DNA of 64,000 nt from an uncultured Candidatus Binatia bacterium (GTDB lineage: Bacteria > Desulfobacterota > Binatia > UBA9968 > JAJDTQ01): the NCBI GenBank assembly GCA_964291295.2, contig OZ219754.1, positions 2,336,001 through 2,400,000 on the forward strand, read 5' to 3'. Of this stretch, positions 1 to 64,000 are shown one piece after another. The notes beneath the pieces are model-generated. The model did not search any database and was not told the origin of the DNA. It saw only the letters and a program-made list of their open reading frames with translations. Numbering within the stretch: position 1 is the first letter of the stretch; each line of letters begins with the position of its first letter. The translations under genes were made by a program, and so were the position numbers.

Positions 1-27
1 TACGGCGCGCAGCCATAGCCCTGCCAT
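1..27 (-). CDS. Possible 5' end of a gene running off the window (MAGLWLRAV...)
   Basis: On the minus strand GGAGAAG directly precedes an ATG at 27, downstream of and co-directional with the HAD gene; only 9 codons are visible. Confidence 0.3.
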
Positions 28-72
28 CTTCTCCCCGGTGCGGGTCCGCTTCGGGTGTTCTCGAACCGAAGT

Positions 73-678
73 TCACGCACCCGAGTCTGGACAGCGCTTG
101 ATCTGCCGGAACACTTCGTTGAAATGCCGGATTCGCGTCACGCCGGGATGCGAGAACGACCGGTTGTAGGGGTGGTGCGGCATCAGCACCCGGGCATGGG
201 TACGCTCGGCGACATCCTGGCAGTTTTCGTAGTTGTCATCGACGAACAGCACCACGCCGAGCTTCTCCACCACCGCGGATTTCTCGTTCTCGACCAGATA
301 GATGTCCGGGTCGGTGATGCCGTGCCGCCGGAACCATTCCGAGGTGACGGCATGAATGTCCCAGCTCTCGTGGCCGGTCCGGTGCGTGATGAACGAAAGC
401 TGCCCGCACCGGCTCAGCCGCTCCAGCCGCTGCCACTGGTCGGCGCTCAGGAGCGAATCCAGCCCGTCCCAGAACTCGGGATCCCGCCGCACCGCGTCTG
501 CGCACTCGTTCACCGCTTCCTCGGTCAGGGCGGGATGGGCCGAAAGGCGTACGCTCCGGAGCGACGCCGCCGGGATCGGCCCCCTGCCCAGGCGCCGTTC
601 CAGACGAAGGAGAAAGGGGGAGAGGAAGTCGGCCACCACGCCGTCGATGTCCAGCCCCACCATCGTGCCGCCCAACAT
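73..678 (-). CDS. HAD-superfamily 5'(3')-nucleotidase-like protein (NT5C-like)
   Basis: HAD motif I GLDIDGVVAD, motif II FITHR, motif IV LFVDDNYEN and C-terminal HPYNR. Start is probably ATG 678 or 663 rather than 729. Confidence 0.8.
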   Translation of the reverse strand: MLGGTMVGLDIDGVVADFLSPFLLRLERRLGRGPIPAASLRSVRLSAHPALTEEAVNECADAVRRDPEFWDGLDSLLSADQWQRLERLSRCGQLSFITHRTGHESWDIHAVTSEWFRRHGITDPDIYLVENEKSAVVEKLGVVLFVDDNYENCQDVAERTHARVLMPHHPYNRSFSHPGVTRIRHFNEVFRQIKRCPDSGA

Positions 679-924
679 ACGCAATCGGGGGATGGGCCGC
701 AACGCCGCCGCCGGTCCTTGACGAACCACAACCGGTCGGATACAAACCCTTTTTCTTCAGGCCCATCGCAATACCCGCCCGCTTGCCTCTGAATCAACGG
801 GAGTTCGAAGCGCAGGGCCATCGGGTCGCCGGTGGCGGCATGTCGCCTTTGCCGGCACGGACGCGCCACCGTACTTACAAGGACGGATCGGGAGCGGTTG
901 CGTTCTACAATTCAGGAGAGTGTC

Positions 925-1929
925 ATGGCCAGAGTCGGATTCGCACTGGGGTACGGGAAGTTCACCAACGTCCGGGAGATTGCCGATCTCATGCGGCGCG
1001 CGGAGGAGAAGGGCTTCGAGATGGGCTTCTTTTCGGAGACCATCGAACTCATGCGCGACTCGGTCTCCGCCCTGGCGGCCATGGGCATGGCCACGTCCAG
1101 GGTAACGCTCGGGGCGACCCAGATCGTCCGGTTGCGCACGCCCGTCTGCATGGCCCAGTCGTTGATGACGTTGGACGAATTGACCGGCGGCCGCCTCACC
1201 CTGGCGCCGGGCTCCTGCACCCGAAGCCACGCCCGGGTTCACGCCCTTGAGCACCAGAACCCGGTTCAGGTGCTCAAGGAGTACGTCGAGTCCATGCGGC
1301 TGCTCTTCACCGGCGAGAAGGTGGACTACGACGGAGAGTTCGTGAAGTTCAAGAACGTCGGCATCGGCTGGAAGCCGCTCCGCAGCCGCATTCCGCTCTA
1401 CATCCCGGCCACCGCGAGGCCGGGCCTGAAGCTGGCTGGGCAGATCGGTGACGGCGTGGTGCTCAATGCGGTCTGCTCGCCCGAGTACACCGCCAACGCC
1501 ATCAGGATCATCAAGGATGCCGCCGAGGAGGCGGGACGTGACTTCTCCCAATTCGAGGTCGCCCAGTTGATCAACTGCTCCATCGCCGACGACCACCAGA
1601 AGGCCCTGGACGCCATCCGTTGGGAAGTGGCCACCAAGCTCGACCCCATCCAGCTTCCGTTCATCGCCCGCCCCAAGATGCGCGTGGGCGAGCCCTACAT
1701 CCACGAAGAGGACATCCCCAGGTTCGAGGAAGCCCATGCCAGGGGCGGCATGGAGGCGTTGATCAAGGCGATCCCCGACTCCTACGTGGAAGGCATGACC
1801 GCCAGCGGCACGCCCGACGAGGTCAAGGCGCGGGTGCAGCAGTACCGTGACGCGGGCGTGAAGATCCCGCTCCTGCGGCCGGCCGCCGCGGACCAGACCG
1901 ATGCCCTGATGGACCTGTTCGCACAGTAG
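925..1929 (+). CDS. LLM-class (luciferase-like) flavin/F420-dependent oxidoreductase
   Basis: Motifs AEEKGFE, TSRVTLG, TLDELTGGRLTL, IPLYI..LAGQIGDGV and GTPDEV; AGGAGA RBS before ATG 925. Confidence 0.88.
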   Translation: MARVGFALGYGKFTNVREIADLMRRAEEKGFEMGFFSETIELMRDSVSALAAMGMATSRVTLGATQIVRLRTPVCMAQSLMTLDELTGGRLTLAPGSCTRSHARVHALEHQNPVQVLKEYVESMRLLFTGEKVDYDGEFVKFKNVGIGWKPLRSRIPLYIPATARPGLKLAGQIGDGVVLNAVCSPEYTANAIRIIKDAAEEAGRDFSQFEVAQLINCSIADDHQKALDAIRWEVATKLDPIQLPFIARPKMRVGEPYIHEEDIPRFEEAHARGGMEALIKAIPDSYVEGMTASGTPDEVKARVQQYRDAGVKIPLLRPAAADQTDALMDLFAQ

Positions 1930-2089
1930 CTGCGGGCTTCAGGCCCCGGCGGGTGTTTTCCGCGGCGCGCGGCGCGGTGCGCCGACGGCGGGCGTCTCGT
2001 TCACGACGATGTGGGTCCATTGATGCGGATCCGTGCATCGCGGCGGCGGTGGGATCGGCGGGATCTGTCCGGAGATCATGGATCCGGGA

Positions 2090-2560
2090 TTACGGAGCCA
2101 CCTCGGCCAATGGGGCACGGCATTTGATCAGGCGCACGTATTCGGAGCACCCGAAAAACCGCACTGGCGTTTTCCTCAACATCTCCCGTTCCGCTTTGTT
2201 AAGGTGTCCGCCATAGGCCACGACGGGACGAAACGCAACTGCCGCGTCATTGGCAACAAGCTTCTCGGCGGCCTTCGTACCGGCCTGAAGCTGTCCGACG
2301 ACATCCTTGGCGTTCAACTTCCCCTTTTTCAGTTCCAGCGGCACGACCAGGCCCGGCTGGCCGGGTACCTCCGCAATGAACAGGTAGTCGCAGCGGTTCT
2401 GGTCCGGACCGAGAGGCGAGCCTGATGCGTCGAAGTCGATGATCAGGCGCTTCTTCGGTGCATCCCTGAGGGAGACGGAGCATCCGTCCCTTTGGAGCTT
2501 TCCGTTCATCACACAGGCACTTGGAACCTTCGCCCGGACCCTTTCCACCAACCCCGTCAC
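2090..2560 (-). CDS. Hypothetical protein with PD-(D/E)XK-like motif, coupled to the ATPase
   Basis: GTG start overlaps the ATPase TGA (GTGA, 2557-2560); motif RCDYLF...VPLELKKG...VGQLQAG. Confidence 0.65.
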   Translation of the reverse strand: MTGLVERVRAKVPSACVMNGKLQRDGCSVSLRDAPKKRLIIDFDASGSPLGPDQNRCDYLFIAEVPGQPGLVVPLELKKGKLNAKDVVGQLQAGTKAAEKLVANDAAVAFRPVVAYGGHLNKAEREMLRKTPVRFFGCSEYVRLIKCRAPLAEVAP

Positions 2561-4095
2561 TTGGCCTCTTCCATCCGGCTCGAAATCTCGGCCCAGTTGT
2601 TGTGGAGCGCGGTCGCCACCTCATCGAATCCGGCCGGATAAAGCCCGGAATCATCGAGACGGATTTCCTTCACCGTCGATCCCTTGGGGCGGCGCTTCGG
2701 TTGGAAAAGCCATGCCCCGACTTGGCTTGGCGGCAGGGCAACTTCGCTGCCGGCCTCCTTCCGGCGGGCCGCCGGGAGTCGGGACCGCCGCACGATATTG
2801 GCCAGTTCCTCAAGAACCCATTCGCTGTGTGTCGTGACCATTACCCGGATGCCTGATTGGACGAGCGCCGCAATCTGCCGGGTGAACTCGACCTGCATGG
2901 CGGGATGCAGGTGTGATTCCGGCTCCTCGATGATCAGCAGGTTGCCGGGTAAGACCATGTGGCGCAGATACAACACCACCGGCGCGAGTTCCGAAACCAT
3001 GGAAGAGGCTCTCATCAAGGGCAGTTCGTCCTTCCATCCCCGGGGCCGATAGGTGAAGCGCGGATAGCCGCTTGCCTCGGATCGGTTGATGCGCACCGAC
3101 CCTGCAATAATGGTGTTCTCGATTTGTGTGGCGACGTCGGGTGGACGCTTGTGTTGCCGATGCCGTGAATACGGTGGCATGTGGTCGAGATCGATCATGT
3201 GTTCGAGGAAGTCCGCCAAGACACCCGATAGCATGGGCGTGCGCGTGGCCGGGCGCAGGCCGGTCATGGACGCGCTCTCGATCAGGGCACTCACGACCAC
3301 GTTGTGCGCATGCATCACGCCCGTCCGGTCGGCGGGCAGATAGTATGCGGGAAGGTGCAGGGAGCCGACGAGTTGGGGCAAGGCGAGCGCGTGCAGGATA
3401 TCCAGCAACCGCTCGGCGAGGAACCTCCGTTCTCCTCGATTGGCGTTGTTCTCCGCCAGTCTGGCCAAGTATTCCATCGGATACGCACGGTCTTCGGTAC
3501 TGATTCGCACCTGTGTCTCTCCGGGTATCGTCGATCGATATTCGATCCCCGGCGCCTTCAGGGTCCACTCGTGCTCAAGCGACGCGGAATCGTTCAGATG
3601 CCTCTTCAAGGTGACGCGTGCACCCTCCTTGTTCCCCTTGCGGACCAAGGGCGCCAACTCTTCGGTGCCGAAGCATCGAACCATCTCTCCGCCGAACGCT
3701 CTACCGAACGCATCCCCGCGCGCTCGATGCAGGGAACGGATCTCGTCCATGACCGCGACAGGAAGAACAAGGGTTCGGCCGTCCAATGGTCTTTGCCTGT
3801 CGGCGAACGTCTGCTTCGCCCATTGAGCAAGCGCATCAATGGTTCTCTGACCCAAGAATTGTTCCCTGTCGCCCCGGATCATTCGGAACGGAATTGAGGA
3901 ACGCCGGCGACCAAACCCATGGTTGTTGCCGAAGTGTTGGTGCAGCGCGTAGACCAGGATCGCCAGCCAGGATTTGCCGGTGTTGCTCGGCCCCACGAAC
4001 ACGGTCAGCGGGCGCAGATCGATGTTGGCCTCGATGATCGGCCCGAAATTCGCCACATCGAGTTCAAGAGTTCCTTGTGCAGTCAAGTCGTCCAT
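2557..4095 (-). CDS. ABC/AAA-type ATPase (AAA_15/AAA_21-like, OLD/AbiEii-related)
   Basis: N-terminal VANFGPI, Walker A GPSNTGKS, degenerate signature ASSMVSEL, Walker B IIEEPESHLHP, H-loop TTHS. Confidence 0.88.
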   Translation of the reverse strand: MDDLTAQGTLELDVANFGPIIEANIDLRPLTVFVGPSNTGKSWLAILVYALHQHFGNNHGFGRRRSSIPFRMIRGDREQFLGQRTIDALAQWAKQTFADRQRPLDGRTLVLPVAVMDEIRSLHRARGDAFGRAFGGEMVRCFGTEELAPLVRKGNKEGARVTLKRHLNDSASLEHEWTLKAPGIEYRSTIPGETQVRISTEDRAYPMEYLARLAENNANRGERRFLAERLLDILHALALPQLVGSLHLPAYYLPADRTGVMHAHNVVVSALIESASMTGLRPATRTPMLSGVLADFLEHMIDLDHMPPYSRHRQHKRPPDVATQIENTIIAGSVRINRSEASGYPRFTYRPRGWKDELPLMRASSMVSELAPVVLYLRHMVLPGNLLIIEEPESHLHPAMQVEFTRQIAALVQSGIRVMVTTHSEWVLEELANIVRRSRLPAARRKEAGSEVALPPSQVGAWLFQPKRRPKGSTVKEIRLDDSGLYPAGFDEVATALHNNWAEISSRMEEAK

Positions 4096-4173
4096 GGTCC
4101 GGGTTGGCCTGGGTCGATCCTTGGGTCCATCCGTTGGGCCACGGGTCCTTCAGTCCCGTATGCACATTGAACA

Positions 4174-4515
4174 TAGTGGTACGTCTCATGAATGGCCTTG
4201 CATCTCGAGATTTTGAGGTGACGGAGGTGGTCCGGACGAAAGGCTTGATGGCCGCAATCAGTTCCGGGACGCTGCGAAAGACACTGCGGCGCAGACGTTG
4301 GTGAGTCAGCCTGCAAACCAACTTTCGACGAGATTGAGCCAGGAGGTGCGGGTGGGCGTGATATGGAGTCGGAATCGCGGGTGAGCAGCCAGCCACCGGC
4401 GCAGCGCTTCATGCTTGTGAGTTCCATGGTTGTCCAGGGTGATGTGCAGGGTCCGGTCGCGCGGGAAGGCAGGGTGGAGGCGTCGCAGGAACTTCAGGAA
4501 CTCCTGATGCCGATA
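4174..4515 (-). pseudogene. IS630-family transposase remnant (3' part, frameshifted) with right end
   Basis: Minus strand reads RHQEFLKFLRRL..LHITLDNHGTHKH..WLAAHPRFRLHITPTRTSWLNLVESWF, then shifts frame to LTHQRLRRSVFRSVPELIAAI and CKAIHET; ends ...GAGACGTACCACTA. Confidence 0.85.
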
Positions 4516-4587
4516 CGGACCGATGAAGGCGCTGCGTCCAGATACGACCGACCCCGACCGCGCCGCGGCCCGCTGGCGGCTGCGGTC

Positions 4588-4911
4588 TCAGCGCCCGGGC
4601 GTGGCGGCCAGCACCTCGTCGAGGTTCGCCGCCACCAGCACGGCCTCCGCCCAAGCCTCCAGTTCGGAGGCCGACGCACCGCGAACCCGCTCGCCCACCG
4701 CATCCGGCACATCACCGAAGCGCAACGCCAGTTGACGAAGAAGAAGTTCCGCCAAGGCCTGTCTCCGGCCGCGTTCGATTCCCTGTTCGATTCCCTGTTC
4801 GATTCCCTGTTCGATTCCCTGTTCGATTCCCTGTTCGATTCCCTGCTCGATTCCCTGCTCCATTCCCTCAGCTCTTCCCTGTTCGATCCAGGCTTGTGCG
4901 ACTGTGCCCAT
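4588..4911 (-). CDS. Putative internally translated small Rpn protein (RpnS-like antitoxin), 107 aa
   Basis: In-frame ATG at 4911 preceded by GGGAGG with 5-nt spacing (TGGGAGGCGCTGATG), starting MGTVAQAWIEQG. Confidence 0.55.
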   Translation of the reverse strand: MGTVAQAWIEQGRAEGMEQGIEQGIEQGIEQGIEQGIEQGIEQGIERGRRQALAELLLRQLALRFGDVPDAVGERVRGASASELEAWAEAVLVAANLDEVLAATPGR

Positions 4912-5637
4912 CAGCGCCTCCCAACGGTCCGGCTTTGTCCGGCGCAGCGACGCCTCCAGCAATGGCGGCGTCAGGTTCATGCACTCGGCCATGTAACGCA
5001 CAATATGACGCTCGAACGCGCTCCCCGCAACCGGCCCGCCCGTCATCTGGTCCAGAAGGTCCGTCGGTATGTCCTCGGCATATACCACCTTGAGCGCCAG
5101 AAGCCCGGCCCGCACTTCGGGCGAGACCGACAACCGCCCTGGCGCAATCTCGCCAAGGTCATGCAGCACATAGGCGAACTCCCTGACGAAAGGCTCCAAC
5201 TCCCCGGGCGCGTCGATCATCCCCGGCACCGAGGGCGCCGCAGTCCAGCGGCCCCGACCGTGGTAGAAAACCAGCGGAATGATCGCCGGCAGCCGGTCCC
5301 CGGCGGCGCCATTCTCGACCTCGCGGCGCCAGATGTTGACCATGTATTTCAGGAGTTGGAGCGGCGTGTCCGCGTCGACGCGGCTCTTGTGTTCGAGCAG
5401 TACATAGAGCCGCGCATCGTGGCCGCTCCTCAGTCTCACCCGGAACAGCGCATCGCACTGGGTCCGCGCGGCGTCCTCGTCCACGAAGTGGCCCTCCACC
5501 GCCTCGGGCGGGGCCTCGGGGTCGAGGAGAGCGGCGACTTCTTGCGGCAGGTATTGCGCCAGCAGCGCGGCGGCGCGGGCCGGCTCGGAGACCAGTGCCC
5601 GGAACAGCGCATCGTGGGGCGTCGTCGGAAGGCTCAC
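4588..5637 (-). CDS. Rpn family recombination-promoting nuclease / putative transposase (YhgA-like) with DUF4351-like C-terminus
   Basis: PHDALFR, CDALFRV, YVLLEHKS, LQLLKYM, IIPLVFYHG, a QGIE repeat tail and LLRQLALRFG. Confidence 0.92.
   Translation of the reverse strand: MSLPTTPHDALFRALVSEPARAAALLAQYLPQEVAALLDPEAPPEAVEGHFVDEDAARTQCDALFRVRLRSGHDARLYVLLEHKSRVDADTPLQLLKYMVNIWRREVENGAAGDRLPAIIPLVFYHGRGRWTAAPSVPGMIDAPGELEPFVREFAYVLHDLGEIAPGRLSVSPEVRAGLLALKVVYAEDIPTDLLDQMTGGPVAGSAFERHIVRYMAECMNLTPPLLEASLRRTKPDRWEALMGTVAQAWIEQGRAEGMEQGIEQGIEQGIEQGIEQGIEQGIEQGIERGRRQALAELLLRQLALRFGDVPDAVGERVRGASASELEAWAEAVLVAANLDEVLAATPGR
4774..4869. repeat. 12-bp coding tandem repeat (TTCGATTCCCTG), 6 perfect + 2 variant copies
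   Basis: Seen directly; encodes (QGIE)7 in the Rpn protein. Confidence 0.95.
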
Positions 5638-5651
5638 CGGGCGGGTTCCCC

Positions 5652-5822
5652 GGCGTCTTTCGCAGCGTCCCGGAACGGATTGCCGTCATCAAGCACTCCC
5701 TGGCTTGCCACAATGCCAACCCCAGGCCTTTCGTCCGGAACACATCCGTCCACTCCATCCTGCGCAAAACCATCCTGCGCGAAATCGAAGACTGCAAGGC
5801 CATTCATGAGACACATCACTAG
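5652..5822 (+). pseudogene. Second IS630-family 3'-end remnant, inverted relative to 4174-4515
   Basis: Translates GVFRSVPERIAVIKHSLACHNANPRPFV...CKAIHETHH*; ends ...GAGACACATCACTAG; the terminal 29 bp match the left remnant at 26/29 as an inverted repeat. Confidence 0.8.
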
Positions 5823-5902
5823 CTTCTGCCAACAGGCGGGGTTTGTCCGGCATGGGTCCGAGCACTATGCGGTTCCTCTTCGGGCCAAGCTTGCGCAAGC
5901 GA

Positions 5903-5947
5903 GATGACCGAGGCGATGACCGAGGCGATGACCGAGGCGATGACCGA
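5903..5947. repeat. Intergenic 12-bp tandem repeat (GATGACCGAGGC) x3.75
   Basis: Seen directly. Confidence 0.9.
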
Positions 5948-6175
5948 ACCGCATCCGCGCGGCCTGTCGGATGCCGTTCACGCTACCCGGTTCGCATAGC
6001 TCGTTCAAGCCACGGATCGGTCCCACGGAGACGATGCCTTGACGAGCGGGGCAAGATGAGCGGCAACCGGAATCAGGCAACCGGAACACCGATGCCCCCT
6101 CGGGTCTCGTGGCCGCGTCCGTCCGGGGGACGGGGAGTTGCGAAGGTTGGCCTTACGGAGTAATAGCAGTAGATC

Positions 6176-8347
6176 ATGGCCGGCTCCGAATCCACCTCCA
6201 CACCCGCCACATCTACCCACGCCGCGCCCGCACCCGACTCCCCCCCCGGATGCCGCATCGGCGTCGACATCGGCGGAACATTCACGGATCTGCTCCTGGT
6301 GGCGGATGACGGCACCTCCTTCATCGGCAAGACCCTGACCACGCACGGCGATCCGAGTGCGGCGGTGGAAACCGCCATGAGGGAGGGCCTGGCGGCCGCG
6401 GCGGCGGACCGCGCCAGGACGGGGACGCTGGTGCACGGCACGACGCTGGTCACCAATGCCCTCATCGAACGCAAGGGCGCGGTCACCGCGCTGCTCACCA
6501 CCGCGGGTTTCCGCGACGTGCTGGAGATCGGACGCGAGCACCGCTACGAGCTCTACGATCTCGATCTCGAGTTTCCCCGGCCGCTGGTGCCGCGCTACCT
6601 TCGATTCGACGTGCCCGAGCGCATGGCCGCCGACGGTACCGTGCTCGAGCCGCTGGACGAGGCGTTCGTGCGCGCCCTGGTGGCGGAACTCCGGGACAAG
6701 GGCGTGCGCGCGGTGGCGGTGTGTTATCTCAACAGTTTCCGCAACGCCGCCCATGAGCGGCGCACCCGGGAGCTCATCGCCGAGGTGGCACCGGACATCC
6801 GCGTGTCGGTGAGCGCCGACGTGGTGCCCGAGATCCGCGAGTTCCAGCGCACCAGCACCACCGCCGCCAACGTCTACGTACAGGAACGGGTGGCCGCCTA
6901 TCTCCAGGAGCTCCAGCAGCGGCTGCACGGCCTGCGCTTCACCGGCAGCTTCTTCGTGATGCTCTCCAGCGGCGGCATCGGTACGCCCGAGACGGCCGCA
7001 CGCTACCCGGTGCGCATGCTGGAGTCGGGTCCGGCGGCGGGGGCGCTGGCGGCGGCCGCCCTGGGACGGCGCGCGGGCTATCCGGACCTCCTCTCCTTCG
7101 ACATGGGCGGCACCACCGCCAAGCTCTGCGCGGTGGAGAACGGCCACCCGCTCAAGGCCCGGGAGTTCGAGGTGGACCGGGTCTACCGCTTTCGCAAGGG
7201 CAGCGGCCTGCCCATCAAGATCCCGGTCATCGACATGATCGAGATCGGCGCCGGCGGCGGCAGCATCGCCCGGGTGGACGCCCTGGGGCTTCTGAAGGTG
7301 GGCCCCGACAGTGCCGGGGCGGACCCCGGGCCGGCCTGCTACGGCCGCGGCGGCACCGGCGCCACGGTCACCGACGCCAATCTGATCCTCGGCTACTTCG
7401 ATCCCGACTACTTCCTCGGCGGCGAGATGAAGCTTGACGTGGACGCGGCCCGCCGGGCCCTCGGCGAGATCGCCGGAAAGCTCGGCATGCGCGTGGAGGA
7501 GGTGGCCTGGGGCATCCACCAGATCGTCAACGAGAACATGGCCAACGCCGCACGCGCCCATCTGGGGGAACGCGGCGCGGACCCGCGGGCGCTGCCCATG
7601 TACGCCTTCGGCGGCGCCGGGCCGGTGCACGGTTGCCACGTGGCGGAACTGCTGCGTCTGCCCACGCTCATCGCTCCGGTGGGAGCGGGCGTCGGGTCCA
7701 CCTTCGGGCTGCTGGCGGCACCGCTGGCCTTCGACTTCGTTCGCAGCGCCTACAGTCTTCTGGACGCGCTGGACTGGTCTTTCGTGAACGGGCTGTTCGA
7801 CGACATGCACGCCGAGGGGCGCGCCATCCTGGAGCAGGCGGGCCTGGGACCGGATGCGATCGTCTACGAACGCACCGCGGACATGCGTTACACGGGTCAG
7901 GGCCACGAGGTGTCGGTGCCGATCCCGGACGGCGTGCTGCACGGCGGCCATCTCGGCGCCATCACCGAAGCCTTCGAGCGCACCTACGCACAGATGTACG
8001 GCCGCACGGTTCCCGACGTGGGGGTGGAGGTGATCAACTGGCGCGTGGTGGCGCGGGGGCCGGAGCAGCCGCTGCACTTCGCGTCCGGGAACGGCAGCGC
8101 CGGCGGCGCCCGGGCGGAGAAGGGCGCCCGGCCGGTTTTCTCGCACGCCCGGGGGGCGTTTGTCGACACCACCGTCTACGACCGCTACGCGCTGGCGCCG
8201 GGCATGACCTTCCCCGGGCCCGCGGTGGTGGAAGAGCGCGAGTCCACCTTGGTCATCAGTGCCCGTGGCCGCGCCCGGGTGGACGAACACCGGAACGTGA
8301 TCGTCGAGTTCAACCATGAAAACGCCGACGGATACCACGCCGACTGA
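6176..8347 (+). CDS. Hydantoinase/oxoprolinase family, A (ATP-binding) subunit
   Basis: IGVDIGGTFTD, HGTTLVTNALIERKG, ESGPAAG, FDMGGTT, IGAGGGS, SAGADPGPACYG, FGGAGP, DMRYTGQGHE. Confidence 0.93.
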   Translation: MAGSESTSTPATSTHAAPAPDSPPGCRIGVDIGGTFTDLLLVADDGTSFIGKTLTTHGDPSAAVETAMREGLAAAAADRARTGTLVHGTTLVTNALIERKGAVTALLTTAGFRDVLEIGREHRYELYDLDLEFPRPLVPRYLRFDVPERMAADGTVLEPLDEAFVRALVAELRDKGVRAVAVCYLNSFRNAAHERRTRELIAEVAPDIRVSVSADVVPEIREFQRTSTTAANVYVQERVAAYLQELQQRLHGLRFTGSFFVMLSSGGIGTPETAARYPVRMLESGPAAGALAAAALGRRAGYPDLLSFDMGGTTAKLCAVENGHPLKAREFEVDRVYRFRKGSGLPIKIPVIDMIEIGAGGGSIARVDALGLLKVGPDSAGADPGPACYGRGGTGATVTDANLILGYFDPDYFLGGEMKLDVDAARRALGEIAGKLGMRVEEVAWGIHQIVNENMANAARAHLGERGADPRALPMYAFGGAGPVHGCHVAELLRLPTLIAPVGAGVGSTFGLLAAPLAFDFVRSAYSLLDALDWSFVNGLFDDMHAEGRAILEQAGLGPDAIVYERTADMRYTGQGHEVSVPIPDGVLHGGHLGAITEAFERTYAQMYGRTVPDVGVEVINWRVVARGPEQPLHFASGNGSAGGARAEKGARPVFSHARGAFVDTTVYDRYALAPGMTFPGPAVVEERESTLVISARGRARVDEHRNVIVEFNHENADGYHAD

Positions 8348-8368
8348 TTCGAACCGCGGAGTGCGCCC

Positions 8369-10111
8369 ATGAGCAGGGACGTGCCCATGAGCAGGGACGT
8401 CATCGATCCGGTCACCCTGGAGGTGATCTGGAACCGCCTCCTGTCGGTGGCCAACGAGCAGCAGGACGCGCTCATGCGCACGGCCTTCAGCACCATCGTG
8501 CGGGAGAGCCAGGATCTGGCCTGCGGCCTTTTCGACACCCGCGGCCGCATGGTGGCCCAGTCGGTCAGCGGCACGCCGGGCCACATCAACGCCATGGCCA
8601 CGTCCATGGGGCACTTCCTGCGAGAGTTCCCCGCCGGCAGGCTGGCACCCGGCGACGTGCTCATTACCAACGACCCGTGGCAGACCGCCGGCCACGTCAA
8701 CGACATTACCATCACCACACCCATCTTCCGGAAAGGCCGCCTGACGGCGTTCTTCGCCAACACCTGTCACGCGGCGGACATCGGCGGACGCATCCTCTCC
8801 GCCGAGGCCCGGGAGGTTTACGAGGAAGGGCTGCGGATTCCCATCATGAAGCTGTTCGCCGCGGGCGAGCCCGACCCGATCCTGCTCAAGATGGTCCGCG
8901 CCAACGTCCGGCTTCCCCACGAAGTCGTGAGCGACTTCTACGCCCAGGCCGCCTGCAACGACGCCGGCGGCCGGGCGCTTGTGGAGACCATGGACGAATT
9001 CGGGCTGGCCAGCTTCGATCCGGTGGCGGAGGAGATCATCGGCCGCTCGGAAAAGGCGGTGCGAGCCGCCATCGCCGAACTCGAGGACGGCGCGTGGGAA
9101 GGGGAGACCTGGAGCGACGGCTTCGAGGAGCCGATCCTCATCAAGACCAGGCTGGAGGTGCGCGGCGACGAGATCTTCATCGACTTCGCCGGTTCCTCTT
9201 CCCAGAGCCGCCGGGGCATCAACGTGGTGATGAACTACACCCACGCATACGCCAGCTTCGCCGCCAAGGCGGCCATCTATCCCGACGTGCCCCACAACGA
9301 GGGGAGTTTCCGGCCGGTGCACGTGATCGCCCCCGAGGGCAGCATCCTGAACGCCAACGAGCCGGCGCCGGTGGCGGCGCGTCAGACGGTGGGCCACTTC
9401 GTCCCCACGGCGGTTTTCACGGCCCTGGCCAAGGCGCTTCCGGGCAGGCTCATGGCCCCGGGCGCGGACCCCATCTGGCTCAGCGTGTGGCGCGGCCAGG
9501 ATCCGGCGTTCAATCTCACGGTCTTCCAGGTCGGCGGCACCGGCGCCCGCCCCACCAAGGACGGGCTCAGTGCGGTGGGCTTCCCCAGCGGCGTGGCGGG
9601 CGTGCCCGCGGAGGTCATCGAGAGTCTGTCGCCGCTGGTCATGCGCCGGCGCGAGTTGCGCGTGGATTCCGGCGGCGCCGGCACCTGGCGCGGCGGCCTG
9701 GGACAGTTCACCGAGTTCGCCAACCGCGCCCGCGGCCCATGGAGCGTCAACGGCATCCTCGACCGCACCCGTCATGCCGCCCCCGGCATCATGGGCGGCG
9801 GTGCCGGGCTCCCCGGCGAGTTCATCCTCGACGGCGGCGAACGCCCCAACCCCAAGGCGCAGACCCATCTGGACGGATCCCGGAGCGTGCACCTCCATCA
9901 ACCCGGCGGCGGCGGTTACGGCGAACCCTTCAAGCGCGATCCCGAGCATGTGCGCGCCGACGTGGTCCATGGCTACATCACCCCGGAGAAGGCGGCGCGG
10001 GACTATGGCGTGGTGGTGCGTTTCACCGGCGGTGTCGGCGAGTGGGTGCGGCTGCCGGAGCAGTGGGTGATCGACGAGGCCGCCACCCGGGAGTTGCGGG
10101 GAGTTTCATGA
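8369..10111 (+). CDS. Hydantoinase B/oxoprolinase family subunit
   Basis: DPVTLEVIWNRL, RTAFSTIVRE, NDPW..AGHVND, HAADIGG, EEGLRIP, DSGGAG..RGGLG, GGGGYGEP..RDP. Start is 8369 or 8387 because of an 18-bp duplication. Confidence 0.93.
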   Translation: MSRDVPMSRDVIDPVTLEVIWNRLLSVANEQQDALMRTAFSTIVRESQDLACGLFDTRGRMVAQSVSGTPGHINAMATSMGHFLREFPAGRLAPGDVLITNDPWQTAGHVNDITITTPIFRKGRLTAFFANTCHAADIGGRILSAEAREVYEEGLRIPIMKLFAAGEPDPILLKMVRANVRLPHEVVSDFYAQAACNDAGGRALVETMDEFGLASFDPVAEEIIGRSEKAVRAAIAELEDGAWEGETWSDGFEEPILIKTRLEVRGDEIFIDFAGSSSQSRRGINVVMNYTHAYASFAAKAAIYPDVPHNEGSFRPVHVIAPEGSILNANEPAPVAARQTVGHFVPTAVFTALAKALPGRLMAPGADPIWLSVWRGQDPAFNLTVFQVGGTGARPTKDGLSAVGFPSGVAGVPAEVIESLSPLVMRRRELRVDSGGAGTWRGGLGQFTEFANRARGPWSVNGILDRTRHAAPGIMGGGAGLPGEFILDGGERPNPKAQTHLDGSRSVHLHQPGGGGYGEPFKRDPEHVRADVVHGYITPEKAARDYGVVVRFTGGVGEWVRLPEQWVIDEAATRELRGVS

Positions 10112-10875
10112 CTCTCTCCCAACGCATCGCCCTCGTCACCGGGGCCGCCACCGGCATCGGCCGCGCCACGGTCCTGGGCCTGGCCCGGGCCGGAGCGGCG
10201 GCAGTCGCCGTCAACTATCGGTCGGCCCGCGGCAAGGCGGAGGCGCTGGCGGCGGAAGTGCGGGAACTGGGCGCGGAGGCCCTTTGCGTGCACGGCGACG
10301 TGAGGGATGATGCGCACGTCCGCGGCATGGTCCGGCAGACGGTGGAACGGTTCGGACGTCTGGACGTCCTGGTCAACAATGCCGGCGTCACCCGCTGGGT
10401 GCCCATCACCGACATGGATGCGTTGACGGACGAGGTCTGGGACGTGACCCTGGACGTCAACGTCAAGGGCGCGTACCGCTGTGCCCGGGCGGCGGCGGCG
10501 CATCTGAAGGCCACGGGGGGCATGATCGTCAACGTCTCCTCGATCTCCGGCGTCATCGCCCCTGCCACCATGTCGTCTCTCGCCTACGGCACCGCCAAGG
10601 CCGGGCTCATCTATCTGACCCGGGGACTCGCCGTGGCCCTGGGCCCCGAAGTCCGGGTGAACGCCGTGGCGCCGGCGTTCACCGACACCCCGTGGATGCG
10701 CGGCCACTACGGCGAGGACTATGAGGACGTCATCCGGCGCGCCTCCGCCAACTACCCGTTGAAGCGGGTGGCCAGGCCGGAAGAGGTGGCGGGCGCCATC
10801 ATGGGCCTGATCACGGGCGGGGATTTCGTTACCGGCCAGACCCTGCTGGTGGACGGCGGCCTGAGCCTGGCCTAG
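10108..10875 (+). CDS. Classical SDR family NAD(P)-dependent oxidoreductase
   Basis: ATG overlaps the upstream stop (ATGA); TGAATGIG, NNAG, SS...YGTAK, VRVNAVAP, TGQTLLVDGG. Confidence 0.92.
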   Translation: MTLSQRIALVTGAATGIGRATVLGLARAGAAAVAVNYRSARGKAEALAAEVRELGAEALCVHGDVRDDAHVRGMVRQTVERFGRLDVLVNNAGVTRWVPITDMDALTDEVWDVTLDVNVKGAYRCARAAAAHLKATGGMIVNVSSISGVIAPATMSSLAYGTAKAGLIYLTRGLAVALGPEVRVNAVAPAFTDTPWMRGHYGEDYEDVIRRASANYPLKRVARPEEVAGAIMGLITGGDFVTGQTLLVDGGLSLA

Positions 10876-10956
10876 CAGCCCGCGCCGCGGAGAATTTTCA
10901 CGGAACGGAGATCCACCACAGTGCCAGCGGGTGTGCAACCGGCCAAGAGAGACACG

Positions 10957-11625
10957 ATGAACCGGACGGAACTGATGACCGCCATGCAGGCGCATCGCCT
11001 GGTGGCCGTGATTCGTTCCAGAACCGCCGAAGAGGCGCTGGCCACGGCGCGGGCCGTGGGCGAGGCGGGCGTTCGCTTCGTGGAGGTCACCTTCAGCGTG
11101 CCGGGCGCCGTGGATGTGATGCGCGCGCTGTCCGACGAGGGGCAGGTGCATGTGGGCGCGGGCACGGTGCTGTCCGAGGGGCAGGCGCGCGCCGCCATCG
11201 AAGCGGGTGCGCGGTTCATCGTCTCGCCCAGCCTGGAACTGGAGTTGGTGCCGCTCTGCCGCGAGGCCGGAGTGGCGTCCATCCCCGCGGGCGCGACCCC
11301 CACCGAAGTGGTTCGGGCGATCCGTGCCGGCGCGGACCTGGTGAAGATCTTTCCGGCGGACTGCGTGGGCGGGCCGCGCTTCATTCGGCAGCTGCGGGGA
11401 CCCTTCCCCGAGGCCCGCTTCATGGTCTCGGGCGGCGTCCACGAGGACAACGTGTCGGAGTACGCGGCGCTGGGCGTCACCGGCATCGTGCTGGGCAGCG
11501 CCTTTCTGGCCGAAGTGCTGGCGCGGGAAGGTCACGGCGGCCTGGTGGCCCGGGCCGGGGAGTTCGTGGGACGGGTGAACGCGGCGCTGGCGTCGGCGCG
11601 CCCCTCTCCGGAACCTGCTTCCTGA
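10957..11625 (+). CDS. KDPG/KHG aldolase family protein (Eda-like)
   Basis: VAVIR, VEVTF, GAGTV, FIVSP, TPTE, Schiff-base lysine in VKIFPA, SGGV. Confidence 0.88.
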   Translation: MNRTELMTAMQAHRLVAVIRSRTAEEALATARAVGEAGVRFVEVTFSVPGAVDVMRALSDEGQVHVGAGTVLSEGQARAAIEAGARFIVSPSLELELVPLCREAGVASIPAGATPTEVVRAIRAGADLVKIFPADCVGGPRFIRQLRGPFPEARFMVSGGVHEDNVSEYAALGVTGIVLGSAFLAEVLAREGHGGLVARAGEFVGRVNAALASARPSPEPAS

Positions 11626-11670
11626 GAGGATGACATAGGATGACGCCCGGGCTGTACGGCAGGGAGAACC

Positions 11671-12660
11671 ATGGCAAACATCGAACTGACGCTGGCATGC
11701 GAGGACTACGACCGCACCCGGGCCCTCAAGGACGGGCGGGTGAAGCCCGCGGGCATCGATCTCCGCTACGTGACCTTGCCGGTGGAGGAGATCTTCTGGC
11801 GCATGCTCCGCTTCCAGGAGTTCGATGCCGCCGAAATGTCCATGGGGGCGTACCACGTGGACGCCTCCCGGGGCCATCGGCCGTTCATCGCCATCCCGGT
11901 GTTCCCTTCCCGCATGTTCCGGCACCGCTGCATTTTCGTCAACACCGCTTCGGGGATCCGAACGCCCGAGGATCTCAAGGGCCGGCGCGTGGGCGTACCC
12001 GAATACACCATGACCGCGTCCGTGTGGGTGCGGGGCATGCTGCAGCACGATTTCGGTGTGGCGGCCCGGGATGTCCACTGGGTCCAGGGCGGCGTCGAGC
12101 AGCCCGGACGCAGGGACCGCGTGCCGTTCGACGCCCCCGAAGGGGTCGAGATCGATACCGAGGAGGCCCGGACCCTCGACGACATGCTCGAGAAGGGCGA
12201 CATCGACGCGCTGGTGTCGGCGCGCATGCCTGGCTGTTTCGTGCGGCGGGTTTCCGGCATCGCCCGGCTGTTCGAGGATTGCCGCGCGGCCGAAATGGAC
12301 TACTTCCGCCGCACCGGTCTGTTCCCCATCATGCACTGCGTGGTGGTGCGCCGGGATATCTACGAGGCCCATCCCTGGGTGACCCAGAACCTTTACAAGG
12401 CGTTCTGTGAGGCCAAGGAACTGTGCGTGTCGCAGATCTACGACACCAACGTGCTGCGCACGCACCATCTCTGGTACCTGTTCGAGTACGAGGACACCGT
12501 GGATCTCATGGGCGAGGACTACTGGCCCTACGGTTTCGAGAGCAACCGCAAGACCCTGGAGACCTTCCATTCCTATCTGTTGGAGCAGGAGGTGATCAGG
12601 AATCCCGTGGACCTGGAAAGCCTGTACGCGCCCAACACCCGTGATGCCTTCAAGATCTGA
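11671..12660 (+). CDS. 4,5-dihydroxyphthalate decarboxylase-like / PBP2-fold substrate-binding protein
   Basis: LTLACEDYDRT, EIFWRM, IPVFPSRMFRH, GVPEYTMTASVW.RG, FPIMH, DYWPYG..NR; GGAG RBS. Confidence 0.8.
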   Translation: MANIELTLACEDYDRTRALKDGRVKPAGIDLRYVTLPVEEIFWRMLRFQEFDAAEMSMGAYHVDASRGHRPFIAIPVFPSRMFRHRCIFVNTASGIRTPEDLKGRRVGVPEYTMTASVWVRGMLQHDFGVAARDVHWVQGGVEQPGRRDRVPFDAPEGVEIDTEEARTLDDMLEKGDIDALVSARMPGCFVRRVSGIARLFEDCRAAEMDYFRRTGLFPIMHCVVVRRDIYEAHPWVTQNLYKAFCEAKELCVSQIYDTNVLRTHHLWYLFEYEDTVDLMGEDYWPYGFESNRKTLETFHSYLLEQEVIRNPVDLESLYAPNTRDAFKI

Positions 12661-13034
12661 GCGCGGAGTGTTGCGTCGCTACCGACATCCTGGATCACCT
12701 GTCGCAGGCGCAGGTTGTCCGTGCCGGCAGGCTTCATTCCACATGGGCAGGCAACACCATCTTGGAGAGGCCTCGAGAAACCCTTTGTTCGCCAGGTGAC
12801 AGGTGCGGCGGAGAGTCATGGCAATCACGAGAGTCACTCATGGCCGGTCGGTGTGGTTGGCGCCTTTTGCATCGGGAAGCTTGGCAAGACGAACTGAATC
12901 GCGAGGGACTCGCCAATGCCGTGGCGATGCATGGACCCGGCGGGGCTTGCAATCCGGTTGCGATATCGGTAGACAGTTTCCGTTTTCGGGTAATCATGCG
13001 CGTTCGAGCGAGGGCTGGACGCAGTTCAAAACGC

Positions 13035-13084
13035 GGTTCAGATTCGGTTCAGGCAACCGGCTCAGGTAACCACTCAGGTAACCA
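13035..13084 (+). repeat. Short direct repeats upstream of the adhesin (CTCAGGTAACCA x2, plus degenerate TTCAGGCAACCG and GGTTCAG x2)
   Basis: Seen directly; the last copy ends 1 nt before ATG 13086. Confidence 0.75.
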
Positions 13085-13144
13085 AATGGACGACAAAAGG
13101 CCTGACAAGTTTATGGCTGTTCGGCCAGGATTCTCGAACCCTGT

Positions 13145-13165
13145 CCCCCCCCCCCCCCCCCCCCC
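13145..13165 (+). repeat. C21 homopolymer, candidate slipped-strand phase-variation tract
   Basis: 21 consecutive C between ATG 13086/13113 and ATG 13243; the adhesin frame is open from the tract to 13243. Confidence 0.9.
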
Positions 13166-13242
13166 GATATTTTGGACAGGCGGCGGCCGGACGTCGTGTC
13201 CGCGGAGAATCGCGTCCGCAGAAACCCGTCGCGGGTGAGCCG

Positions 13243-16200
13243 ATGACCGCGCCAGCGCCAGCAGTCCATGGTGGGCGTGAACGTCGCGCCGGGAGCGGCA
13301 AGGCGATGCAGCCAGGCAGGGTGGCGGCCGATCACTTGGCTGCCAGTGCTAGTAGCCCCGGACCGCTCGGGCGGCTGGCGGCGGCAACGTTCCGCCGCCT
13401 GCGGCCGCTTTCTTCCCGCTGCCGCGCGGGCAGCGCCGCCTTCCGCCCGCCGGCGCTGGCCGCCGTTCTCCTGTTCGCGCTGAGCGCGGGCCTTGCGCCC
13501 CAGGCGGCGCATGCCACGTGGGGGGTCTTGACGGCCACCCCGGGCGATGGGCAGGTTACGCTGAACTGGACCTGGACGCACTCACGACCTAACACCAGCT
13601 GGTGGTGGTTCAGGTATGTAAGAGCTGGCCAACCTTATCACGAGTATAACGTCGTTCGTGGGATCGGCTCCATTTACGACTCAAAGTACAACCTGATTGG
13701 GGCTCATCATCGCACCCAGACGATTACCGGACTCACCAATGGGGTCGAGTACGTGTTTGAGGTACACGCCCATATTCCTAATACGGCTTTGGAGGTGAGG
13801 GCGACCCCGTCGCGCTATCCCATTGCCCCGAAGGGCGTCACCGCGACGCCGGGAACCAGCCAGGTCACCTTGTCCTGGGACGCTCATAACGACTCGCGCG
13901 TCACGCGCTGGGAGTACGAGCAGACCAGCGGGGGCACAACCGGGAACTGGAAGAAGATCTCCGCGAGCAATGCCTCAACCACCAGCCACACGGTGACGGG
14001 TCTGACCAACGGCACGCGGTACGGCTTCAGGGTCCGCGCGGCAAGCGATGGTCTCGGCGCCCCGTCGGCCTCCGTGTTCGCAACGCCACGGCCCGCTCCC
14101 TGCGCTTTGAGAATTGCCAGTGTCAGTGGGCCGGGTCCGACGGTCGCGTTCCGTTGGGGGCCCACCAAGGCAAATTGCGGCGACATCAGCCGGACGCAGG
14201 TTCAGAAGAAACTCGCCAGCAGCCCGGACTGGAGCGGGAGTGTCTGGGAAACCCTGTCCACGAATTTCTATCGAAACTCCGGTGTCGCATTTACCGTGGA
14301 CGACACCTTGCGGGTGAGTCTTGCCGAGGGCAACAGCTACCATGTGCGCGTCCGCGCGGTCAACGAAGGCCTCACCGTCACGTCCGAGGAAGGCGTCGCC
14401 GGCCCGCCGTCCTCGGAAACTCTTCTGTGGCTCGGTCCTCCAGGGTCTCCAACCGGGCTGAAAGCCGCGCCCTTTCAGGCTGCGATCCAGCTCACCTGGA
14501 ACCAGCAGGCGTCAGGACAGAAGGTGACCGGATGGGATGTTCGGAGGAAGGAGGGCGCCGGCAGTTACGGCGAATGGGGCCGTATTACGGGTTCCGGCGC
14601 GAACACCGTCCTCCATTCGGCGAGCGGGCTGACGTCCGGGGTCGACTACACGTTTCAGATTCGGGCGGTGAACGCCGCCGGCGACGGTCGGGCTTCCGAA
14701 GAAGTGACCGAAACGCCGACCGGCGTGACGATCTCCCAACCCGCGCTGACGGTAGAAGAAGGTAGCAGCAGCACCTATACGGTGGTGCTTGATGCCGAGC
14801 CGTCGGCCGACGTCACGGTGACCGTGGGCGGCGCTGCGGCCGGCGTGTCGGTGAATCCGCCGTCGCTGGTCTTCTCGCTGCTGAACTGGAACCAGCCGCA
14901 GACGGTCACGGTCTCCGCGGCCGAGGACGACAACGCGGTTTCCGAACCGGTGACACTGACCCACAGCGCCAGCGGCGGAGGCCTGGACTCGGTGCCCATC
15001 CGCGCGGTCGTGGTGACCGTGACGGAGAACGAAACGGCCGGATTCGCCCTGTCGGAGTCCGATCTGGAGCTGGAGGAGGGCGAGTCCGGCTCCTGGACGG
15101 TGGCGCTGACCTCCGAGCCGACCGCCGATGTGACGGTCACCATCAGCGGCGCCCCGAGCGGCGTGACGGTGACTCCGCCCACGCTGACGTTCACGGCCGC
15201 GGACTGGCAGACGCCGCAGATGGTGACGGTCGCGACGGTCGACGATGAAGACGCGGCGCCGTTGCCCGCGGTGACGCTGACCCACAGCGCGTCCGGCGGC
15301 GACTACGGCTCGCTCACCGCCTCGGTTGCGTTGACCGTGACCGAGAACGAGACGGCTGGGCTGACGTTCTCGGATGGCGACAAGGAGATCAGCCAGCTGG
15401 AGGTCATCGAGGACGGGTCGGGCAACTACATGGTGGCGCTGACGTCCGAGCCGACCGCCGATGTGACGGTGACCATCACGCCGGGGCCGGGCGACGTGAC
15501 GGTGCAGTCGGGGTCGCTGACCTTCACTGCCCTCAACTGGAGCGCCGCGCAGCAGGTGGTTGTCCTCGCGGCCGAGGACGACGACGCGAAGACGGATCCT
15601 GCGGTGACACTGACCCACAGTGCGTCCGGCGGCGATTACGGCTCGGTGACCGGCGCGCTCACGGTGGCCGTGCTGGAACATGATCCGCCCGGGAAGCCCG
15701 TGAACTTCAGCGCGACGGCGGGCGACAGCCAGGTGACGCTGTCCTGGAACGATCCGCAGAATCCCGACATCAGCGGCTGGGAGTTCCAGCAGGCCGTGCG
15801 CGGCGCCAGCTTCGGCGCGTGGACGCCCATCCCCGATTCCGGCGCCGCGACCACCAGCCACACGGTCACGGGTCTGACCAACGGCGTCTTCTACAGTTTC
15901 AAGCTCCGCGCCGTCGCCCAGCTCCGGGAGTCCCTCAGGGGGGAGAAGGAAGACGCCGAGGGCGTCAGCTCCGACGAGATCAGCGCGCTGCCGCGCCGGG
16001 TGGGCAAGAACGTCACCCTGTTCGTCTCCGACGCACAAATTGAAGAAGGACAGGCCGGCACGACACCTGTCCTGATCCGTCTCGTTCTCGGTGAGCCGGC
16101 GCCCGCTGGCGGGCTCGGCCTCGCCTTCGAGGTCGATGGAACCTCGACGGCAACGGCGAGCGCGCCGGTCGCGACCAGTTGCTCGGCGCCGAACCCGATG

Positions 16201-19200
16201 GATGCGGACATGTGCTGGCCGCGGGGCGCCCGTGTTCTTGTGCCCGCAGCCCAGGACGTTGCCGTGCATCAAGTCGCTGTCCGAGGCGACCGGGCGATCG
16301 AGCCGAACGAGACCCTCGTGCTGAATGTCGTGCCCGCCATCGATGGCTGGACCGGGGACTCGGCCACCATCACCATCGTCGACGACGAGGTGGCGCCCGC
16401 CGCGCCGACGGGCCTCGCCGCCGCGCCGCGCAACGGACAGGCGCTCCTCACCTGGGACGACCTGGGGAATCCCGGCATCACGCGCTGGGAGTTCCAGCAG
16501 AAGGAAGGCTCGGGCGGCAGCTACGGCGGCTGGATGGCCATCCCGGGTTCCGATGCCGCCACCACCAGCCACACGGTGACGGGCCTGACCAACGGCACGG
16601 AGTACGGCTTCAAGGTGCGCGCGGTGAGCCCGCGCGGCAACGGCGCCGAATCGGCCGAGGCGACGGTGACGCCGGGAGCGGTTCCCGCCGCGCCCACTGG
16701 CTTCAGGGCGACCCCAAGCGACGCGCAGCTAGAGCTGTTCTGGGATGCTGCCCCAGACAACTCCGGCATCCTTCGTTGGGAAGTGCGGTTCAGGAAGGAC
16801 AGTGAGGACTACCAACAACCGTGGGCGCCGATCCCGGGCGGCGCCGCAACAACGGAATTGGGGCCGCTCACCGCCGAAAACGGCGTCGTTTACACCTACC
16901 AGTTGCGCGCAGTGAATGCCGCCGGCCCCGGGGAGGCCGCCGAACTGACCGTGAAGCCTCTCCCTCCCTTGCCTAGGAAGCCGGCGGCGCTGAAAGCGAC
17001 CGCTGGCAACGCGCAGGTGGCTCTCGCCTGGGATCATCCCCTTCTCCCCCCTCCGAATGATCTACGCAAGTACGAACTCCAGCGCAAGCAAGGCGCCAGC
17101 GGCAGCTATGGCGCCTGGACGCGGGTCGACATCGTTCGGGAAGATCTGGGACGCCTTCGGTACGAGGCGCGCCATGTGGTCACGGGCCTGACCAACGGCG
17201 CGACCTACAGCTTCAGGGTGCGCGAGTTGAATGAGGCCGGCGCCGGCCCCGCGTCGGACGAGGTGACGGTGACGCTGCCGGCCGTCGTGCCCGCTGAACC
17301 GACCGGAGTCCGCGCCATCGCCAGCAACCGTCAGGTGCTGCTGCGCTGGGACGACCCGAACAACCCCGGCATCACCCGCTGGGATTTCCAGGGGAAGGAA
17401 GGCGCCAGCGTCAGCTACGGCCCCTGGGCGCCCATCCCCGGTTCCGACGCCTCCACCACCAGCCACATGGTCACCGGTCTGACCAACGACACCGTCTACG
17501 CCTTCAAGGTGCGCGCGGTGAACGCGACCGGCAACGGCGCCGAGTCTTCCGAGGTCACGGCGACGCCGGTCGCCGTGCCGGCGCCGCCGTCGGGCTTCCG
17601 GGCGACGCCGGACCACCGCAGCGTGATCCTGACCTGGGACGACCCGAAGGACAGCAGCATCACGCGCTGGCAGGTCCGGTTCTTGCCGGAGACAGAGGAG
17701 TTCCAGGATGCGAACTCGAACTGGCTGGACATCCGCGGTTCCGGCGCGACCACCACGCGGCACGAAGTAGGGCGCTTGCCGTCTGGCCAGATCCACCGCT
17801 TCCAGGTGCGTGCTGTCAGCAATGCCGGCGTCGGGCCCGCGTCGGACGAGGCGCTCGCCGGCCCGACGGATCCCGGCGTGACCGTCTCGACCTCCAGCCT
17901 GACCGTGGAGGAGGGCGGCAGCGGCGAGTACACGGTGAAACTGAACACCTCGCCCCTGGGCCGCCAGGTGGTGATCGCCGTGGCCGGCGCGTCCGGCGAG
18001 CTGAGCGCGGCGCCGGCGACCCTCACCTTCACCGGCACGAACTGGATGGAAGCGCAGACGGTCACGGTGACCCTGGCCGAGGACGGCGACGCGCAGACCG
18101 ATGCCGCGCAGACCCTGACCCACAGCGCCCGGGGCGGCGGCTACGACCATGTGGACATCGCCTCGGTGGTGGTGACGCTGGCGGAGAACGACCCGCCCCT
18201 GAAACCGGCGAACTTGCGCGCCATCGCAGGCAATGGCCAGGTCATGCTGCGCTGGGACGACCCGGAGAATCCCGACATCACCGGCTGGGAGTTCGCGCAG
18301 AAGACGGGCGACGGCAGTTACGGCAGCTTCACGGCCATTTCCGGTTCCGACGCTGAGACCACCAGCCACACGGTGACGGGGCTGACGGACGGCACGCGGT
18401 ACGGCTTCAAGGTCCGCGCCGTGAGCGCCGTCGGCAACGGCGCCGAGTCGGACGAGGCGACCGCGACCGCGGGGCGGCCGAGTCTGGGCGTGGCGGACGT
18501 GACGGCGGCCGAGGACGGCACGTTCACCTTCACGGTGACGCTGGATCCGGCGGCGCCGGCGGACGTGACCTTCAAGTACGCAGTGACCGCGGAGAACGAC
18601 GACACGGCGACGGCGGACACGGACTTCACCGAGGTGGCGGCGACCGCGGCCACCATTTCGGCGGGCGACACCACCTTCACGTTCACGGTGACGGTGGCCG
18701 ACGACAAGCTCGACGAGGACGACGAGACCTTCACCGTGACGCTGTCGGAGCCGTCCGCCAACGCCCAGCTCGGCGACGCCGCGGCGACCGGCACGATCAC
18801 CGACAACGACGCCTCGCCGGTGCTGGCCGATATCGACAACCTCACGCTCAGGCTCGGCCGGACCGTGGACATCACCGCCACGGCGACGGACGCCGACGCC
18901 GGCGACACGATCACCTACGCCTGGACGCGCAAGGCCGGCGAGACCACGCCGCCGCTGCCGGGCAGCCCGGACCTGGGCCAGGCCCGGCTCAGCTTCACCC
19001 CGACCGAGGCCGGCGTCTACACGATGACGGTGACGGCGAGCGACGGCGACAGCAACGGCAACAAGCACGGCAACACGGACACCGGGGAAGTGGTCATCAC
19101 CGTGGTCGGCAAGGCCGCGGTGTCCGTGCCGGCGGCGCTGTCCGTCACCGAGGGCACGGACACGAACGCCACGGTGACGGTGACCACCGAGGAGGCGTTC

Positions 19201-22200
19201 GGCGAGGACGTGACCTTCGACGTGAGCTACGGCGGCACAGGCGCCACCGGGGCGACCAATCCGGCGGACGGCGACTACGACAACGACGCCGTGACATCGG
19301 TGACGTTCTCGGGCGCCGACACCACGAAGACCATCGCGATCCCGCTCAACGACGACGGGCTCGACGAGGACGACGAGACCTTCACGGTCACCATCGTGCT
19401 GGCGGAGGGCAGCGCCCTGCCGGCCGGTTTCGCGCCCGGCAACCTCACGACGACGGTGACGATCGTCGACAACGACCACTCGCCGGTGCTGCCCGACTAT
19501 CCACCCACCGGAACGACCCGGGTGGGCCAGGCGGTGGATCTCTCGGCCGAGGCGACGGACGAGGACGGCGACGCCATCACCTACGTCTGGACGCGCAAGG
19601 CCGGCGAGACCACACCGCCGCTGCCGGACGGCACGAACCTGAATCAGGCCCGGCTCCTCTTCACTCCGACCGAGACCGGCGCCTACACGATGACGGTGAC
19701 GGCGAGCGACCCGTACGGCAACACCGACACCGCGACGGTGGCCCTCACGGTGGTCCGGGCGCACGTGGTCTCGGCGCCGGCGGCGCTGTCGGTGACCGAG
19801 GGCACGGACGCGAACGCCACGGTTACGGTGACCACGGAGGCCGCGTTCGGCGAGGACGTGACCTTCAACGTGAGCTACGGCGGCGCCAGCGCGACCGGCG
19901 CGGCCGATCCGGCGAACGGCGACTACGAGAACGACGCCGTGACATCGGTGACGTTCTCGAGCGCCGAGACGACGAAGGACATCGCGGTCCCGATCACGGA
20001 CGACGACCTCGACGAGGACGACGAGACCTTCACGGTCACCGTCGCCCTGCCGGAGGGAGCCTCCCTGCCGGCCGGCTTCGCGCCCGGCAACCTCGCGACC
20101 ACGGTGACCATCGCCGACGACGACGCCTCTCCGGTGCTGGCGGAGATTGCGGACCAGAGGATCACGCTGGGCGAGGCCGTGGACATCACGGCATCCGCCA
20201 CGGACGAGGACGGGGACACGGTGACCTACGTCTGGACGCGCAAGGCGGGCGAGACGACGCCGTCGCTGCCGGACGGCACGGCGGAAAATGTGGCGCGCCT
20301 GACGTTCACGCCGCCCGCGCTCGGCGCCTATACGTACACGGTGACGGCCTCGGACGGCAACGGCAACACGGACACCGAGGAGGTGACGATCCGGGTGGTG
20401 GCGGCCGTGACGCCGCCGGTACTGACCGGGGCCACTTCGTCGAGCGCCGCCGTGGTCACGCTCACCTGGACGCATTCCGGCACGGCCCCGGGCGATTTCA
20501 TCGGCGACCCCGGCGGCGCTCCGCAGATCTACTGGGAGGCGGAGCACCGGCTGAAGGGCGCCGGCGACAGCGACTGGGACGACTACTCGAACCCCAGCCC
20601 CGCCGTGGGCGGAGGCAACACCCGGCGCACCATGGCGGTCACCGTGGTGAGCGATTACCCGGATGGCGCGACGGTCGAGTGGCGGGTGCGGGCCTCGGTC
20701 GGCGGCGGTTTGGTTGGTCCCTGGTCGAACGTTCGGGAAGTTACGCTGCAGAACAGCGAGTTGGCGGCGCTGACACTGACCGGGGCGCCGGTGGCGGTGG
20801 CGCCGGGTTCCAGCAAGACCTACACGGTGGCCCTGACCGAGGCGTTTGCGGGCACGCTCAGGATCACGAGTTCGGACACGGCGACGGCGACGGTCAATCC
20901 GCCCAGCCTGACGTTCACGGCGCAGAACTACAACGTGGCGCAGGACGTGACGGTGACCGGCGTCAAGGCCGGCAGCGCCACCACCGGCCATGCCTTCCGT
21001 CTCACCGGCGCTGCGGCGGATGCGATTCCGAACGCCGGCACGGTGGCGGTGACGGTGGTCGCCACACCCGCCGCGCCGGCGGGCCTGACGGCGACAGCGG
21101 GTGACGCGCAGGTGGAGCTGTCGTGGACCGATCCGGTCAATGCCAGCATCACCGGCTGGGAGTTCCAGCAGAAGGAAGGCGCCGCCGGCAGCTACGGCGC
21201 CTGGACGGCGATCTCCAATTCGGACGCCGAGACCACGAGCCATACGGTGACGGGTCTGACCAACGACACGCTCTATGGCTTCAAGGTGCGCGCGGTGAAT
21301 GGAGCGGGCGACGGCGCGGCCTCGGCCGAGGTCACGGCGACGCCGAAGAAGCCGGTTTCGCTGAGCATCGCGGACGTGACGGCGCTGGAGAACGCGGGCA
21401 CGATGTCGTTCACGGTGACAGCGGACCCGGCCCCGGCCGCGCCGATCACGTTCAGCTACACGGTGACGGCGGTGACGGCGGCACCACCGGCGGAAAGCGA
21501 CACGGCGACGGCGGGCGCGGACTTCACGGAGGTGGCGACGGCGACCGAGGTGACCATCGCGGCGAGCGCCACCACGGCGACGATCGCGGTGACGGTGGCG
21601 GACGACGCCCTCGACGAGGACGACGAGACCTTCACGGTGACGCTGTCGGGGCAGTCCGCCGGCGTGCTCCTGGGCGACGCCACGGCGACGGGCACGATCA
21701 CCGACGACGACGCCTCTCCGGTGCTGGCGGAGATTGCGGACCAGAGGATCACGCTGGGCGAGGCCGTGGACATCACGGCATCCGCCACGGACGAGGACGG
21801 GGACACGGTGACCTACGCTTGGACGCGCAAGGCGGGCGAGACGCCGGCGATTCCGGGCAGCCCGACGCTGGACGCGGCGCGCCTGACATTCACGCCGTCT
21901 GCGATTGGTACCTACACGATGACGGTGACGGCCTCGGACGGCAACGGCAACACGGACACCGAGGAGGTGACGATCCGGGTGGTGGCGGCCGTGACGCCGC
22001 CGGTACTGACCGGCGCCACTTCGTCGAGCGCCGCCGTGGTCACGCTCACCTGGACGCATTCCGGCACGGCCCCGGGCGATTTCATCGGCGACCCCGGCGG
22101 CGCTCCGCAGATCTACTGGGAGGCGGGGCACCGGCTGAAGGGCGCCGGCGACAGCGATTGGGACGACTACTCGAACGCCAGCCCCAGTGTGGGCGGAGGC

Positions 22201-25200
22201 AACACCCGGCGCACCATGGCGGTCACCGTGGTGAGCGATTACCCGGATGGCGCGACGGTCGAGTGGCGGGTGCGGGCCTCGGTCGGCGGCGGTTTGGTTG
22301 GTCCCTGGTCGAACGTTCGGGAAGTTACGCTGCAGAACAGCGAGTTGGCGGCGCTGACACTGACCGGGGCGCCGGTGGCGGTGGCGTCCAGCGGCGACAA
22401 CGCCAGCGCGACCTACACGGTGGCCCTGACCAAGGCGTTCGCGGGCACGCTCAGCATCGCGAGTTCGGACACGTCGAAGGCGACGGTCAGTCCGCCCAGC
22501 CTGACGTTCACGGCGGTTAACTACAGTACCGGGCAGGCGGTCACGGTGACCGGCGTCGATGTCGGCAGCGCAACGATCAATCACGCCTTCCGTCTGACCG
22601 GCGCCACAGCGGACGCGATTGCGAACGCCGGCACGGTGGCGGTGACGGTGGTCGGTCAGCCGGCGGCGCCGGCGGACTTGACGGCTACGCCGGGCAACGG
22701 TCGGGTGACGCTGTCGTGGACCGATCCGGGCGATGCCAGCATCACCGGTTGGGAGTTCCAGCAGAAGGAAGGCGCCGCCGGCAGCTACGGCGCCTGGACA
22801 GCGATTTCCAATTCCGACGCCGAGACCACGAGACACACGGTGACGGGTCTGACCAACGGCACGCTCTATGGCTTCAAGGTGCGGGCGGTGAATCTGGCGG
22901 GCGACGGCGCGGCCTCCGCCGAGGTCACGGAGACGCCGAACGGTGCGCTGCCGCCGGTGCTGACCGGCGCCACTTCGTCGAGCGCCGCCGTGGTCACGCT
23001 CACCTGGACGCACGCCGGCACGGCCCCGGGCGATTTCATCGGCGACCCCGGCGGCGCTCCGCAGATCTATTGGGAGGCGGAGCACCGGCTGAAGGGCGCC
23101 GGCGACAGCGACTGGGACGACTACTCGAACGCCAGCCCCAGTGTGGGCGGAGGCAACACCCGGCGCACCATGGCGGTCACCGTGGTGAGCGATTACCCGG
23201 ATGGCGCGACGGTCGAGTGGCGGGTACGGGCCTCGGTCGGCGGCGGTTCGCATGGTCCCTGGTCGAACGTTCGGGAAGTTACGCTGCAGAACAGCGAGTT
23301 GGCGGCGCTGACACTGACCGGGGCGCCGGTGGCGGTGGCGCCGGGTTCCAGCAAGACCTACACGGTGGCCCTGACCGAGGCGTTTGCGGGCACGCTCAGG
23401 ATCACGAGTTCGGACACGGCGACGGCGACGGTCAATCCGCCCAGCCTGACCTTCACGGCGCAGAACTACAACGTGGCGCAGGACGTGACGGTGACCGGCG
23501 TCAAGGCCGGCAGCGCCACCACCGGCCATGCCTTCCGTCTCACCGGCGCTGCGGCGGATGCGATTCCGAACGCCGGCACGGTGGCGGTGACGGTGGTCGC
23601 CACACCCGCGGCGCCGGCGGGCCTGACGGCGACAGCGGGTGACGCGCAGGTGGAGCTGTCGTGGACCGATCCGGTCAATGCCAGCATCACCGGCTGGGAG
23701 TTCCAGCAGAAGGAAGGCGCCGCCGGCAGCTACGGCGCCTGGACGGCGATCTCCAATTCGGACGCCGAGACCACGAGCCATACGGTGACGGGTCTGACCA
23801 ACGACACGCTCTATGGCTTCAAGGTGCGCGCGGTGAATGGGGCGGGCGCCGGCGCGGCCTCGGCCGAGGTCACGGCGACGCCGGAGAAGCCGGTTTCGCT
23901 GAGCATCGCGGACGTGACGGCGCTGGAGAACGCGGGCACGATGTCGTTCACGGTGACAGCGGACCCGGCCCCGGCCGCGCCGATCACGTTCAGCTACACG
24001 GTGACGGCGGTGACGGCGGCACCACCGGCGGAAAGCGACACGGCGACGGCGGGCGCGGACTTCACGGAGGTGGCGACGGCGACCGAGGTGACCATCGCGG
24101 CGAGCGCCACCACGGCGACGATCGCGGTGACGGTGACGGACGACGCCCTCGACGAGGACGACGAGACCTTCACGGTGACGCTGTCGGGGCAGTCCGCCGG
24201 CGTGCTCTTGGGCGACGCCACCGCAACGGGCACGATCACCGACGACGACCACTCTCCGGTACTGAAGGAGATCAAGGACCAGAGGATCACGCTGGGTGAG
24301 GCCGTGGACATCACGGCATCCGCCACGGACGAGGACGGGGACACGGTGACCTACGCTTGGACGCGCAAGGCGGGCGAGACGCCGGCGATTCCGGGCAGCC
24401 CGACGCTGGACGCGGCGCGCCTGACATTCACGCCGTCTGCGATTGGTACCTACACGATGACGGTGACGGCCTCGGACGGCAACGGCAACACGGACACCGA
24501 GGAGGTGACGATCCGGGTGGTGGCGGCCGTGACGCCGCCGGTACTGACCGGCGCCACTTCGTCGAGCGCCGCCGTGGTCACGCTCACCTGGACGCATTCC
24601 GGCACGGCCCCGGGCGATTTCATCGGCGACCCCGGCGGCGCTCCGCAGATCTACTGGGAGGCGGGGCACCGGCTGAAGGGCGCCGGCGACAGCGATTGGG
24701 ACGACTACTCGAACGCCAGCCCCAGTGTGGGCGGAGGCAACACCCGGCGCACCATGGCGGTCACCGTGGTGAGCGATTACCCGGATGGCGCGACGGTCGA
24801 GTGGCGGGTGCGGGCCTCGGTCGGCGGCGGTTTGGTTGGTCCCTGGTCGAACGTTCGGGAAGTTACGCTGCAGAACAGCGAGTTGGCGGCGCTGACACTG
24901 ACCGGGGCGCCGGTGGCGGTGGCGCCGGGTTCCAGCAAGACCTACACGGTGGCCCTGACCGAGGCGTTTGCGGGCACGCTCAGGATCACGAGTTCGGACA
25001 CGGCGACGGCGACGGTCAATCCGCCCAGCCTGACCTTCACGGCGCAGAACTACAACGTGGCGCAGGACGTGACGGTGACCGGCGTCAAGGCCGGCAGCGC
25101 CACCATCGGCCACGCCTTCCGCCTCACTGGCGCCGCGGCGGATGCGATTCCGAACGCCGGCGCGGTGGCGGTGACGGTCGCTGCCGCCACCAAGCCCGCC

Positions 25201-28200
25201 GCGCCGACCGGTCTGGAGGCGACCCCGGGCAACACCCAGGTGACGTTGTCCTGGGACGACCCGGACGACGATTCCATCACCGGGTATCAGTTGCGGCGGC
25301 GCGGCGGAAGTGGCTGGGGCCGCTGGATCGACATCGCCAGTTCGGACGCCGACACCGTGAACCACACGGTGACGGGTCTGACCAACGGCGCCGAGTACCG
25401 CTTCCGCATCCGGGCGGTGAACGACGTCGGTAACGGCGCGGAGTCTTCGGTGGTGCGGGCGATGCCGACGATCGTGGAACCTGTCACCCTGACCGCCACG
25501 GCCGGGGCGCGCGGCGCCGTGACCTTGAACTGGACGGTCAAGAGCAGCGCCCCCGATCGGCTGGTTGAGGGCGCCGAACGTGTCAGCGGGTGGGAAAGCC
25601 AGTACCGGCTGAAAGGAAGACAGGACTGGAACGGATTCGTCCGCCACACAACCACCGGAGGCGATTCGCGGACCGTCTCGACGAACATGTCGGATCTCAT
25701 TCCGCACGGCGGGATCGTGGAGATTCAGATTCGGCCGACCGGTTCCTCCGGCGCCTCGGTCTCGGCGAGACCAGGTCCCTGGTCGAACACGGCGACGGTC
25801 ACCCTCAGCGACGTCGACGACGCGAATACCGCTCTCAAGTTCACCGGTGTTCCGGTCACGGTGGCGCCGGGCGAGGACGCCACCTACACGGTCCGGCTGA
25901 CCAAGCCCTATGCGGCGGGCACGGTGTCGATCACGAGCAACGCCACGGGCAAGGCGACGGTGGACCCGGCTTCCCTGACGTTCACGAGCTCGGACTGGTT
26001 CACCCCACAGGATGTGACGGTGACCGGCGTGGAGGCCGGCACGGCGACCCTCAACCACTCGTTCCGAGTGACCGGCGCCAGCGCCGACGCGGTTCCCGAC
26101 GCGGGCACGGTGGCGGTGACGGTCGGCGCGGCCCCCACCCCCGGCGTGACGATCTCTGCGACCGAGCTGACGGTGGAGGAAGGCGCCAGCGGCGAGTACA
26201 CGGTGAAGCTGGACACGGCGCCGTCGGCGAACGTGACGGTGACGGTGGGCGGCGAATCGGGCGAGGTGACGGTGACGGGTTCGCCGTTGACGTTCACGCC
26301 GTCGAACTTCGGCACGGCGCAGACGGTGACGGTCAACGCCGGGTCCGACGAGGACACGACGGACGACACGGCGACGCTGACGCATGCGGCGGCCAGCACC
26401 GACACGGACTACGGCGCCTCCCTGGACATCGACGATGTCAGGGTGACGGTGACGGACACGACGCCGACGTTGCAGCTTTCGACGGATCCGGCAGCGGTGA
26501 CGGAGGGCGAGGACATCAGCCTGACGGTGACGTCGGACCGCGCGCTGACGGGCGATCTGACGGTGAGCCTGACGCTTTCGGATCGGGGTTCGAGCGGTTT
26601 CGACGCGGACGACATCCCGGGCGCGCTGGGGCCGCGGAACTTCACTGCTTCGTTTGGCGTCAGCGCCAGCACGACGGGCACGGTGACGATCCCGACCAGC
26701 ACGGACTCGGATGCGGAGGGCGCGGAGACCTACACGATCACGCTGAACGACGGGACCGGTTACGCGCTCGGCGCCGGCAAGACCGCCGACGGCACGCTGA
26801 ACGACCCGCCGCAGTCCCCCGCGCTGAGCATCGCGGACGTGACGGCGGCGGAGGACGGGACGTTCACATTCACGGTGACGGCTGCGCCGGCGTCATCCTC
26901 GGAAGTGACGTTCAAGTACACGGTGACCGCGGAGAGCGGCGACACGGCGACAGCGGACACGGACTTCACGGCGGTGGCGACAGCGACCGCGGCGACGATC
27001 GCGGCGAACGCGAGCAGCACGACGATCACGGTCTCGGTGACCGACGACGCCCTCGACGAGTCGGACGAGACGTTCACGGTGACGCTGTCGGAGCCGTCCT
27101 CCGGCGTGACGCTCTCTGACGCCACCGCAACGGGCAGGATTCAGGACAACGACGATCCGCCGGCCTTGGCCATCGCGGCGCCGGCGGCGGTGACGGAGGG
27201 CGATTCGGGCAGCACGGACATGATCTTCACGGTCGCGCTGGACGCGGCCAGCGGTCGTGCGGTGACAGTGGACTACGCGGTGGATACGACTTCGACGGCG
27301 GCGAATACTGACTTCACGGGCGGCGCCGGCACGCTGACGTTCGCGGCGGGCGACACCAGCACGACGATCACGGTGTCGGTGACGGGCGACGAGCTGGACG
27401 AGGACGACGAGACGGTAGTGCTGAAGCTGTCGAACGCGACCAACGCCAGCATCGGCACGGCGACGGCGACGGGGACGATCACGGACGACGACCCCTCGCC
27501 GTCCCTGTCGATCGCGGCGCCGGCGGCGGTCGCGGAAGGCGACAGCGGCAGCACGGACATGATCTTCACGGTCGCGCTGGACGCGGCCAGCGGTCGTGCG
27601 GTGACAGTGGACTACGCGGTGGATGCGACTTCGACGGCAACGGCGAGCACCGACTTCACGGGCGGCGCCGGCACACTGACGTTTGCGGCGGGCGACACCA
27701 GCAAGACGATCGCGGTGTCGGTGACGGGCGACGAGCTGGACGAGGACGACGAGACGGTAGTGCTGAAGCTGTCGAACGCGACCAACGCCAGCATCGGCAC
27801 GGCGACGGCGACGGGGACGATCACGGACGACGACCCCTCGCCGTCCCTGTCGATCGCGTCGCCGTCGGCGGTCGCGGAAGGCGACAGCGGCAGCACGGAC
27901 ATGACCTTCACGGTCGCGCTGGACGCGGCCAGCGGTCGTGCGGTGACAGTGGACTACGCGGTGGATACGACTTCGACGGCGACGGCGAGCACCGACTTCA
28001 CGGGCGGCGCCGGCACGCTGACGTTTGCGGCGGGCGACACCAGCAAGACGATCGCGGTGTCGGTGACGGGCGACGAGCTGGACGAGGACGACGAGACGGT
28101 GGTGCTGAAGCTGTCGAACGCGACCAACGCCAGCATCGGCACGGCGACGGCGAGCGGCACGATCACGGACGACGACGATCCGGCGCCCGGCGTGACGGTT

Positions 28201-31200
28201 TCCGTCTCCGAGCTGACGGTGACGGAAAGCAGCACCGCCAACTACACCGTGGTGCTGGACTCCCGTCCGGCGGGCGATGTGACGGTCACGCCGGGCAGCA
28301 GCGACACCGGAGCGGCGGCGGTGTCCGATCCGCTGACCTTTACCCGCTTCAACTGGAACAGGCCCCGGACGGTGACGGTCACGGCGGTGCCGGATGGCGA
28401 CACCGGCGACGAGAGCGTCACGGTGAGTCATGCCGTGACCGGCTACGGCAGTGTGAGCGCGGCCCCGTCCGTATCGGTGACGGTGACGGACACGACGCCG
28501 ACGCTGTCCCTGTCTCACGTTCCGGCGGCGGTGATCGAGGGGGCGGCGATCCGTCTGAAGGTGACGTCGGACAAGGCGCTGGCGGGCGGTCTGGCGGTGA
28601 GCCTGACGCTTGAGGACCGGGACACGAGCGGTTTCGACGCGGACGACATTCGGGGCTCCCTGGGTCCGCGCAACTTCATCGCGTCCTTCGGCGCCGCCTT
28701 GAGCACAACAGGGACGGTGACGATCCCGACCCGCACGGATTACAGCACGGAGGGCCAGGAGACCTACCGGATCACCCTGAACGAGGGCGCCGGCTACGCG
28801 GTCGACGAGGACAACAACACGGCCGACGGCACGCTGAACGACGGCACGCCGGTCCTGAGCACCGGTGCGGTCGCGCTGATCGTCGAGGACAAGACGGCGC
28901 CGGAGGGCGAAACGATGTCGTTCACGGTGATCGCTGATCCGGCGCCGTCCTCGCCGATCACGTTCAAGTACACGGTGACGGCGGAGAGCGGCGACACCGC
29001 GACCGCGGGCTCGGACTTCACGGCGGTGACGACGGCGGCAACGGCGACGATCGCGGCGAACGCGACGAGCACGACGATCATCGTGTCGCTCCTCCAGGAC
29101 ACCGAGGTCGAGGGCGACGAGACGTTCACAGTGACGCTGTCGGAGCCATCGTCCGGCGTGACGATCACGGACGCCACCGCGACCGGAACGATCGGCGACG
29201 ACGACGAGGGCATCGCCAGGCCGACCTCGCTGCGCATCACGGCGGTCGAGAACGCGATCACGCTGCGGTGGACCGCCCGGACCGACTCCGAGATCGACAA
29301 GTGGCAGTACCGGTTCAAGAACAAGGAGCGAAGCTGGCGCGGCTGGAACCCGTTCGATGTCAGGAACAGCACGGCGTCGACCCGATCCGTCACCCTGAAC
29401 AAGAGGACCACGTTGCACGGGGGCGTGGGTCAGTATCAGGTCCGGGCGGTGACAGTCGTCCCGATCCGGATCGAGTTTGGCGGAGGCGAGAAGGAGACCT
29501 TCGGTCCGTGGTCGGAGCTGGCGGAGGTGAGCGTCGTCAACACCGACAACCTGGGTCTGGAGTTCAGCGGCGACGGGATCACGAGGACGGGAGGCGCCAG
29601 CGTGGCGTGGAACGCCAGCGTGGCGCAGGGCGCCAGCATCACCTACGGCGTGAGGCTGAGCGCCGCGGCGCTGCCCTACCTGGACCGGACGGCGGAGGTG
29701 ACGCTGAAGAGCGGCAGCGGTGTGCGGACAAGCCCGTCCTCGCTGACGTTCACCCGGGCCGACGCCCGGACCGCGCAGCCGGTGACGATCACGGGCGTTG
29801 CCGCCGGCAGCGCCGCCATCGAGCACGCCGTCCGCTTCCCGGCGCTCGCGCTGCTCGATCCCGCGGGCACGGTGGCGGTGACGGTCGGCGCGCCCCCCGC
29901 CCCCGGCGTGACGATCTCTGCGACCGAGCTGACGGTGGAGGAAGGCGCCAGCGGCGAGTACACGGTGAAGCTGGACACGGCGCCGTCGGCGAACGTGACG
30001 GTTACGGTGGGCGGCGAATCGGGCGAGGTGACGGTGGACCCGTCCTCGCTGACGTTCACGCCGTCGAACTTCGGCACGGCGCAGACGGTGACGGTGACCG
30101 CCGGGTCCGACGAGGACACGACGGACGACACGGCGACGCTGACGCATGCGGCGTCCAGCACCGATGACGACTACGGCGCCTCCCTGGACATCGACGGTGT
30201 CTCGGTGACGGTGACCGACACGACGCCGACGCTGCAGCTTTCGACGGATCCGGCAGCGGTGACGGAGGGCTCGGACATCAGCCTGACGGTGTCGTCGGAC
30301 CGCGCGCTGACGGGCGATCTGACGGTGAGCCTGACGCTTTCGGATCGGGGTTCGAGCGGTTTCGACGCGGACGACATCCCGGGTACGCTGGGCCCGCGCA
30401 ACTTCACCGCGTCCTTCGGCAACACCGCCGGCACGACGGGGACGGTAACGATCCCGACCAGCGCCGACTCGGATACGGAGGGCGCGGAGACCTACACGAT
30501 CACGCTGAACGACGGGACCGGCTACGCGCTCGGGACCGACAAGACCGCCGACGGCACGCTGACCGACCCGCCGCAGTCCCCCGCGCTGAGCATCGCGGAC
30601 GTGACGGCGGCGGAGGACGGGACGTTCGCGTTCACGGTGACGGCTGCGCCGGCGTCATCCTCGGAAGTGACGTTCAAGTACACGGTGACGGCGGAGAGCG
30701 GCGACACGGCGACGGCGGACACGGACTTCACGGCGGTGACGACGGCCACCGCGGCGACGATCGCGGCGAACGCGACGAGCACGACGATCACGGTGTCGGT
30801 GACGGACGACGCCCTCGACGAGTCGGACGAGACGTTCACGGTGACGCTGTCGGAGCCGTCCTCCGGCGTGACGTTCTCTGACGCCACCGCAACGGGCACG
30901 ATCACCGACAACGACGATCCGCCGGCCCTGTCGATCGCGGCGCCGGCGGCGGTTGCGGAGGGCGATTCGGGTAGCACGAACATGGTGTTCACGGTGACGC
31001 TGGGCGCGACCAGCGGCCGGCAGGTTACGGTGGACTACGCGGTGGACAGCACTTCGACGGCGACCTCGGGGGCGGACTTCACGGCCCTGGCGGGTGGCAC
31101 GCTGACCTTTGCCGCCGGCAGCACTGGGGCGGCCCTGGCAAAGACGGTGACTGTGGCGGTGACCGGCGACGAGCTGGACGAGGCGGACGAGACGGTGGTG

Positions 31201-34200
31201 CTGAAGCTGAGCAATGCGGTTGGCGCGACCCTGCCGGACCCGGCGACGGCGAGCGGCACGATCACGGACGACGACGCTTCGCCGGTGCTGGCGGCGCTGA
31301 CGGCCCAGGCGGTGACGGCGGGCGAGGACGTGGACATCACGGCGTCGGCGACGGACGGCGACGGCGACACGATCAGCTACGAGTGGACGCGCAAGGCGGG
31401 CGAGACAACGCCGCCGCTCCCGAACGGCACGGCGCTGGACGAGGATCAACTGACGTTCACGACGACGGCGCCGGGCACGTACACGATGACGGTGACGGCC
31501 TCGGACGGCAACGGCAACGAGGACACCGGGACGGTAGCGATCACGGTGACGGCGGCGACAACGTCGACCGCGGCGCCGTGCAAGGTGTCGGTGACGAACT
31601 ACCGCGCGATCGACGACAGCGGTTTCCTGCCGGTCTACTCGATCTCGTTCGGTCTGCGGATACCGGCGAACTGCGGGGCGATCACGGGGATGCAGCGCCA
31701 GATCAGGACTTCGAGTCAGGGCTGGGCCGATGTGGAGTGGGTGGACCTGGAGAACGCGGGTCTGCGGACGTTTGCGAACAGCGCGACGGCCAGGACGCCG
31801 TCGGCAGTCGAACTGGTGTTCCTGCCATCCGGCGGCGGCACGCGCCAGGTTCGGGTGCGCGCGCTGAACGGCGCGAAAGCCGGTCCGGCGTCCGACGCGG
31901 TATCGGTGACGTTCGAAGTGCCGTCCGCTCCGAGCGGTCTGGCCGCGACGCCTGGCGCGGGCTCGGCGACGCTGACCTGGAATGCGCAGTCCGGGGAGCA
32001 GGTCACGTCCTGGAACATCCAGTACAAGCGGGGTTCCGAGTCGTACCGGAACCTGCACGTGGCGGATGCGGGGAACGGCAGCACGACGACGGCGACGGTG
32101 ACGGGTCTGGCGGCGGAGGAGTACACGTTCCGCTTGCAGGCTCGGAACGAGAACGGTCTGAGCGCGGCCTCGTCGACGGTGACGGCGACGCCGACGGCGG
32201 CGACCGCGGTTCCGCCCGCTCCGACGGGCGTGCGGGCGACGGCCGGCGACGGCGAGGCGACGCTGTCCTGGACCGACCCGCAGAGCGACACGATCACGAA
32301 GTGGCAGTACCGCCAGAAAGCCGCTGGCGGCTCGTACGGCGAGTGGACGGACCTTGCGCACAGCCGGACGGGCAGCGCGCTGCCGACGCTGACGGGCACG
32401 GTCGGCGATCTGACGAACGGGAGTTCGTACGCCTTCGAGCTTCGCGCGGTGAACGCGGTCGGCGCCGGCGCGGCCTCGGCCGAGGTGACGGTGACGCTCG
32501 ACGCGGATGCGGTGTCGCTGAGCATCGCGGACGTGACGGCGGCGGAAGACGGGACGTTCACGTTCACGGTGACGGCGGATCCGGCGCCTTCGGCAGAGGT
32601 GACGTTCAAGTACACGGTGACCGCGGAGAGCGGCGACACGGCGACGGCGGACACGGACTTCACGGCGGTGACGACGGCCACCGCGGCGACGATCGCGGCG
32701 AGTGCGACGACCGCGGCGATCACGGTGTCGGTGACGGACGACGACATCGACGAGTCGGACGAGACGTTCACGGTGACGCTGTCGGAGCCGTCCGACAACG
32801 CGGAGATCGGCGATGCCACCGCAACGGGGACGATCACGGACAACGACACGGCGGGGGTGACGGTCTCGCCGACGTCGCTGACGGTGAACGAAGGCAGCAA
32901 CGGCAGCTACACGGTGAAGCTGGACACGGAGCCGACGGCGGACGTGACGGTGACGGTGGGCGGTGAGTCGGGCGAGGTGACGGTGACGGGTTCGCCGCTG
33001 ACGTTCACGCCGTCGAACTACGGCACGGCGCAGACGGTGACCGTGAACGCCGGGTCCGATACGGACACGACGAACGACACGGCGACCCTGACGCACGCGG
33101 CGTCGAGCAGCGACACGAACTACGGTTCATCGCTGAGCATCGAGGATGTGTCGGTGACGGTGACGGACACGACAACATCTTCCATTGCGGCGCCGTGCAG
33201 GATTGCGATTTCGTCGTTGAGCCATCGGAATCGGCGGATACTGCAGGTGACGATGAGTGTGCCGGCCAACTGCGGACCGGTTCCGAAGGCGGAGATGCAG
33301 GTCAAGACCGCCACTCAGGCGTGGAGCGACGTGTCCTGGATTGCCCTGGGAAACCTGGCCCTGTCCAACAGCGATCAGCCGCAGACGGTCACCAGACTGT
33401 TCAACCTGGCGCCGCCGGGCCTTCCGGCGCTGACGGGATTGCGCAACGTGCGGGTGCGCGCGCTCAACGGGGCGAAGGCGGGTCCGGAATCGGTGGTCGC
33501 TCACATCTGGTTCGGTCCGCTGGCGCAGCCGGCGGGTCTGCAGGCGGCGGCGGGCAACCGGCACGTGAAGCTGAGCTGGACGGCCGCGGCGAATCCGACG
33601 CTGACGGGCTGGGAGTACCGCCAGAAGCCGGATGGCGGCAGTTACGGCGAGTGGACGGCGATGAGCGGTTCCGGGGCGGCCACGACCAGCTACTCGGCGC
33701 CGGGGTTGAGCAACGGTACGGAGTACTCGTTCCAGATTCGCTCAAGGAGCGGTACCGCCGCCAGCGCGGCCTCTTCGGCGGTGACGGCGACGCCGACAGC
33801 GGGTGTTCCCTTGCAGCCGGAGCTGACGTCCAGCGAGCCGGGCGACGGTCAGGTGCGGGTGATCTGGCGCGCCCTCGGGGACCCGAGCGTCACGAAGTGG
33901 CAGTCGCGGCGGAAGCTGGACAGCGCCAGCGCCTGGCCTGCTACGTGGACGAACATCCCGGGTTCCGATGCGGAGACGACAAGTCATGTGTTCACCGGTC
34001 TGACGAACGGTACGCCGTACACGTTCCAGGTCCGCGCAGTGAACGACCAGGGCGCGGGTCCGGCTTCGACGGGCCTGAGCGCGACGCCGAGCGCCGAGCC
34101 GTTCGCCAGGCCGACGGGGGTGGGCGCGAAGGCGGGCAACGGTCAGGTGACGCTGTCGTGGGCGGACCCGGGCAACGCTTCGATCACGAAGTGGCAGTAC

Positions 34201-37200
34201 CGCAGGAAGCTGGCCGGCGCGAGCGCCTGGGGCGCGGCGATGGACGTGTCCGGTTCCGATGCGGAGACGACGAGCGTGGTGGTGACGGGCCTGACGAACA
34301 GTTCCGCCTATCACTTCCAGGTGCGCGCGTTCGGTACCGTGGGCGGCCACTGGTCGCCGCGGGTGTCGGCGACGCCGCTTACGCCGCCCGGGGCTCCGCA
34401 GGGCCTGGCAACGAGTGACGGCGACAGTCAGGTGGCGTTGCGGTGGCGTGATCAGGGGGATACGACGATCACCGGCTGGGAGTACCGTCTGAAGCCGGAT
34501 GGGGGCGCATACGGCGATTGGACGGCGATCGACGGTTCCGGCGCGGGGACGACGAGCCACACGGTGACGGGTCTTGTGAACGGCACGGAGTACACGTTCC
34601 AGGTTCGGGCGGAGAACGCCGGCGGCAAGGGTGCGTCGTCGGAGGTGACGGCGACGCCGGTACGGGGTCCGCCCGAGGCGCCGACGGGTTTCACGGCGAC
34701 GTCGGGCGACGGTCGGGTGACGCTGTCGTGGGACAGTTCGGATGACGACCGCATCCGCCGCTGGAACTACCGTCAGAAGGCGGGCGCCGGCGCGTACGGC
34801 AGATGGAGAGCCGTTCCGGGCGACGCGGGGACGACGAGCCACACGGTGACGGGTCTTGTGAACGCTACGAAGTACACGTTCCAGGTTCGGGCGGAGACCC
34901 TGGGTGAGTTCGGCAAGCCTGCCGCCGGGATCACGGCGACGCCGACGGCGACAACGACAGCGGTGTCGCTGAGCATCGCGGATGCGACGGCGGCGGAGGC
35001 TGCGGGGACGATGTCGTTCACGGTGACGGCGACTCCGGCGCCGAGTTCGCTGATCACGTTCCGGTACACGGTGACGGCGGAGAGCGGGGACACGGCGACT
35101 GCGGGTACGGACTTCACCGGGGTGTCGACGGCGACCGAGGCGACGATCGCGGCGTCGGCGACCAGCGCGACGATCACGGTGTCGGTGACGGACGATGTTT
35201 TGGTGGAGGGCGACGAGACGTTCACGGTGACGCTGTCGTCGCCGTCCTCCGGAGTGACGATTTCCGATGCGACGGCGACGGGCACGATCACCGACGACGA
35301 CTCGCTGCCGTCGGCGCCGTCGGGTCTGGATGCGACGGGCGGCAACGCCGAGGTGGCGTTGTCGTGGGACGATCCGGAGGACGCTTCGATCACGGGTTAC
35401 GAGCTGCAGCAGAAGGAGGGGAGCGCCGCCTGGGGTTCATGGGCGGCGATTGCCGATTCGGACGCGGAGACGACGGACCACACGGTGTCGGGTCTGGAGA
35501 ACGGCAGCGCGTACAGTTTCCGCATCCGTGCGGTGAACCCCAGCGGCAGCGGCGCGCAGTCGTCGGTGGTGACGGCGACGCCGCAGGCGAATCCTGCGAA
35601 GCCGGTGGTGACGGCGACGGCTGGCGACGGGCAGGTGACGCTGGGCTGGCAGTTGCAGCCGGGGATAGCGATCGCGACCTGGACGTACCAGTACAGCAGC
35701 GACGGGGGTTCGACGTGGAGCGCGTCGCAGACGGTGACGGGCGCGAGCGCGACGAGCACGGTGGTGACGGGTCTGGAGAACGACACGGAGTACACGTTCC
35801 GGATGTTCGCGGCGGTGGGTCCGGGGGTGCAGTCGGCGTGGTCGGACTTCGTGACGGCGACGCCGCAGCCGCCGGCGCCGGCCGCGCCGACGAACTTCAG
35901 TGCGAGTCCCGGCAACGCCCGGGTGGAGTTGACGTGGGACGATCCGGAAGACGCGAGCATCAGCGTCTGGCAGTTGCGCTACGGCAAGCAGGGTGAGACC
36001 TGGGGTTCGTGGACACCGATCTCGGGTTCGGACGCGAGCACGACGAGTCACACGGTGACGAGTCTGGACAACGGCAGCACGTACCGTTTCCGTATCCGCG
36101 CGAAGAACAGCGGCGGCGTGGGTGTGCCGTCGCCGGTGGTGACGGCGACGCCCCTGGTGCTGGTGAAGCCGGTGGTGACGGCGACGGCGGGCGACGGCCG
36201 GGTGACGCTGAGCTGGCCGGCGCAGCCGGGTTCGGGCGTGACGGCGTGGGGCTACCAGTCGAGCAGCGACGGCGGCACGAGCTGGACGTCGACGCAGACC
36301 GTGACGGGCGGGAGCACGACGAGCACGGTGGTGTCGGGTCTGACGAACGGCACGGAGTACACGTTCCGGATGTTCGCGCGTGCGGGCAGCGCGCAGTCCT
36401 CGTGGTCGGACCACGTGAAGGCGACGCCGATACCGCCGGCTCTGAGCATTGCGGACGTGACGGCGGCGGAGGACGGCACGTTCGCGTTCACGGTGACCGC
36501 GGCGCCGGCGCCCGCCTCGGGGATCAGCTTCAAGTACACGGTGACGGCGGCGAGCGGCGATACCGCGACGGCGGGCGCGGACTTCACGGCAGTGACGACG
36601 GCGACGTCAGCGACGATCGCGGCGAACGCGAGCAGCGCGACGATCACGGTGTCGGTGACGGACGACGCCGTGGACGAGCCGGACGAGACGTTCACGGTGA
36701 CGCTGTCGGAGCCGTCGTCCGGGGTAACGCTCGGCGACGCGACGGCGACGGGCACGATCACCGACAACGACGATCCGCCGGCCTTGTCGATCGCAGCGCC
36801 GGCGGCGGTGACGGAGGGCGATTCGGGCAGCGCGGACATGGTGTTCACGGTGACGCTGGGCGCGACCAGCGGCCGGCAGGTGACGGTGGGTTACGCGGTG
36901 GACAGCGGCGCCTCGACGGCGACCTCGGGCACGGACTTCACCGCCCTGACGGCGGGCACGCTGACCTTTGCCGCGGGCAGTACCGGGGCGGCCCTGGCAA
37001 AGACGGTGACGGTTGCGGTGACCGGCGACGAGTTGGACGAGGCGGACGAGACGGTGGTGCTGAAGCTGAGCGATGCGGTCGGCGCGACGCTGCCGGACCC
37101 GGCCACGGCGAGTGGCACGATCGAGGACGACGACGCTTCGCCGGTGCTGGCGTCGCTGACGGCCCAGACGGTGACGGTGGGCGAGGATGTGGACATCACG

Positions 37201-40200
37201 GCGTCGGCGACGGACGGCGACGGGGACACGGTGACGTACGCGTGGACGCGCAAGGCGGGCGAGACGACGCCGGCGATTCCGAACGGTACGGCGCTGAATG
37301 CGGCGCAGCTCACGTTCACGACGACGGCTCCGGGCACGTACACGATGACGGTGACGGCGTCGGACGGGAACGGCAACACGGACACGAAGGATGTGGTGTT
37401 GACGGTGACGCAGACCGTGGCTGCGGCTCTGACGATTTCGGTGGCGGACGTGAGCGTCATGGAGGGCGACTCCGGCGAGACGGACATGAACTTCACGGTG
37501 ACGTTGAGCGGTTCGCCGAGTCATCAGGTGGAGATTCAGGCGACGGCGTGGGCCAAGGGCTCGGGCGATACGGCCAAGGGAGGCAGGGGGGCTGGCCGGG
37601 ACTTCATCGGTTTCCAGAGACGGAAACTGGTGTTTGCGGCGAACGCGACCGGCGCGGGGCTGAGCAAGACGGTGACGGTGAAGATACTGGGCGACGAGGT
37701 CGAAGAGGACGACGAGACCTTTACGCTGCGGTTGAACGTCCTGCGCACGACCGACAGTCGCGTGGCCTTTGCCGGCGGCGAGACGAGACTCGAAGCGACC
37801 GGTACGATCACGGACGACGACGACACGACTTCCACCGGCCACACCATTTCGGTGGCGAATGCGAGTGTCATGGAGGGCGACTCTCACAAGACGGCCATGA
37901 ACTTCACGGTGACGTTGAGCGGTTCGCCGAGTCATCAGGTCGAGATCAAGGCGACGGCTTGGGCCAAGGATTCGGGCGATGCGGCCAAGGGAGGCTGGGG
38001 GCCTGGCCAGGACTTCATCGGTTTCAGGGATCAGAAGATTGTCTTCGAGGCGAATGCGACCGGCGCGTCCTTGAGCAAGACGGTGGCGGTGCAGGTGCTG
38101 GGCGATGAGGTGGACGAGGACAACGAGACCTTTACGCTGCTGTTGAACAACCTGCGCACGGCCGACAGTCGCGTGGTCTTTGCCGGCGGCGAGGCGAGAC
38201 TCGAAGCGACCGGCACGATCACTGACGATGACGACGCCACGGCGACCGGTCATGAGATTTCGGTGGCGGACGCGGAGGTGGTCGAAGGGGACTCGGGGCG
38301 GACGGCGCTGAACTTCACGGTGACGCTGAGCGGTTCTCCGAGTCACCCGGTTCAGGTGGACGCGGTTGCCCGGGAGGGGACGGCCGAGGCGGGTCCCGGA
38401 AAGGACTTCAGGCATTTTCAGGCGAACCGGAAGGTGGTATTCGCGGCGGACGCGACCGGCGCGGCCCTGAGCCAGACGGTGAGGGTGGATGTTCTGGGCG
38501 ATGAGGCGGATGAGGACAACGAGACCTTTACGCTGCGGTTGAACAACATCCGCACGAATGACCATCGCGTGGTCTTTGCCGGCGGCGGGACGAGACTCGA
38601 AGCGACCGGCACGATCACCGACGACGACGCTTCGCCGGTGCTGGCGTCGCTGACGGCCCAGACGGTGACGGTGGGCGAGGATGTGGACATCACGGCGTCG
38701 GCGACGGACGGCGACGGGGACACGGTGACGTACGCGTGGACGCGCAAGGCGGGCGAGACGACGCCGGCGATTCCGAACGGTACGGCGCTGAATGCGGCGC
38801 AGCTCACGTTCACGACGACGGCTCCGGGCACGTACACGATGACGGTGACGGCGTCGGACGGGAACGGCAACACGGACACGAAGGATGTGGTGTTGACGGT
38901 GACGCAGACCGTGGCTGCGGCTCTGACGATTTCGGTGGCGGACGTGAGTGTCATGGAGGGCGACTCCGGCGAGACGGACATGAACTTCACGGTGACGTTG
39001 AGCGGTTCGCCGAGTCATCAGGTGGAGATTCAGGCGACGGCGTGGGCCAAGGGCTCGGGCGATACGGCGAAGGGAGGCAGGGGGGCTGGCCGGGACTTCA
39101 TCGGTTTCCAGAGACGGAAGCTGGTGTTTGCGGCGAACGCGACCGGCGCGGGGCTGAGCAAGACGGTGACGGTGAAGATACTGGGCGACGAGGTCGAAGA
39201 GGACGACGAGACCTTTACGCTGCGGTTGAACGTCCTGCGCACGACCGACAGTCGCGTGGCCTTTGCCGGCGGCGAGACGAGACTCGAAGCGACCGGTACG
39301 ATCACGGACGACGACGACACGACTTCCACCGGCCACACCATTTCGGTGGCGAATGCGAGTGTCATGGAGGGCGACTCTCACAAGACGGCCATGAACTTCA
39401 CGGTGACGTTGAGCGGTTCGCCGAGTCATCAGGTCGAGATCAAGGCGACGGCTTGGGCCAAGGATTCGGGCGATGCGGCCAAGGGAGGCTGGGGGCCTGG
39501 CCAGGACTTCATCGGTTTCAGGGATCGGAAGATTGTCTTCGAGGCGAATGCGACGGGCGCGTCCTTGAGCAAGACGGTGGCGGTGCAGGTGCTGGGCGAT
39601 GAGGTGGACGAGGACAACGAGACCTTTACGCTGCTGTTGAACAACCTGCGCACGGCCGACAGTCGCGTGGTCTTTGCCGGCGGCGAGGCGAGACTCGAAG
39701 CGACCGGCACGATCACTGACGATGACGACGCCACGGCGACCGGTCATGAGATTTCGGTGGCGGACGCGGAGGTGGTCGAAGGGGACTCGGGGCGGACGGC
39801 GCTGAACTTCACGGTGACGCTGAGCGGTTCTCCGAGTCACCCGGTTCAGGTGGACGCGGTTGCCCGGGAGGGGACGGCCGAGGCGGGTCCCGGAAAGGAC
39901 TTCAGGCATTTTCAGGCGAACCGGAAGGTGGTATTCGCGGCGGATGCGACCGGCGCGGCCCTGAGCCAGACGGTGAGGGTGGATGTTCTGGGCGATGAGG
40001 CGGATGAGGACAACGAGACCTTTACGCTGCGGTTGAACAACATCCGCACGAATGACCATCGCGTGGTCTTTGCCGGCGGCGGGACGAGACTCGAAGCGAC
40101 GGGCACGATCACCGATGACGACACGGCGGGGGTGACGATCACGCCGAGCACTGTGACGGTGGCGGAGGGCGGCAGCAATACCTACACGGTGAAGCTGGAC

Positions 40201-43200
40201 ACGAAGCCCTCGTCGGACGTGACGGTGACAGTGGGCGGCGAATCGGGCGATGTGACGGTGACGGGTTCGCCGTTGACGTTCACGCCGTCGAACTGGAAGA
40301 CCGCGCAGACGGTGACGGTGAATGCGGCTACCGACCTGGACACGACCAACGACAGCGCGACCTTGACGCACGCATCGGCCAGCAGCGACACGAACTACGG
40401 CCCGTCATTGAACATCGACGATGTCGAAGTGACGGTGACCGAGCCGGCGCCGTTGCCGACATTGCAGCTGACGACGGATCCGGCGGCGGTGACGGAGGGA
40501 TCGGCGATCCGTCTGACGGTGACGTCGGACCGCGCGTTGACGGGCAATCTGACGGTGAGCCTGACGCTTTCGGACCGAGGATCGAGCGGTTTCGACGCGG
40601 AGGACATCCCGGGCACGCTGGGTCCGCGGAACTTCACCGCGTCGTTCGGCAACAGTGCCAGCAGGACGGGGACGGTGACGATCCCCACCAGCACGGATTC
40701 GGAAGCGGAGGGTGCGGAGACCTACCGGATCACGCTGAACGACGGGACGGGCTACGCGCTGGGCGTGGACAAGACGGCGGACGGTACGCTGAACGATGGC
40801 GCGGCGCAGTCCACCGCGTTGAGCATTGCGGACGTGACGGCGGCGGAGGACGGGACGTTCACGTTCACGGTGACGGCGTCGCCGGCTTCGTCTTCGGAGG
40901 TGACGTTCAAGTACACGGTGACGGCGGCGAGCGGGGACACGGCGACGGCGGGGGCGGACTTCACGGCGGTGACGACGGCTGTGGCAAAGACGATTGCGGC
41001 GAATGCGACGAGCACGACGATCACGGTGGCGGTGACGGACGACGCGCTGGACGAGGGTGACGAGACGTTCACGGTGACGCTGTCGGAGCCGTCGTCGGGG
41101 GTGACGCTCTCGGACGCGACGGGGACGGGGACGATCACGGATGACGACCCGTTGCCGGGTCTGTCGGTTGGGGCGCCGGGGGCGGTGACGGAGGGGGATT
41201 CGGGGAGTACGGACATGGTGTTCACGGTGACGCTGGGTGCGACCAGCGGTCGGGCGGTGACGGTGGACTACGCGGTGGACGGCACGTCGACGGCGGCATC
41301 GGGGACGGATTTCACGGCCTTGGCGGGAGGGACGCTGACCTTTGCGGCGGGCAGCACGGGGGCGGCCCTGGCGCAGACGGTGACGGTGGCGGTGAGGGGG
41401 GATGAGTTGGACGAGGCGGACGAGACGGTGGTGCTGAAGCTGTCGAACGCGGGCAACGCGAGCATCACGAGGGCGACGGCGAGCGGCACGATCACGGACG
41501 ACGACGCTTCGCCGGTGCTGGCGTCGCTGACGGCGCAGACGGTGGCGGTGGGCGAGGACGTGGACGTGACGGCCGTGGCGACGGACGGCGACAACGACAC
41601 GATCAGCTACTCGTGGGAGCGCAAGGCGGGGGAGACGTTGCCGGCGCTACCCGGGGGCACGGGGCTGAACGCGGCGCGTCTGACGTTCACGACGGCGGCG
41701 GCGGGCACGTACACGATGACGGTGACGGCATCGGACGGGAAGGGGAACGAGGACACGGCGACGGTGACGATCACGGTGACGCCGGCCCCGGGGGTGACGG
41801 TGATTCTCAGAGCCAAGGGGGGCGATGGCACGATCGAGCTGACGTGGGTCTATACCGGTCCGACCCAGGGGGCCTCGAAGTGGCAGGTGGAGTACTTCAC
41901 GGGAAGTACGGGGGACGAGTTGCGGGATCTGCCGGGGGGTGTGGCGGCGCGCAGCGCGACGCTTCCCCTTTCGGGGGGGCCGGAGGTTCTCAACGGTCAG
42001 ACGTACAACATCCGGATCGTGCTGTTGCATACGAACGGTACGACCTTGGCGGAGAGCGTGACCAACAATGTGGGCTGGGTGAGGGCGACGCCGAGGGGTT
42101 CGGCGACGCCGCGTGTGGTGGTGACGCCGACGGAGTTGACGGTGAAGGAGGGAGGGGGCAACCATTACACGGTGGTGCTGGCGGGGGTGGCGCCGACGGG
42201 AAGGGTGAGGGTGGAGATCACGTCGGTGGCCCAGGGGCGGGACGACGTGGAAGTGGGCGAGTTGATGTTCGATGCCACGGACTGGGACGATCCGCGGCGG
42301 GTCAGCATATACGGTCGGGTGCTGGATGATGTGGAGGGCTACGAGGTCACGCAGGAACTGGAGGTGAAGGCTCCGGGGACGAACTACGCGGATGTGGAGG
42401 CGGAGGATGTCACGGTGACGGTGGTGGACACGACGGCGACGCTGACGCTGGCGACGGATCCTGCGGCGGTGACGGAGGGGGAGGAGATCAGTCTGGAGAT
42501 CACCTCGGACCGTGCCCTGACGGGAGCGTTGCCGGTGAGTCTGAGCTTTGCGGACCGGGGGAGCAGCGGTTTTGCGGCGGCGGACCTTCCGGGCGGGCTG
42601 GTGCAGACGCGGATGGCGGACTTCGGCGAAGAGGGGGGCACCACGGGCACGGTGACGATACCGACGAACCGGGACGGATTGACCTCGGAGGGAGTGGAGA
42701 CCTACACGGTGACCCTGGGGGATGACAGCACGGAGAACGGCTACAAGCTGGGGAGCGACACCACGGCGGACGGGAGGCTGAACGACGCGGCTTCGGGGAC
42801 GCCGACGACGCCGGGGACGACCAAGGGGGTGACGGTCATCCCGATGGAGCTGACGGCGGCGGAGGGGGGCGGTGCGGGCTTTATGGTGGTGCTGGACGCG
42901 GCGCCGAGTGAGGACGTGACGGTGACGGTGTCGGGGGTGTCGGGGGATGTGACCTTCACCACCGAGGGACAGGGGGACGACGGCGGCAACTGGGGGAGGC
43001 TGACGTTCACGACGGGGAACTGGGAGGTTCCGCAATGGGTGCGGGTGTGGGTGCGGGAGGACGCGGACATGGAGGACGACACGGACGTGGTGCTGACGCT
43101 GACGGCGAGCGGCGGGGGCTACGACGGGGTGAACATCGACAGCGTGACGGTGACGGTGGTGGAGAACGACAAGACGATGTCTCCGGGCGGTGCGGAGGCG

Positions 43201-45378
43201 GGGGGCAATGCGCCGGGGTCGGCGGGGCCACCGCCGGAGTCGGCGCCGGAGCGGCCGGGACGGCCGCGGAGGTTGAGGGCGAAGGCGGGGGACGGGGAGG
43301 TGCGGCTTTTCTGGGAGGATCTGGAGGATCGGACGCTGAGCCATTGGCAGGTGCGGGTGCGGCGCGGCGTCGGGCGGTGGGGAGCGTGGACGGACATGGC
43401 GGGGTCGGATGCGGGGACGGTGACGCACCGGGTGACGGGTCTGGAGAACGGCACGGAGTACCGGTTCCGGGTTCGGGGGGTGAATGAGGCGGGTCCGGGA
43501 GTCAAGTCCGGGCGGGTGTTCGCGACGCCGTTGAGGAAGCCGGAGATTTCCATTGCCGACGCCTCGGCCGGTGAGGGGGAGGCGATGGTCTTCGGGATCA
43601 CGCTGTCGGAGGCGTCCGCGCGCAAGGTTCGGGTTTCGTGGCGCACGGCGTGGGGCGGGGAGCACGGGAGCGCGGAGGGGGGTTCGGACTTCGTCCAGGG
43701 TTCGGGTGTGGTGCGGTTCCGTCCGGGGGCCACCCGGGTGGAGATACGCATCCAGACCCTCGACGATGCGCACGACGAGGGGCGGGAGAGCTTCGCGGTG
43801 CTGCTGTCGGAGGCGAAGGGAGGGAGCATCGCGGACGGCGAGGCCACGGGCACCATCGTGAACACGGACCCGATGCCGCGTGCGTGGCTGGGTCGTTTCG
43901 GTCGCACGGTGGCGGAGCGGGCTCTGGAGGGCATTGCCGAGCGGGTGGGGGAAGCGGTCCGCGTGCCGGGATTCCAGGGTGTGCTGGGAGGCATTCCGCT
44001 GGAGGAGGATGGCTGCGGTGCCGGCGGCGGTGCGGGGGCGGAAGGGGGATGCGCGGCGGGCGGTTTCGACCTGATGGCGGGCGAGGCCATGGGCGGAGAG
44101 CCGGGGTCGGGGATTTTCGACGGCTACGGGGGGTATCGGTGGTGGACAGGTCTTGGCGGGGCCAGGAGGTTCTCGGGTTATCCGGCGGGGTTGGGTGAGG
44201 GCGCAAGGGAGCCGGGTCCGGGGCACCTGCTGGCGGACAGCCGCTTCACCTACACGCGCGGGGAGGATCCGGTGGGCGGGGTTCTGGGGTTCTGGGGCCG
44301 CGGGTCGCGGACATCGTTCGACGGGAAGGATGGGGAAGTGGATCTTGACGGGGAGGTGACCACGGCCCTGCTGGGGGCGGACTACGCACGGAACCGCTGG
44401 CGGGCGGGAGTGGCGGTGGCACAAAGCCGCGGCGACGGCGACTACCGCGGTGCGGCGGGGGAGGGGGAGATGGAGGCCTCGCTGACGGCGGCGATTCCGT
44501 ATGCCTCGTGGCGGCCCACGGAGCGTGTGGCGGTGTGGGGGGCGGCGGGCCGGGGGGCCGGCGCGGTGACGCTCAAGCCGGGGGCGGGCGAGTCGGTGAA
44601 GACGGACATCAGCTGGACCATGGCGGCGGCGGGAACGCGTGGCGAGTTGTGGGTGTTCGGGGACGGGGGCTCGCTGTCGCTGGTGTCGGACGCGCTGTGG
44701 GCGCGCACGACGTCGGACCGCGCGCAGGGTCTGGCGGGTACGGAGGCGGACATCGGTCGGCTGCGGCTGGGGCTGGAGGGCAGCCGGCGATTCGAGTTGC
44801 CCGGCGGCAGCGGCCTGACGCCGAAGCTGGGAATCGGCGGGCGCCACGATGGCGGCGACGCGGAGACCGGGTTCGGGTTGGAGGTGGGCGGCGGGATCGG
44901 GTGGGACGCGCCGGGTCTGGGCCTGGACTTCAACGTGGAGGGGCGCGCGCTGCTGTCCCACGAGGACGGCGCCCTGAAGGACCGGGGCTTTTCGGCGTCG
45001 CTTGCCTATGACCCCAGGCCGGAGTCGGCCCTGGGGCTGACCCTGGCGCTGCGCTCGGACCTGGGGGGTGCGGCGACGGGCGGCCTGGACGCGCTGTTCG
45101 CCGACGCGCCGCTGACGCAGCGCCTGGGCGGCGGCAACGGCGGTCGCTGGACGGCCGAGGCGGGCTACGGCCTGGCGGCCTTCCGCGGACGGTTCGTCGG
45201 CACCCCGCATGTGAGCTACGGCGTCTGGTCCGGCGCACCGGAGGTCGGCGTCGGCTGGCGCCTGGCGCCGGCGGCGGGCGCGCCCGATCTCAACATGACG
45301 ATCCGGGCGGTCCGGCGCGAAAACACGCTGGAGCCCGCCGATGGCCGCATCGACTTCGAACTTCAGGCCCTGTGGTAG
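13243..45378 (+). CDS. Giant multidomain surface adhesin (FN3, Calx-beta, PKD/cadherin-like repeats; C-terminal outer-membrane beta-barrel/autotransporter-like domain), 10,711 aa
   Basis: Uninterrupted 32-kb ORF; signal peptide ending QAAHA/T; FN3 motifs VTLSW...HTVTGLTNGT.Y.F.VRAVN; Calx-beta motifs DDxxDExDETFTVTLS..ATGTITDDD; YTMTVTASDGNG modules; amphipathic strands ending in terminal W. Confidence 0.93.
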   Translation: MTAPAPAVHGGRERRAGSGKAMQPGRVAADHLAASASSPGPLGRLAAATFRRLRPLSSRCRAGSAAFRPPALAAVLLFALSAGLAPQAAHATWGVLTATPGDGQVTLNWTWTHSRPNTSWWWFRYVRAGQPYHEYNVVRGIGSIYDSKYNLIGAHHRTQTITGLTNGVEYVFEVHAHIPNTALEVRATPSRYPIAPKGVTATPGTSQVTLSWDAHNDSRVTRWEYEQTSGGTTGNWKKISASNASTTSHTVTGLTNGTRYGFRVRAASDGLGAPSASVFATPRPAPCALRIASVSGPGPTVAFRWGPTKANCGDISRTQVQKKLASSPDWSGSVWETLSTNFYRNSGVAFTVDDTLRVSLAEGNSYHVRVRAVNEGLTVTSEEGVAGPPSSETLLWLGPPGSPTGLKAAPFQAAIQLTWNQQASGQKVTGWDVRRKEGAGSYGEWGRITGSGANTVLHSASGLTSGVDYTFQIRAVNAAGDGRASEEVTETPTGVTISQPALTVEEGSSSTYTVVLDAEPSADVTVTVGGAAAGVSVNPPSLVFSLLNWNQPQTVTVSAAEDDNAVSEPVTLTHSASGGGLDSVPIRAVVVTVTENETAGFALSESDLELEEGESGSWTVALTSEPTADVTVTISGAPSGVTVTPPTLTFTAADWQTPQMVTVATVDDEDAAPLPAVTLTHSASGGDYGSLTASVALTVTENETAGLTFSDGDKEISQLEVIEDGSGNYMVALTSEPTADVTVTITPGPGDVTVQSGSLTFTALNWSAAQQVVVLAAEDDDAKTDPAVTLTHSASGGDYGSVTGALTVAVLEHDPPGKPVNFSATAGDSQVTLSWNDPQNPDISGWEFQQAVRGASFGAWTPIPDSGAATTSHTVTGLTNGVFYSFKLRAVAQLRESLRGEKEDAEGVSSDEISALPRRVGKNVTLFVSDAQIEEGQAGTTPVLIRLVLGEPAPAGGLGLAFEVDGTSTATASAPVATSCSAPNPMDADMCWPRGARVLVPAAQDVAVHQVAVRGDRAIEPNETLVLNVVPAIDGWTGDSATITIVDDEVAPAAPTGLAAAPRNGQALLTWDDLGNPGITRWEFQQKEGSGGSYGGWMAIPGSDAATTSHTVTGLTNGTEYGFKVRAVSPRGNGAESAEATVTPGAVPAAPTGFRATPSDAQLELFWDAAPDNSGILRWEVRFRKDSEDYQQPWAPIPGGAATTELGPLTAENGVVYTYQLRAVNAAGPGEAAELTVKPLPPLPRKPAALKATAGNAQVALAWDHPLLPPPNDLRKYELQRKQGASGSYGAWTRVDIVREDLGRLRYEARHVVTGLTNGATYSFRVRELNEAGAGPASDEVTVTLPAVVPAEPTGVRAIASNRQVLLRWDDPNNPGITRWDFQGKEGASVSYGPWAPIPGSDASTTSHMVTGLTNDTVYAFKVRAVNATGNGAESSEVTATPVAVPAPPSGFRATPDHRSVILTWDDPKDSSITRWQVRFLPETEEFQDANSNWLDIRGSGATTTRHEVGRLPSGQIHRFQVRAVSNAGVGPASDEALAGPTDPGVTVSTSSLTVEEGGSGEYTVKLNTSPLGRQVVIAVAGASGELSAAPATLTFTGTNWMEAQTVTVTLAEDGDAQTDAAQTLTHSARGGGYDHVDIASVVVTLAENDPPLKPANLRAIAGNGQVMLRWDDPENPDITGWEFAQKTGDGSYGSFTAISGSDAETTSHTVTGLTDGTRYGFKVRAVSAVGNGAESDEATATAGRPSLGVADVTAAEDGTFTFTVTLDPAAPADVTFKYAVTAENDDTATADTDFTEVAATAATISAGDTTFTFTVTVADDKLDEDDETFTVTLSEPSANAQLGDAAATGTITDNDASPVLADIDNLTLRLGRTVDITATATDADAGDTITYAWTRKAGETTPPLPGSPDLGQARLSFTPTEAGVYTMTVTASDGDSNGNKHGNTDTGEVVITVVGKAAVSVPAALSVTEGTDTNATVTVTTEEAFGEDVTFDVSYGGTGATGATNPADGDYDNDAVTSVTFSGADTTKTIAIPLNDDGLDEDDETFTVTIVLAEGSALPAGFAPGNLTTTVTIVDNDHSPVLPDYPPTGTTRVGQAVDLSAEATDEDGDAITYVWTRKAGETTPPLPDGTNLNQARLLFTPTETGAYTMTVTASDPYGNTDTATVALTVVRAHVVSAPAALSVTEGTDANATVTVTTEAAFGEDVTFNVSYGGASATGAADPANGDYENDAVTSVTFSSAETTKDIAVPITDDDLDEDDETFTVTVALPEGASLPAGFAPGNLATTVTIADDDASPVLAEIADQRITLGEAVDITASATDEDGDTVTYVWTRKAGETTPSLPDGTAENVARLTFTPPALGAYTYTVTASDGNGNTDTEEVTIRVVAAVTPPVLTGATSSSAAVVTLTWTHSGTAPGDFIGDPGGAPQIYWEAEHRLKGAGDSDWDDYSNPSPAVGGGNTRRTMAVTVVSDYPDGATVEWRVRASVGGGLVGPWSNVREVTLQNSELAALTLTGAPVAVAPGSSKTYTVALTEAFAGTLRITSSDTATATVNPPSLTFTAQNYNVAQDVTVTGVKAGSATTGHAFRLTGAAADAIPNAGTVAVTVVATPAAPAGLTATAGDAQVELSWTDPVNASITGWEFQQKEGAAGSYGAWTAISNSDAETTSHTVTGLTNDTLYGFKVRAVNGAGDGAASAEVTATPKKPVSLSIADVTALENAGTMSFTVTADPAPAAPITFSYTVTAVTAAPPAESDTATAGADFTEVATATEVTIAASATTATIAVTVADDALDEDDETFTVTLSGQSAGVLLGDATATGTITDDDASPVLAEIADQRITLGEAVDITASATDEDGDTVTYAWTRKAGETPAIPGSPTLDAARLTFTPSAIGTYTMTVTASDGNGNTDTEEVTIRVVAAVTPPVLTGATSSSAAVVTLTWTHSGTAPGDFIGDPGGAPQIYWEAGHRLKGAGDSDWDDYSNASPSVGGGNTRRTMAVTVVSDYPDGATVEWRVRASVGGGLVGPWSNVREVTLQNSELAALTLTGAPVAVASSGDNASATYTVALTKAFAGTLSIASSDTSKATVSPPSLTFTAVNYSTGQAVTVTGVDVGSATINHAFRLTGATADAIANAGTVAVTVVGQPAAPADLTATPGNGRVTLSWTDPGDASITGWEFQQKEGAAGSYGAWTAISNSDAETTRHTVTGLTNGTLYGFKVRAVNLAGDGAASAEVTETPNGALPPVLTGATSSSAAVVTLTWTHAGTAPGDFIGDPGGAPQIYWEAEHRLKGAGDSDWDDYSNASPSVGGGNTRRTMAVTVVSDYPDGATVEWRVRASVGGGSHGPWSNVREVTLQNSELAALTLTGAPVAVAPGSSKTYTVALTEAFAGTLRITSSDTATATVNPPSLTFTAQNYNVAQDVTVTGVKAGSATTGHAFRLTGAAADAIPNAGTVAVTVVATPAAPAGLTATAGDAQVELSWTDPVNASITGWEFQQKEGAAGSYGAWTAISNSDAETTSHTVTGLTNDTLYGFKVRAVNGAGAGAASAEVTATPEKPVSLSIADVTALENAGTMSFTVTADPAPAAPITFSYTVTAVTAAPPAESDTATAGADFTEVATATEVTIAASATTATIAVTVTDDALDEDDETFTVTLSGQSAGVLLGDATATGTITDDDHSPVLKEIKDQRITLGEAVDITASATDEDGDTVTYAWTRKAGETPAIPGSPTLDAARLTFTPSAIGTYTMTVTASDGNGNTDTEEVTIRVVAAVTPPVLTGATSSSAAVVTLTWTHSGTAPGDFIGDPGGAPQIYWEAGHRLKGAGDSDWDDYSNASPSVGGGNTRRTMAVTVVSDYPDGATVEWRVRASVGGGLVGPWSNVREVTLQNSELAALTLTGAPVAVAPGSSKTYTVALTEAFAGTLRITSSDTATATVNPPSLTFTAQNYNVAQDVTVTGVKAGSATIGHAFRLTGAAADAIPNAGAVAVTVAAATKPAAPTGLEATPGNTQVTLSWDDPDDDSITGYQLRRRGGSGWGRWIDIASSDADTVNHTVTGLTNGAEYRFRIRAVNDVGNGAESSVVRAMPTIVEPVTLTATAGARGAVTLNWTVKSSAPDRLVEGAERVSGWESQYRLKGRQDWNGFVRHTTTGGDSRTVSTNMSDLIPHGGIVEIQIRPTGSSGASVSARPGPWSNTATVTLSDVDDANTALKFTGVPVTVAPGEDATYTVRLTKPYAAGTVSITSNATGKATVDPASLTFTSSDWFTPQDVTVTGVEAGTATLNHSFRVTGASADAVPDAGTVAVTVGAAPTPGVTISATELTVEEGASGEYTVKLDTAPSANVTVTVGGESGEVTVTGSPLTFTPSNFGTAQTVTVNAGSDEDTTDDTATLTHAAASTDTDYGASLDIDDVRVTVTDTTPTLQLSTDPAAVTEGEDISLTVTSDRALTGDLTVSLTLSDRGSSGFDADDIPGALGPRNFTASFGVSASTTGTVTIPTSTDSDAEGAETYTITLNDGTGYALGAGKTADGTLNDPPQSPALSIADVTAAEDGTFTFTVTAAPASSSEVTFKYTVTAESGDTATADTDFTAVATATAATIAANASSTTITVSVTDDALDESDETFTVTLSEPSSGVTLSDATATGRIQDNDDPPALAIAAPAAVTEGDSGSTDMIFTVALDAASGRAVTVDYAVDTTSTAANTDFTGGAGTLTFAAGDTSTTITVSVTGDELDEDDETVVLKLSNATNASIGTATATGTITDDDPSPSLSIAAPAAVAEGDSGSTDMIFTVALDAASGRAVTVDYAVDATSTATASTDFTGGAGTLTFAAGDTSKTIAVSVTGDELDEDDETVVLKLSNATNASIGTATATGTITDDDPSPSLSIASPSAVAEGDSGSTDMTFTVALDAASGRAVTVDYAVDTTSTATASTDFTGGAGTLTFAAGDTSKTIAVSVTGDELDEDDETVVLKLSNATNASIGTATASGTITDDDDPAPGVTVSVSELTVTESSTANYTVVLDSRPAGDVTVTPGSSDTGAAAVSDPLTFTRFNWNRPRTVTVTAVPDGDTGDESVTVSHAVTGYGSVSAAPSVSVTVTDTTPTLSLSHVPAAVIEGAAIRLKVTSDKALAGGLAVSLTLEDRDTSGFDADDIRGSLGPRNFIASFGAALSTTGTVTIPTRTDYSTEGQETYRITLNEGAGYAVDEDNNTADGTLNDGTPVLSTGAVALIVEDKTAPEGETMSFTVIADPAPSSPITFKYTVTAESGDTATAGSDFTAVTTAATATIAANATSTTIIVSLLQDTEVEGDETFTVTLSEPSSGVTITDATATGTIGDDDEGIARPTSLRITAVENAITLRWTARTDSEIDKWQYRFKNKERSWRGWNPFDVRNSTASTRSVTLNKRTTLHGGVGQYQVRAVTVVPIRIEFGGGEKETFGPWSELAEVSVVNTDNLGLEFSGDGITRTGGASVAWNASVAQGASITYGVRLSAAALPYLDRTAEVTLKSGSGVRTSPSSLTFTRADARTAQPVTITGVAAGSAAIEHAVRFPALALLDPAGTVAVTVGAPPAPGVTISATELTVEEGASGEYTVKLDTAPSANVTVTVGGESGEVTVDPSSLTFTPSNFGTAQTVTVTAGSDEDTTDDTATLTHAASSTDDDYGASLDIDGVSVTVTDTTPTLQLSTDPAAVTEGSDISLTVSSDRALTGDLTVSLTLSDRGSSGFDADDIPGTLGPRNFTASFGNTAGTTGTVTIPTSADSDTEGAETYTITLNDGTGYALGTDKTADGTLTDPPQSPALSIADVTAAEDGTFAFTVTAAPASSSEVTFKYTVTAESGDTATADTDFTAVTTATAATIAANATSTTITVSVTDDALDESDETFTVTLSEPSSGVTFSDATATGTITDNDDPPALSIAAPAAVAEGDSGSTNMVFTVTLGATSGRQVTVDYAVDSTSTATSGADFTALAGGTLTFAAGSTGAALAKTVTVAVTGDELDEADETVVLKLSNAVGATLPDPATASGTITDDDASPVLAALTAQAVTAGEDVDITASATDGDGDTISYEWTRKAGETTPPLPNGTALDEDQLTFTTTAPGTYTMTVTASDGNGNEDTGTVAITVTAATTSTAAPCKVSVTNYRAIDDSGFLPVYSISFGLRIPANCGAITGMQRQIRTSSQGWADVEWVDLENAGLRTFANSATARTPSAVELVFLPSGGGTRQVRVRALNGAKAGPASDAVSVTFEVPSAPSGLAATPGAGSATLTWNAQSGEQVTSWNIQYKRGSESYRNLHVADAGNGSTTTATVTGLAAEEYTFRLQARNENGLSAASSTVTATPTAATAVPPAPTGVRATAGDGEATLSWTDPQSDTITKWQYRQKAAGGSYGEWTDLAHSRTGSALPTLTGTVGDLTNGSSYAFELRAVNAVGAGAASAEVTVTLDADAVSLSIADVTAAEDGTFTFTVTADPAPSAEVTFKYTVTAESGDTATADTDFTAVTTATAATIAASATTAAITVSVTDDDIDESDETFTVTLSEPSDNAEIGDATATGTITDNDTAGVTVSPTSLTVNEGSNGSYTVKLDTEPTADVTVTVGGESGEVTVTGSPLTFTPSNYGTAQTVTVNAGSDTDTTNDTATLTHAASSSDTNYGSSLSIEDVSVTVTDTTTSSIAAPCRIAISSLSHRNRRILQVTMSVPANCGPVPKAEMQVKTATQAWSDVSWIALGNLALSNSDQPQTVTRLFNLAPPGLPALTGLRNVRVRALNGAKAGPESVVAHIWFGPLAQPAGLQAAAGNRHVKLSWTAAANPTLTGWEYRQKPDGGSYGEWTAMSGSGAATTSYSAPGLSNGTEYSFQIRSRSGTAASAASSAVTATPTAGVPLQPELTSSEPGDGQVRVIWRALGDPSVTKWQSRRKLDSASAWPATWTNIPGSDAETTSHVFTGLTNGTPYTFQVRAVNDQGAGPASTGLSATPSAEPFARPTGVGAKAGNGQVTLSWADPGNASITKWQYRRKLAGASAWGAAMDVSGSDAETTSVVVTGLTNSSAYHFQVRAFGTVGGHWSPRVSATPLTPPGAPQGLATSDGDSQVALRWRDQGDTTITGWEYRLKPDGGAYGDWTAIDGSGAGTTSHTVTGLVNGTEYTFQVRAENAGGKGASSEVTATPVRGPPEAPTGFTATSGDGRVTLSWDSSDDDRIRRWNYRQKAGAGAYGRWRAVPGDAGTTSHTVTGLVNATKYTFQVRAETLGEFGKPAAGITATPTATTTAVSLSIADATAAEAAGTMSFTVTATPAPSSLITFRYTVTAESGDTATAGTDFTGVSTATEATIAASATSATITVSVTDDVLVEGDETFTVTLSSPSSGVTISDATATGTITDDDSLPSAPSGLDATGGNAEVALSWDDPEDASITGYELQQKEGSAAWGSWAAIADSDAETTDHTVSGLENGSAYSFRIRAVNPSGSGAQSSVVTATPQANPAKPVVTATAGDGQVTLGWQLQPGIAIATWTYQYSSDGGSTWSASQTVTGASATSTVVTGLENDTEYTFRMFAAVGPGVQSAWSDFVTATPQPPAPAAPTNFSASPGNARVELTWDDPEDASISVWQLRYGKQGETWGSWTPISGSDASTTSHTVTSLDNGSTYRFRIRAKNSGGVGVPSPVVTATPLVLVKPVVTATAGDGRVTLSWPAQPGSGVTAWGYQSSSDGGTSWTSTQTVTGGSTTSTVVSGLTNGTEYTFRMFARAGSAQSSWSDHVKATPIPPALSIADVTAAEDGTFAFTVTAAPAPASGISFKYTVTAASGDTATAGADFTAVTTATSATIAANASSATITVSVTDDAVDEPDETFTVTLSEPSSGVTLGDATATGTITDNDDPPALSIAAPAAVTEGDSGSADMVFTVTLGATSGRQVTVGYAVDSGASTATSGTDFTALTAGTLTFAAGSTGAALAKTVTVAVTGDELDEADETVVLKLSDAVGATLPDPATASGTIEDDDASPVLASLTAQTVTVGEDVDITASATDGDGDTVTYAWTRKAGETTPAIPNGTALNAAQLTFTTTAPGTYTMTVTASDGNGNTDTKDVVLTVTQTVAAALTISVADVSVMEGDSGETDMNFTVTLSGSPSHQVEIQATAWAKGSGDTAKGGRGAGRDFIGFQRRKLVFAANATGAGLSKTVTVKILGDEVEEDDETFTLRLNVLRTTDSRVAFAGGETRLEATGTITDDDDTTSTGHTISVANASVMEGDSHKTAMNFTVTLSGSPSHQVEIKATAWAKDSGDAAKGGWGPGQDFIGFRDQKIVFEANATGASLSKTVAVQVLGDEVDEDNETFTLLLNNLRTADSRVVFAGGEARLEATGTITDDDDATATGHEISVADAEVVEGDSGRTALNFTVTLSGSPSHPVQVDAVAREGTAEAGPGKDFRHFQANRKVVFAADATGAALSQTVRVDVLGDEADEDNETFTLRLNNIRTNDHRVVFAGGGTRLEATGTITDDDASPVLASLTAQTVTVGEDVDITASATDGDGDTVTYAWTRKAGETTPAIPNGTALNAAQLTFTTTAPGTYTMTVTASDGNGNTDTKDVVLTVTQTVAAALTISVADVSVMEGDSGETDMNFTVTLSGSPSHQVEIQATAWAKGSGDTAKGGRGAGRDFIGFQRRKLVFAANATGAGLSKTVTVKILGDEVEEDDETFTLRLNVLRTTDSRVAFAGGETRLEATGTITDDDDTTSTGHTISVANASVMEGDSHKTAMNFTVTLSGSPSHQVEIKATAWAKDSGDAAKGGWGPGQDFIGFRDRKIVFEANATGASLSKTVAVQVLGDEVDEDNETFTLLLNNLRTADSRVVFAGGEARLEATGTITDDDDATATGHEISVADAEVVEGDSGRTALNFTVTLSGSPSHPVQVDAVAREGTAEAGPGKDFRHFQANRKVVFAADATGAALSQTVRVDVLGDEADEDNETFTLRLNNIRTNDHRVVFAGGGTRLEATGTITDDDTAGVTITPSTVTVAEGGSNTYTVKLDTKPSSDVTVTVGGESGDVTVTGSPLTFTPSNWKTAQTVTVNAATDLDTTNDSATLTHASASSDTNYGPSLNIDDVEVTVTEPAPLPTLQLTTDPAAVTEGSAIRLTVTSDRALTGNLTVSLTLSDRGSSGFDAEDIPGTLGPRNFTASFGNSASRTGTVTIPTSTDSEAEGAETYRITLNDGTGYALGVDKTADGTLNDGAAQSTALSIADVTAAEDGTFTFTVTASPASSSEVTFKYTVTAASGDTATAGADFTAVTTAVAKTIAANATSTTITVAVTDDALDEGDETFTVTLSEPSSGVTLSDATGTGTITDDDPLPGLSVGAPGAVTEGDSGSTDMVFTVTLGATSGRAVTVDYAVDGTSTAASGTDFTALAGGTLTFAAGSTGAALAQTVTVAVRGDELDEADETVVLKLSNAGNASITRATASGTITDDDASPVLASLTAQTVAVGEDVDVTAVATDGDNDTISYSWERKAGETLPALPGGTGLNAARLTFTTAAAGTYTMTVTASDGKGNEDTATVTITVTPAPGVTVILRAKGGDGTIELTWVYTGPTQGASKWQVEYFTGSTGDELRDLPGGVAARSATLPLSGGPEVLNGQTYNIRIVLLHTNGTTLAESVTNNVGWVRATPRGSATPRVVVTPTELTVKEGGGNHYTVVLAGVAPTGRVRVEITSVAQGRDDVEVGELMFDATDWDDPRRVSIYGRVLDDVEGYEVTQELEVKAPGTNYADVEAEDVTVTVVDTTATLTLATDPAAVTEGEEISLEITSDRALTGALPVSLSFADRGSSGFAAADLPGGLVQTRMADFGEEGGTTGTVTIPTNRDGLTSEGVETYTVTLGDDSTENGYKLGSDTTADGRLNDAASGTPTTPGTTKGVTVIPMELTAAEGGGAGFMVVLDAAPSEDVTVTVSGVSGDVTFTTEGQGDDGGNWGRLTFTTGNWEVPQWVRVWVREDADMEDDTDVVLTLTASGGGYDGVNIDSVTVTVVENDKTMSPGGAEAGGNAPGSAGPPPESAPERPGRPRRLRAKAGDGEVRLFWEDLEDRTLSHWQVRVRRGVGRWGAWTDMAGSDAGTVTHRVTGLENGTEYRFRVRGVNEAGPGVKSGRVFATPLRKPEISIADASAGEGEAMVFGITLSEASARKVRVSWRTAWGGEHGSAEGGSDFVQGSGVVRFRPGATRVEIRIQTLDDAHDEGRESFAVLLSEAKGGSIADGEATGTIVNTDPMPRAWLGRFGRTVAERALEGIAERVGEAVRVPGFQGVLGGIPLEEDGCGAGGGAGAEGGCAAGGFDLMAGEAMGGEPGSGIFDGYGGYRWWTGLGGARRFSGYPAGLGEGAREPGPGHLLADSRFTYTRGEDPVGGVLGFWGRGSRTSFDGKDGEVDLDGEVTTALLGADYARNRWRAGVAVAQSRGDGDYRGAAGEGEMEASLTAAIPYASWRPTERVAVWGAAGRGAGAVTLKPGAGESVKTDISWTMAAAGTRGELWVFGDGGSLSLVSDALWARTTSDRAQGLAGTEADIGRLRLGLEGSRRFELPGGSGLTPKLGIGGRHDGGDAETGFGLEVGGGIGWDAPGLGLDFNVEGRALLSHEDGALKDRGFSASLAYDPRPESALGLTLALRSDLGGAATGGLDALFADAPLTQRLGGGNGGRWTAEAGYGLAAFRGRFVGTPHVSYGVWSGAPEVGVGWRLAPAAGAPDLNMTIRAVRRENTLEPADGRIDFELQALW
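20413..24924 (+). repeat. Near-identical intragenic duplication, period 2538 bp (20413-22386 vs 22951-24924)
   Basis: Direct sequence match; shadow ORFs recur at +2538 (20928/23466, 21456/23994). Confidence 0.9.
26101..30898 (+). repeat. Dispersed ~1-kb intragenic repeat (26101-27136 vs 29863-30898), with a further diverged copy near 40130-41140
   Basis: Direct sequence match at offset 3762; shadow ORFs 26409/30171. Confidence 0.85.
27160..28180 (+). repeat. Three tandem near-identical Calx-beta units (339/342 bp)
   Basis: Repeated EGDSGSTDM.FTVALDAASGRAVTVDYAVD; shadow ORF ends at 27273, 27612 and 27954. Confidence 0.88.
37126..40113 (+). repeat. Almost perfect 1494-bp tandem duplication (37126-38619, 38620-40113)
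   Basis: Direct match with a few substitutions (e.g. FRDQK vs FRDRK); shadow ORFs 37536/39030. Confidence 0.92.
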
Positions 45379-45454
45379 GAGGGCCCGCGGCAGGCTGCGG
45401 TGTCGAACCCGGTCTTGTGGATGATGAGAGCGGGGGCGTCCTTGCGGCGGCGGG

Positions 45455-45611
45455 TGCGCATCGGCGCCATGACCCGGCAACCGGCGCTGGAGCGCTCCGG
45501 CACGGTCGCGGCGAGCTGACCGTTGCTGCGTGACGCCGCGGGATTCCTCGGCCACGTCCAGATACGGAACCGGGGCACGGTGGGGCCGTCTCGCCCATGC
45601 CTTCCTTTCGG
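45455..45611 (+). pseudogene. Degenerate partial copy of the downstream FAD-subunit gene (matches 45987-46145)
   Basis: Aligns to LRIGAMTRQ...GHVQIRNRGTVG..AHAFPS, with a TGG>TGA stop and a small deletion. Confidence 0.85.
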
Positions 45612-45778
45612 GACAGTGTTGTGAGCGCAGGCCTCGGAGGCGGCGTCGCAGGCCGCTTCGGGATGTGGCGGATGAGGGGACAGATCCGGATTTTCCTGCA
45701 GAAGGTTCATCTGGCCGAGAGCGCTCTCATGTGCATGCCGGGGGCGGTGTTTCCGCTCAGCCCCTTCCTGGAGGCCAC

Positions 45779-46663
45779 GTGAAACCGGCCAGCTTCGAGT
45801 ATCACGACCCGACGAGCGTGTCCGAGACCACCGCGCTGCTGGGCGCTCTGGGGGAGGAGGCGCGGGTGCTTGCCGGCGGCCAGAGTCTGGTGCCGCTGAT
45901 GAACTTCCGCCTGGCCCGGCCCGCCCACCTGGTGGACCTGGGGCGGGTGGCGGCGTTGGACTTCCTTGCGGTGGAGGGGGCGGAATTGCGCATCGGCGCC
46001 ATGACCCGGCAGCGGGTGCTGGAGCGCTCCGGCACGGTAGCGGCGGGCTGGCCGTTGCTGCGTGAAGCCGCGGGATTCATCGGCCACGTCCAGATACGGA
46101 ACCGGGGCACGGTGGGTGGCAGTCTCGCCCACGCCTTCCCTTCGGCCGAGTTGCCGCTGGCCATGGTCACGCTGGGCGCTGTCCTGCTGTTGCAGCGGGA
46201 GAGCGGGGAGCGCGCGGTGGCGGCGGAGGAATTCTTCCTGGGCACCATGACCACGGTCCTGGAGCCGGGCGAACTGCTCCGTGAAGTGCGGGTTCCGGAG
46301 ACCGCCCCGGGCAGCGGCGTTTCGTTCCAGGAAGTGAGCCGCCGCTACGGTGACTTTGCGCTGGCGGCGGCGGCGGCGCGGGTAACCCTGGACCGGCACG
46401 GCGCGGTGGCCGCCGTCCGCCTGACCCTCACCGGCGCGGCGCCGGTTCGAGCGCATGCGGCCGAGGAGGTGCTGCTGGGGGAGAAGCCGTCGGAGGCCCT
46501 GTTCCGGGAAGCCGCCGGGCGCGCAGTGGCCGGCACCGAACAGGACGCGGACATGCATGCCAGCGCCGACTACCGCCGCCGCGCCTGCGCGGCCATGGCC
46601 CGGCGCGCGTTGACCCGGGCGGCGCAACGGGCGGCCGCGGCCTTCGAGGAGACAGGCCCATGA
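45779..46663 (+). CDS. Molybdenum hydroxylase FAD-binding (medium) subunit, CoxM/XdhB-like
   Basis: GGAGG RBS before GTG 45779; KPASFEY, LAGGQSLVPLMNFRLA, IRNRGTVGGS, GDFAL. Confidence 0.9.
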   Translation: MKPASFEYHDPTSVSETTALLGALGEEARVLAGGQSLVPLMNFRLARPAHLVDLGRVAALDFLAVEGAELRIGAMTRQRVLERSGTVAAGWPLLREAAGFIGHVQIRNRGTVGGSLAHAFPSAELPLAMVTLGAVLLLQRESGERAVAAEEFFLGTMTTVLEPGELLREVRVPETAPGSGVSFQEVSRRYGDFALAAAAARVTLDRHGAVAAVRLTLTGAAPVRAHAAEEVLLGEKPSEALFREAAGRAVAGTEQDADMHASADYRRRACAAMARRALTRAAQRAAAAFEETGP

Positions 46664-47166
46664 GCAAGCGCAGGATCACGGTGCGGGTGAACGGCGTCGC
46701 GCACGCCGGTGTGGTGGAGCCGCGCAAACTCCTGAGCGACTTCATTCGCGACGACTTGGGTCTGACCGGCACGCATGTGGGCTGCGAACACGGCGTTTGC
46801 GGCGCCTGCACGGTGCTGCTCCACGGCGACCCGGTGCGTTCCTGCCTGATGTTCGCGGTGCAGGCGGACGGGGCCGAGATCGACACGGTGGAGGGGTTGG
46901 CACCGGACGCGCGCACGCTGCATCCCCTGCAGGAGAAATTCCAGGAACGGCATGGGCTCCAGTGCGGTTTCTGCACCCCCGGCATCCTGCTCACCGCGCG
47001 GGCGCTGTTGCGGGAGAACCCCGACCCGGGTGAGACCGAGGTCCGCGAGTGGATCAGCGGCAATCTGTGCCGCTGTACGGGTTACCGGAACATCGTCACC
47101 GCCATTCGCGAGGCTGCGGCGGCCCTGTCCTCAGGGGAGGCTGCGGCGGCGCTCCGAAAGGGCTGA
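46660..47166 (+). CDS. Molybdenum hydroxylase 2x[2Fe-2S] (small) subunit, CoxS-like
   Basis: GCEHGVCGACTV...SC, QCGFCTPG, NLCRCTGY; ATGA overlap with the upstream gene. Confidence 0.93.
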   Translation: MSKRRITVRVNGVAHAGVVEPRKLLSDFIRDDLGLTGTHVGCEHGVCGACTVLLHGDPVRSCLMFAVQADGAEIDTVEGLAPDARTLHPLQEKFQERHGLQCGFCTPGILLTARALLRENPDPGETEVREWISGNLCRCTGYRNIVTAIREAAAALSSGEAAAALRKG

Positions 47167-47176
47167 AGGAACGGCC

Positions 47177-49480
47177 GTGGCCTACATCGGTTCGAACGTC
47201 AGGCGCAAGGAGGACGTGCCGTTGCTGCGGGGCGTCGGCACGTACGTCGGGGATATCCGGCGGCCGGGAATGGTGCATGCCGCGGTGCTCCGGAGCAGCC
47301 GCGCCCACGCGCGGCTTGCCGATCTTGACGCCTCCCGGGCGTTGGAGTTGCCGGGCGTGGCCGGCGTGCTCACGGCTGCGGACATGCCGGGCCTCGGGAC
47401 CATTCCCATGCGCATGGGACAGATACCCGGTCTGGAAAGGTCGCAGCAGCCCCCCGTCGCCACCGACCGGGTGCGCTACGTGGGCGAGCCCGTGGCCGTG
47501 GTGGTGGCGCGGGACCGGTACGTGGCCGAGGATGCGCTGGAGCGGGTGGATGTGGTCTACGAGGAGCTGCCGGCGGTGACAGACGCGCGCGCCGCCATGA
47601 CACCGGAGGCGCCTTGGCTCCACGACGCGGTGCCGGGCAACGTCCCGGCCGAGTTCAAGGTGGAGACGGGCGACGTGAAACGCGCGTTGGCCGGGTGCGA
47701 TCTCATTGTCGAGGAAACCTTCGAGACCCAGCGTCATGCCGCCGTGCCGCTGGAGACCCGCGGTCTGGTGGCGGAGTATGACCAGGGCCGCGGCATTCTC
47801 ACCGTGTGGGGGCCCACCAAGATGACCCACGCCAACTGGCGCATCCTCTCGGAGTTGATGGGCTTGCCCCAGAGCGCCATCCATTTCATCGAGCCGGCGG
47901 TGGGCGGCGGTTTCGGTGCCCGGGGCGAATTCTATCCCGAGGATTTCCTGATTCCCTTTGCGGCCATGCACTTCCGCCTGCCGGTGTGCTGGATCGAGGA
48001 CCGCTCCGAGAATCTCAAGGCCATGAACCAGTCGCGGCAGCAGTCGTACCGGGTGCGGCTGGGGCTGCGCAAGGACGGCACGATGGTGGCCATGGATGCG
48101 GAGATCCTGTTCGACATGGGCGGCTACACCCGCACCCACGGCGGCGTGCCGGTGGTCTCGTCCTCGGCCATGTTGCGCGGCCCGCTGCGCATCGAGAACT
48201 ATGCTTGTCAGGTCCATTGCGTGCTCACCAACAAGACGCCGGTGGGCACCTACCGGAGCCCCGGCCGCTACGAGGCCAACTTCGTGCGCGAGCGGCTCGT
48301 GGACATGGCGGCTCACCGCCTCGGGCTCGACCCCGCGGAACTGCGGCGGCGCAACCTGATCCGCCCCGAGGAGATGCCCTACGACCTCGGCGCGCACCCG
48401 TACCACTACAACGTGTACGACAGCGGCGATCTGCCGGGGCAACTCGACGCCGCCCTGCGCCGCATGAGCCATGTTGAGCTTCAGCGGCGCTGCGCCGCCG
48501 CCCGGGCCGAAGGCCGGGCGGTGGGCGTGGGCATCGGCTGCTTCGTGGAGACCAGCGGCATCGGACCTTGGGAATACGCCAGGGTGGAGGTGGACAACAA
48601 CGGTGGCGTGGTGCTCTACAGCGGCGTCAACTCGGTGGGGCAGGGCATCGCCACGGCCCTGAGCCAGATCGTCGCGGACGAACTGTGCGTGTCCATCGAG
48701 GATGTGCGGGTGGTGCACGGCGACACCGCCCGGGTGCCCTACGGCAACGGCAGCAACGCCAGCCGCTCCACCGTCATGGGCGGGAGTGCGGCGGTGGGCG
48801 CTTGCCGCAAGGTCCGGGAGAAGCTCCTGCGGCTGGCGTCCCGGGAACTGGAGATCGACGCCGGCGACCTGGTGCGGGCGGACGGCCGCATCCATGCCAA
48901 GGGCGCGCCGGAGCGGAGCCTCGACTTCGCCGCGCTGGCCCGGCTGGCGCTGCCCGGGTCAGCCCTGTCCCGGGGTTTCACGCCCGGCATCTCCGAAGAG
49001 CATTTCTTCGCCACCGACAAGCGGCCGTTCCCCTACGGCGTTCACGTGGCGGTGGTGGAGGTGGACCGGGAGACCGGCATGATCGAGATCCTCGACTACC
49101 TCGTGATGGAGGACGTGGGACGCAAGATCAACCCCATGATCGTGGAGGGTCAGATGGCCGGCGGCCTGGCCCAGGGCATCGGCGGCGCGCTGCTGGAGGA
49201 GTTCGCCTTCGACGAGAACGGACAGCCCCAGGCCACCAGTTTCATGGACTATCTCATGCCCACCGCCATGGACGTGCCCCGGAGCGAGCTCATTTCCACC
49301 GAGGACTTCCCCTCGCCCCACAACCCGCTGGGGGTCAAGGGAGCCGGGGAGGGCGGCATCACCGCCGCCGGCGCGGCCTTGGCCAATGCCGTCTCCGATG
49401 CCCTCGGCGTGGAGGTCACGCGGTTGCCGCTCAAGCCCGGCTACCTTCTGGAACTGGTGGATGCCGCGGGACAGGACTGA
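47177..49480 (+). CDS. Xanthine dehydrogenase family molybdopterin-binding (large) subunit, CoxL-like
   Basis: AAGGA RBS before GTG 47177; RRKED..LLRG, DRVRYVGEPVAVV, VGGGFG, TYRSPGR, GQGIAT, NPMIVEGQ, KGAGEGG. Confidence 0.92.
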   Translation: MAYIGSNVRRKEDVPLLRGVGTYVGDIRRPGMVHAAVLRSSRAHARLADLDASRALELPGVAGVLTAADMPGLGTIPMRMGQIPGLERSQQPPVATDRVRYVGEPVAVVVARDRYVAEDALERVDVVYEELPAVTDARAAMTPEAPWLHDAVPGNVPAEFKVETGDVKRALAGCDLIVEETFETQRHAAVPLETRGLVAEYDQGRGILTVWGPTKMTHANWRILSELMGLPQSAIHFIEPAVGGGFGARGEFYPEDFLIPFAAMHFRLPVCWIEDRSENLKAMNQSRQQSYRVRLGLRKDGTMVAMDAEILFDMGGYTRTHGGVPVVSSSAMLRGPLRIENYACQVHCVLTNKTPVGTYRSPGRYEANFVRERLVDMAAHRLGLDPAELRRRNLIRPEEMPYDLGAHPYHYNVYDSGDLPGQLDAALRRMSHVELQRRCAAARAEGRAVGVGIGCFVETSGIGPWEYARVEVDNNGGVVLYSGVNSVGQGIATALSQIVADELCVSIEDVRVVHGDTARVPYGNGSNASRSTVMGGSAAVGACRKVREKLLRLASRELEIDAGDLVRADGRIHAKGAPERSLDFAALARLALPGSALSRGFTPGISEEHFFATDKRPFPYGVHVAVVEVDRETGMIEILDYLVMEDVGRKINPMIVEGQMAGGLAQGIGGALLEEFAFDENGQPQATSFMDYLMPTAMDVPRSELISTEDFPSPHNPLGVKGAGEGGITAAGAALANAVSDALGVEVTRLPLKPGYLLELVDAAGQD

Positions 49481-49753
49481 AGACACCGCCGCGCCGGAGC
49501 CCCGCGGCGAACCCGGCGACATCGGGGAGATCCACCCTGCGTCCATACCCGACGATGCGTCGATCAGACGACGACGGTCCGTCCGCGGCGCCGGCGAACC
49601 GCACGGCCCGAGGACGCGCGCCGTCTGCGCGGCCTTGACCGAAGCGGAGATCCCGTCGGTTCCCGGTGGCGCCGCGCGCGATCTGTGGGAAGAGGCCGAC
49701 GGTGGTTCGCCGCCGGCGGGGCTCCCCGGTCTCCCGCGCAAGGGCCGCGGCGG

Positions 49754-50658
49754 TCAGGGACGCCCCGCTTCCCGTCCGCCCGTCCCGGTCGTTCCCCGAC
49801 GGCTCAACGTTCCGCCGGTCTCGACAGGGCTCCCGGCCGGACCACGCCACGAATGGGCTGGCGCCCATCCCAGGATCTCCTTGGCGCGGGCGTTGGCAAA
49901 GACGCCGCGGCTGCCGGTGAGCGCCCGGGCGCGGTCGCCGATGGCCGGATTGAGGCGGGGCAGCAGTTCGCACAGGGGCTCGGATACGGATCTGTCGTCG
50001 GTCACCACGAACATCACCGTGCCGCCGGGCACGGGCCGCTCCACCGCCAGACGGAACGCCACCGCCAGATCCCGCACGTCGATATAGCTGTATTCCCGCC
50101 AACCCTCGGGCTGCCGGCCGCCGGTGCGGCGCATCTCGTCGAGCGCCTCCGGCGTCACCACGCCGCTGGGGCGGATCACCACCGTCTCCACGCCCTTCAG
50201 GGCGTAGGACCGGGCGACGGTTTCGCCGAGCTGTTTCGACAGGCCGTAGAGATCGATGGGTCTCAACGGATGCGCTTCGTCGATGGGCAGGTAGTCGGGC
50301 ATGAACGCACCGCCGCTGTAGGCCCATCCCACCGCCGCGTTGCTGCTGGTGGAGACCACCCGCGGGATGCCGAGCCGGAACGCGGCGTGGTGAACGTTGA
50401 AGGTGCCGTTGACGTTGGTCTCGAAGACGACGCCGGCGGGAGCGACGTCGGGATTGTGAACCGCCGCCAGATGGACGATGGCGTCGGTTCCCGCGGCCGC
50501 CTCCAGGACCTGGCCGAGGTCCTGGATCTCGCCTGCCAGAAACCGGGCGCCGCCGCCTTCCCGGGGACCCCGCAACCGGTCCAGACCGTGCCGCGGAGCA
50601 GTTCGTCCACCACGCCTCGACCGACCTTGCCCAATCCGCCGGTAACCAGAATCTTCAC
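49754..50658 (-). pseudogene. NAD-dependent epimerase/dehydratase (extended SDR), frameshifted near 50600
   Basis: AAGGAGG RBS + GTG 50658 gives KILVTGGLGKVG..VVDELLR; the remainder (LDR...DAIVHLAA, NVNGT, YGLSK, YIDVRDLA) is in another frame. Confidence 0.8.
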
Positions 50659-50779
50659 GGTGACCCTCCTTGAAGTGCGCTTATCCGCAGGATGGGTTAT
50701 CCGGTCCAGGTGGTAACACCGGGTCACGTTTTTCGTCAACAGGACGGGCCGTTTCCCCGGGCAGTGCCCGCTGGCTGCT

Positions 50780-50808
50780 TTGACAGCGGGGCGGGGAGGC
50801 GGTAAAAG
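50780..50808 (+). promoter_or_regulatory. Candidate sigma70 promoter for dctQM
   Basis: TTGACA-N17-TAAAAG, about 60 nt upstream of ATG 50868. Confidence 0.5.
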
Positions 50809-50867
50809 CAGAGGATTTCCGCCGGCAGGCAGCGGGCGGAGGTTCCCGAAGTTTGGACGGAGGCAGG

Positions 50868-51380
50868 ATGCAAAGTGTCGCACGGGCCTACGAACGACTT
50901 CTCGATGCGCTCAAGGTGGGCGCCGAGCTCGTCGTCTTTCTGATCTTCTTTCTCATCGTCACCGACGTGTTCATCCGTCTGGCGGGGTTGCAGCCGTCGA
51001 CTTACACGTATGGCGTGGTGGAGTACAGCCTGCTGTGGTTCACCATGTTGGGAGCGCCGTGGCTGGTGCGCATGAAGGGGCACGTGTTCGTGGACTCGCT
51101 GGTGCAGCTTCTGCCCGGCAGCGTGCAGTATGTGCTGGCCAAATTCGTGTATCTCCTCTGCACCGCGGGCTCGCTCTTTTTTCTTTACTATTCGTTGCGG
51201 CTGACCATCGACGCTTTCGTTTCGGGCGAAATGGACATCCGGGGTGAGCCCCAGCCCCTGTGGCTTCTGTTCCTGCCCATGCCGCTGTCCTTCTCCCTGG
51301 TGACCGTCGAGTTTCTCCGCTTCCTGGTGGGCGTCGACACCCTGTACACCTCGCGCACCGAGGTTCGGGAGAACGTGTGA
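50868..51380 (+). CDS. dctQ: TRAP transporter small permease (DctQ)
   Basis: Four hydrophobic segments, DVFIR, EYSLLWFTMLGA...GHVFVD; GGAGG RBS. Confidence 0.88.
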   Translation: MQSVARAYERLLDALKVGAELVVFLIFFLIVTDVFIRLAGLQPSTYTYGVVEYSLLWFTMLGAPWLVRMKGHVFVDSLVQLLPGSVQYVLAKFVYLLCTAGSLFFLYYSLRLTIDAFVSGEMDIRGEPQPLWLLFLPMPLSFSLVTVEFLRFLVGVDTLYTSRTEVRENV

Positions 51381-52690
51381 TGGAATGGTACTGGGCTTTC
51401 GCTCTTCTGGTGGGGATGGTGGTCTGCCTGATGGCCATCGGGGTTCCCGTGGCATTTGCCTTCATCACCACGAACTTCATCGGCATCTTCATCTTTGCCG
51501 GCGCCCACGGCTTCATCCAGGTGGCCGACAACTCCACCGCGCTGATTACCCGGTTCACCCTGGGTCCCGTGCCCATGTTCATCATGATGGGCGCGCTGTT
51601 CTTTCACACCGGCTTGGCCATCCGTGTCTTCGACGGCCTCGACACGCTGTTCGGCAAGCTCAAGGGCCGGCTTTGCTACCTGACGGTGGCCGGCGGCACG
51701 GTCTTTTCCACCCTCACCGGCTCCTCCATGGCCAACACCGCCATGCTGGGGTCGCTGCTGGTGCCGGAGATGCAGCGGCGGGGCTACAACTGGCGCATGT
51801 CCATGGGACCGATCCTGGGCACCGGCGGCCTCGCCATGATCATCCCGCCGTCGGCGCTGGCGGTGCTGCTGGCAAGCGTGGCCAACATCGACGTGGGACG
51901 TCTGCTGATCGCGGGTTTCCTGCCCGGCGTGGTGCTGGCCGGGCTGTATGTGGCGATGCTGTATCTCCAGCTCCTGGTCAACCCCGGGAGCGCGCCGGCC
52001 TACGACGTACCGCCCACCACCTGGTTCCACAGGATCAAGCTTGTCTGTTTCAACATTCTTCCGGTGAGCATCGTGATCTTCATGGTCATCGGCTTCATCA
52101 TCCTGGGGATCGCCACCCCCACGGAGTCCGCCGCCTGCGGCGTTCTCGGGGTGTTCCTCCTGGCCGCGGGCTTTCGCGTGCTCAAGTGGGAGTCCATCCG
52201 CACTTCGCTTTCGGGCACGGTGCGCGTGGCCGGCATGGTGTTCTTCATCATCATGAACTCCACCGTGTTCAGCCAGCTCCTGGCCTATTCGGGTGCCACC
52301 GCGGGCATGCTGGAGTGGGCCACGAGCTTCGAGGTGTCCCGCCTTGTGGTGCTGGCGGTGATGTTCCTGGTGCTGATCATTCTGGGCATGTTCATGGACG
52401 CCACATCCATGATGCTCATCACCGTCCCCATCTTCTTTCCCCTCGCCGAGGCCCTGGGCTTCGACCTGATCTGGTTCGGCCTGTTCGTGCTGATGACCCT
52501 GGAGATGGCCGGCACCACGCCGCCGTTCGGACTGCTGCTCTATGTGATGCTCGGCGTGGCGCCCCGGGGCACCACCCTGCTGCAGGTGGCCAGCGCCGCG
52601 GTCCCGTTCCTGGTGTGCGACCTGATCCTGATTCTGATCCTGATCGCGTGGCCCGAACTCGCCCTGTTCCTTCCCGACCTGATGGAGTGA
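51380..52690 (+). CDS. dctM: TRAP transporter large permease (DctM)
   Basis: GVPVAFA, VPMFIMMG, GSSMA, IIPPS, ATPTESA, GMFMD, TPPFG; TGATG overlap with dctQ. Confidence 0.93.
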   Translation: MEWYWAFALLVGMVVCLMAIGVPVAFAFITTNFIGIFIFAGAHGFIQVADNSTALITRFTLGPVPMFIMMGALFFHTGLAIRVFDGLDTLFGKLKGRLCYLTVAGGTVFSTLTGSSMANTAMLGSLLVPEMQRRGYNWRMSMGPILGTGGLAMIIPPSALAVLLASVANIDVGRLLIAGFLPGVVLAGLYVAMLYLQLLVNPGSAPAYDVPPTTWFHRIKLVCFNILPVSIVIFMVIGFIILGIATPTESAACGVLGVFLLAAGFRVLKWESIRTSLSGTVRVAGMVFFIIMNSTVFSQLLAYSGATAGMLEWATSFEVSRLVVLAVMFLVLIILGMFMDATSMMLITVPIFFPLAEALGFDLIWFGLFVLMTLEMAGTTPPFGLLLYVMLGVAPRGTTLLQVASAAVPFLVCDLILILILIAWPELALFLPDLME

Positions 52691-52704
52691 GCGGCGCCGA
52701 AATG

Positions 52705-52744
52705 AAAGGCCCCCGATCCGGCTTCCGCGGATCGGGGGCCTTTT
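52705..52744. terminator. Bidirectional intrinsic terminator
   Basis: AAAGGCCCCCGATCCG-loop-CGGATCGGGGGCCTTTT between convergent dctM and dctP. Confidence 0.88.
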
Positions 52745-52766
52745 GACGCGCGCGTCGGTACCGGCC

Positions 52767-53765
52767 TCAGGGCGCCGAGTACATCTTCTCCTTCAGCTTC
52801 GCGAAGGGGACGGTATATTTCTTGTCCTTGCGCGCATCCCAGGAGCGCTCATAGATGGTTCGCAGGTAAGCGCTCGCGACCTTGCCCTTGAGTTCGATCT
52901 TCTGGACACCCGCGGCCCACAGTTTTTCGTTGTCGATGTCCGCCTTTTTCCGGAGGATGGTGACGCTGTTCTCCTCGAAGGCAAGGCCTTGCTTGTCGAG
53001 CATGGCTCGTACGGATTCGGGTAGCGCCTTCCACTTGTCGAGGTTGATCACGACCATGGAGCCGCTGCGATAGAACCCGGGGTAGAAACGGTACTTGAGG
53101 AACTTCTGCACACCATACTTGGTGAGTCCCCCCTCGGGCCAGGCGAGCCCTTCGACGAGACCCCGTTGCAGGCCCGTGTACATCTCGCCGGCGGACATGT
53201 TGATGGGCGTGGCGTTCATGGCCTTGAAGAACGGATTGTAGGTGGCGGTGGAGCGCATCTTGTGGCCCGAGAGGTCGAGGCCCGTGGCTTCGCTCTGTTT
53301 CGGCATGAACGTGGTGTAGATGTGGAAGTCCACGCCATAGCAGCACCAGCCCAGGATCCGCGCGTTCATCTTGGCGCCCCATGGATCCTGGAGCTGGTCG
53401 ATGGCGCCGTTCTCGCGCAGTTCCCGGGTGGAGAGATTGGTCACCGACGTCAGGCCGGCTTCGGCCACGATTCCCTCGAAGTAGCCCATGGGACAGAAGA
53501 TCATGTCCACCAGACCGCGCTTGAGGGAGTTTGCCTGCTTCGAGCGATGCGTCACTTCCGGACCGCCCACGTAATGGAGCCTGGCCTCTCCCTTGGCCAT
53601 CTTGTTGAATGGCTCGAAGAAGCCCTCGAAGTAGGACTCCACCTGGTCGTGGGTCTTGGCCAGACAGGACATGACCCGCAGCGTGACCGCACCCTGCGCG
53701 GAGGTGGCCAGAAACAACAGGGCGAACGTCAGCGCGACGATCGCCCCAAGCGTGATTCTTCTCAT
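52767..53765 (-). CDS. dctP: TRAP transporter substrate-binding protein (DctP)
   Basis: Signal peptide ending AQG/A, GGPEV, DLSGHKMRS, GEMYTGLQRGLVEG, NLDKWKALPE; GGAGG RBS. Confidence 0.9.
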   Translation of the reverse strand: MRRITLGAIVALTFALLFLATSAQGAVTLRVMSCLAKTHDQVESYFEGFFEPFNKMAKGEARLHYVGGPEVTHRSKQANSLKRGLVDMIFCPMGYFEGIVAEAGLTSVTNLSTRELRENGAIDQLQDPWGAKMNARILGWCCYGVDFHIYTTFMPKQSEATGLDLSGHKMRSTATYNPFFKAMNATPINMSAGEMYTGLQRGLVEGLAWPEGGLTKYGVQKFLKYRFYPGFYRSGSMVVINLDKWKALPESVRAMLDKQGLAFEENSVTILRKKADIDNEKLWAAGVQKIELKGKVASAYLRTIYERSWDARKDKKYTVPFAKLKEKMYSAP

Positions 53766-54053
53766 CGTGTACCCTCCCTTGCCGGGGCATGTTCCCCGAC
53801 CGGTTGATGCCTCGGCTGAAGCCCGATCCGGTGCTGACCCTTATTAAAGTCCTGGAAGGTTGTCAAGACGAGCGGAGCGTCGATCCAGTTCCCCCGTACC
53901 GGGTCTGGCTGCGTCCGCGGTCCGCACAGGCGATGGAGGGCCTTGTATGTTTCCGCCGCGCCCGCTCCGTCGTTCTCGCAGTTCATGGTGCAACGCTCGG
54001 TGTCCGACCGGGTGCCGTCCATCCGCATTTGCCAGTCATGACCCATGGACCTG

Positions 54054-56105
54054 CTAAGACCAGGTGGACCCTTCGGAACTTCCCTGGCGGCTTTCCAGCC
54101 TGAGGTTGCCCCGGGCGTCCACGGAAAGGTCGAAGGAAGGGTACACGACGGTGGTGGAACCGTACTCCTCGACGACGGCGGGGCCGGGCACGTGGAAGCC
54201 CGGGGCGAGGTCGGTGCGGCGGTAGACGGCCGCTGTCACCGGAGTCGGGCTGCTCGGGAAGAGCGCCGGCCGCCGGTGCTCGGGCCGCGCCGGGCCGCTG
54301 CCCGGGAGCGCGGCGGCGAGGGTCATCTCCGGCAGGCGACCGATGCAGCGCACGCGGTAGTGGACGATCTCCAGGGACTCGTCCCCGGCGGTATGACCGA
54401 ACAGGCGTCCGTGGGCCTCGTGGAAGAGCCGGCGCAGCTCCTCCGGGCGGAGGTCCCGGGCCGGCACGGTGACTTCGTAGGACTGGCCGGGATAGCGCAT
54501 GTCCAGGAAATCCTCGGTGTCGATGCAGTCCGGGGTCACGCTCTGCTCCCGGAGTTCCTGGACGCCCTTGGCCCGGAGTTCCGCCATCGTCTCACGGATG
54601 GCGCTCGCGGGGGTTTCGTCCAGCGCGCTGATGCGGGTGACGGAGTTGCTGCGTATCAGGTCGGTCCGCAGCATGCCGGCGGCGCAGAAATTGCCCGGAT
54701 CCCGAGGGATGCAGATCTCGGGAATCTCCAGTTCCCGGGCGACCGGGCAGGCTACCGCGGGTCCGGCACCTCCGTAGGCCATCAGGATGAAGTCCCTGGG
54801 GTCGTAGCCTTTCTCGATGGTGACCGAGCGCATGGACATGGCCACTTGGGCGGCAAGCACCTCGACGATGCCGGCGGCGGCCCGCTCCGGCGTCATGTCC
54901 AGGGGCGCGGCGATGGTGTCGGCGATGGCCTGTCGAGCCGCCGCGGCATCGATGGGCATGGCACCGTCCAGCAGCGCCTCCCGGTTGAGGTGTCCCAGCA
55001 CCACCAGCGCGTCGGTGAGGGTGGGCTGGTCGCCGGCGCCGTAGCAGGCGGGCCCGGGCACGGCGCCGGCGCTTCGGGGGCCTACCTTGAGTATGCGGCC
55101 GGACTCGACCCGGGCAATGCTGCCGCCGCCGCTGCCGATGGTCTCGATGTCGACGGTGGCGGCGCGCACGGTATAGCCCGCCACCTTGCTCTCGGACGCG
55201 GTCAGAAGCTTGCCGGGGATCACCGACATGTCGCAGCTCGTGCCGCCGATATCCAGCGTGATGGCGTTCTCGCGGCCGATCTCCCGGCACAGCCGCCGGG
55301 TCCCCACCACGCCCGCCACCGGTCCCGACATGAGCGTCTGCACCGGCACCCGGGCGATGACTCCGGGCGTGGCCACACCGCCGTTGGACTGCATGATCAG
55401 CACGTGGGCACCGTTCAGCAGCTCGTGGACGGCGGTTTCGATGGTGCCGACGTAGCCGCTGACCCGCGGGCCGATGAATGCGTTGACCACGGTGGTGCTG
55501 GTGCGTTCGAACTCCCGGAACTGTGGGTCCACCTCCGACGACAGCGTCACGTAGACGTCCGGACACAGCTCTTCCAGAATCGCCCGAAGCTGCCGTTCGT
55601 GATCGGGAGCGGCGAAGGAGAAGAGCAGGCTCACGGCTACCGAGCGAACACCGGCGTCCAGGAGCGCGCTCACCCTGGCCCGGGCCTGCTCCGCGTCCAG
55701 GGGAAGCACCTCGCGGCCTCGGGAGTCCACGCGCTCCCGCACCGGTTGGATCAGATGCCGCGGCACGAGCGGCCGGGGGCGGTCGAAGAACAGGTTGTAG
55801 ACCTGATCGCCGCGCCATTGGCGGTCGAGTTCCAGGAGGTCGCGGAACCCTTCGGTGACCAGCAGCCCGGGTGCCGGCTCCCGTCCCTCCAGCAGCGTGT
55901 TGAGCCCGATGGTGGTGCCGTGGAGCACATAGCGGGCCGCGTCCGGCAGCCGTGCGGTGATTTCGCCAAGGCCGGCGGCGATGGCCGCGGTGGGGTCCCG
56001 GGGCTGCGATGGCACCTTCCAGGTGAAGCAGACCCGTCCGCTGTCCTCGTCGAACACGCTCAGGTCGGTGAACGTGCCGCCGGTGTCAATTCCGATGCGG
56101 AGCAC
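54054..56105 (-). CDS. Hydantoinase/oxoprolinase family, A subunit (second paralog)
   Basis: IGIDTGGTFTD, HGTT, REFERTSTT, MQSNGG, SGPVAG, DIGGTSCD, SAGAVPGPACYG, DMRYPGQSYE. Confidence 0.93.
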   Translation of the reverse strand: MLRIGIDTGGTFTDLSVFDEDSGRVCFTWKVPSQPRDPTAAIAAGLGEITARLPDAARYVLHGTTIGLNTLLEGREPAPGLLVTEGFRDLLELDRQWRGDQVYNLFFDRPRPLVPRHLIQPVRERVDSRGREVLPLDAEQARARVSALLDAGVRSVAVSLLFSFAAPDHERQLRAILEELCPDVYVTLSSEVDPQFREFERTSTTVVNAFIGPRVSGYVGTIETAVHELLNGAHVLIMQSNGGVATPGVIARVPVQTLMSGPVAGVVGTRRLCREIGRENAITLDIGGTSCDMSVIPGKLLTASESKVAGYTVRAATVDIETIGSGGGSIARVESGRILKVGPRSAGAVPGPACYGAGDQPTLTDALVVLGHLNREALLDGAMPIDAAAARQAIADTIAAPLDMTPERAAAGIVEVLAAQVAMSMRSVTIEKGYDPRDFILMAYGGAGPAVACPVARELEIPEICIPRDPGNFCAAGMLRTDLIRSNSVTRISALDETPASAIRETMAELRAKGVQELREQSVTPDCIDTEDFLDMRYPGQSYEVTVPARDLRPEELRRLFHEAHGRLFGHTAGDESLEIVHYRVRCIGRLPEMTLAAALPGSGPARPEHRRPALFPSSPTPVTAAVYRRTDLAPGFHVPGPAVVEEYGSTTVVYPSFDLSVDARGNLRLESRQGSSEGSTWS

Positions 56106-57834
56106 GCGGGCTGCCCGTTTCCCGGCGTTGTCGCTCGGTGGCTGCGGTGTCCACGTTCAGGGTGGCCGCGTCGATGACCACCCCGTAAACGTCCCGGGCC
56201 GCCTCCGGCGATACGTAGCCGTCGCGCACGTCGTCCCGCACGAGCTCGGGGTTCCGCGCCAGCGGATCGCCCCAACCCCCGCCGCCGCCCAGCTCCAGCA
56301 GCAGGATGTCACCCCTGGACAACCGGAGGTTGGCCGTCTTGGAGTGAAGCGTCCGGGCATCGGGAGTGCCCGGATTGAGGCTGCAGCGGGCAGGTGCGCT
56401 CGGGCGGGCGCCGAAGAGACCGGGCGACGAGAACTTGAAGCGGTCCAGCCGCAGGTTGACGGTGACGTGGTCGTTCAGCACTTGCCAGCCGCGTCGGATC
56501 CCCAGGCCGCCACGGAACTTTCCCGCCCCCGCGGAGTCCGGATTGATCTCGAAGCACTGCATCCGCACCGGGAACTCGTTCTCCAAGGCTTCCACCGGTG
56601 TGCTCATGACGTTGCTGATGTCGGCGGCACAGCCGCTGATGCCGTCCTTGCCGGGCCGGGCGCCGTAGCCGCCCCACAGGATTTCGTACTGCGAGTAGCG
56701 CCGCCCTCCGGGCTCGACGCCGTTGAACGACACCGCACCGCCGGAGCTGCTCTGAGGCGCGGCCACGCGGTCCGGCAGGGCCTGGGCCAAGACCATCATG
56801 ACCACCGGTGCCAGCCGGTGGCAGGTGGTGGCGTACATGTTCACCGGAGCGGGGAACTCGGGGTTCAGCAGGTGACCGGGACTGGGGAGGGTGATGCGGA
56901 TGGGCGCGGAGCAGCCCTGGTTCTTGGGCAGATCCGGTCCGATGGCTGCCTGTACACAGTATTCCACCACCGCCCGTACCACGCAGGGCCGGAGGTTCAG
57001 GGGGCCGCGCGACTGCCGGGCCGAGGCGAACTCGAACTCCAGTTCGTCGCCGCGCACCCGCAGCGTCGCCGTCACTTCCAGGGGTCGGTCCAGCTCCACG
57101 CCGTCATCGTCGATGTGATCGGTGACCGGCCCGTAGGTGCCGGGCGGCAGGGCGGCGATGCGCGCGCGCAGTTCCCGTTCGGTGATGGCGATGCGTTCCT
57201 CCCAGCAGGCCAGCACGTCGTCCAGGCCGAAACGGTGGGCCAAGGCGGTAATCCGCTCGATGCCCTGAAGGTTCGAGGTCACCTGCGCGTGGATGTCGCC
57301 CCAGGTCACCTCCGGAGTGCGGGTGTTGGCGCGGAGAAGCTGTTTCACCGCCTCGTTGAGAACGCCTCCCTCGTAGAGCTTCAGAGGCGGGATCAGGAGG
57401 CCCTCCTGAAACACCTCGGTGGCGTCGCCGGCGTTGGTGCCCGGCACCTTGCCGCCGATATCCGGCTTGTGGGCCGTGTTGCCGACGAAGGCGATGAGCC
57501 GCCCTTGGTGAAATACCGGAGAGATCAGCGTGACGTCGCTGGGGTGGTTCTGGCAGTAGCGGTAGGGGTGGTTCAGGATGAAGGTGTCGCCCTCGCCGAT
57601 GGCGCCGGAGAAGTCCTGGAGGATCCCCTTCAGCTGGGAGCCCACCACCCCGAGCCCCACCGGATTGGGCGAGTATTGTCCGACGTTGCGTCCCTGTCGG
57701 TCGCAGATGCTCAGGGCCAGGTCCTGACTCTCCTTGACGATGGACGAATAGCCGTTGCGCATGAGCTTCCGCGTCAACTCGTACGCGATCTGGTTGGTGG
57801 CGTTGTAGATGACCTCGAGCTTGATGGCGTCCAT
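56086..57834 (-). CDS. Hydantoinase B/oxoprolinase subunit (second paralog)
   Basis: MDAIKLEVI, YSSIVKESQD, NHPY...NHPSD, HKPDIGG, QEGLLIPP, DSAGAGKFRGGLG, GGGGWGDPLAR. Confidence 0.92.
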   Translation of the reverse strand: MDAIKLEVIYNATNQIAYELTRKLMRNGYSSIVKESQDLALSICDRQGRNVGQYSPNPVGLGVVGSQLKGILQDFSGAIGEGDTFILNHPYRYCQNHPSDVTLISPVFHQGRLIAFVGNTAHKPDIGGKVPGTNAGDATEVFQEGLLIPPLKLYEGGVLNEAVKQLLRANTRTPEVTWGDIHAQVTSNLQGIERITALAHRFGLDDVLACWEERIAITERELRARIAALPPGTYGPVTDHIDDDGVELDRPLEVTATLRVRGDELEFEFASARQSRGPLNLRPCVVRAVVEYCVQAAIGPDLPKNQGCSAPIRITLPSPGHLLNPEFPAPVNMYATTCHRLAPVVMMVLAQALPDRVAAPQSSSGGAVSFNGVEPGGRRYSQYEILWGGYGARPGKDGISGCAADISNVMSTPVEALENEFPVRMQCFEINPDSAGAGKFRGGLGIRRGWQVLNDHVTVNLRLDRFKFSSPGLFGARPSAPARCSLNPGTPDARTLHSKTANLRLSRGDILLLELGGGGGWGDPLARNPELVRDDVRDGYVSPEAARDVYGVVIDAATLNVDTAATERQRRETGSPRAPHRN

Positions 57835-57981
57835 TTCGAGGGCTCGCTGCCGCACAGGGCGGGTTGTCCGTGTCGGGTGCGGAAGCCCGACTTGCAACGG
57901 TCGGAAAGGGTATGCAATTCTGCAACCGCTGTCAACATTGCCTCGGACAGCGCCGAACCGGGCCTGGGAGGAGCCGATTCC

Positions 57982-58191
57982 ATGAAGTACAGGACCCTTA
58001 CCGCGGTGGGGCTGGTGGCGGCGATTGTCGTCGGGCTGGCGGCCCGGGCGGTGGTGTACGCGGTTCTGACACCGGGTTCCACGACCGACTTCGTGGCCAC
58101 CGTCGTCTTCCTCGGCGGTTTCGCCGGCGGGCTGCTGGGATTTGCCGGCATCTTCCGGGTGCGGGAGGGGAAGCCCTTCTGGCCGTTCTGA
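57982..58191 (+). CDS. Small two-helix membrane protein (69 aa)
   Basis: GGAGGAG RBS, ATG 57982, two hydrophobic segments, ends KPFWPF; hidden at the end of a shadow ORF in the track. Confidence 0.7.
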   Translation: MKYRTLTAVGLVAAIVVGLAARAVVYAVLTPGSTTDFVATVVFLGGFAGGLLGFAGIFRVREGKPFWPF

Positions 58192-58448
58192 CCCGCGGGC
58201 AGGGCATGACAGGAGCGCTGGAGGGTACGGTGGCCGTGGCTGGCGGCGGACGCGTGGCCGGCGCCTGCACCGGGAGCCTCCCGGGGGATCCGGATTTCGC
58301 GCCCCTCCATTTCGAGGTCATCAAGGTGGAGATTCCCCGGACCGGCGGTCCAGCCCGCAGGCGGGACGCTCTCCGGAAGCTTCGTCTCCGGAAGCTTCGC
58401 AAGCGCGGCGTGATCTGAAGCGTGTTCCGGCAACTCTCTTTCACCGGC

Positions 58449-58994
58449 ATGGCAACACCCTCACGCACCGACTTTGTCGCGGCGATTCATCGAAGCCCCT
58501 TCATGGTCGTGCTGGTGGTGACCGGCGGCGGTACGCAGGCAGTGGCGGATCTGTTCGTGGTGCCCGGGGCGACACGCACGGTGCTGGAAGCGCTGGTGCC
58601 GTACAGTGACCGTTCCATGGCCGGTTTCCTGGGCGGGTCGCCGCCGCAGGCCGTCTCCGTGGAGACCGCGGCGGCGCTGGCGCGCAAGGCCCGCGAGCGG
58701 GCGCTGGCGCTGAGGCCGGCAGCAGGGGTCAGGGTGCTGGGAGTCGCCTGCACCGCCGCGCTGGTGACGGATCGCCCCCGCAAGGGGGAGCACTGCGCCC
58801 ACGTGGCGGTGTGCGGCGGCGAATCCGTCCAGGTCCGTTCGGTGACCCTGGAGAAGAACGCCCGCAGCCGGCAAGGTGAAGAACGTGTGGTGGCGGACAT
58901 GGTGCTGTCCGCGCTGGGCTTGGCCTGTGGCCTGGATGCCGCCCTGTGCGATGCGCTGCTGCCGGAAGAGCCGGTGCGCTTTCGCGTGATCTGA
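58449..58994 (+). CDS. CinA C-terminal-like (PncC-fold) domain protein
   Basis: VTGGG...L..VPGATRTVLEA.VPYS, AVS.ETA..LA, GVACTAAL.TDRP..GEH..HVA. Confidence 0.65.
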   Translation: MATPSRTDFVAAIHRSPFMVVLVVTGGGTQAVADLFVVPGATRTVLEALVPYSDRSMAGFLGGSPPQAVSVETAAALARKARERALALRPAAGVRVLGVACTAALVTDRPRKGEHCAHVAVCGGESVQVRSVTLEKNARSRQGEERVVADMVLSALGLACGLDAALCDALLPEEPVRFRVI

Positions 58995-59317
58995 CCGCGC
59001 GCCACGGCGGGATTCGGGGCCACATGGGGGCCGGGGGCGACGCCGGCAGTCCCCGCAGTCCAGATTCGGCTTTCCACCGAGGCGCCGGTGGTGTTGTCGC
59101 CGTGCCGGTCTCGTATTCAAGGCGGCGCCGCCAGGACGGCGACGCCGCGGCAACCGCCGGTCGCGACAAGAAGCGGTTCCGGCGCCTTGGCCGGATACGT
59201 GCCGGCGGAGGTGCCGGAGCGTGCCACCACAGCGCCGCGAACCACCGGTGGCCGATACACCGGCAGGTGTGGTACAGGCCGCTGTTGTCCGTTTCATCGT
59301 CAAGGGAGGAGAGGCAC

Positions 59318-60124
59318 ATGGAGCGCCAAGTCGTCGTGGATGGTCTCGGGATACGCTATCTGGAGGAGGGGGCGGGTACGCCGGTGATCATGGTGCATGG
59401 CGCCTCGCTGGGCTCGTCCGCGGACGTGTTCGAACGCCATCTGGGGCCGTTGGCGGAGGCCGGTTTCCGCGCGGTGGCCCTGGACCAGCCTGGCTTCGGC
59501 GGGTCCGATGTTCCGGGGGACCACACCTTGGCCTACCGGGTCGGTTTCCTGCCGCGGTTCATGAGCGCCATCGGCGCCGGCAAGGCCGCGCTCATCGGCC
59601 ACTCCCAGGCCGGCGGCATCGTGGTGCGGTGCGCGCTGGACCATCCCGACCGCGTGGCCAAGGTGCTGGTGGTGTGCAGCGGCAGCCTCCTGCAGGGGCT
59701 CCCGGGTTTCCCGCCGCCGGCGCACGCAAGCGGTGCGCGCACCGACGCGCTGCCAACGCCGGAGGACAGCCGCAAGCTCCTGGAGTCGAACCTTTATCAC
59801 AAGGAGTTGATCACGCCGGCGGTTCTGGAGAAGCGCCACCGCCTGAGCCTGGGCCGGAACTTCGAGGCGTTCCTGGAGCGACAGCGGGTGATGGAGCCCG
59901 GGCAGGACGGTCCGCCCCTGTGGGAGCGGCTCACGGAAGTGCGGCCGCCGCTGCTGCTGCTCTACGGCAGGCAGGACCGCAACCAGGCGGCCGAAAAGTG
60001 TGCGGCACTGAAGCGGTTGAGGCCCGGACTCCGCCTGGAGATCATCGACAAGGCCTGCCACCTGCTCATGTGGGATGCGGGCGAGGTCTACGACCGCCGG
60101 GCCATCGAGTTTCTTGCGGAGTGA
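59318..60124 (+). CDS. Alpha/beta fold hydrolase
   Basis: HG oxyanion motif, DQPGFGGSD, nucleophile elbow GHSQAGG, YGRQD, ACH; GGAGAGAGG RBS. Confidence 0.9.
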   Translation: MERQVVVDGLGIRYLEEGAGTPVIMVHGASLGSSADVFERHLGPLAEAGFRAVALDQPGFGGSDVPGDHTLAYRVGFLPRFMSAIGAGKAALIGHSQAGGIVVRCALDHPDRVAKVLVVCSGSLLQGLPGFPPPAHASGARTDALPTPEDSRKLLESNLYHKELITPAVLEKRHRLSLGRNFEAFLERQRVMEPGQDGPPLWERLTEVRPPLLLLYGRQDRNQAAEKCAALKRLRPGLRLEIIDKACHLLMWDAGEVYDRRAIEFLAE

Positions 60125-60136
60125 CGCGGCAAGGCG

Positions 60137-62386
60137 TCATGCCGGCGGCGGTGCCTGCGCCACCAGGCCGAAATCCCGCAGCGGCTGGTGCTCGTTGCTC
60201 AGCTCCGGGCAGAACGTATCCACCTGGAGCAGAGACGCGCAGCCGGGGCAGCAGTACTCGACGAAGCAGGCGATGTACGGTTCGCCCGACGGCATCTTCT
60301 GTCCCGACAGCTCCTCCAGGTCGAGCTTCCGTCTGAGCGCATAGCGTTTGTAGTTGTCGTGCTCCTCGCAATAGCGGTGGGCGCAGCGGGTGCACTGAAT
60401 GACCCGCCGGCCGCCTTCGCTGGCGATGGCCAGGCAGGGATGGAACCGCAGCACTTCCGCGCCGGCGGGCGGGGTGGGCGAGCCGCCGGACAGCGCGCTG
60501 GTGGTGCCGGCCAGAGGTGTGCCCCGGGCCAGCCGTTCCGCGCGTATCGCCTCCCGCCGGCCCTCCGTGGCCTCGGTATCCACGGCTCCCCGGGCCGTGA
60601 CCACGACCCCGAACACCTTCTCGGCCATGCGCCGCGAGGTGACGCCCACGCGGATGTCGCGTCGGACCTTTTCCGGATCGCGTTCCAGGGGGTCGCCGAA
60701 GCCGCCGCCACCGCCCACGAAGTCGGCCACGATGCAGTACTCCGGAAGCGGCACCCGTCCCTGGATCTGGTCCGGATGGGCCAGGACACCCCAGTTCTCG
60801 CTCTCCAGTTGCGCCGGCTGGACGGGATAGGCGCCGCCGCGCAACCGTTCCATCAAGGAGGCGCCGTCGGTGTGGAACACGGCTCGGGTTCCGCCGATGC
60901 CTGTGGGGTAGCCGCCGAACAGTCCCGCGCCCTCGGGCAGGCAACCGTAAGGGGGGTAGTTGACGCTGCAGTCCCGGGTGCCGAAGACCATGTAGATCCG
61001 ATAGCTGCCGGTGCCGCCGGTGTGCCTGCCGGCGCCGCCGCCGTCGATGTGGTGATTTCGGGTGAAGTAGAGGAACGGGTATTGCATCTCGATGCGTTCG
61101 ATGTCGCTGATGCCGCCGCCGGGAATGTTCATGTTGCCGCCGCAGGGAACCCCGTCCCGTACCGGCGTTGCGCCGAAGCCGGCGCCGTGGCCGTCGTAGA
61201 GGCCCTGGGCGGTCACCAGTCCTTGGCGATTGTGGCCGCCGTAGAAGGCCAGCGGACCGCCGCTGTACCAGATGCCCTGCCAGGCGGCGTTGATGTCGTC
61301 GCTGCCGCTGCTGTAGAGCATGCGCGCGATGCAGTCGCTCAGTGCCACCTTGGCCGTGACCCCCACCGCCGGCGCGTTGCCGCAGGCTGCCGGGAACCGG
61401 CAGTTGAGAATGCTGCCCTCGGGGATGGTGACGGAGAGGGGTTTGAACTTGCCGTCGCTCCAGGGAATGTCCCAGAAGAGGAAGTCCGTCAGCGCCACCG
61501 CCAACTGGGCCATGGTGCCCGCCAGGGTGGAGTTGGACATGTCGTTCATCTGGCCGCTGGTGCCGCTGAAGTCCAGGTGCATCGCCTCGGCCTTCTTCTC
61601 GAGCCGGCACACCACGTGGTAGGGCTTGACCCGGCCGCTCCCGCGGTCCCAGGCGGTGCCCGGAATCACCGACGTCCAGACGCCGTCCGGCAGACTCCGG
61701 AGCCGGGCCCGGGCCATGCGCTCCGAGTCCTCGATGACCTTGCGTCCGGCCATCTCGATGAAGTCGACGCCGAACTTCTCCACCAGTTCCAGGAATCCCC
61801 GGGCACACACGTTGTTGGAGGCGATCTGCGACCGGATGTCCTGGCCGACATACTCAGGGTCGCGGCATTGTTGCGTCAGACAGCGGAAGGCGTCTTCCCG
61901 GAACTCGCCCTTCTCGACGACCTTGGCGCCTTGTATCCGGATGCCTTCGTGGTAGATCTCCGTGGCCACGCCCCGGAGCGAGCCGCCGGTGTCCGCGGTG
62001 TGGATGCTGGACGCGATCCAGTTGGTGAGCACGCCGTCATGGAAGATGGGCTTCATGATCAGCATGTCGTAGGTGTGGGCGCCGGCAATGTAGGGATCGT
62101 TGAAGAAGAGCTGGTCGCCGTCGAAGAAGCCGGGACTCTCGCCGTACCACTCGATGACCTTCCGGATGGCGTCGGACGTGGCCGCGGCGAACCGCAGGTG
62201 GCCCGAGCACGCCAGGACCATCGCGCCTTCGGCGGTGTAGAATGATGCCATGCACTCGCCCCCCTGGGCGACGATGGGGGAGGCGGTCACCTTCTGGATG
62301 GACGAACGCCCCTCCTCGCCGATGGCCCAGAGGCGGTGCAGGAACATCTCGTACCTGACGGGATCCAGTTCGGCCGTGTCTGCCAT
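60137..62386 (-). CDS. Hydantoinase B / acetone carboxylase alpha-like subunit fused to a C-terminal acetone carboxylase gamma-like Cys-rich domain
   Basis: AGGAG RBS before ATG 62386; LDPVRYEMF.HRL, NDPYIAGAHTYD, HTADTGG, HEGIRI, GGGGFGDPLERDP; tail CTRC...NYK...EYCCPGCASLLQVD. Confidence 0.85.
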   Translation of the reverse strand: MADTAELDPVRYEMFLHRLWAIGEEGRSSIQKVTASPIVAQGGECMASFYTAEGAMVLACSGHLRFAAATSDAIRKVIEWYGESPGFFDGDQLFFNDPYIAGAHTYDMLIMKPIFHDGVLTNWIASSIHTADTGGSLRGVATEIYHEGIRIQGAKVVEKGEFREDAFRCLTQQCRDPEYVGQDIRSQIASNNVCARGFLELVEKFGVDFIEMAGRKVIEDSERMARARLRSLPDGVWTSVIPGTAWDRGSGRVKPYHVVCRLEKKAEAMHLDFSGTSGQMNDMSNSTLAGTMAQLAVALTDFLFWDIPWSDGKFKPLSVTIPEGSILNCRFPAACGNAPAVGVTAKVALSDCIARMLYSSGSDDINAAWQGIWYSGGPLAFYGGHNRQGLVTAQGLYDGHGAGFGATPVRDGVPCGGNMNIPGGGISDIERIEMQYPFLYFTRNHHIDGGGAGRHTGGTGSYRIYMVFGTRDCSVNYPPYGCLPEGAGLFGGYPTGIGGTRAVFHTDGASLMERLRGGAYPVQPAQLESENWGVLAHPDQIQGRVPLPEYCIVADFVGGGGGFGDPLERDPEKVRRDIRVGVTSRRMAEKVFGVVVTARGAVDTEATEGRREAIRAERLARGTPLAGTTSALSGGSPTPPAGAEVLRFHPCLAIASEGGRRVIQCTRCAHRYCEEHDNYKRYALRRKLDLEELSGQKMPSGEPYIACFVEYCCPGCASLLQVDTFCPELSNEHQPLRDFGLVAQAPPPA

Positions 62387-62693
62387 GCGATCAACTCCTG
62401 CGGCCGTCCCGATGGTGTCAGCGGGCGGCGCGGTGCGGGTGCGGTGCGTAGGGGTGGACGATCGGAATGTTCCCTTCCGGTGCGCGAACCGGACCCATGA
62501 ATGGAGGTGCGGTGCGGCGTTCAGTTCGCCACAGCCGCAGGTTCCTGTCAAATTGGGAATCGTCACCACCGGGAATCGGCCCGACCCGGGGTTACGGTCG
62601 GAAATGTCATGGCCGCCCTCGCGGGAGTGATCGCTCCGGCAGATGGGCTTCGGGAGGTTCGCCCCGGCCGGTGCGTTCCGGGAGATACATTCG

Positions 62694-62954
62694 ATGATGT
62701 CGAGACTTGAATCGGTTCCAAGGCTTTTGGCGGCGGCGGCACTGGGAACGCTGCTTGCCCTGCCGCTGGCCGCCTGTGGCGACGGCGCCAAGGAGTTGTT
62801 CGAGACGGCGCAGTTCGAGGAGGTCCAGAACAACCGGGAGCACGCGCGCAAGCTCTACCGCCGGATCCTGCGCGACCATCCGGGCAGCCCGTTCGCGGCC
62901 CGGGCGCGGGAACGGCTGGCGGTGCTGGCGCGGGAGGGGGTTGGCGGCGGGTGA
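62694..62954 (+). CDS. Small lipoprotein with a TPR-like helical pair
   Basis: Lipobox LAAC-G; A.ELFE.A...A..LY..I...HPGSPFA..A..RL; GGAGA RBS. Confidence 0.75.
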   Translation: MMSRLESVPRLLAAAALGTLLALPLAACGDGAKELFETAQFEEVQNNREHARKLYRRILRDHPGSPFAARARERLAVLAREGVGGG

Positions 62955-63171
62955 GGCGGCGGGTGGGCGTCGTCGCCGCGTGCCTGTCCGCAGGGGTCGG
63001 CGGCCCCGCACCGGTTCCGCGCGGTGGGCCGCCACCGGTGTTCGCTCCACTGGTGGGGCGAAGGCCGGTCGGCGAACGTGAGGACGGGCGGTCCGGCGGA
63101 TTCCGGCATCCGGGCCGTACAAGGAGGACAGCGGTGTTCGAGGCTTCCGGACCCGGTCGCGGGGAGGGTGC

Positions 63172-64000
63172 ATGAGCAATGATGATCGTCAGGTGATTTT
63201 CTCTCTGATCGGGGTGGGCAAGGTCCATCCCCCCAGGCGGCAGGTGCTGAAGGACATCCACCTGTCTTTCTTCTACGGTGCCAAGATCGGCGTGCTCGGC
63301 CTCAACGGTTCGGGCAAGAGCACCCTCCTGCGGATCATCGCGGGCGTGGACAAGGAGTATCTGGGGGAGATCGCGTTCTCCAGGGGCTACGCCGTGGGCC
63401 TGCTGGAGCAGGAGCCGCGGATGGATCCCGGCAAGACCGTGAAGGAGGTGGTGGAGGAGGGCTGCTCCCGGATGATCGGGCTGCTGGCCGAATTCGAGAC
63501 GGTCAGCGGCAGGCTCGGCGAGGTGTCGGACGCGGACGAGATGGAGGTGTTGCTGGAGAAACAGGCGCGGCTCCAGGACGAGATCGAGGCGGGTCACGGC
63601 TGGGAGTTCGAGAGCCGTCTCGAGGTGGCCATGGACGCGCTCCGCTGCCCGCCGCCGGATACCAGCACCGGTGTGCTCTCCGGGGGCGAGCGCCGGCGCG
63701 TGGCCCTGTGTCGGCTGTTGATCCAGGAACCGGACATCCTGCTGCTGGACGAGCCCACCAATCACCTGGACGCGGAATCGGTGCAGTGGCTGGAGCAGCA
63801 CCTCGGCCGCTACCGGGGCACGGTCATCGCGGTGACCCACGACCGCTACTTTCTGGACAATGTCGCCGGCTGGATCCTCGAGCTGGACCGGGGCCACGGC
63901 ATCCCTTTCGAGGGTAACTACTCCTCGTGGCTGGAACAGAAACAGGTGCGCCTGGAGAAGGAGGAGAAGTCGTTGTCGCGGCGGCGGAAGACCCTGGAGC
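63172..64000 (+). CDS. ettA: Energy-dependent translational throttle protein EttA (ABC-F), truncated by window end
   Basis: VLKDIHLSFFYGAKIGVLGLNGSGKSTLLRI, LSGGERRRVALCRLL, LLLDEPTNHLDAESVQWLE, THDRYFLDNVAGWILELDRG; GGAGG RBS. Confidence 0.95.
   Translation, partial: MSNDDRQVIFSLIGVGKVHPPRRQVLKDIHLSFFYGAKIGVLGLNGSGKSTLLRIIAGVDKEYLGEIAFSRGYAVGLLEQEPRMDPGKTVKEVVEEGCSRMIGLLAEFETVSGRLGEVSDADEMEVLLEKQARLQDEIEAGHGWEFESRLEVAMDALRCPPPDTSTGVLSGGERRRVALCRLLIQEPDILLLDEPTNHLDAESVQWLEQHLGRYRGTVIAVTHDRYFLDNVAGWILELDRGHGIPFEGNYSSWLEQKQVRLEKEEKSLSRRRKTLE

What the first reader, a model, noticed from the sequence alone, without database searches (positions are those of the whole stretch)
13086..13246. Poly-C frameshift switch in front of a 32-kb adhesin gene, with all three frames converging on ATG 13243
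Seen: ATGs at 13086/13113 read through C21 as MAVRPGFSNPVPPPPPPP and stop at TGA 13236-13238, 4 nt before ATG 13243. With C20 (or C17, C23) the frame continues without a stop (..PPPPPPRYFGQAAAGRRVRGESRPQKPVAGEP-MTAP) into the 10,711-aa ORF. With C22 it stops at TGA 13244-13246, overlapping the ATG (ATGA, typical translational coupling geometry). Known: homopolymer slippage drives phase variation of surface proteins in host-associated bacteria, and polyproline runs stall ribosomes without EF-P. Inference: a contingency locus controlling a roughly 1-MDa adhesin, either ON/OFF or three-level (fusion, coupled restart, near restart). Caveat: homopolymer length is error-prone in assemblies, so the true major allele may be C20.
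Basis: partly seen in the sequence, partly recalled or inferred. Interest (0 to 1): 0.85.

Follow-up and report, generated by a model that had tools for sequence, protein, structure and literature searches.

The report
Poly-C switch before giant autotransporter gene
A run of 21 cytosines just upstream of a 10,711-codon surface-protein gene is real and is one of about 35 such hypermutable runs in this genome, so it is most likely an ordinary but very long phase-variation switch, found here in an uncultured bacterium.

Summary

The tract is not a chance run or an assembly artefact:
- The genome holds 35 G/C runs of 12-27 nt against 8.5 expected; 5 are >=21 nt against 0.0004 expected.
- 9 of the 13 full-length barrel-terminated genes carry a sense-strand poly-C tract at the 5' end.
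- Other tracts sit inside TbpB-like lipoprotein genes and DNA-methylase genes, or fill promoter spacers of RTX and TbpB-like genes.
- 4 of 5 near-identical repeat pairs differ in tract length.
- 4 of 5 other genomes carrying the same gene 5' end behind unrelated upstream DNA have their own tract.

Best reading: a slipped-strand contingency locus acting on translation. ATG 13086 reads through the tract; C17/C20/C23 fuse it to the giant ORF, while C21 as assembled and C22 do not.

Fusion ON/OFF, graded re-initiation at ATG 13243 and a transcriptional effect are not separated; no reads or RNA were available.

This is a new member of a known kind (NalP/MspA, TcfA/BapC).

Side finding: modules of the giant gene are 92-98% identical across genomes whose rpoB is 63-82% identical.

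The parts
12970..12997 (+). Only sigma-70-like promoter match in 12500-13600 (TAGACA, 16 nt, AATCAT; 9 of 12). It is a candidate promoter about 90 nt upstream of ATG 13086.
   Evidence: 1 found against 0.1 expected in shuffles. My own scan finds promoter-like sites only upstream of the tract, in 4 of 13 related loci, and none downstream. This is a consensus match only.
13061..13084 (+). Perfect tandem duplication of a 12-nt unit that carries the Shine-Dalgarno-like AGGT(AA). The second copy ends 1 nt before ATG 13086, which places AGGT 6 nt from the ATG.
   Evidence: family D2; spacing read.
13086..13144 (+). Leader reading frame upstream of the tract: ATG 13086, with a second in-frame ATG at 13113.
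   Evidence: Paralogues have stronger equivalents: a GGGAGG or GGTGAGG motif 2-8 nt before an ATG that reads into the tract. Neither the sequence nor the ATG position is conserved between orthologues.
13145..13165 (+). Poly-C tract, C21 as assembled, on the sense strand. It reads as proline in every frame.
   Evidence: In run X1 the contig graph breaks exactly here: pieces end at 13174 and start at 13145. Homology to locus L016 begins exactly at 13145.
13166..13242 (+). Linker between the tract and ATG 13243. It is open in the giant ORF's frame, holds the SD-like GGGTGA, and holds TGA 13236-13238, the stop of the C21 frame.
   Evidence: There is no coding-type GC3 signal. The same nucleotides are read in a different frame in L016. 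The motif with TGA 7 nt before the start is shared with paralogues and with L015 and L016.
13243..13246 (+). ATGA: ATG 13243, the first start codon of the giant ORF, overlapping TGA 13244-13246, the stop of the C22 frame.
   Evidence: The ATG and its context are conserved in L015 and L016. An RTGA overlap is also present in L017 and in paralogues 896843 and 2911885.
13408..13515 (+). Conserved signal-peptide core: basic stretch, hydrophobic stretch, then A-H-A just before the conserved mature N-terminus. Strong third-position GC (0.9) in the main frame starts only around 13363.
   Evidence: identical or nearly so in the window and L013-L016, with the hydrophobic part also in L017. for GC3. No signal-peptide predictor was available; this is by inspection.
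13243..45378 (+). Giant ORF of 10,711 codons. The passenger is built from at least 22 fn3 and at least 23 Calx-beta stretches plus PKD, Big_9 and He_PIG repeats.
44386..45375 (+). C-terminal 330 residues: probable outer-membrane beta-barrel of autotransporter type, ending in tryptophan.
   Evidence: PF03797 E=1.1e-4, 22.5 bits, below the 26-bit cut-off. About 30% identity to the C-termini of 7 paralogues. AF2 model of pLDDT 60 with long beta hairpins throughout. All listed Foldseek matches are outer-membrane barrels, including EspP, BrkA, NalP and AIDA-I, at TM 0.25-0.49.

Best explanation
The C21 tract is a slipped-strand (simple-sequence) contingency locus that sets the expression state of the giant autotransporter-like gene at the level of translation. 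Proposed steps: (1) transcription starts upstream of the tract; (2) ribosomes start at ATG 13086 (AGGT 6 nt upstream) and read through the tract as polyproline; (3) the tract length modulo 3 decides what follows. At C17, C20 or C23 the leader is fused in frame to the giant ORF, and the product carries a long N-terminal extension before the conserved signal-peptide core (ON). At C21, as assembled, translation ends at TGA 13236. At C22 it ends at TGA 13244. In those two states the 32-kb ORF is translated only as far as ribosomes re-initiate at ATG 13243 (OFF or low). Length changes arise by replication slippage and are heritable and reversible. Shown here: the anatomy, the non-random genome-wide tract repertoire, its gene classes, and length differences between near-identical copies. 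Inferred: which start codon is used, which lengths are ON, the switching itself and its rate.
For: (a) The frame geometry was verified. (b) The genome has 35 G/C runs of 12-27 nt against 8.5 expected, while shorter runs are depleted. (c) 9 of 13 full-length genes ending in the same barrel carry a sense-strand poly-C tract of 14-23 nt at the 5' end; the other 4 have no G/C run above 7 there. (d) Translational switching by such tracts is used elsewhere in this genome. Five TbpB-like lipoprotein genes carry the tract just after the lipobox; 4 of 5 are in frame (608-642 aa) and 1 is cut at 55 aa. Tracts also lie in DNA-methylase genes. (e) Tract length changes faster than the flanks: 4 of 5 repeat pairs with >=90% flank identity differ in length (C16/C17, C16/C20, C15/C17, C15/C14), and one pair is C19/C19. 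(f) At this locus, the X1 contig graph branches exactly at the tract, and an X2 contig spanning 12400-13384 is net 4 bases shorter with 3 substitutions. (g) In 13 related 5' regions (9 in this genome, 4 in other genomes) the main ORF frame is open from the tract onward in all 13, and every locus has an upstream ATG or GTG reading into the tract. Several of these follow a strong SD (GGGAGG 8 nt before the ATG in 3 loci). At the assembled lengths 7 of 13 are in frame, or 8 if an ATG of locus 2911885 without an SD is counted, and 5 are out of frame. (h) Promoter-like sites are found only upstream of the tract, never between the tract and the start. In L017 a near-consensus promoter (TTGACA, 18 nt, TAAACT) lies 34 nt before the tract and just before the leader ATG. 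(i) In this orthologue group no in-frame start lies within about 100 nt of the hydrophobic core, so a long N-terminal extension exists whichever start is used. (j) The same gene body (96-99% identical over more than 3.5 kb) sits behind unrelated upstream DNA in five other genomes, and four of them have their own tract (C14, C16, C18, C14). (k) MutS and MutL are present, so the hypermutability is local and not a mutator state.
Against: No read-level length histogram, RNA data or protein data were available; all runs laid were contigs. The position of the 4-base gap in X2 was not reported. The X1 branch could reflect homopolymer sequencing error. Leader and linker show no coding-type GC3 (0.70 and 0.67 against 0.89 in the ORF). 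In the paralogues GC3 of 0.83-0.93 begins right at an internal GTG that has its own SD-like G(A/G)GG 8 nt upstream and a canonical 34-residue signal peptide. That fits a separate leader ORF as well as a fusion. The linker nucleotides shared by the window and L016 are read in different frames, so the linker is not constrained as protein. In-frame states (7-8 of 13) are not significantly above one third. The test that the main frame is open between the tract and the internal start is weak: in each of the 10 loci that have an identifiable internal start, two of three frames are open, giving about 0.02 by hand calculation with non-independent loci. L014 has the same gene without any tract. An SD plus ATG at 13243 could give tract-independent expression. 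RNA polymerase slippage on so long a run (recalled; not tested) could blur any DNA-level state.
Confidence: 0.55

Rival explanations
1. Graded, three-state translational switch. The leader is a separate upstream ORF and ATG 13243 is the true start of the giant protein. Tract length decides whether leader ribosomes run through the start (fusion), stop 4 nt before it (TGA 13236) or stop on it (ATGA). This gives three levels of coupled re-initiation and no true OFF state.
For: TGA 7 nt before the start sits in a motif shared by the window, 8 paralogues (as TAG in two) and L015/L016. An RTGA overlap occurs in the window, L015, L016, L017 and two paralogues; in the other paralogues the third frame stops 31 nt after the start. 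The internal start has an SD-like element. In paralogues it is followed at once by a canonical signal peptide and by coding-type GC3. ATG 13243 with its context is conserved in L015 and L016 despite many indels around it.
Against: The motif is shared by descent, so its recurrence is not independent evidence. Variable sites in it fall at third positions of the main frame (GGG/GGA/GGC, GAG/GAA/GAT, CCG/CCA; read), which hints at translation in the main frame upstream of the start. A switch that never turns off a 32-kb gene gives little of the benefit usually ascribed to contingency loci. In L016 and L017 one off-frame stops early (26 nt and 1 nt after the tract) and does not converge on the start.
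Confidence: 0.2
2. The tract acts on transcription or on the transcript, not on the reading frame. It could act as a variable spacer between an upstream activator or promoter element and an A/T-rich -10-like hexamer that directly follows it (GATATT or TATTTT), as in Bordetella fim promoters. Alternatively, as a poly-C stretch in the leader RNA, it could load Rho or pause RNA polymerase.
For: A/T-rich, -10-like hexamers lie within 2 nt after the tract in the window, L015, L016 and L017 (read). This genome clearly uses promoter-spacer tracts elsewhere: TTGACA, gt, G15, TAAAGT gives a 17-nt spacer before TbpB-like genes, and TTGAC, G18, TATGGT lies before RTX-repeat genes. All 14 tracts of the autotransporter and lipoprotein families are poly-C on the sense strand, which would suit a Rho-loading role (poly-C as Rho ligand is recalled, not tested).
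Against: No -35 element sits at a workable distance for any plausible length, and no promoter-like match spans or follows the tract in 13 loci. A/T-rich 3' flanks also follow tracts that are clearly inside ORFs. In three paralogues the tract lies only 25-26 nt before the start, which leaves little room for a promoter. This reading does not explain the conserved strong SD plus ATG upstream that reads into the tract. The leader RNA shows no special fold (z = -1.0, tract unpaired) and no Rfam family matches.
Confidence: 0.12
3. The tract has no regulatory role at this gene. It is a neutral hypermutable run, or a recombination joint left by swapping of 5' regions, and the gene is expressed from ATG 13243 or a later start whatever the tract length.
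For: Upstream and downstream flanks reassort exactly at tracts. Loci 586116 and 1818433 have 0.58 identity upstream, 1.00 downstream and 0.99 in the gene body. Loci 1818433 and 3071512 have 0.80, 0.54 and 0.62. The window and L016 have 0.59, 0.88 and 0.99. Homology to L016 starts at the first C. L014 lacks a tract.
Against: Runs of 7-11 are depleted genome-wide while runs of 13-27 are kept at the 5' ends of specific gene classes. Four unrelated 5' regions of this same gene each carry a tract. Other families in this genome have tracts at positions where length must matter: inside ORFs and in promoter spacers at exactly 17 nt.
Confidence: 0.08

Closest known systems
Neisseria meningitidis autotransporters NalP and MspA (poly-C tracts in the coding sequence)
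   Same: A poly-C tract on the sense strand of an autotransporter gene, where length modulo 3 decides ON or OFF. Tract lengths differ between strains. NalP is ON at 7, 10 or 13 C (PMC3723659; abstract and passages read).
   Different: Those tracts are 6-15 and 6-14 nt long (same paper); here the tract is 21 nt, with 12-27 nt across the genome. Here it lies upstream of a conserved internal start and of the signal-peptide core, inside an unconstrained leader. The gene is about ten times longer. Switching is not demonstrated.
Bordetella pertussis homopolymeric tracts, especially in the autotransporter genes tcfA and bapC and in the fimX promoter
   Same: A high-GC genome with dozens of G/C tracts longer than chance: 69 over three species, 74% of them polymorphic. 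They lie both in coding regions and in promoters, and the most variable ones are in autotransporter genes (PMC1891110; abstract and passages read).
   Different: The organism here is known only from metagenome-derived genomes. The tracts are longer. The tract families include TbpB-like lipoproteins, RTX-repeat proteins and DNA methylases. No population genotyping exists.
Haemophilus influenzae lic1 type translational switch, with a repeat just after alternative start codons (recalled; no paper read here)
   Same: A repeat near the 5' end with start codons in more than one frame, so that repeat number gives strong, weak or no translation. This is the known precedent for a three-level reading.
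   Different: That switch uses a tetranucleotide repeat, not a homopolymer, and lacks the stop-start overlap geometry. The comparison rests on recall.
Neisseria Opa and PilC: repeats inside the signal-peptide coding region (recalled; no paper read here)
   Same: The switch is placed in the N-terminal presequence, so the mature protein is unchanged and off-frames end early.
   Different: Here the tract lies 80-370 nt before the hydrophobic core, and in paralogues it lies before a complete canonical signal peptide.

Membership tests
Simple-sequence contingency locus (phase variation by slipped-strand mispairing) | Repeat tract longer than composition predicts | tested here: met
   C21. Runs of 21 or more: 5 seen against 0.0004 expected. 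Run lengths are bimodal.
Simple-sequence contingency locus (phase variation by slipped-strand mispairing) | Tract placed so that a length change alters the reading frame or promoter geometry of a gene | tested here: met
   Length modulo 3 sets the frame of ATG 13086/13113 relative to the giant ORF. Whether that upstream start is used is not known.
Simple-sequence contingency locus (phase variation by slipped-strand mispairing) | Tract length polymorphic between closely related sequences or within a population | tested here: inconclusive
   Elsewhere in the genome, 4 of 5 near-identical pairs differ. At this locus the X1 graph branches at the tract and an X2 contig is net 4 bases shorter, with the gap position not reported. 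L016 shares the downstream flank and has C18. No read counts are available.
Simple-sequence contingency locus (phase variation by slipped-strand mispairing) | Reversible, high-frequency switching of expression | not testable with these tools
   This needs cultures or deep accurate reads, and reporters.
Simple-sequence contingency locus (phase variation by slipped-strand mispairing) | Gene class typical of contingency loci (surface structures, restriction-modification) | tested here: met
   The tracts lie on a repeat-rich barrel-terminated surface protein, TbpB-like lipoproteins, RTX-repeat proteins and Eco57I/N6_N4-type methylases.
Classical (type Va) autotransporter | C-terminal 12-stranded outer-membrane beta-barrel (Pfam PF03797) | tested here: inconclusive
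   PF03797 scores 22.5 bits, below the cut-off of 26. PDB sequence searches gave nothing relevant. The AF2 model has pLDDT 60 and is all-beta. All Foldseek top matches are outer-membrane barrels, including four autotransporters, but TM is 0.25-0.49.
Classical (type Va) autotransporter | N-terminal Sec signal peptide | tested here: inconclusive
   A basic stretch, a hydrophobic stretch and an A-x-A site are conserved in 6 sequences. These were judged by inspection only. The distance from any start codon is unusually long.
Classical (type Va) autotransporter | C-terminal aromatic residue | tested here: met
   The protein ends in W, as do 7 paralogues.
Promoter-spacer phase variation (tract between -35 and -10) | -35 and -10 hexamers flanking the tract, with 16-18 nt spacing at some natural length | tested here: not met
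   No such pair exists around 13145-13165 or around the 12 related tracts. It is met for other tract families of this genome.
Upstream ORF with translational coupling (termination and re-initiation) | Stop of the upstream ORF within a few nt of, or overlapping, the main start codon | tested here: met
   TGA 13236 lies 4 nt before ATG 13243, and TGA 13244 overlaps it. The geometry is shared in part by related loci. Coupling itself is not testable here.

The most novel reading that the evidence does not exclude
The long sense-strand poly-C tracts may be more than ON/OFF switches. First, at the giant autotransporter genes the tract could be the variable part of a leader ORF whose three frames all deliver ribosomes to the main start, giving a three-level rheostat; the exposed poly-C RNA could recruit Rho when the leader is not fused and so spare the cell 32 kb of useless transcript. 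Second, the tract could serve as a portable recombination joint, about 20 nt of perfect identity shared by all such loci. Each genome could use this joint to attach its own promoter-leader cassette to giant-adhesin modules that are exchanged laterally between distantly related bacteria.
Probability: 0.15. Interest if true: 0.8.

Novelty: new member of a known kind. Interest (0 to 1): 0.6.

Why it matters
Homopolymer phase variation is textbook biology for a few cultured pathogens and commensals. Here a full repertoire appears in a genome known only from metagenomes: autotransporters, TbpB-like lipoproteins, RTX-repeat proteins and DNA methylases, with both in-ORF and promoter-spacer tracts. 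The tracts are about twice the usual length.

Three consequences follow:
- Stochastic surface and methylome switching would be part of the life of uncultured bacteria.
- Expression of a gene of about 1 MDa, one of the costliest a cell can make, would be gated by one hypermutable run.
- Gene callers and assemblers will mis-annotate such genes, giving wrong starts and false frameshifts, unless tract state is considered.

In six literature searches I found no paper describing this lineage or such tracts in uncultured symbionts among those listed. Supplements were closed and were not consulted.

Tried and rejected
- RNA evidence: no RNA holder was listed for 12700-13900, so no transcription start or expression data exist.
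- Read-level tract histogram: all four runs are kept as contigs only. Joints from 13166/13167 to 13232, 13355, 13421 and 13981-13983 have sides of 18-23 letters, which is the tract itself. I treated them as pieces of other tract loci or strains, not as deletions.
- Leader RNA structure: the MFE is not different from shuffles (z = -1.0) and the tract is unpaired. Rfam gave no match at E <= 1.
- Promoter-spacer geometry around this tract was not found.
- Codon-position GC for the leader and linker gave no coding signal in any informative way. A transient high GC in the C22 frame over 13123-13300 continues past its stop codon, so I dropped it.
- More orthologues: the protein search over residues 1-200 gave 4 distant hits (<=53% identity). 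The metagenome-contig scan gave 2 distant loci at 30% identity. 40 GTDB relatives gave only fn3-repeat matches and no match to residues 1-95.
- PDB sequence searches for the C-terminal domain gave nothing relevant.
- My first reading, 'tracts are a trait of close relatives', was corrected. G041-G045 are not close relatives (rpoB 63-82% identical). In fragmented relatives many poly-G/C matches lie at contig ends and may be sequencing artefacts.
- Failed calls: translating the whole ORF in one call exceeded the size limit. Three literature calls failed on term syntax and were re-sent in corrected form.
Full report
**Observation**

The window has C21 at 13145-13165. ATG 13086 and ATG 13113 share a frame. 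At C21 that frame crosses the tract as polyproline and stops at TGA 13236-13238, 4 nt before ATG 13243. ATG 13243 is the first start codon of a 10,711-codon ORF that ends at 45378.

Changing the tract length in silico gives the following:
- C17, C20 and C23 join the leader frame to the giant ORF.
- C16, C19, C22 and C25 stop at TGA 13244-13246, which overlaps the ATG.

The giant ORF's own frame is open 83 codons further upstream, through the tract, but has no start codon there.

**More than chance**

The window lies in a 3.70-Mb, 66% GC genome of three contigs. That genome holds 37 G/C runs of 10 or more, of which 35 are 12-27 nt long. No A/T run exceeds 9.

Compared with an i.i.d. model of the genome's composition:

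| G/C run length | Seen | Expected |
|---|---|---|
| 7 | 117 | 1430 |
| 11 | 0 | 17 |
| >=12 | 35 | 8.5 |
| >=21 | 5 | 0.0004 |

Short runs are avoided and a separate population of long runs is kept.

**Where the tracts lie in this genome**

- *Barrel-terminated genes.* Nine tracts lie on the sense strand at the 5' end of fn3-rich genes that end in the same C-terminal domain as the window's gene. One of these is a second giant gene that runs across the ends of contig 1. A profile of that C-terminal domain finds 13 full-length genes in the genome. Nine have the tract; four, from a more distant subgroup, have no G/C run above 7 at the 5' end.
- *Lipoprotein genes.* Five tracts lie just after the lipobox of lipoprotein genes with a TbpB-type C-terminal barrel. 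Four of the five are in frame (608-642 aa) and one is cut at 55 aa.
- *DNA-methylase genes.* Several tracts lie in DNA-methylase genes.
- *Promoter spacers.* Two further families fill promoter spacers on the G strand. One reads TTGACA, gt, G15, TAAAGT, a 17-nt spacer before TbpB-like genes. The other reads TTGAC, G16-18, TATACT/TATGGT before RTX-repeat genes, with an SD and ATG 65-95 nt downstream.

This is the gene-class profile of a classical 'phasome'. MutS and MutL are present.

**Evidence of length instability**

Among tract pairs with at least 90% flank identity, 4 of 5 differ in length: C16/C17, C16/C20, C15/C17 and C15/C14. The fifth pair is C19/C19.

At this locus only contigs of public runs could be laid:
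- In X1, probably the source sample, the graph breaks exactly at the tract. One piece ends at 13174 and the next begins at 13145.
- In X2 a contig spans 12400-13384 with 3 substitutions and net 4 fewer bases. The tool did not say where the gap lies. If it is in the tract, that strain has C17, an in-frame length.
- No RNA run was listed.

**The gene**

The protein has at least 22 fn3 and at least 23 Calx-beta stretches plus PKD, Big_9 and He_PIG repeats.

Evidence on the last 330 residues:
- A sub-threshold match to the autotransporter beta-domain: 22.5 bits against a cut-off of 26.
- A terminal tryptophan, as in the paralogues.
- An all-beta model of modest confidence, pLDDT 60.
- Only outer-membrane barrels among the best Foldseek matches, at low TM-scores.

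'Giant autotransporter-like surface protein' is a fair name; 'adhesin' is an inference. The neighbouring genes are metabolic, and no secretion genes lie alongside.

**The 5' region compared with relatives**

Five other public genomes carry the same gene 5' end. By blastn the gene body is 96-99% identical to the window for more than 3.5 kb, but nothing upstream is shared. Homology begins at these window positions:

| Locus | Homology begins at | Tract |
|---|---|---|
| L013 | 13355 | C14 |
| L014 | 13355 | none |
| L015 | 13401 | C16 |
| L016 | 13145 (the first C of the tract) | C18 |
| L017 | 13451 | C14 |

Four of the five unrelated 5' regions therefore have their own poly-C tract, lying 80-372 nt before the hydrophobic core. 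The mature N-terminus and the signal-peptide core are conserved. Everything upstream of them is hypervariable in sequence and length.

**How the tract most likely works**

*For a translational switch:*
- In all 13 related 5' regions (9 in this genome, 4 elsewhere) the main frame is open from the tract onward. Each region also has an upstream ATG or GTG reading into the tract.
- In several paralogues that ATG follows a strong SD: GGGAGG 8 nt upstream in three loci, and GGGAGAG or GGTGAGG in three others.
- In the window an AGGT lies 6 nt before ATG 13086, inside a perfect 12-nt tandem duplication.
- In L017 a near-consensus promoter ends 34 nt before the tract and about 6 nt before the leader ATG.
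- Promoter-like matches occur only upstream of tracts.
- At the assembled lengths 7 of 13 loci are in frame, or 8 if an SD-less ATG is counted, and 5 are out of frame, including the window. Such a mixture is expected for a phase-variable family.

*Against a simple fusion model:*
- The paralogues keep an internal GTG with an SD-like G(A/G)GG 8 nt upstream. A canonical 34-residue signal peptide follows it, and coding-type GC3 (0.83-0.93) begins exactly there. Leader and linker lack that GC3 signal (0.70 and 0.67, against 0.89 in the ORF).
- In the window GC3 rises only around 13363.
- Linker nucleotides shared by the window and L016 are read in different frames.
- A TGA 7 nt before the internal start, and often an RTGA overlap, are shared by many loci.

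*Against an RNA-level or promoter-spacer role:*
- The leader RNA has no special fold and no Rfam match.
- No -35/-10 pair brackets this tract.

*Weighting.* I put about 0.85 on 'contingency locus', the sum of the fusion and graded readings plus part of the transcriptional one. Within that: 0.55 on fusion ON/OFF with possible leak, 0.20 on a graded re-initiation switch and 0.12 on a transcriptional or transcript-level effect. A further 0.08 goes to no regulatory role.

**Comparison with known systems**

- *NalP and MspA.* The nearest known cases are the poly-C tracts in the coding sequences of the meningococcal autotransporters NalP and MspA. They are 6-15 and 6-14 nt long, and NalP is ON at 7, 10 or 13 C (PMC3723659; abstract and passages).
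- *Bordetella.* The high-GC Bordetella genomes have 69 tracts over three species, 74% polymorphic, with the most variable in the autotransporter genes tcfA and bapC and one in the fimX promoter (PMC1891110; abstract and passages).
- *Three-level precedent.* The H. influenzae lic1 switch is the precedent for a three-level translational switch. It is recalled; I read no paper on it.
- *What differs here.* The tracts are longer (12-27 nt). The tract lies upstream of a complete or near-complete presequence. The gene is far larger. The organism is uncultured.
- *Prior description.* Six literature searches listed no paper on such tracts in uncultured or symbiotic lineages. Only listings and the two papers above were read, and supplements were closed.

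**Side findings**

- *Distant genomes share the gene.* G041-G045, the genomes of L013-L017, are not close relatives of the window's genome. Their rpoB is 63-82% identical. The genes next to the giant gene match at 70% or less over long stretches, or not at all.
- *Mosaic identity along the gene.* Blocks of 4-11 kb of the giant gene are 92-98% identical in all five genomes. The 3' end matches at only 74-78%. This mosaic suggests recent lateral exchange of giant-gene modules, unless the assemblies are chimeric, which I could not test.
- *Tracts elsewhere.* All five genomes also carry many C12+ tracts. So do several complete genomes of the window's genus. In fragmented assemblies many matches lie at contig ends and may be artefacts.
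- *Flanks reassort at the tract.* Within the genome, the upstream and downstream flanks of tracts reassort exactly at the tract. This raises the idea that tracts serve as recombination joints.

**Verdict**

The exact mode (fusion, graded or transcriptional) is open. I class it as a new member of a known kind, with moderate interest. The interest is raised by the size of the repertoire, the tract lengths, the cost of the gene under control and the lateral mosaicism.

Noticed in passing
G000 contig C1, 37 places (for example 5012, 351886, 605882, 1431620, 2287382); window 13145: There is a genome-wide set of 37 G/C homopolymers of 10-27 nt that fall into sequence families. G/C runs of 7-11 nt are strongly depleted relative to composition, so run lengths are bimodal.
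   Followed up: yes
G000:C1 around 1431620, 1847782, 2164767, 2553056 (family D) and 502203, 667172, 699787, 1209581, 1268213, 2138419 (family C): In these families poly-G fills the whole promoter spacer: TTGACA, gt, G15-17, TAAAGT (17 nt at G15) before genes with a TbpB-type barrel, and TTGAC, G14-18, TATACT/TATGGT before RTX calcium-binding-repeat genes. This is classical promoter-spacer phase-variation geometry.
   Followed up: partly
G000:C1 351886, 874052, 1555359, 2270508, 2799053: Five paralogous lipoprotein genes with a TbpB_B_D C-terminal domain carry C16-C22 right after the lipobox. Four are in frame and one (C20) is cut at 55 aa. Its near-identical twin has C16.
   Followed up: yes
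G000:C1 43450, 485035, 605882, 829088, 1005727, 2287382: Long tracts (C13-C27) lie in or at the start of DNA-methyltransferase-like genes (Eco57I/N6_Mtase and N6_N4_Mtase matches; DPPY and GxGxF-type motifs seen). These are candidate phase-variable methylases.
   Followed up: partly
G000:C1 1-5030 and 3617737-3648015, minus strand: A second giant barrel-terminated gene (open frames of 1693 + 10112 codons) runs across the ends of contig 1, with a G19 tract at 5012-5030 at its 5' end. The two frames are off by one base at the contig junction, which points to an assembly or circularisation slip or a real frameshift.
   Followed up: partly
window 13145-36499 against G041-G045 (records of L013-L017): Blocks of 3.5-11 kb of the giant gene are 92-99% identical in five genomes whose rpoB is only 63-82% identical to this genome's. 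The 3' end is 74-78% identical. Homology at the 5' side stops at 13145, 13355, 13401 or 13451. This suggests lateral exchange of giant-gene modules or chimeric assemblies.
   Followed up: partly
G000:C1 586116, 1818433, 3071512; window 13145 against L016: Sequences upstream and downstream of tracts reassort exactly at the tract. For example, loci 586116 and 1818433 have unrelated upstream flanks, an identical downstream flank and 99% identical gene bodies. The tract marks a recombination boundary.
   Followed up: partly
window 13061-13084: A perfect tandem duplication of a 12-nt unit lies immediately before ATG 13086 and duplicates the SD-like AGGTAA.
   Followed up: no
L013-L017 record titles: The five records with near-identical gene 5' ends carry very different taxon labels, from gammaproteobacterial to Thermoanaerobaculia and Thermodesulfobacteriota. 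The upstream flank of L017 is A/T-rich while the gene is about 68% GC.
   Followed up: no
window 10003-12570 (-) and 6005-9970 (-): Long open frames (855 and 1321 aa) on the minus strand have no Pfam match. One of them overlaps a plus-strand ORF (11671-12660) that has weak matches to substrate-binding-protein families. They are likely spurious frames of a high-GC genome.
   Followed up: no
G000:C1 2769972-2770954 (-), 1317984-1318427, 2331609-2331833: Fragments of the same C-terminal barrel domain lie in short or split open frames. They are probable remnants of further autotransporter genes.
   Followed up: no
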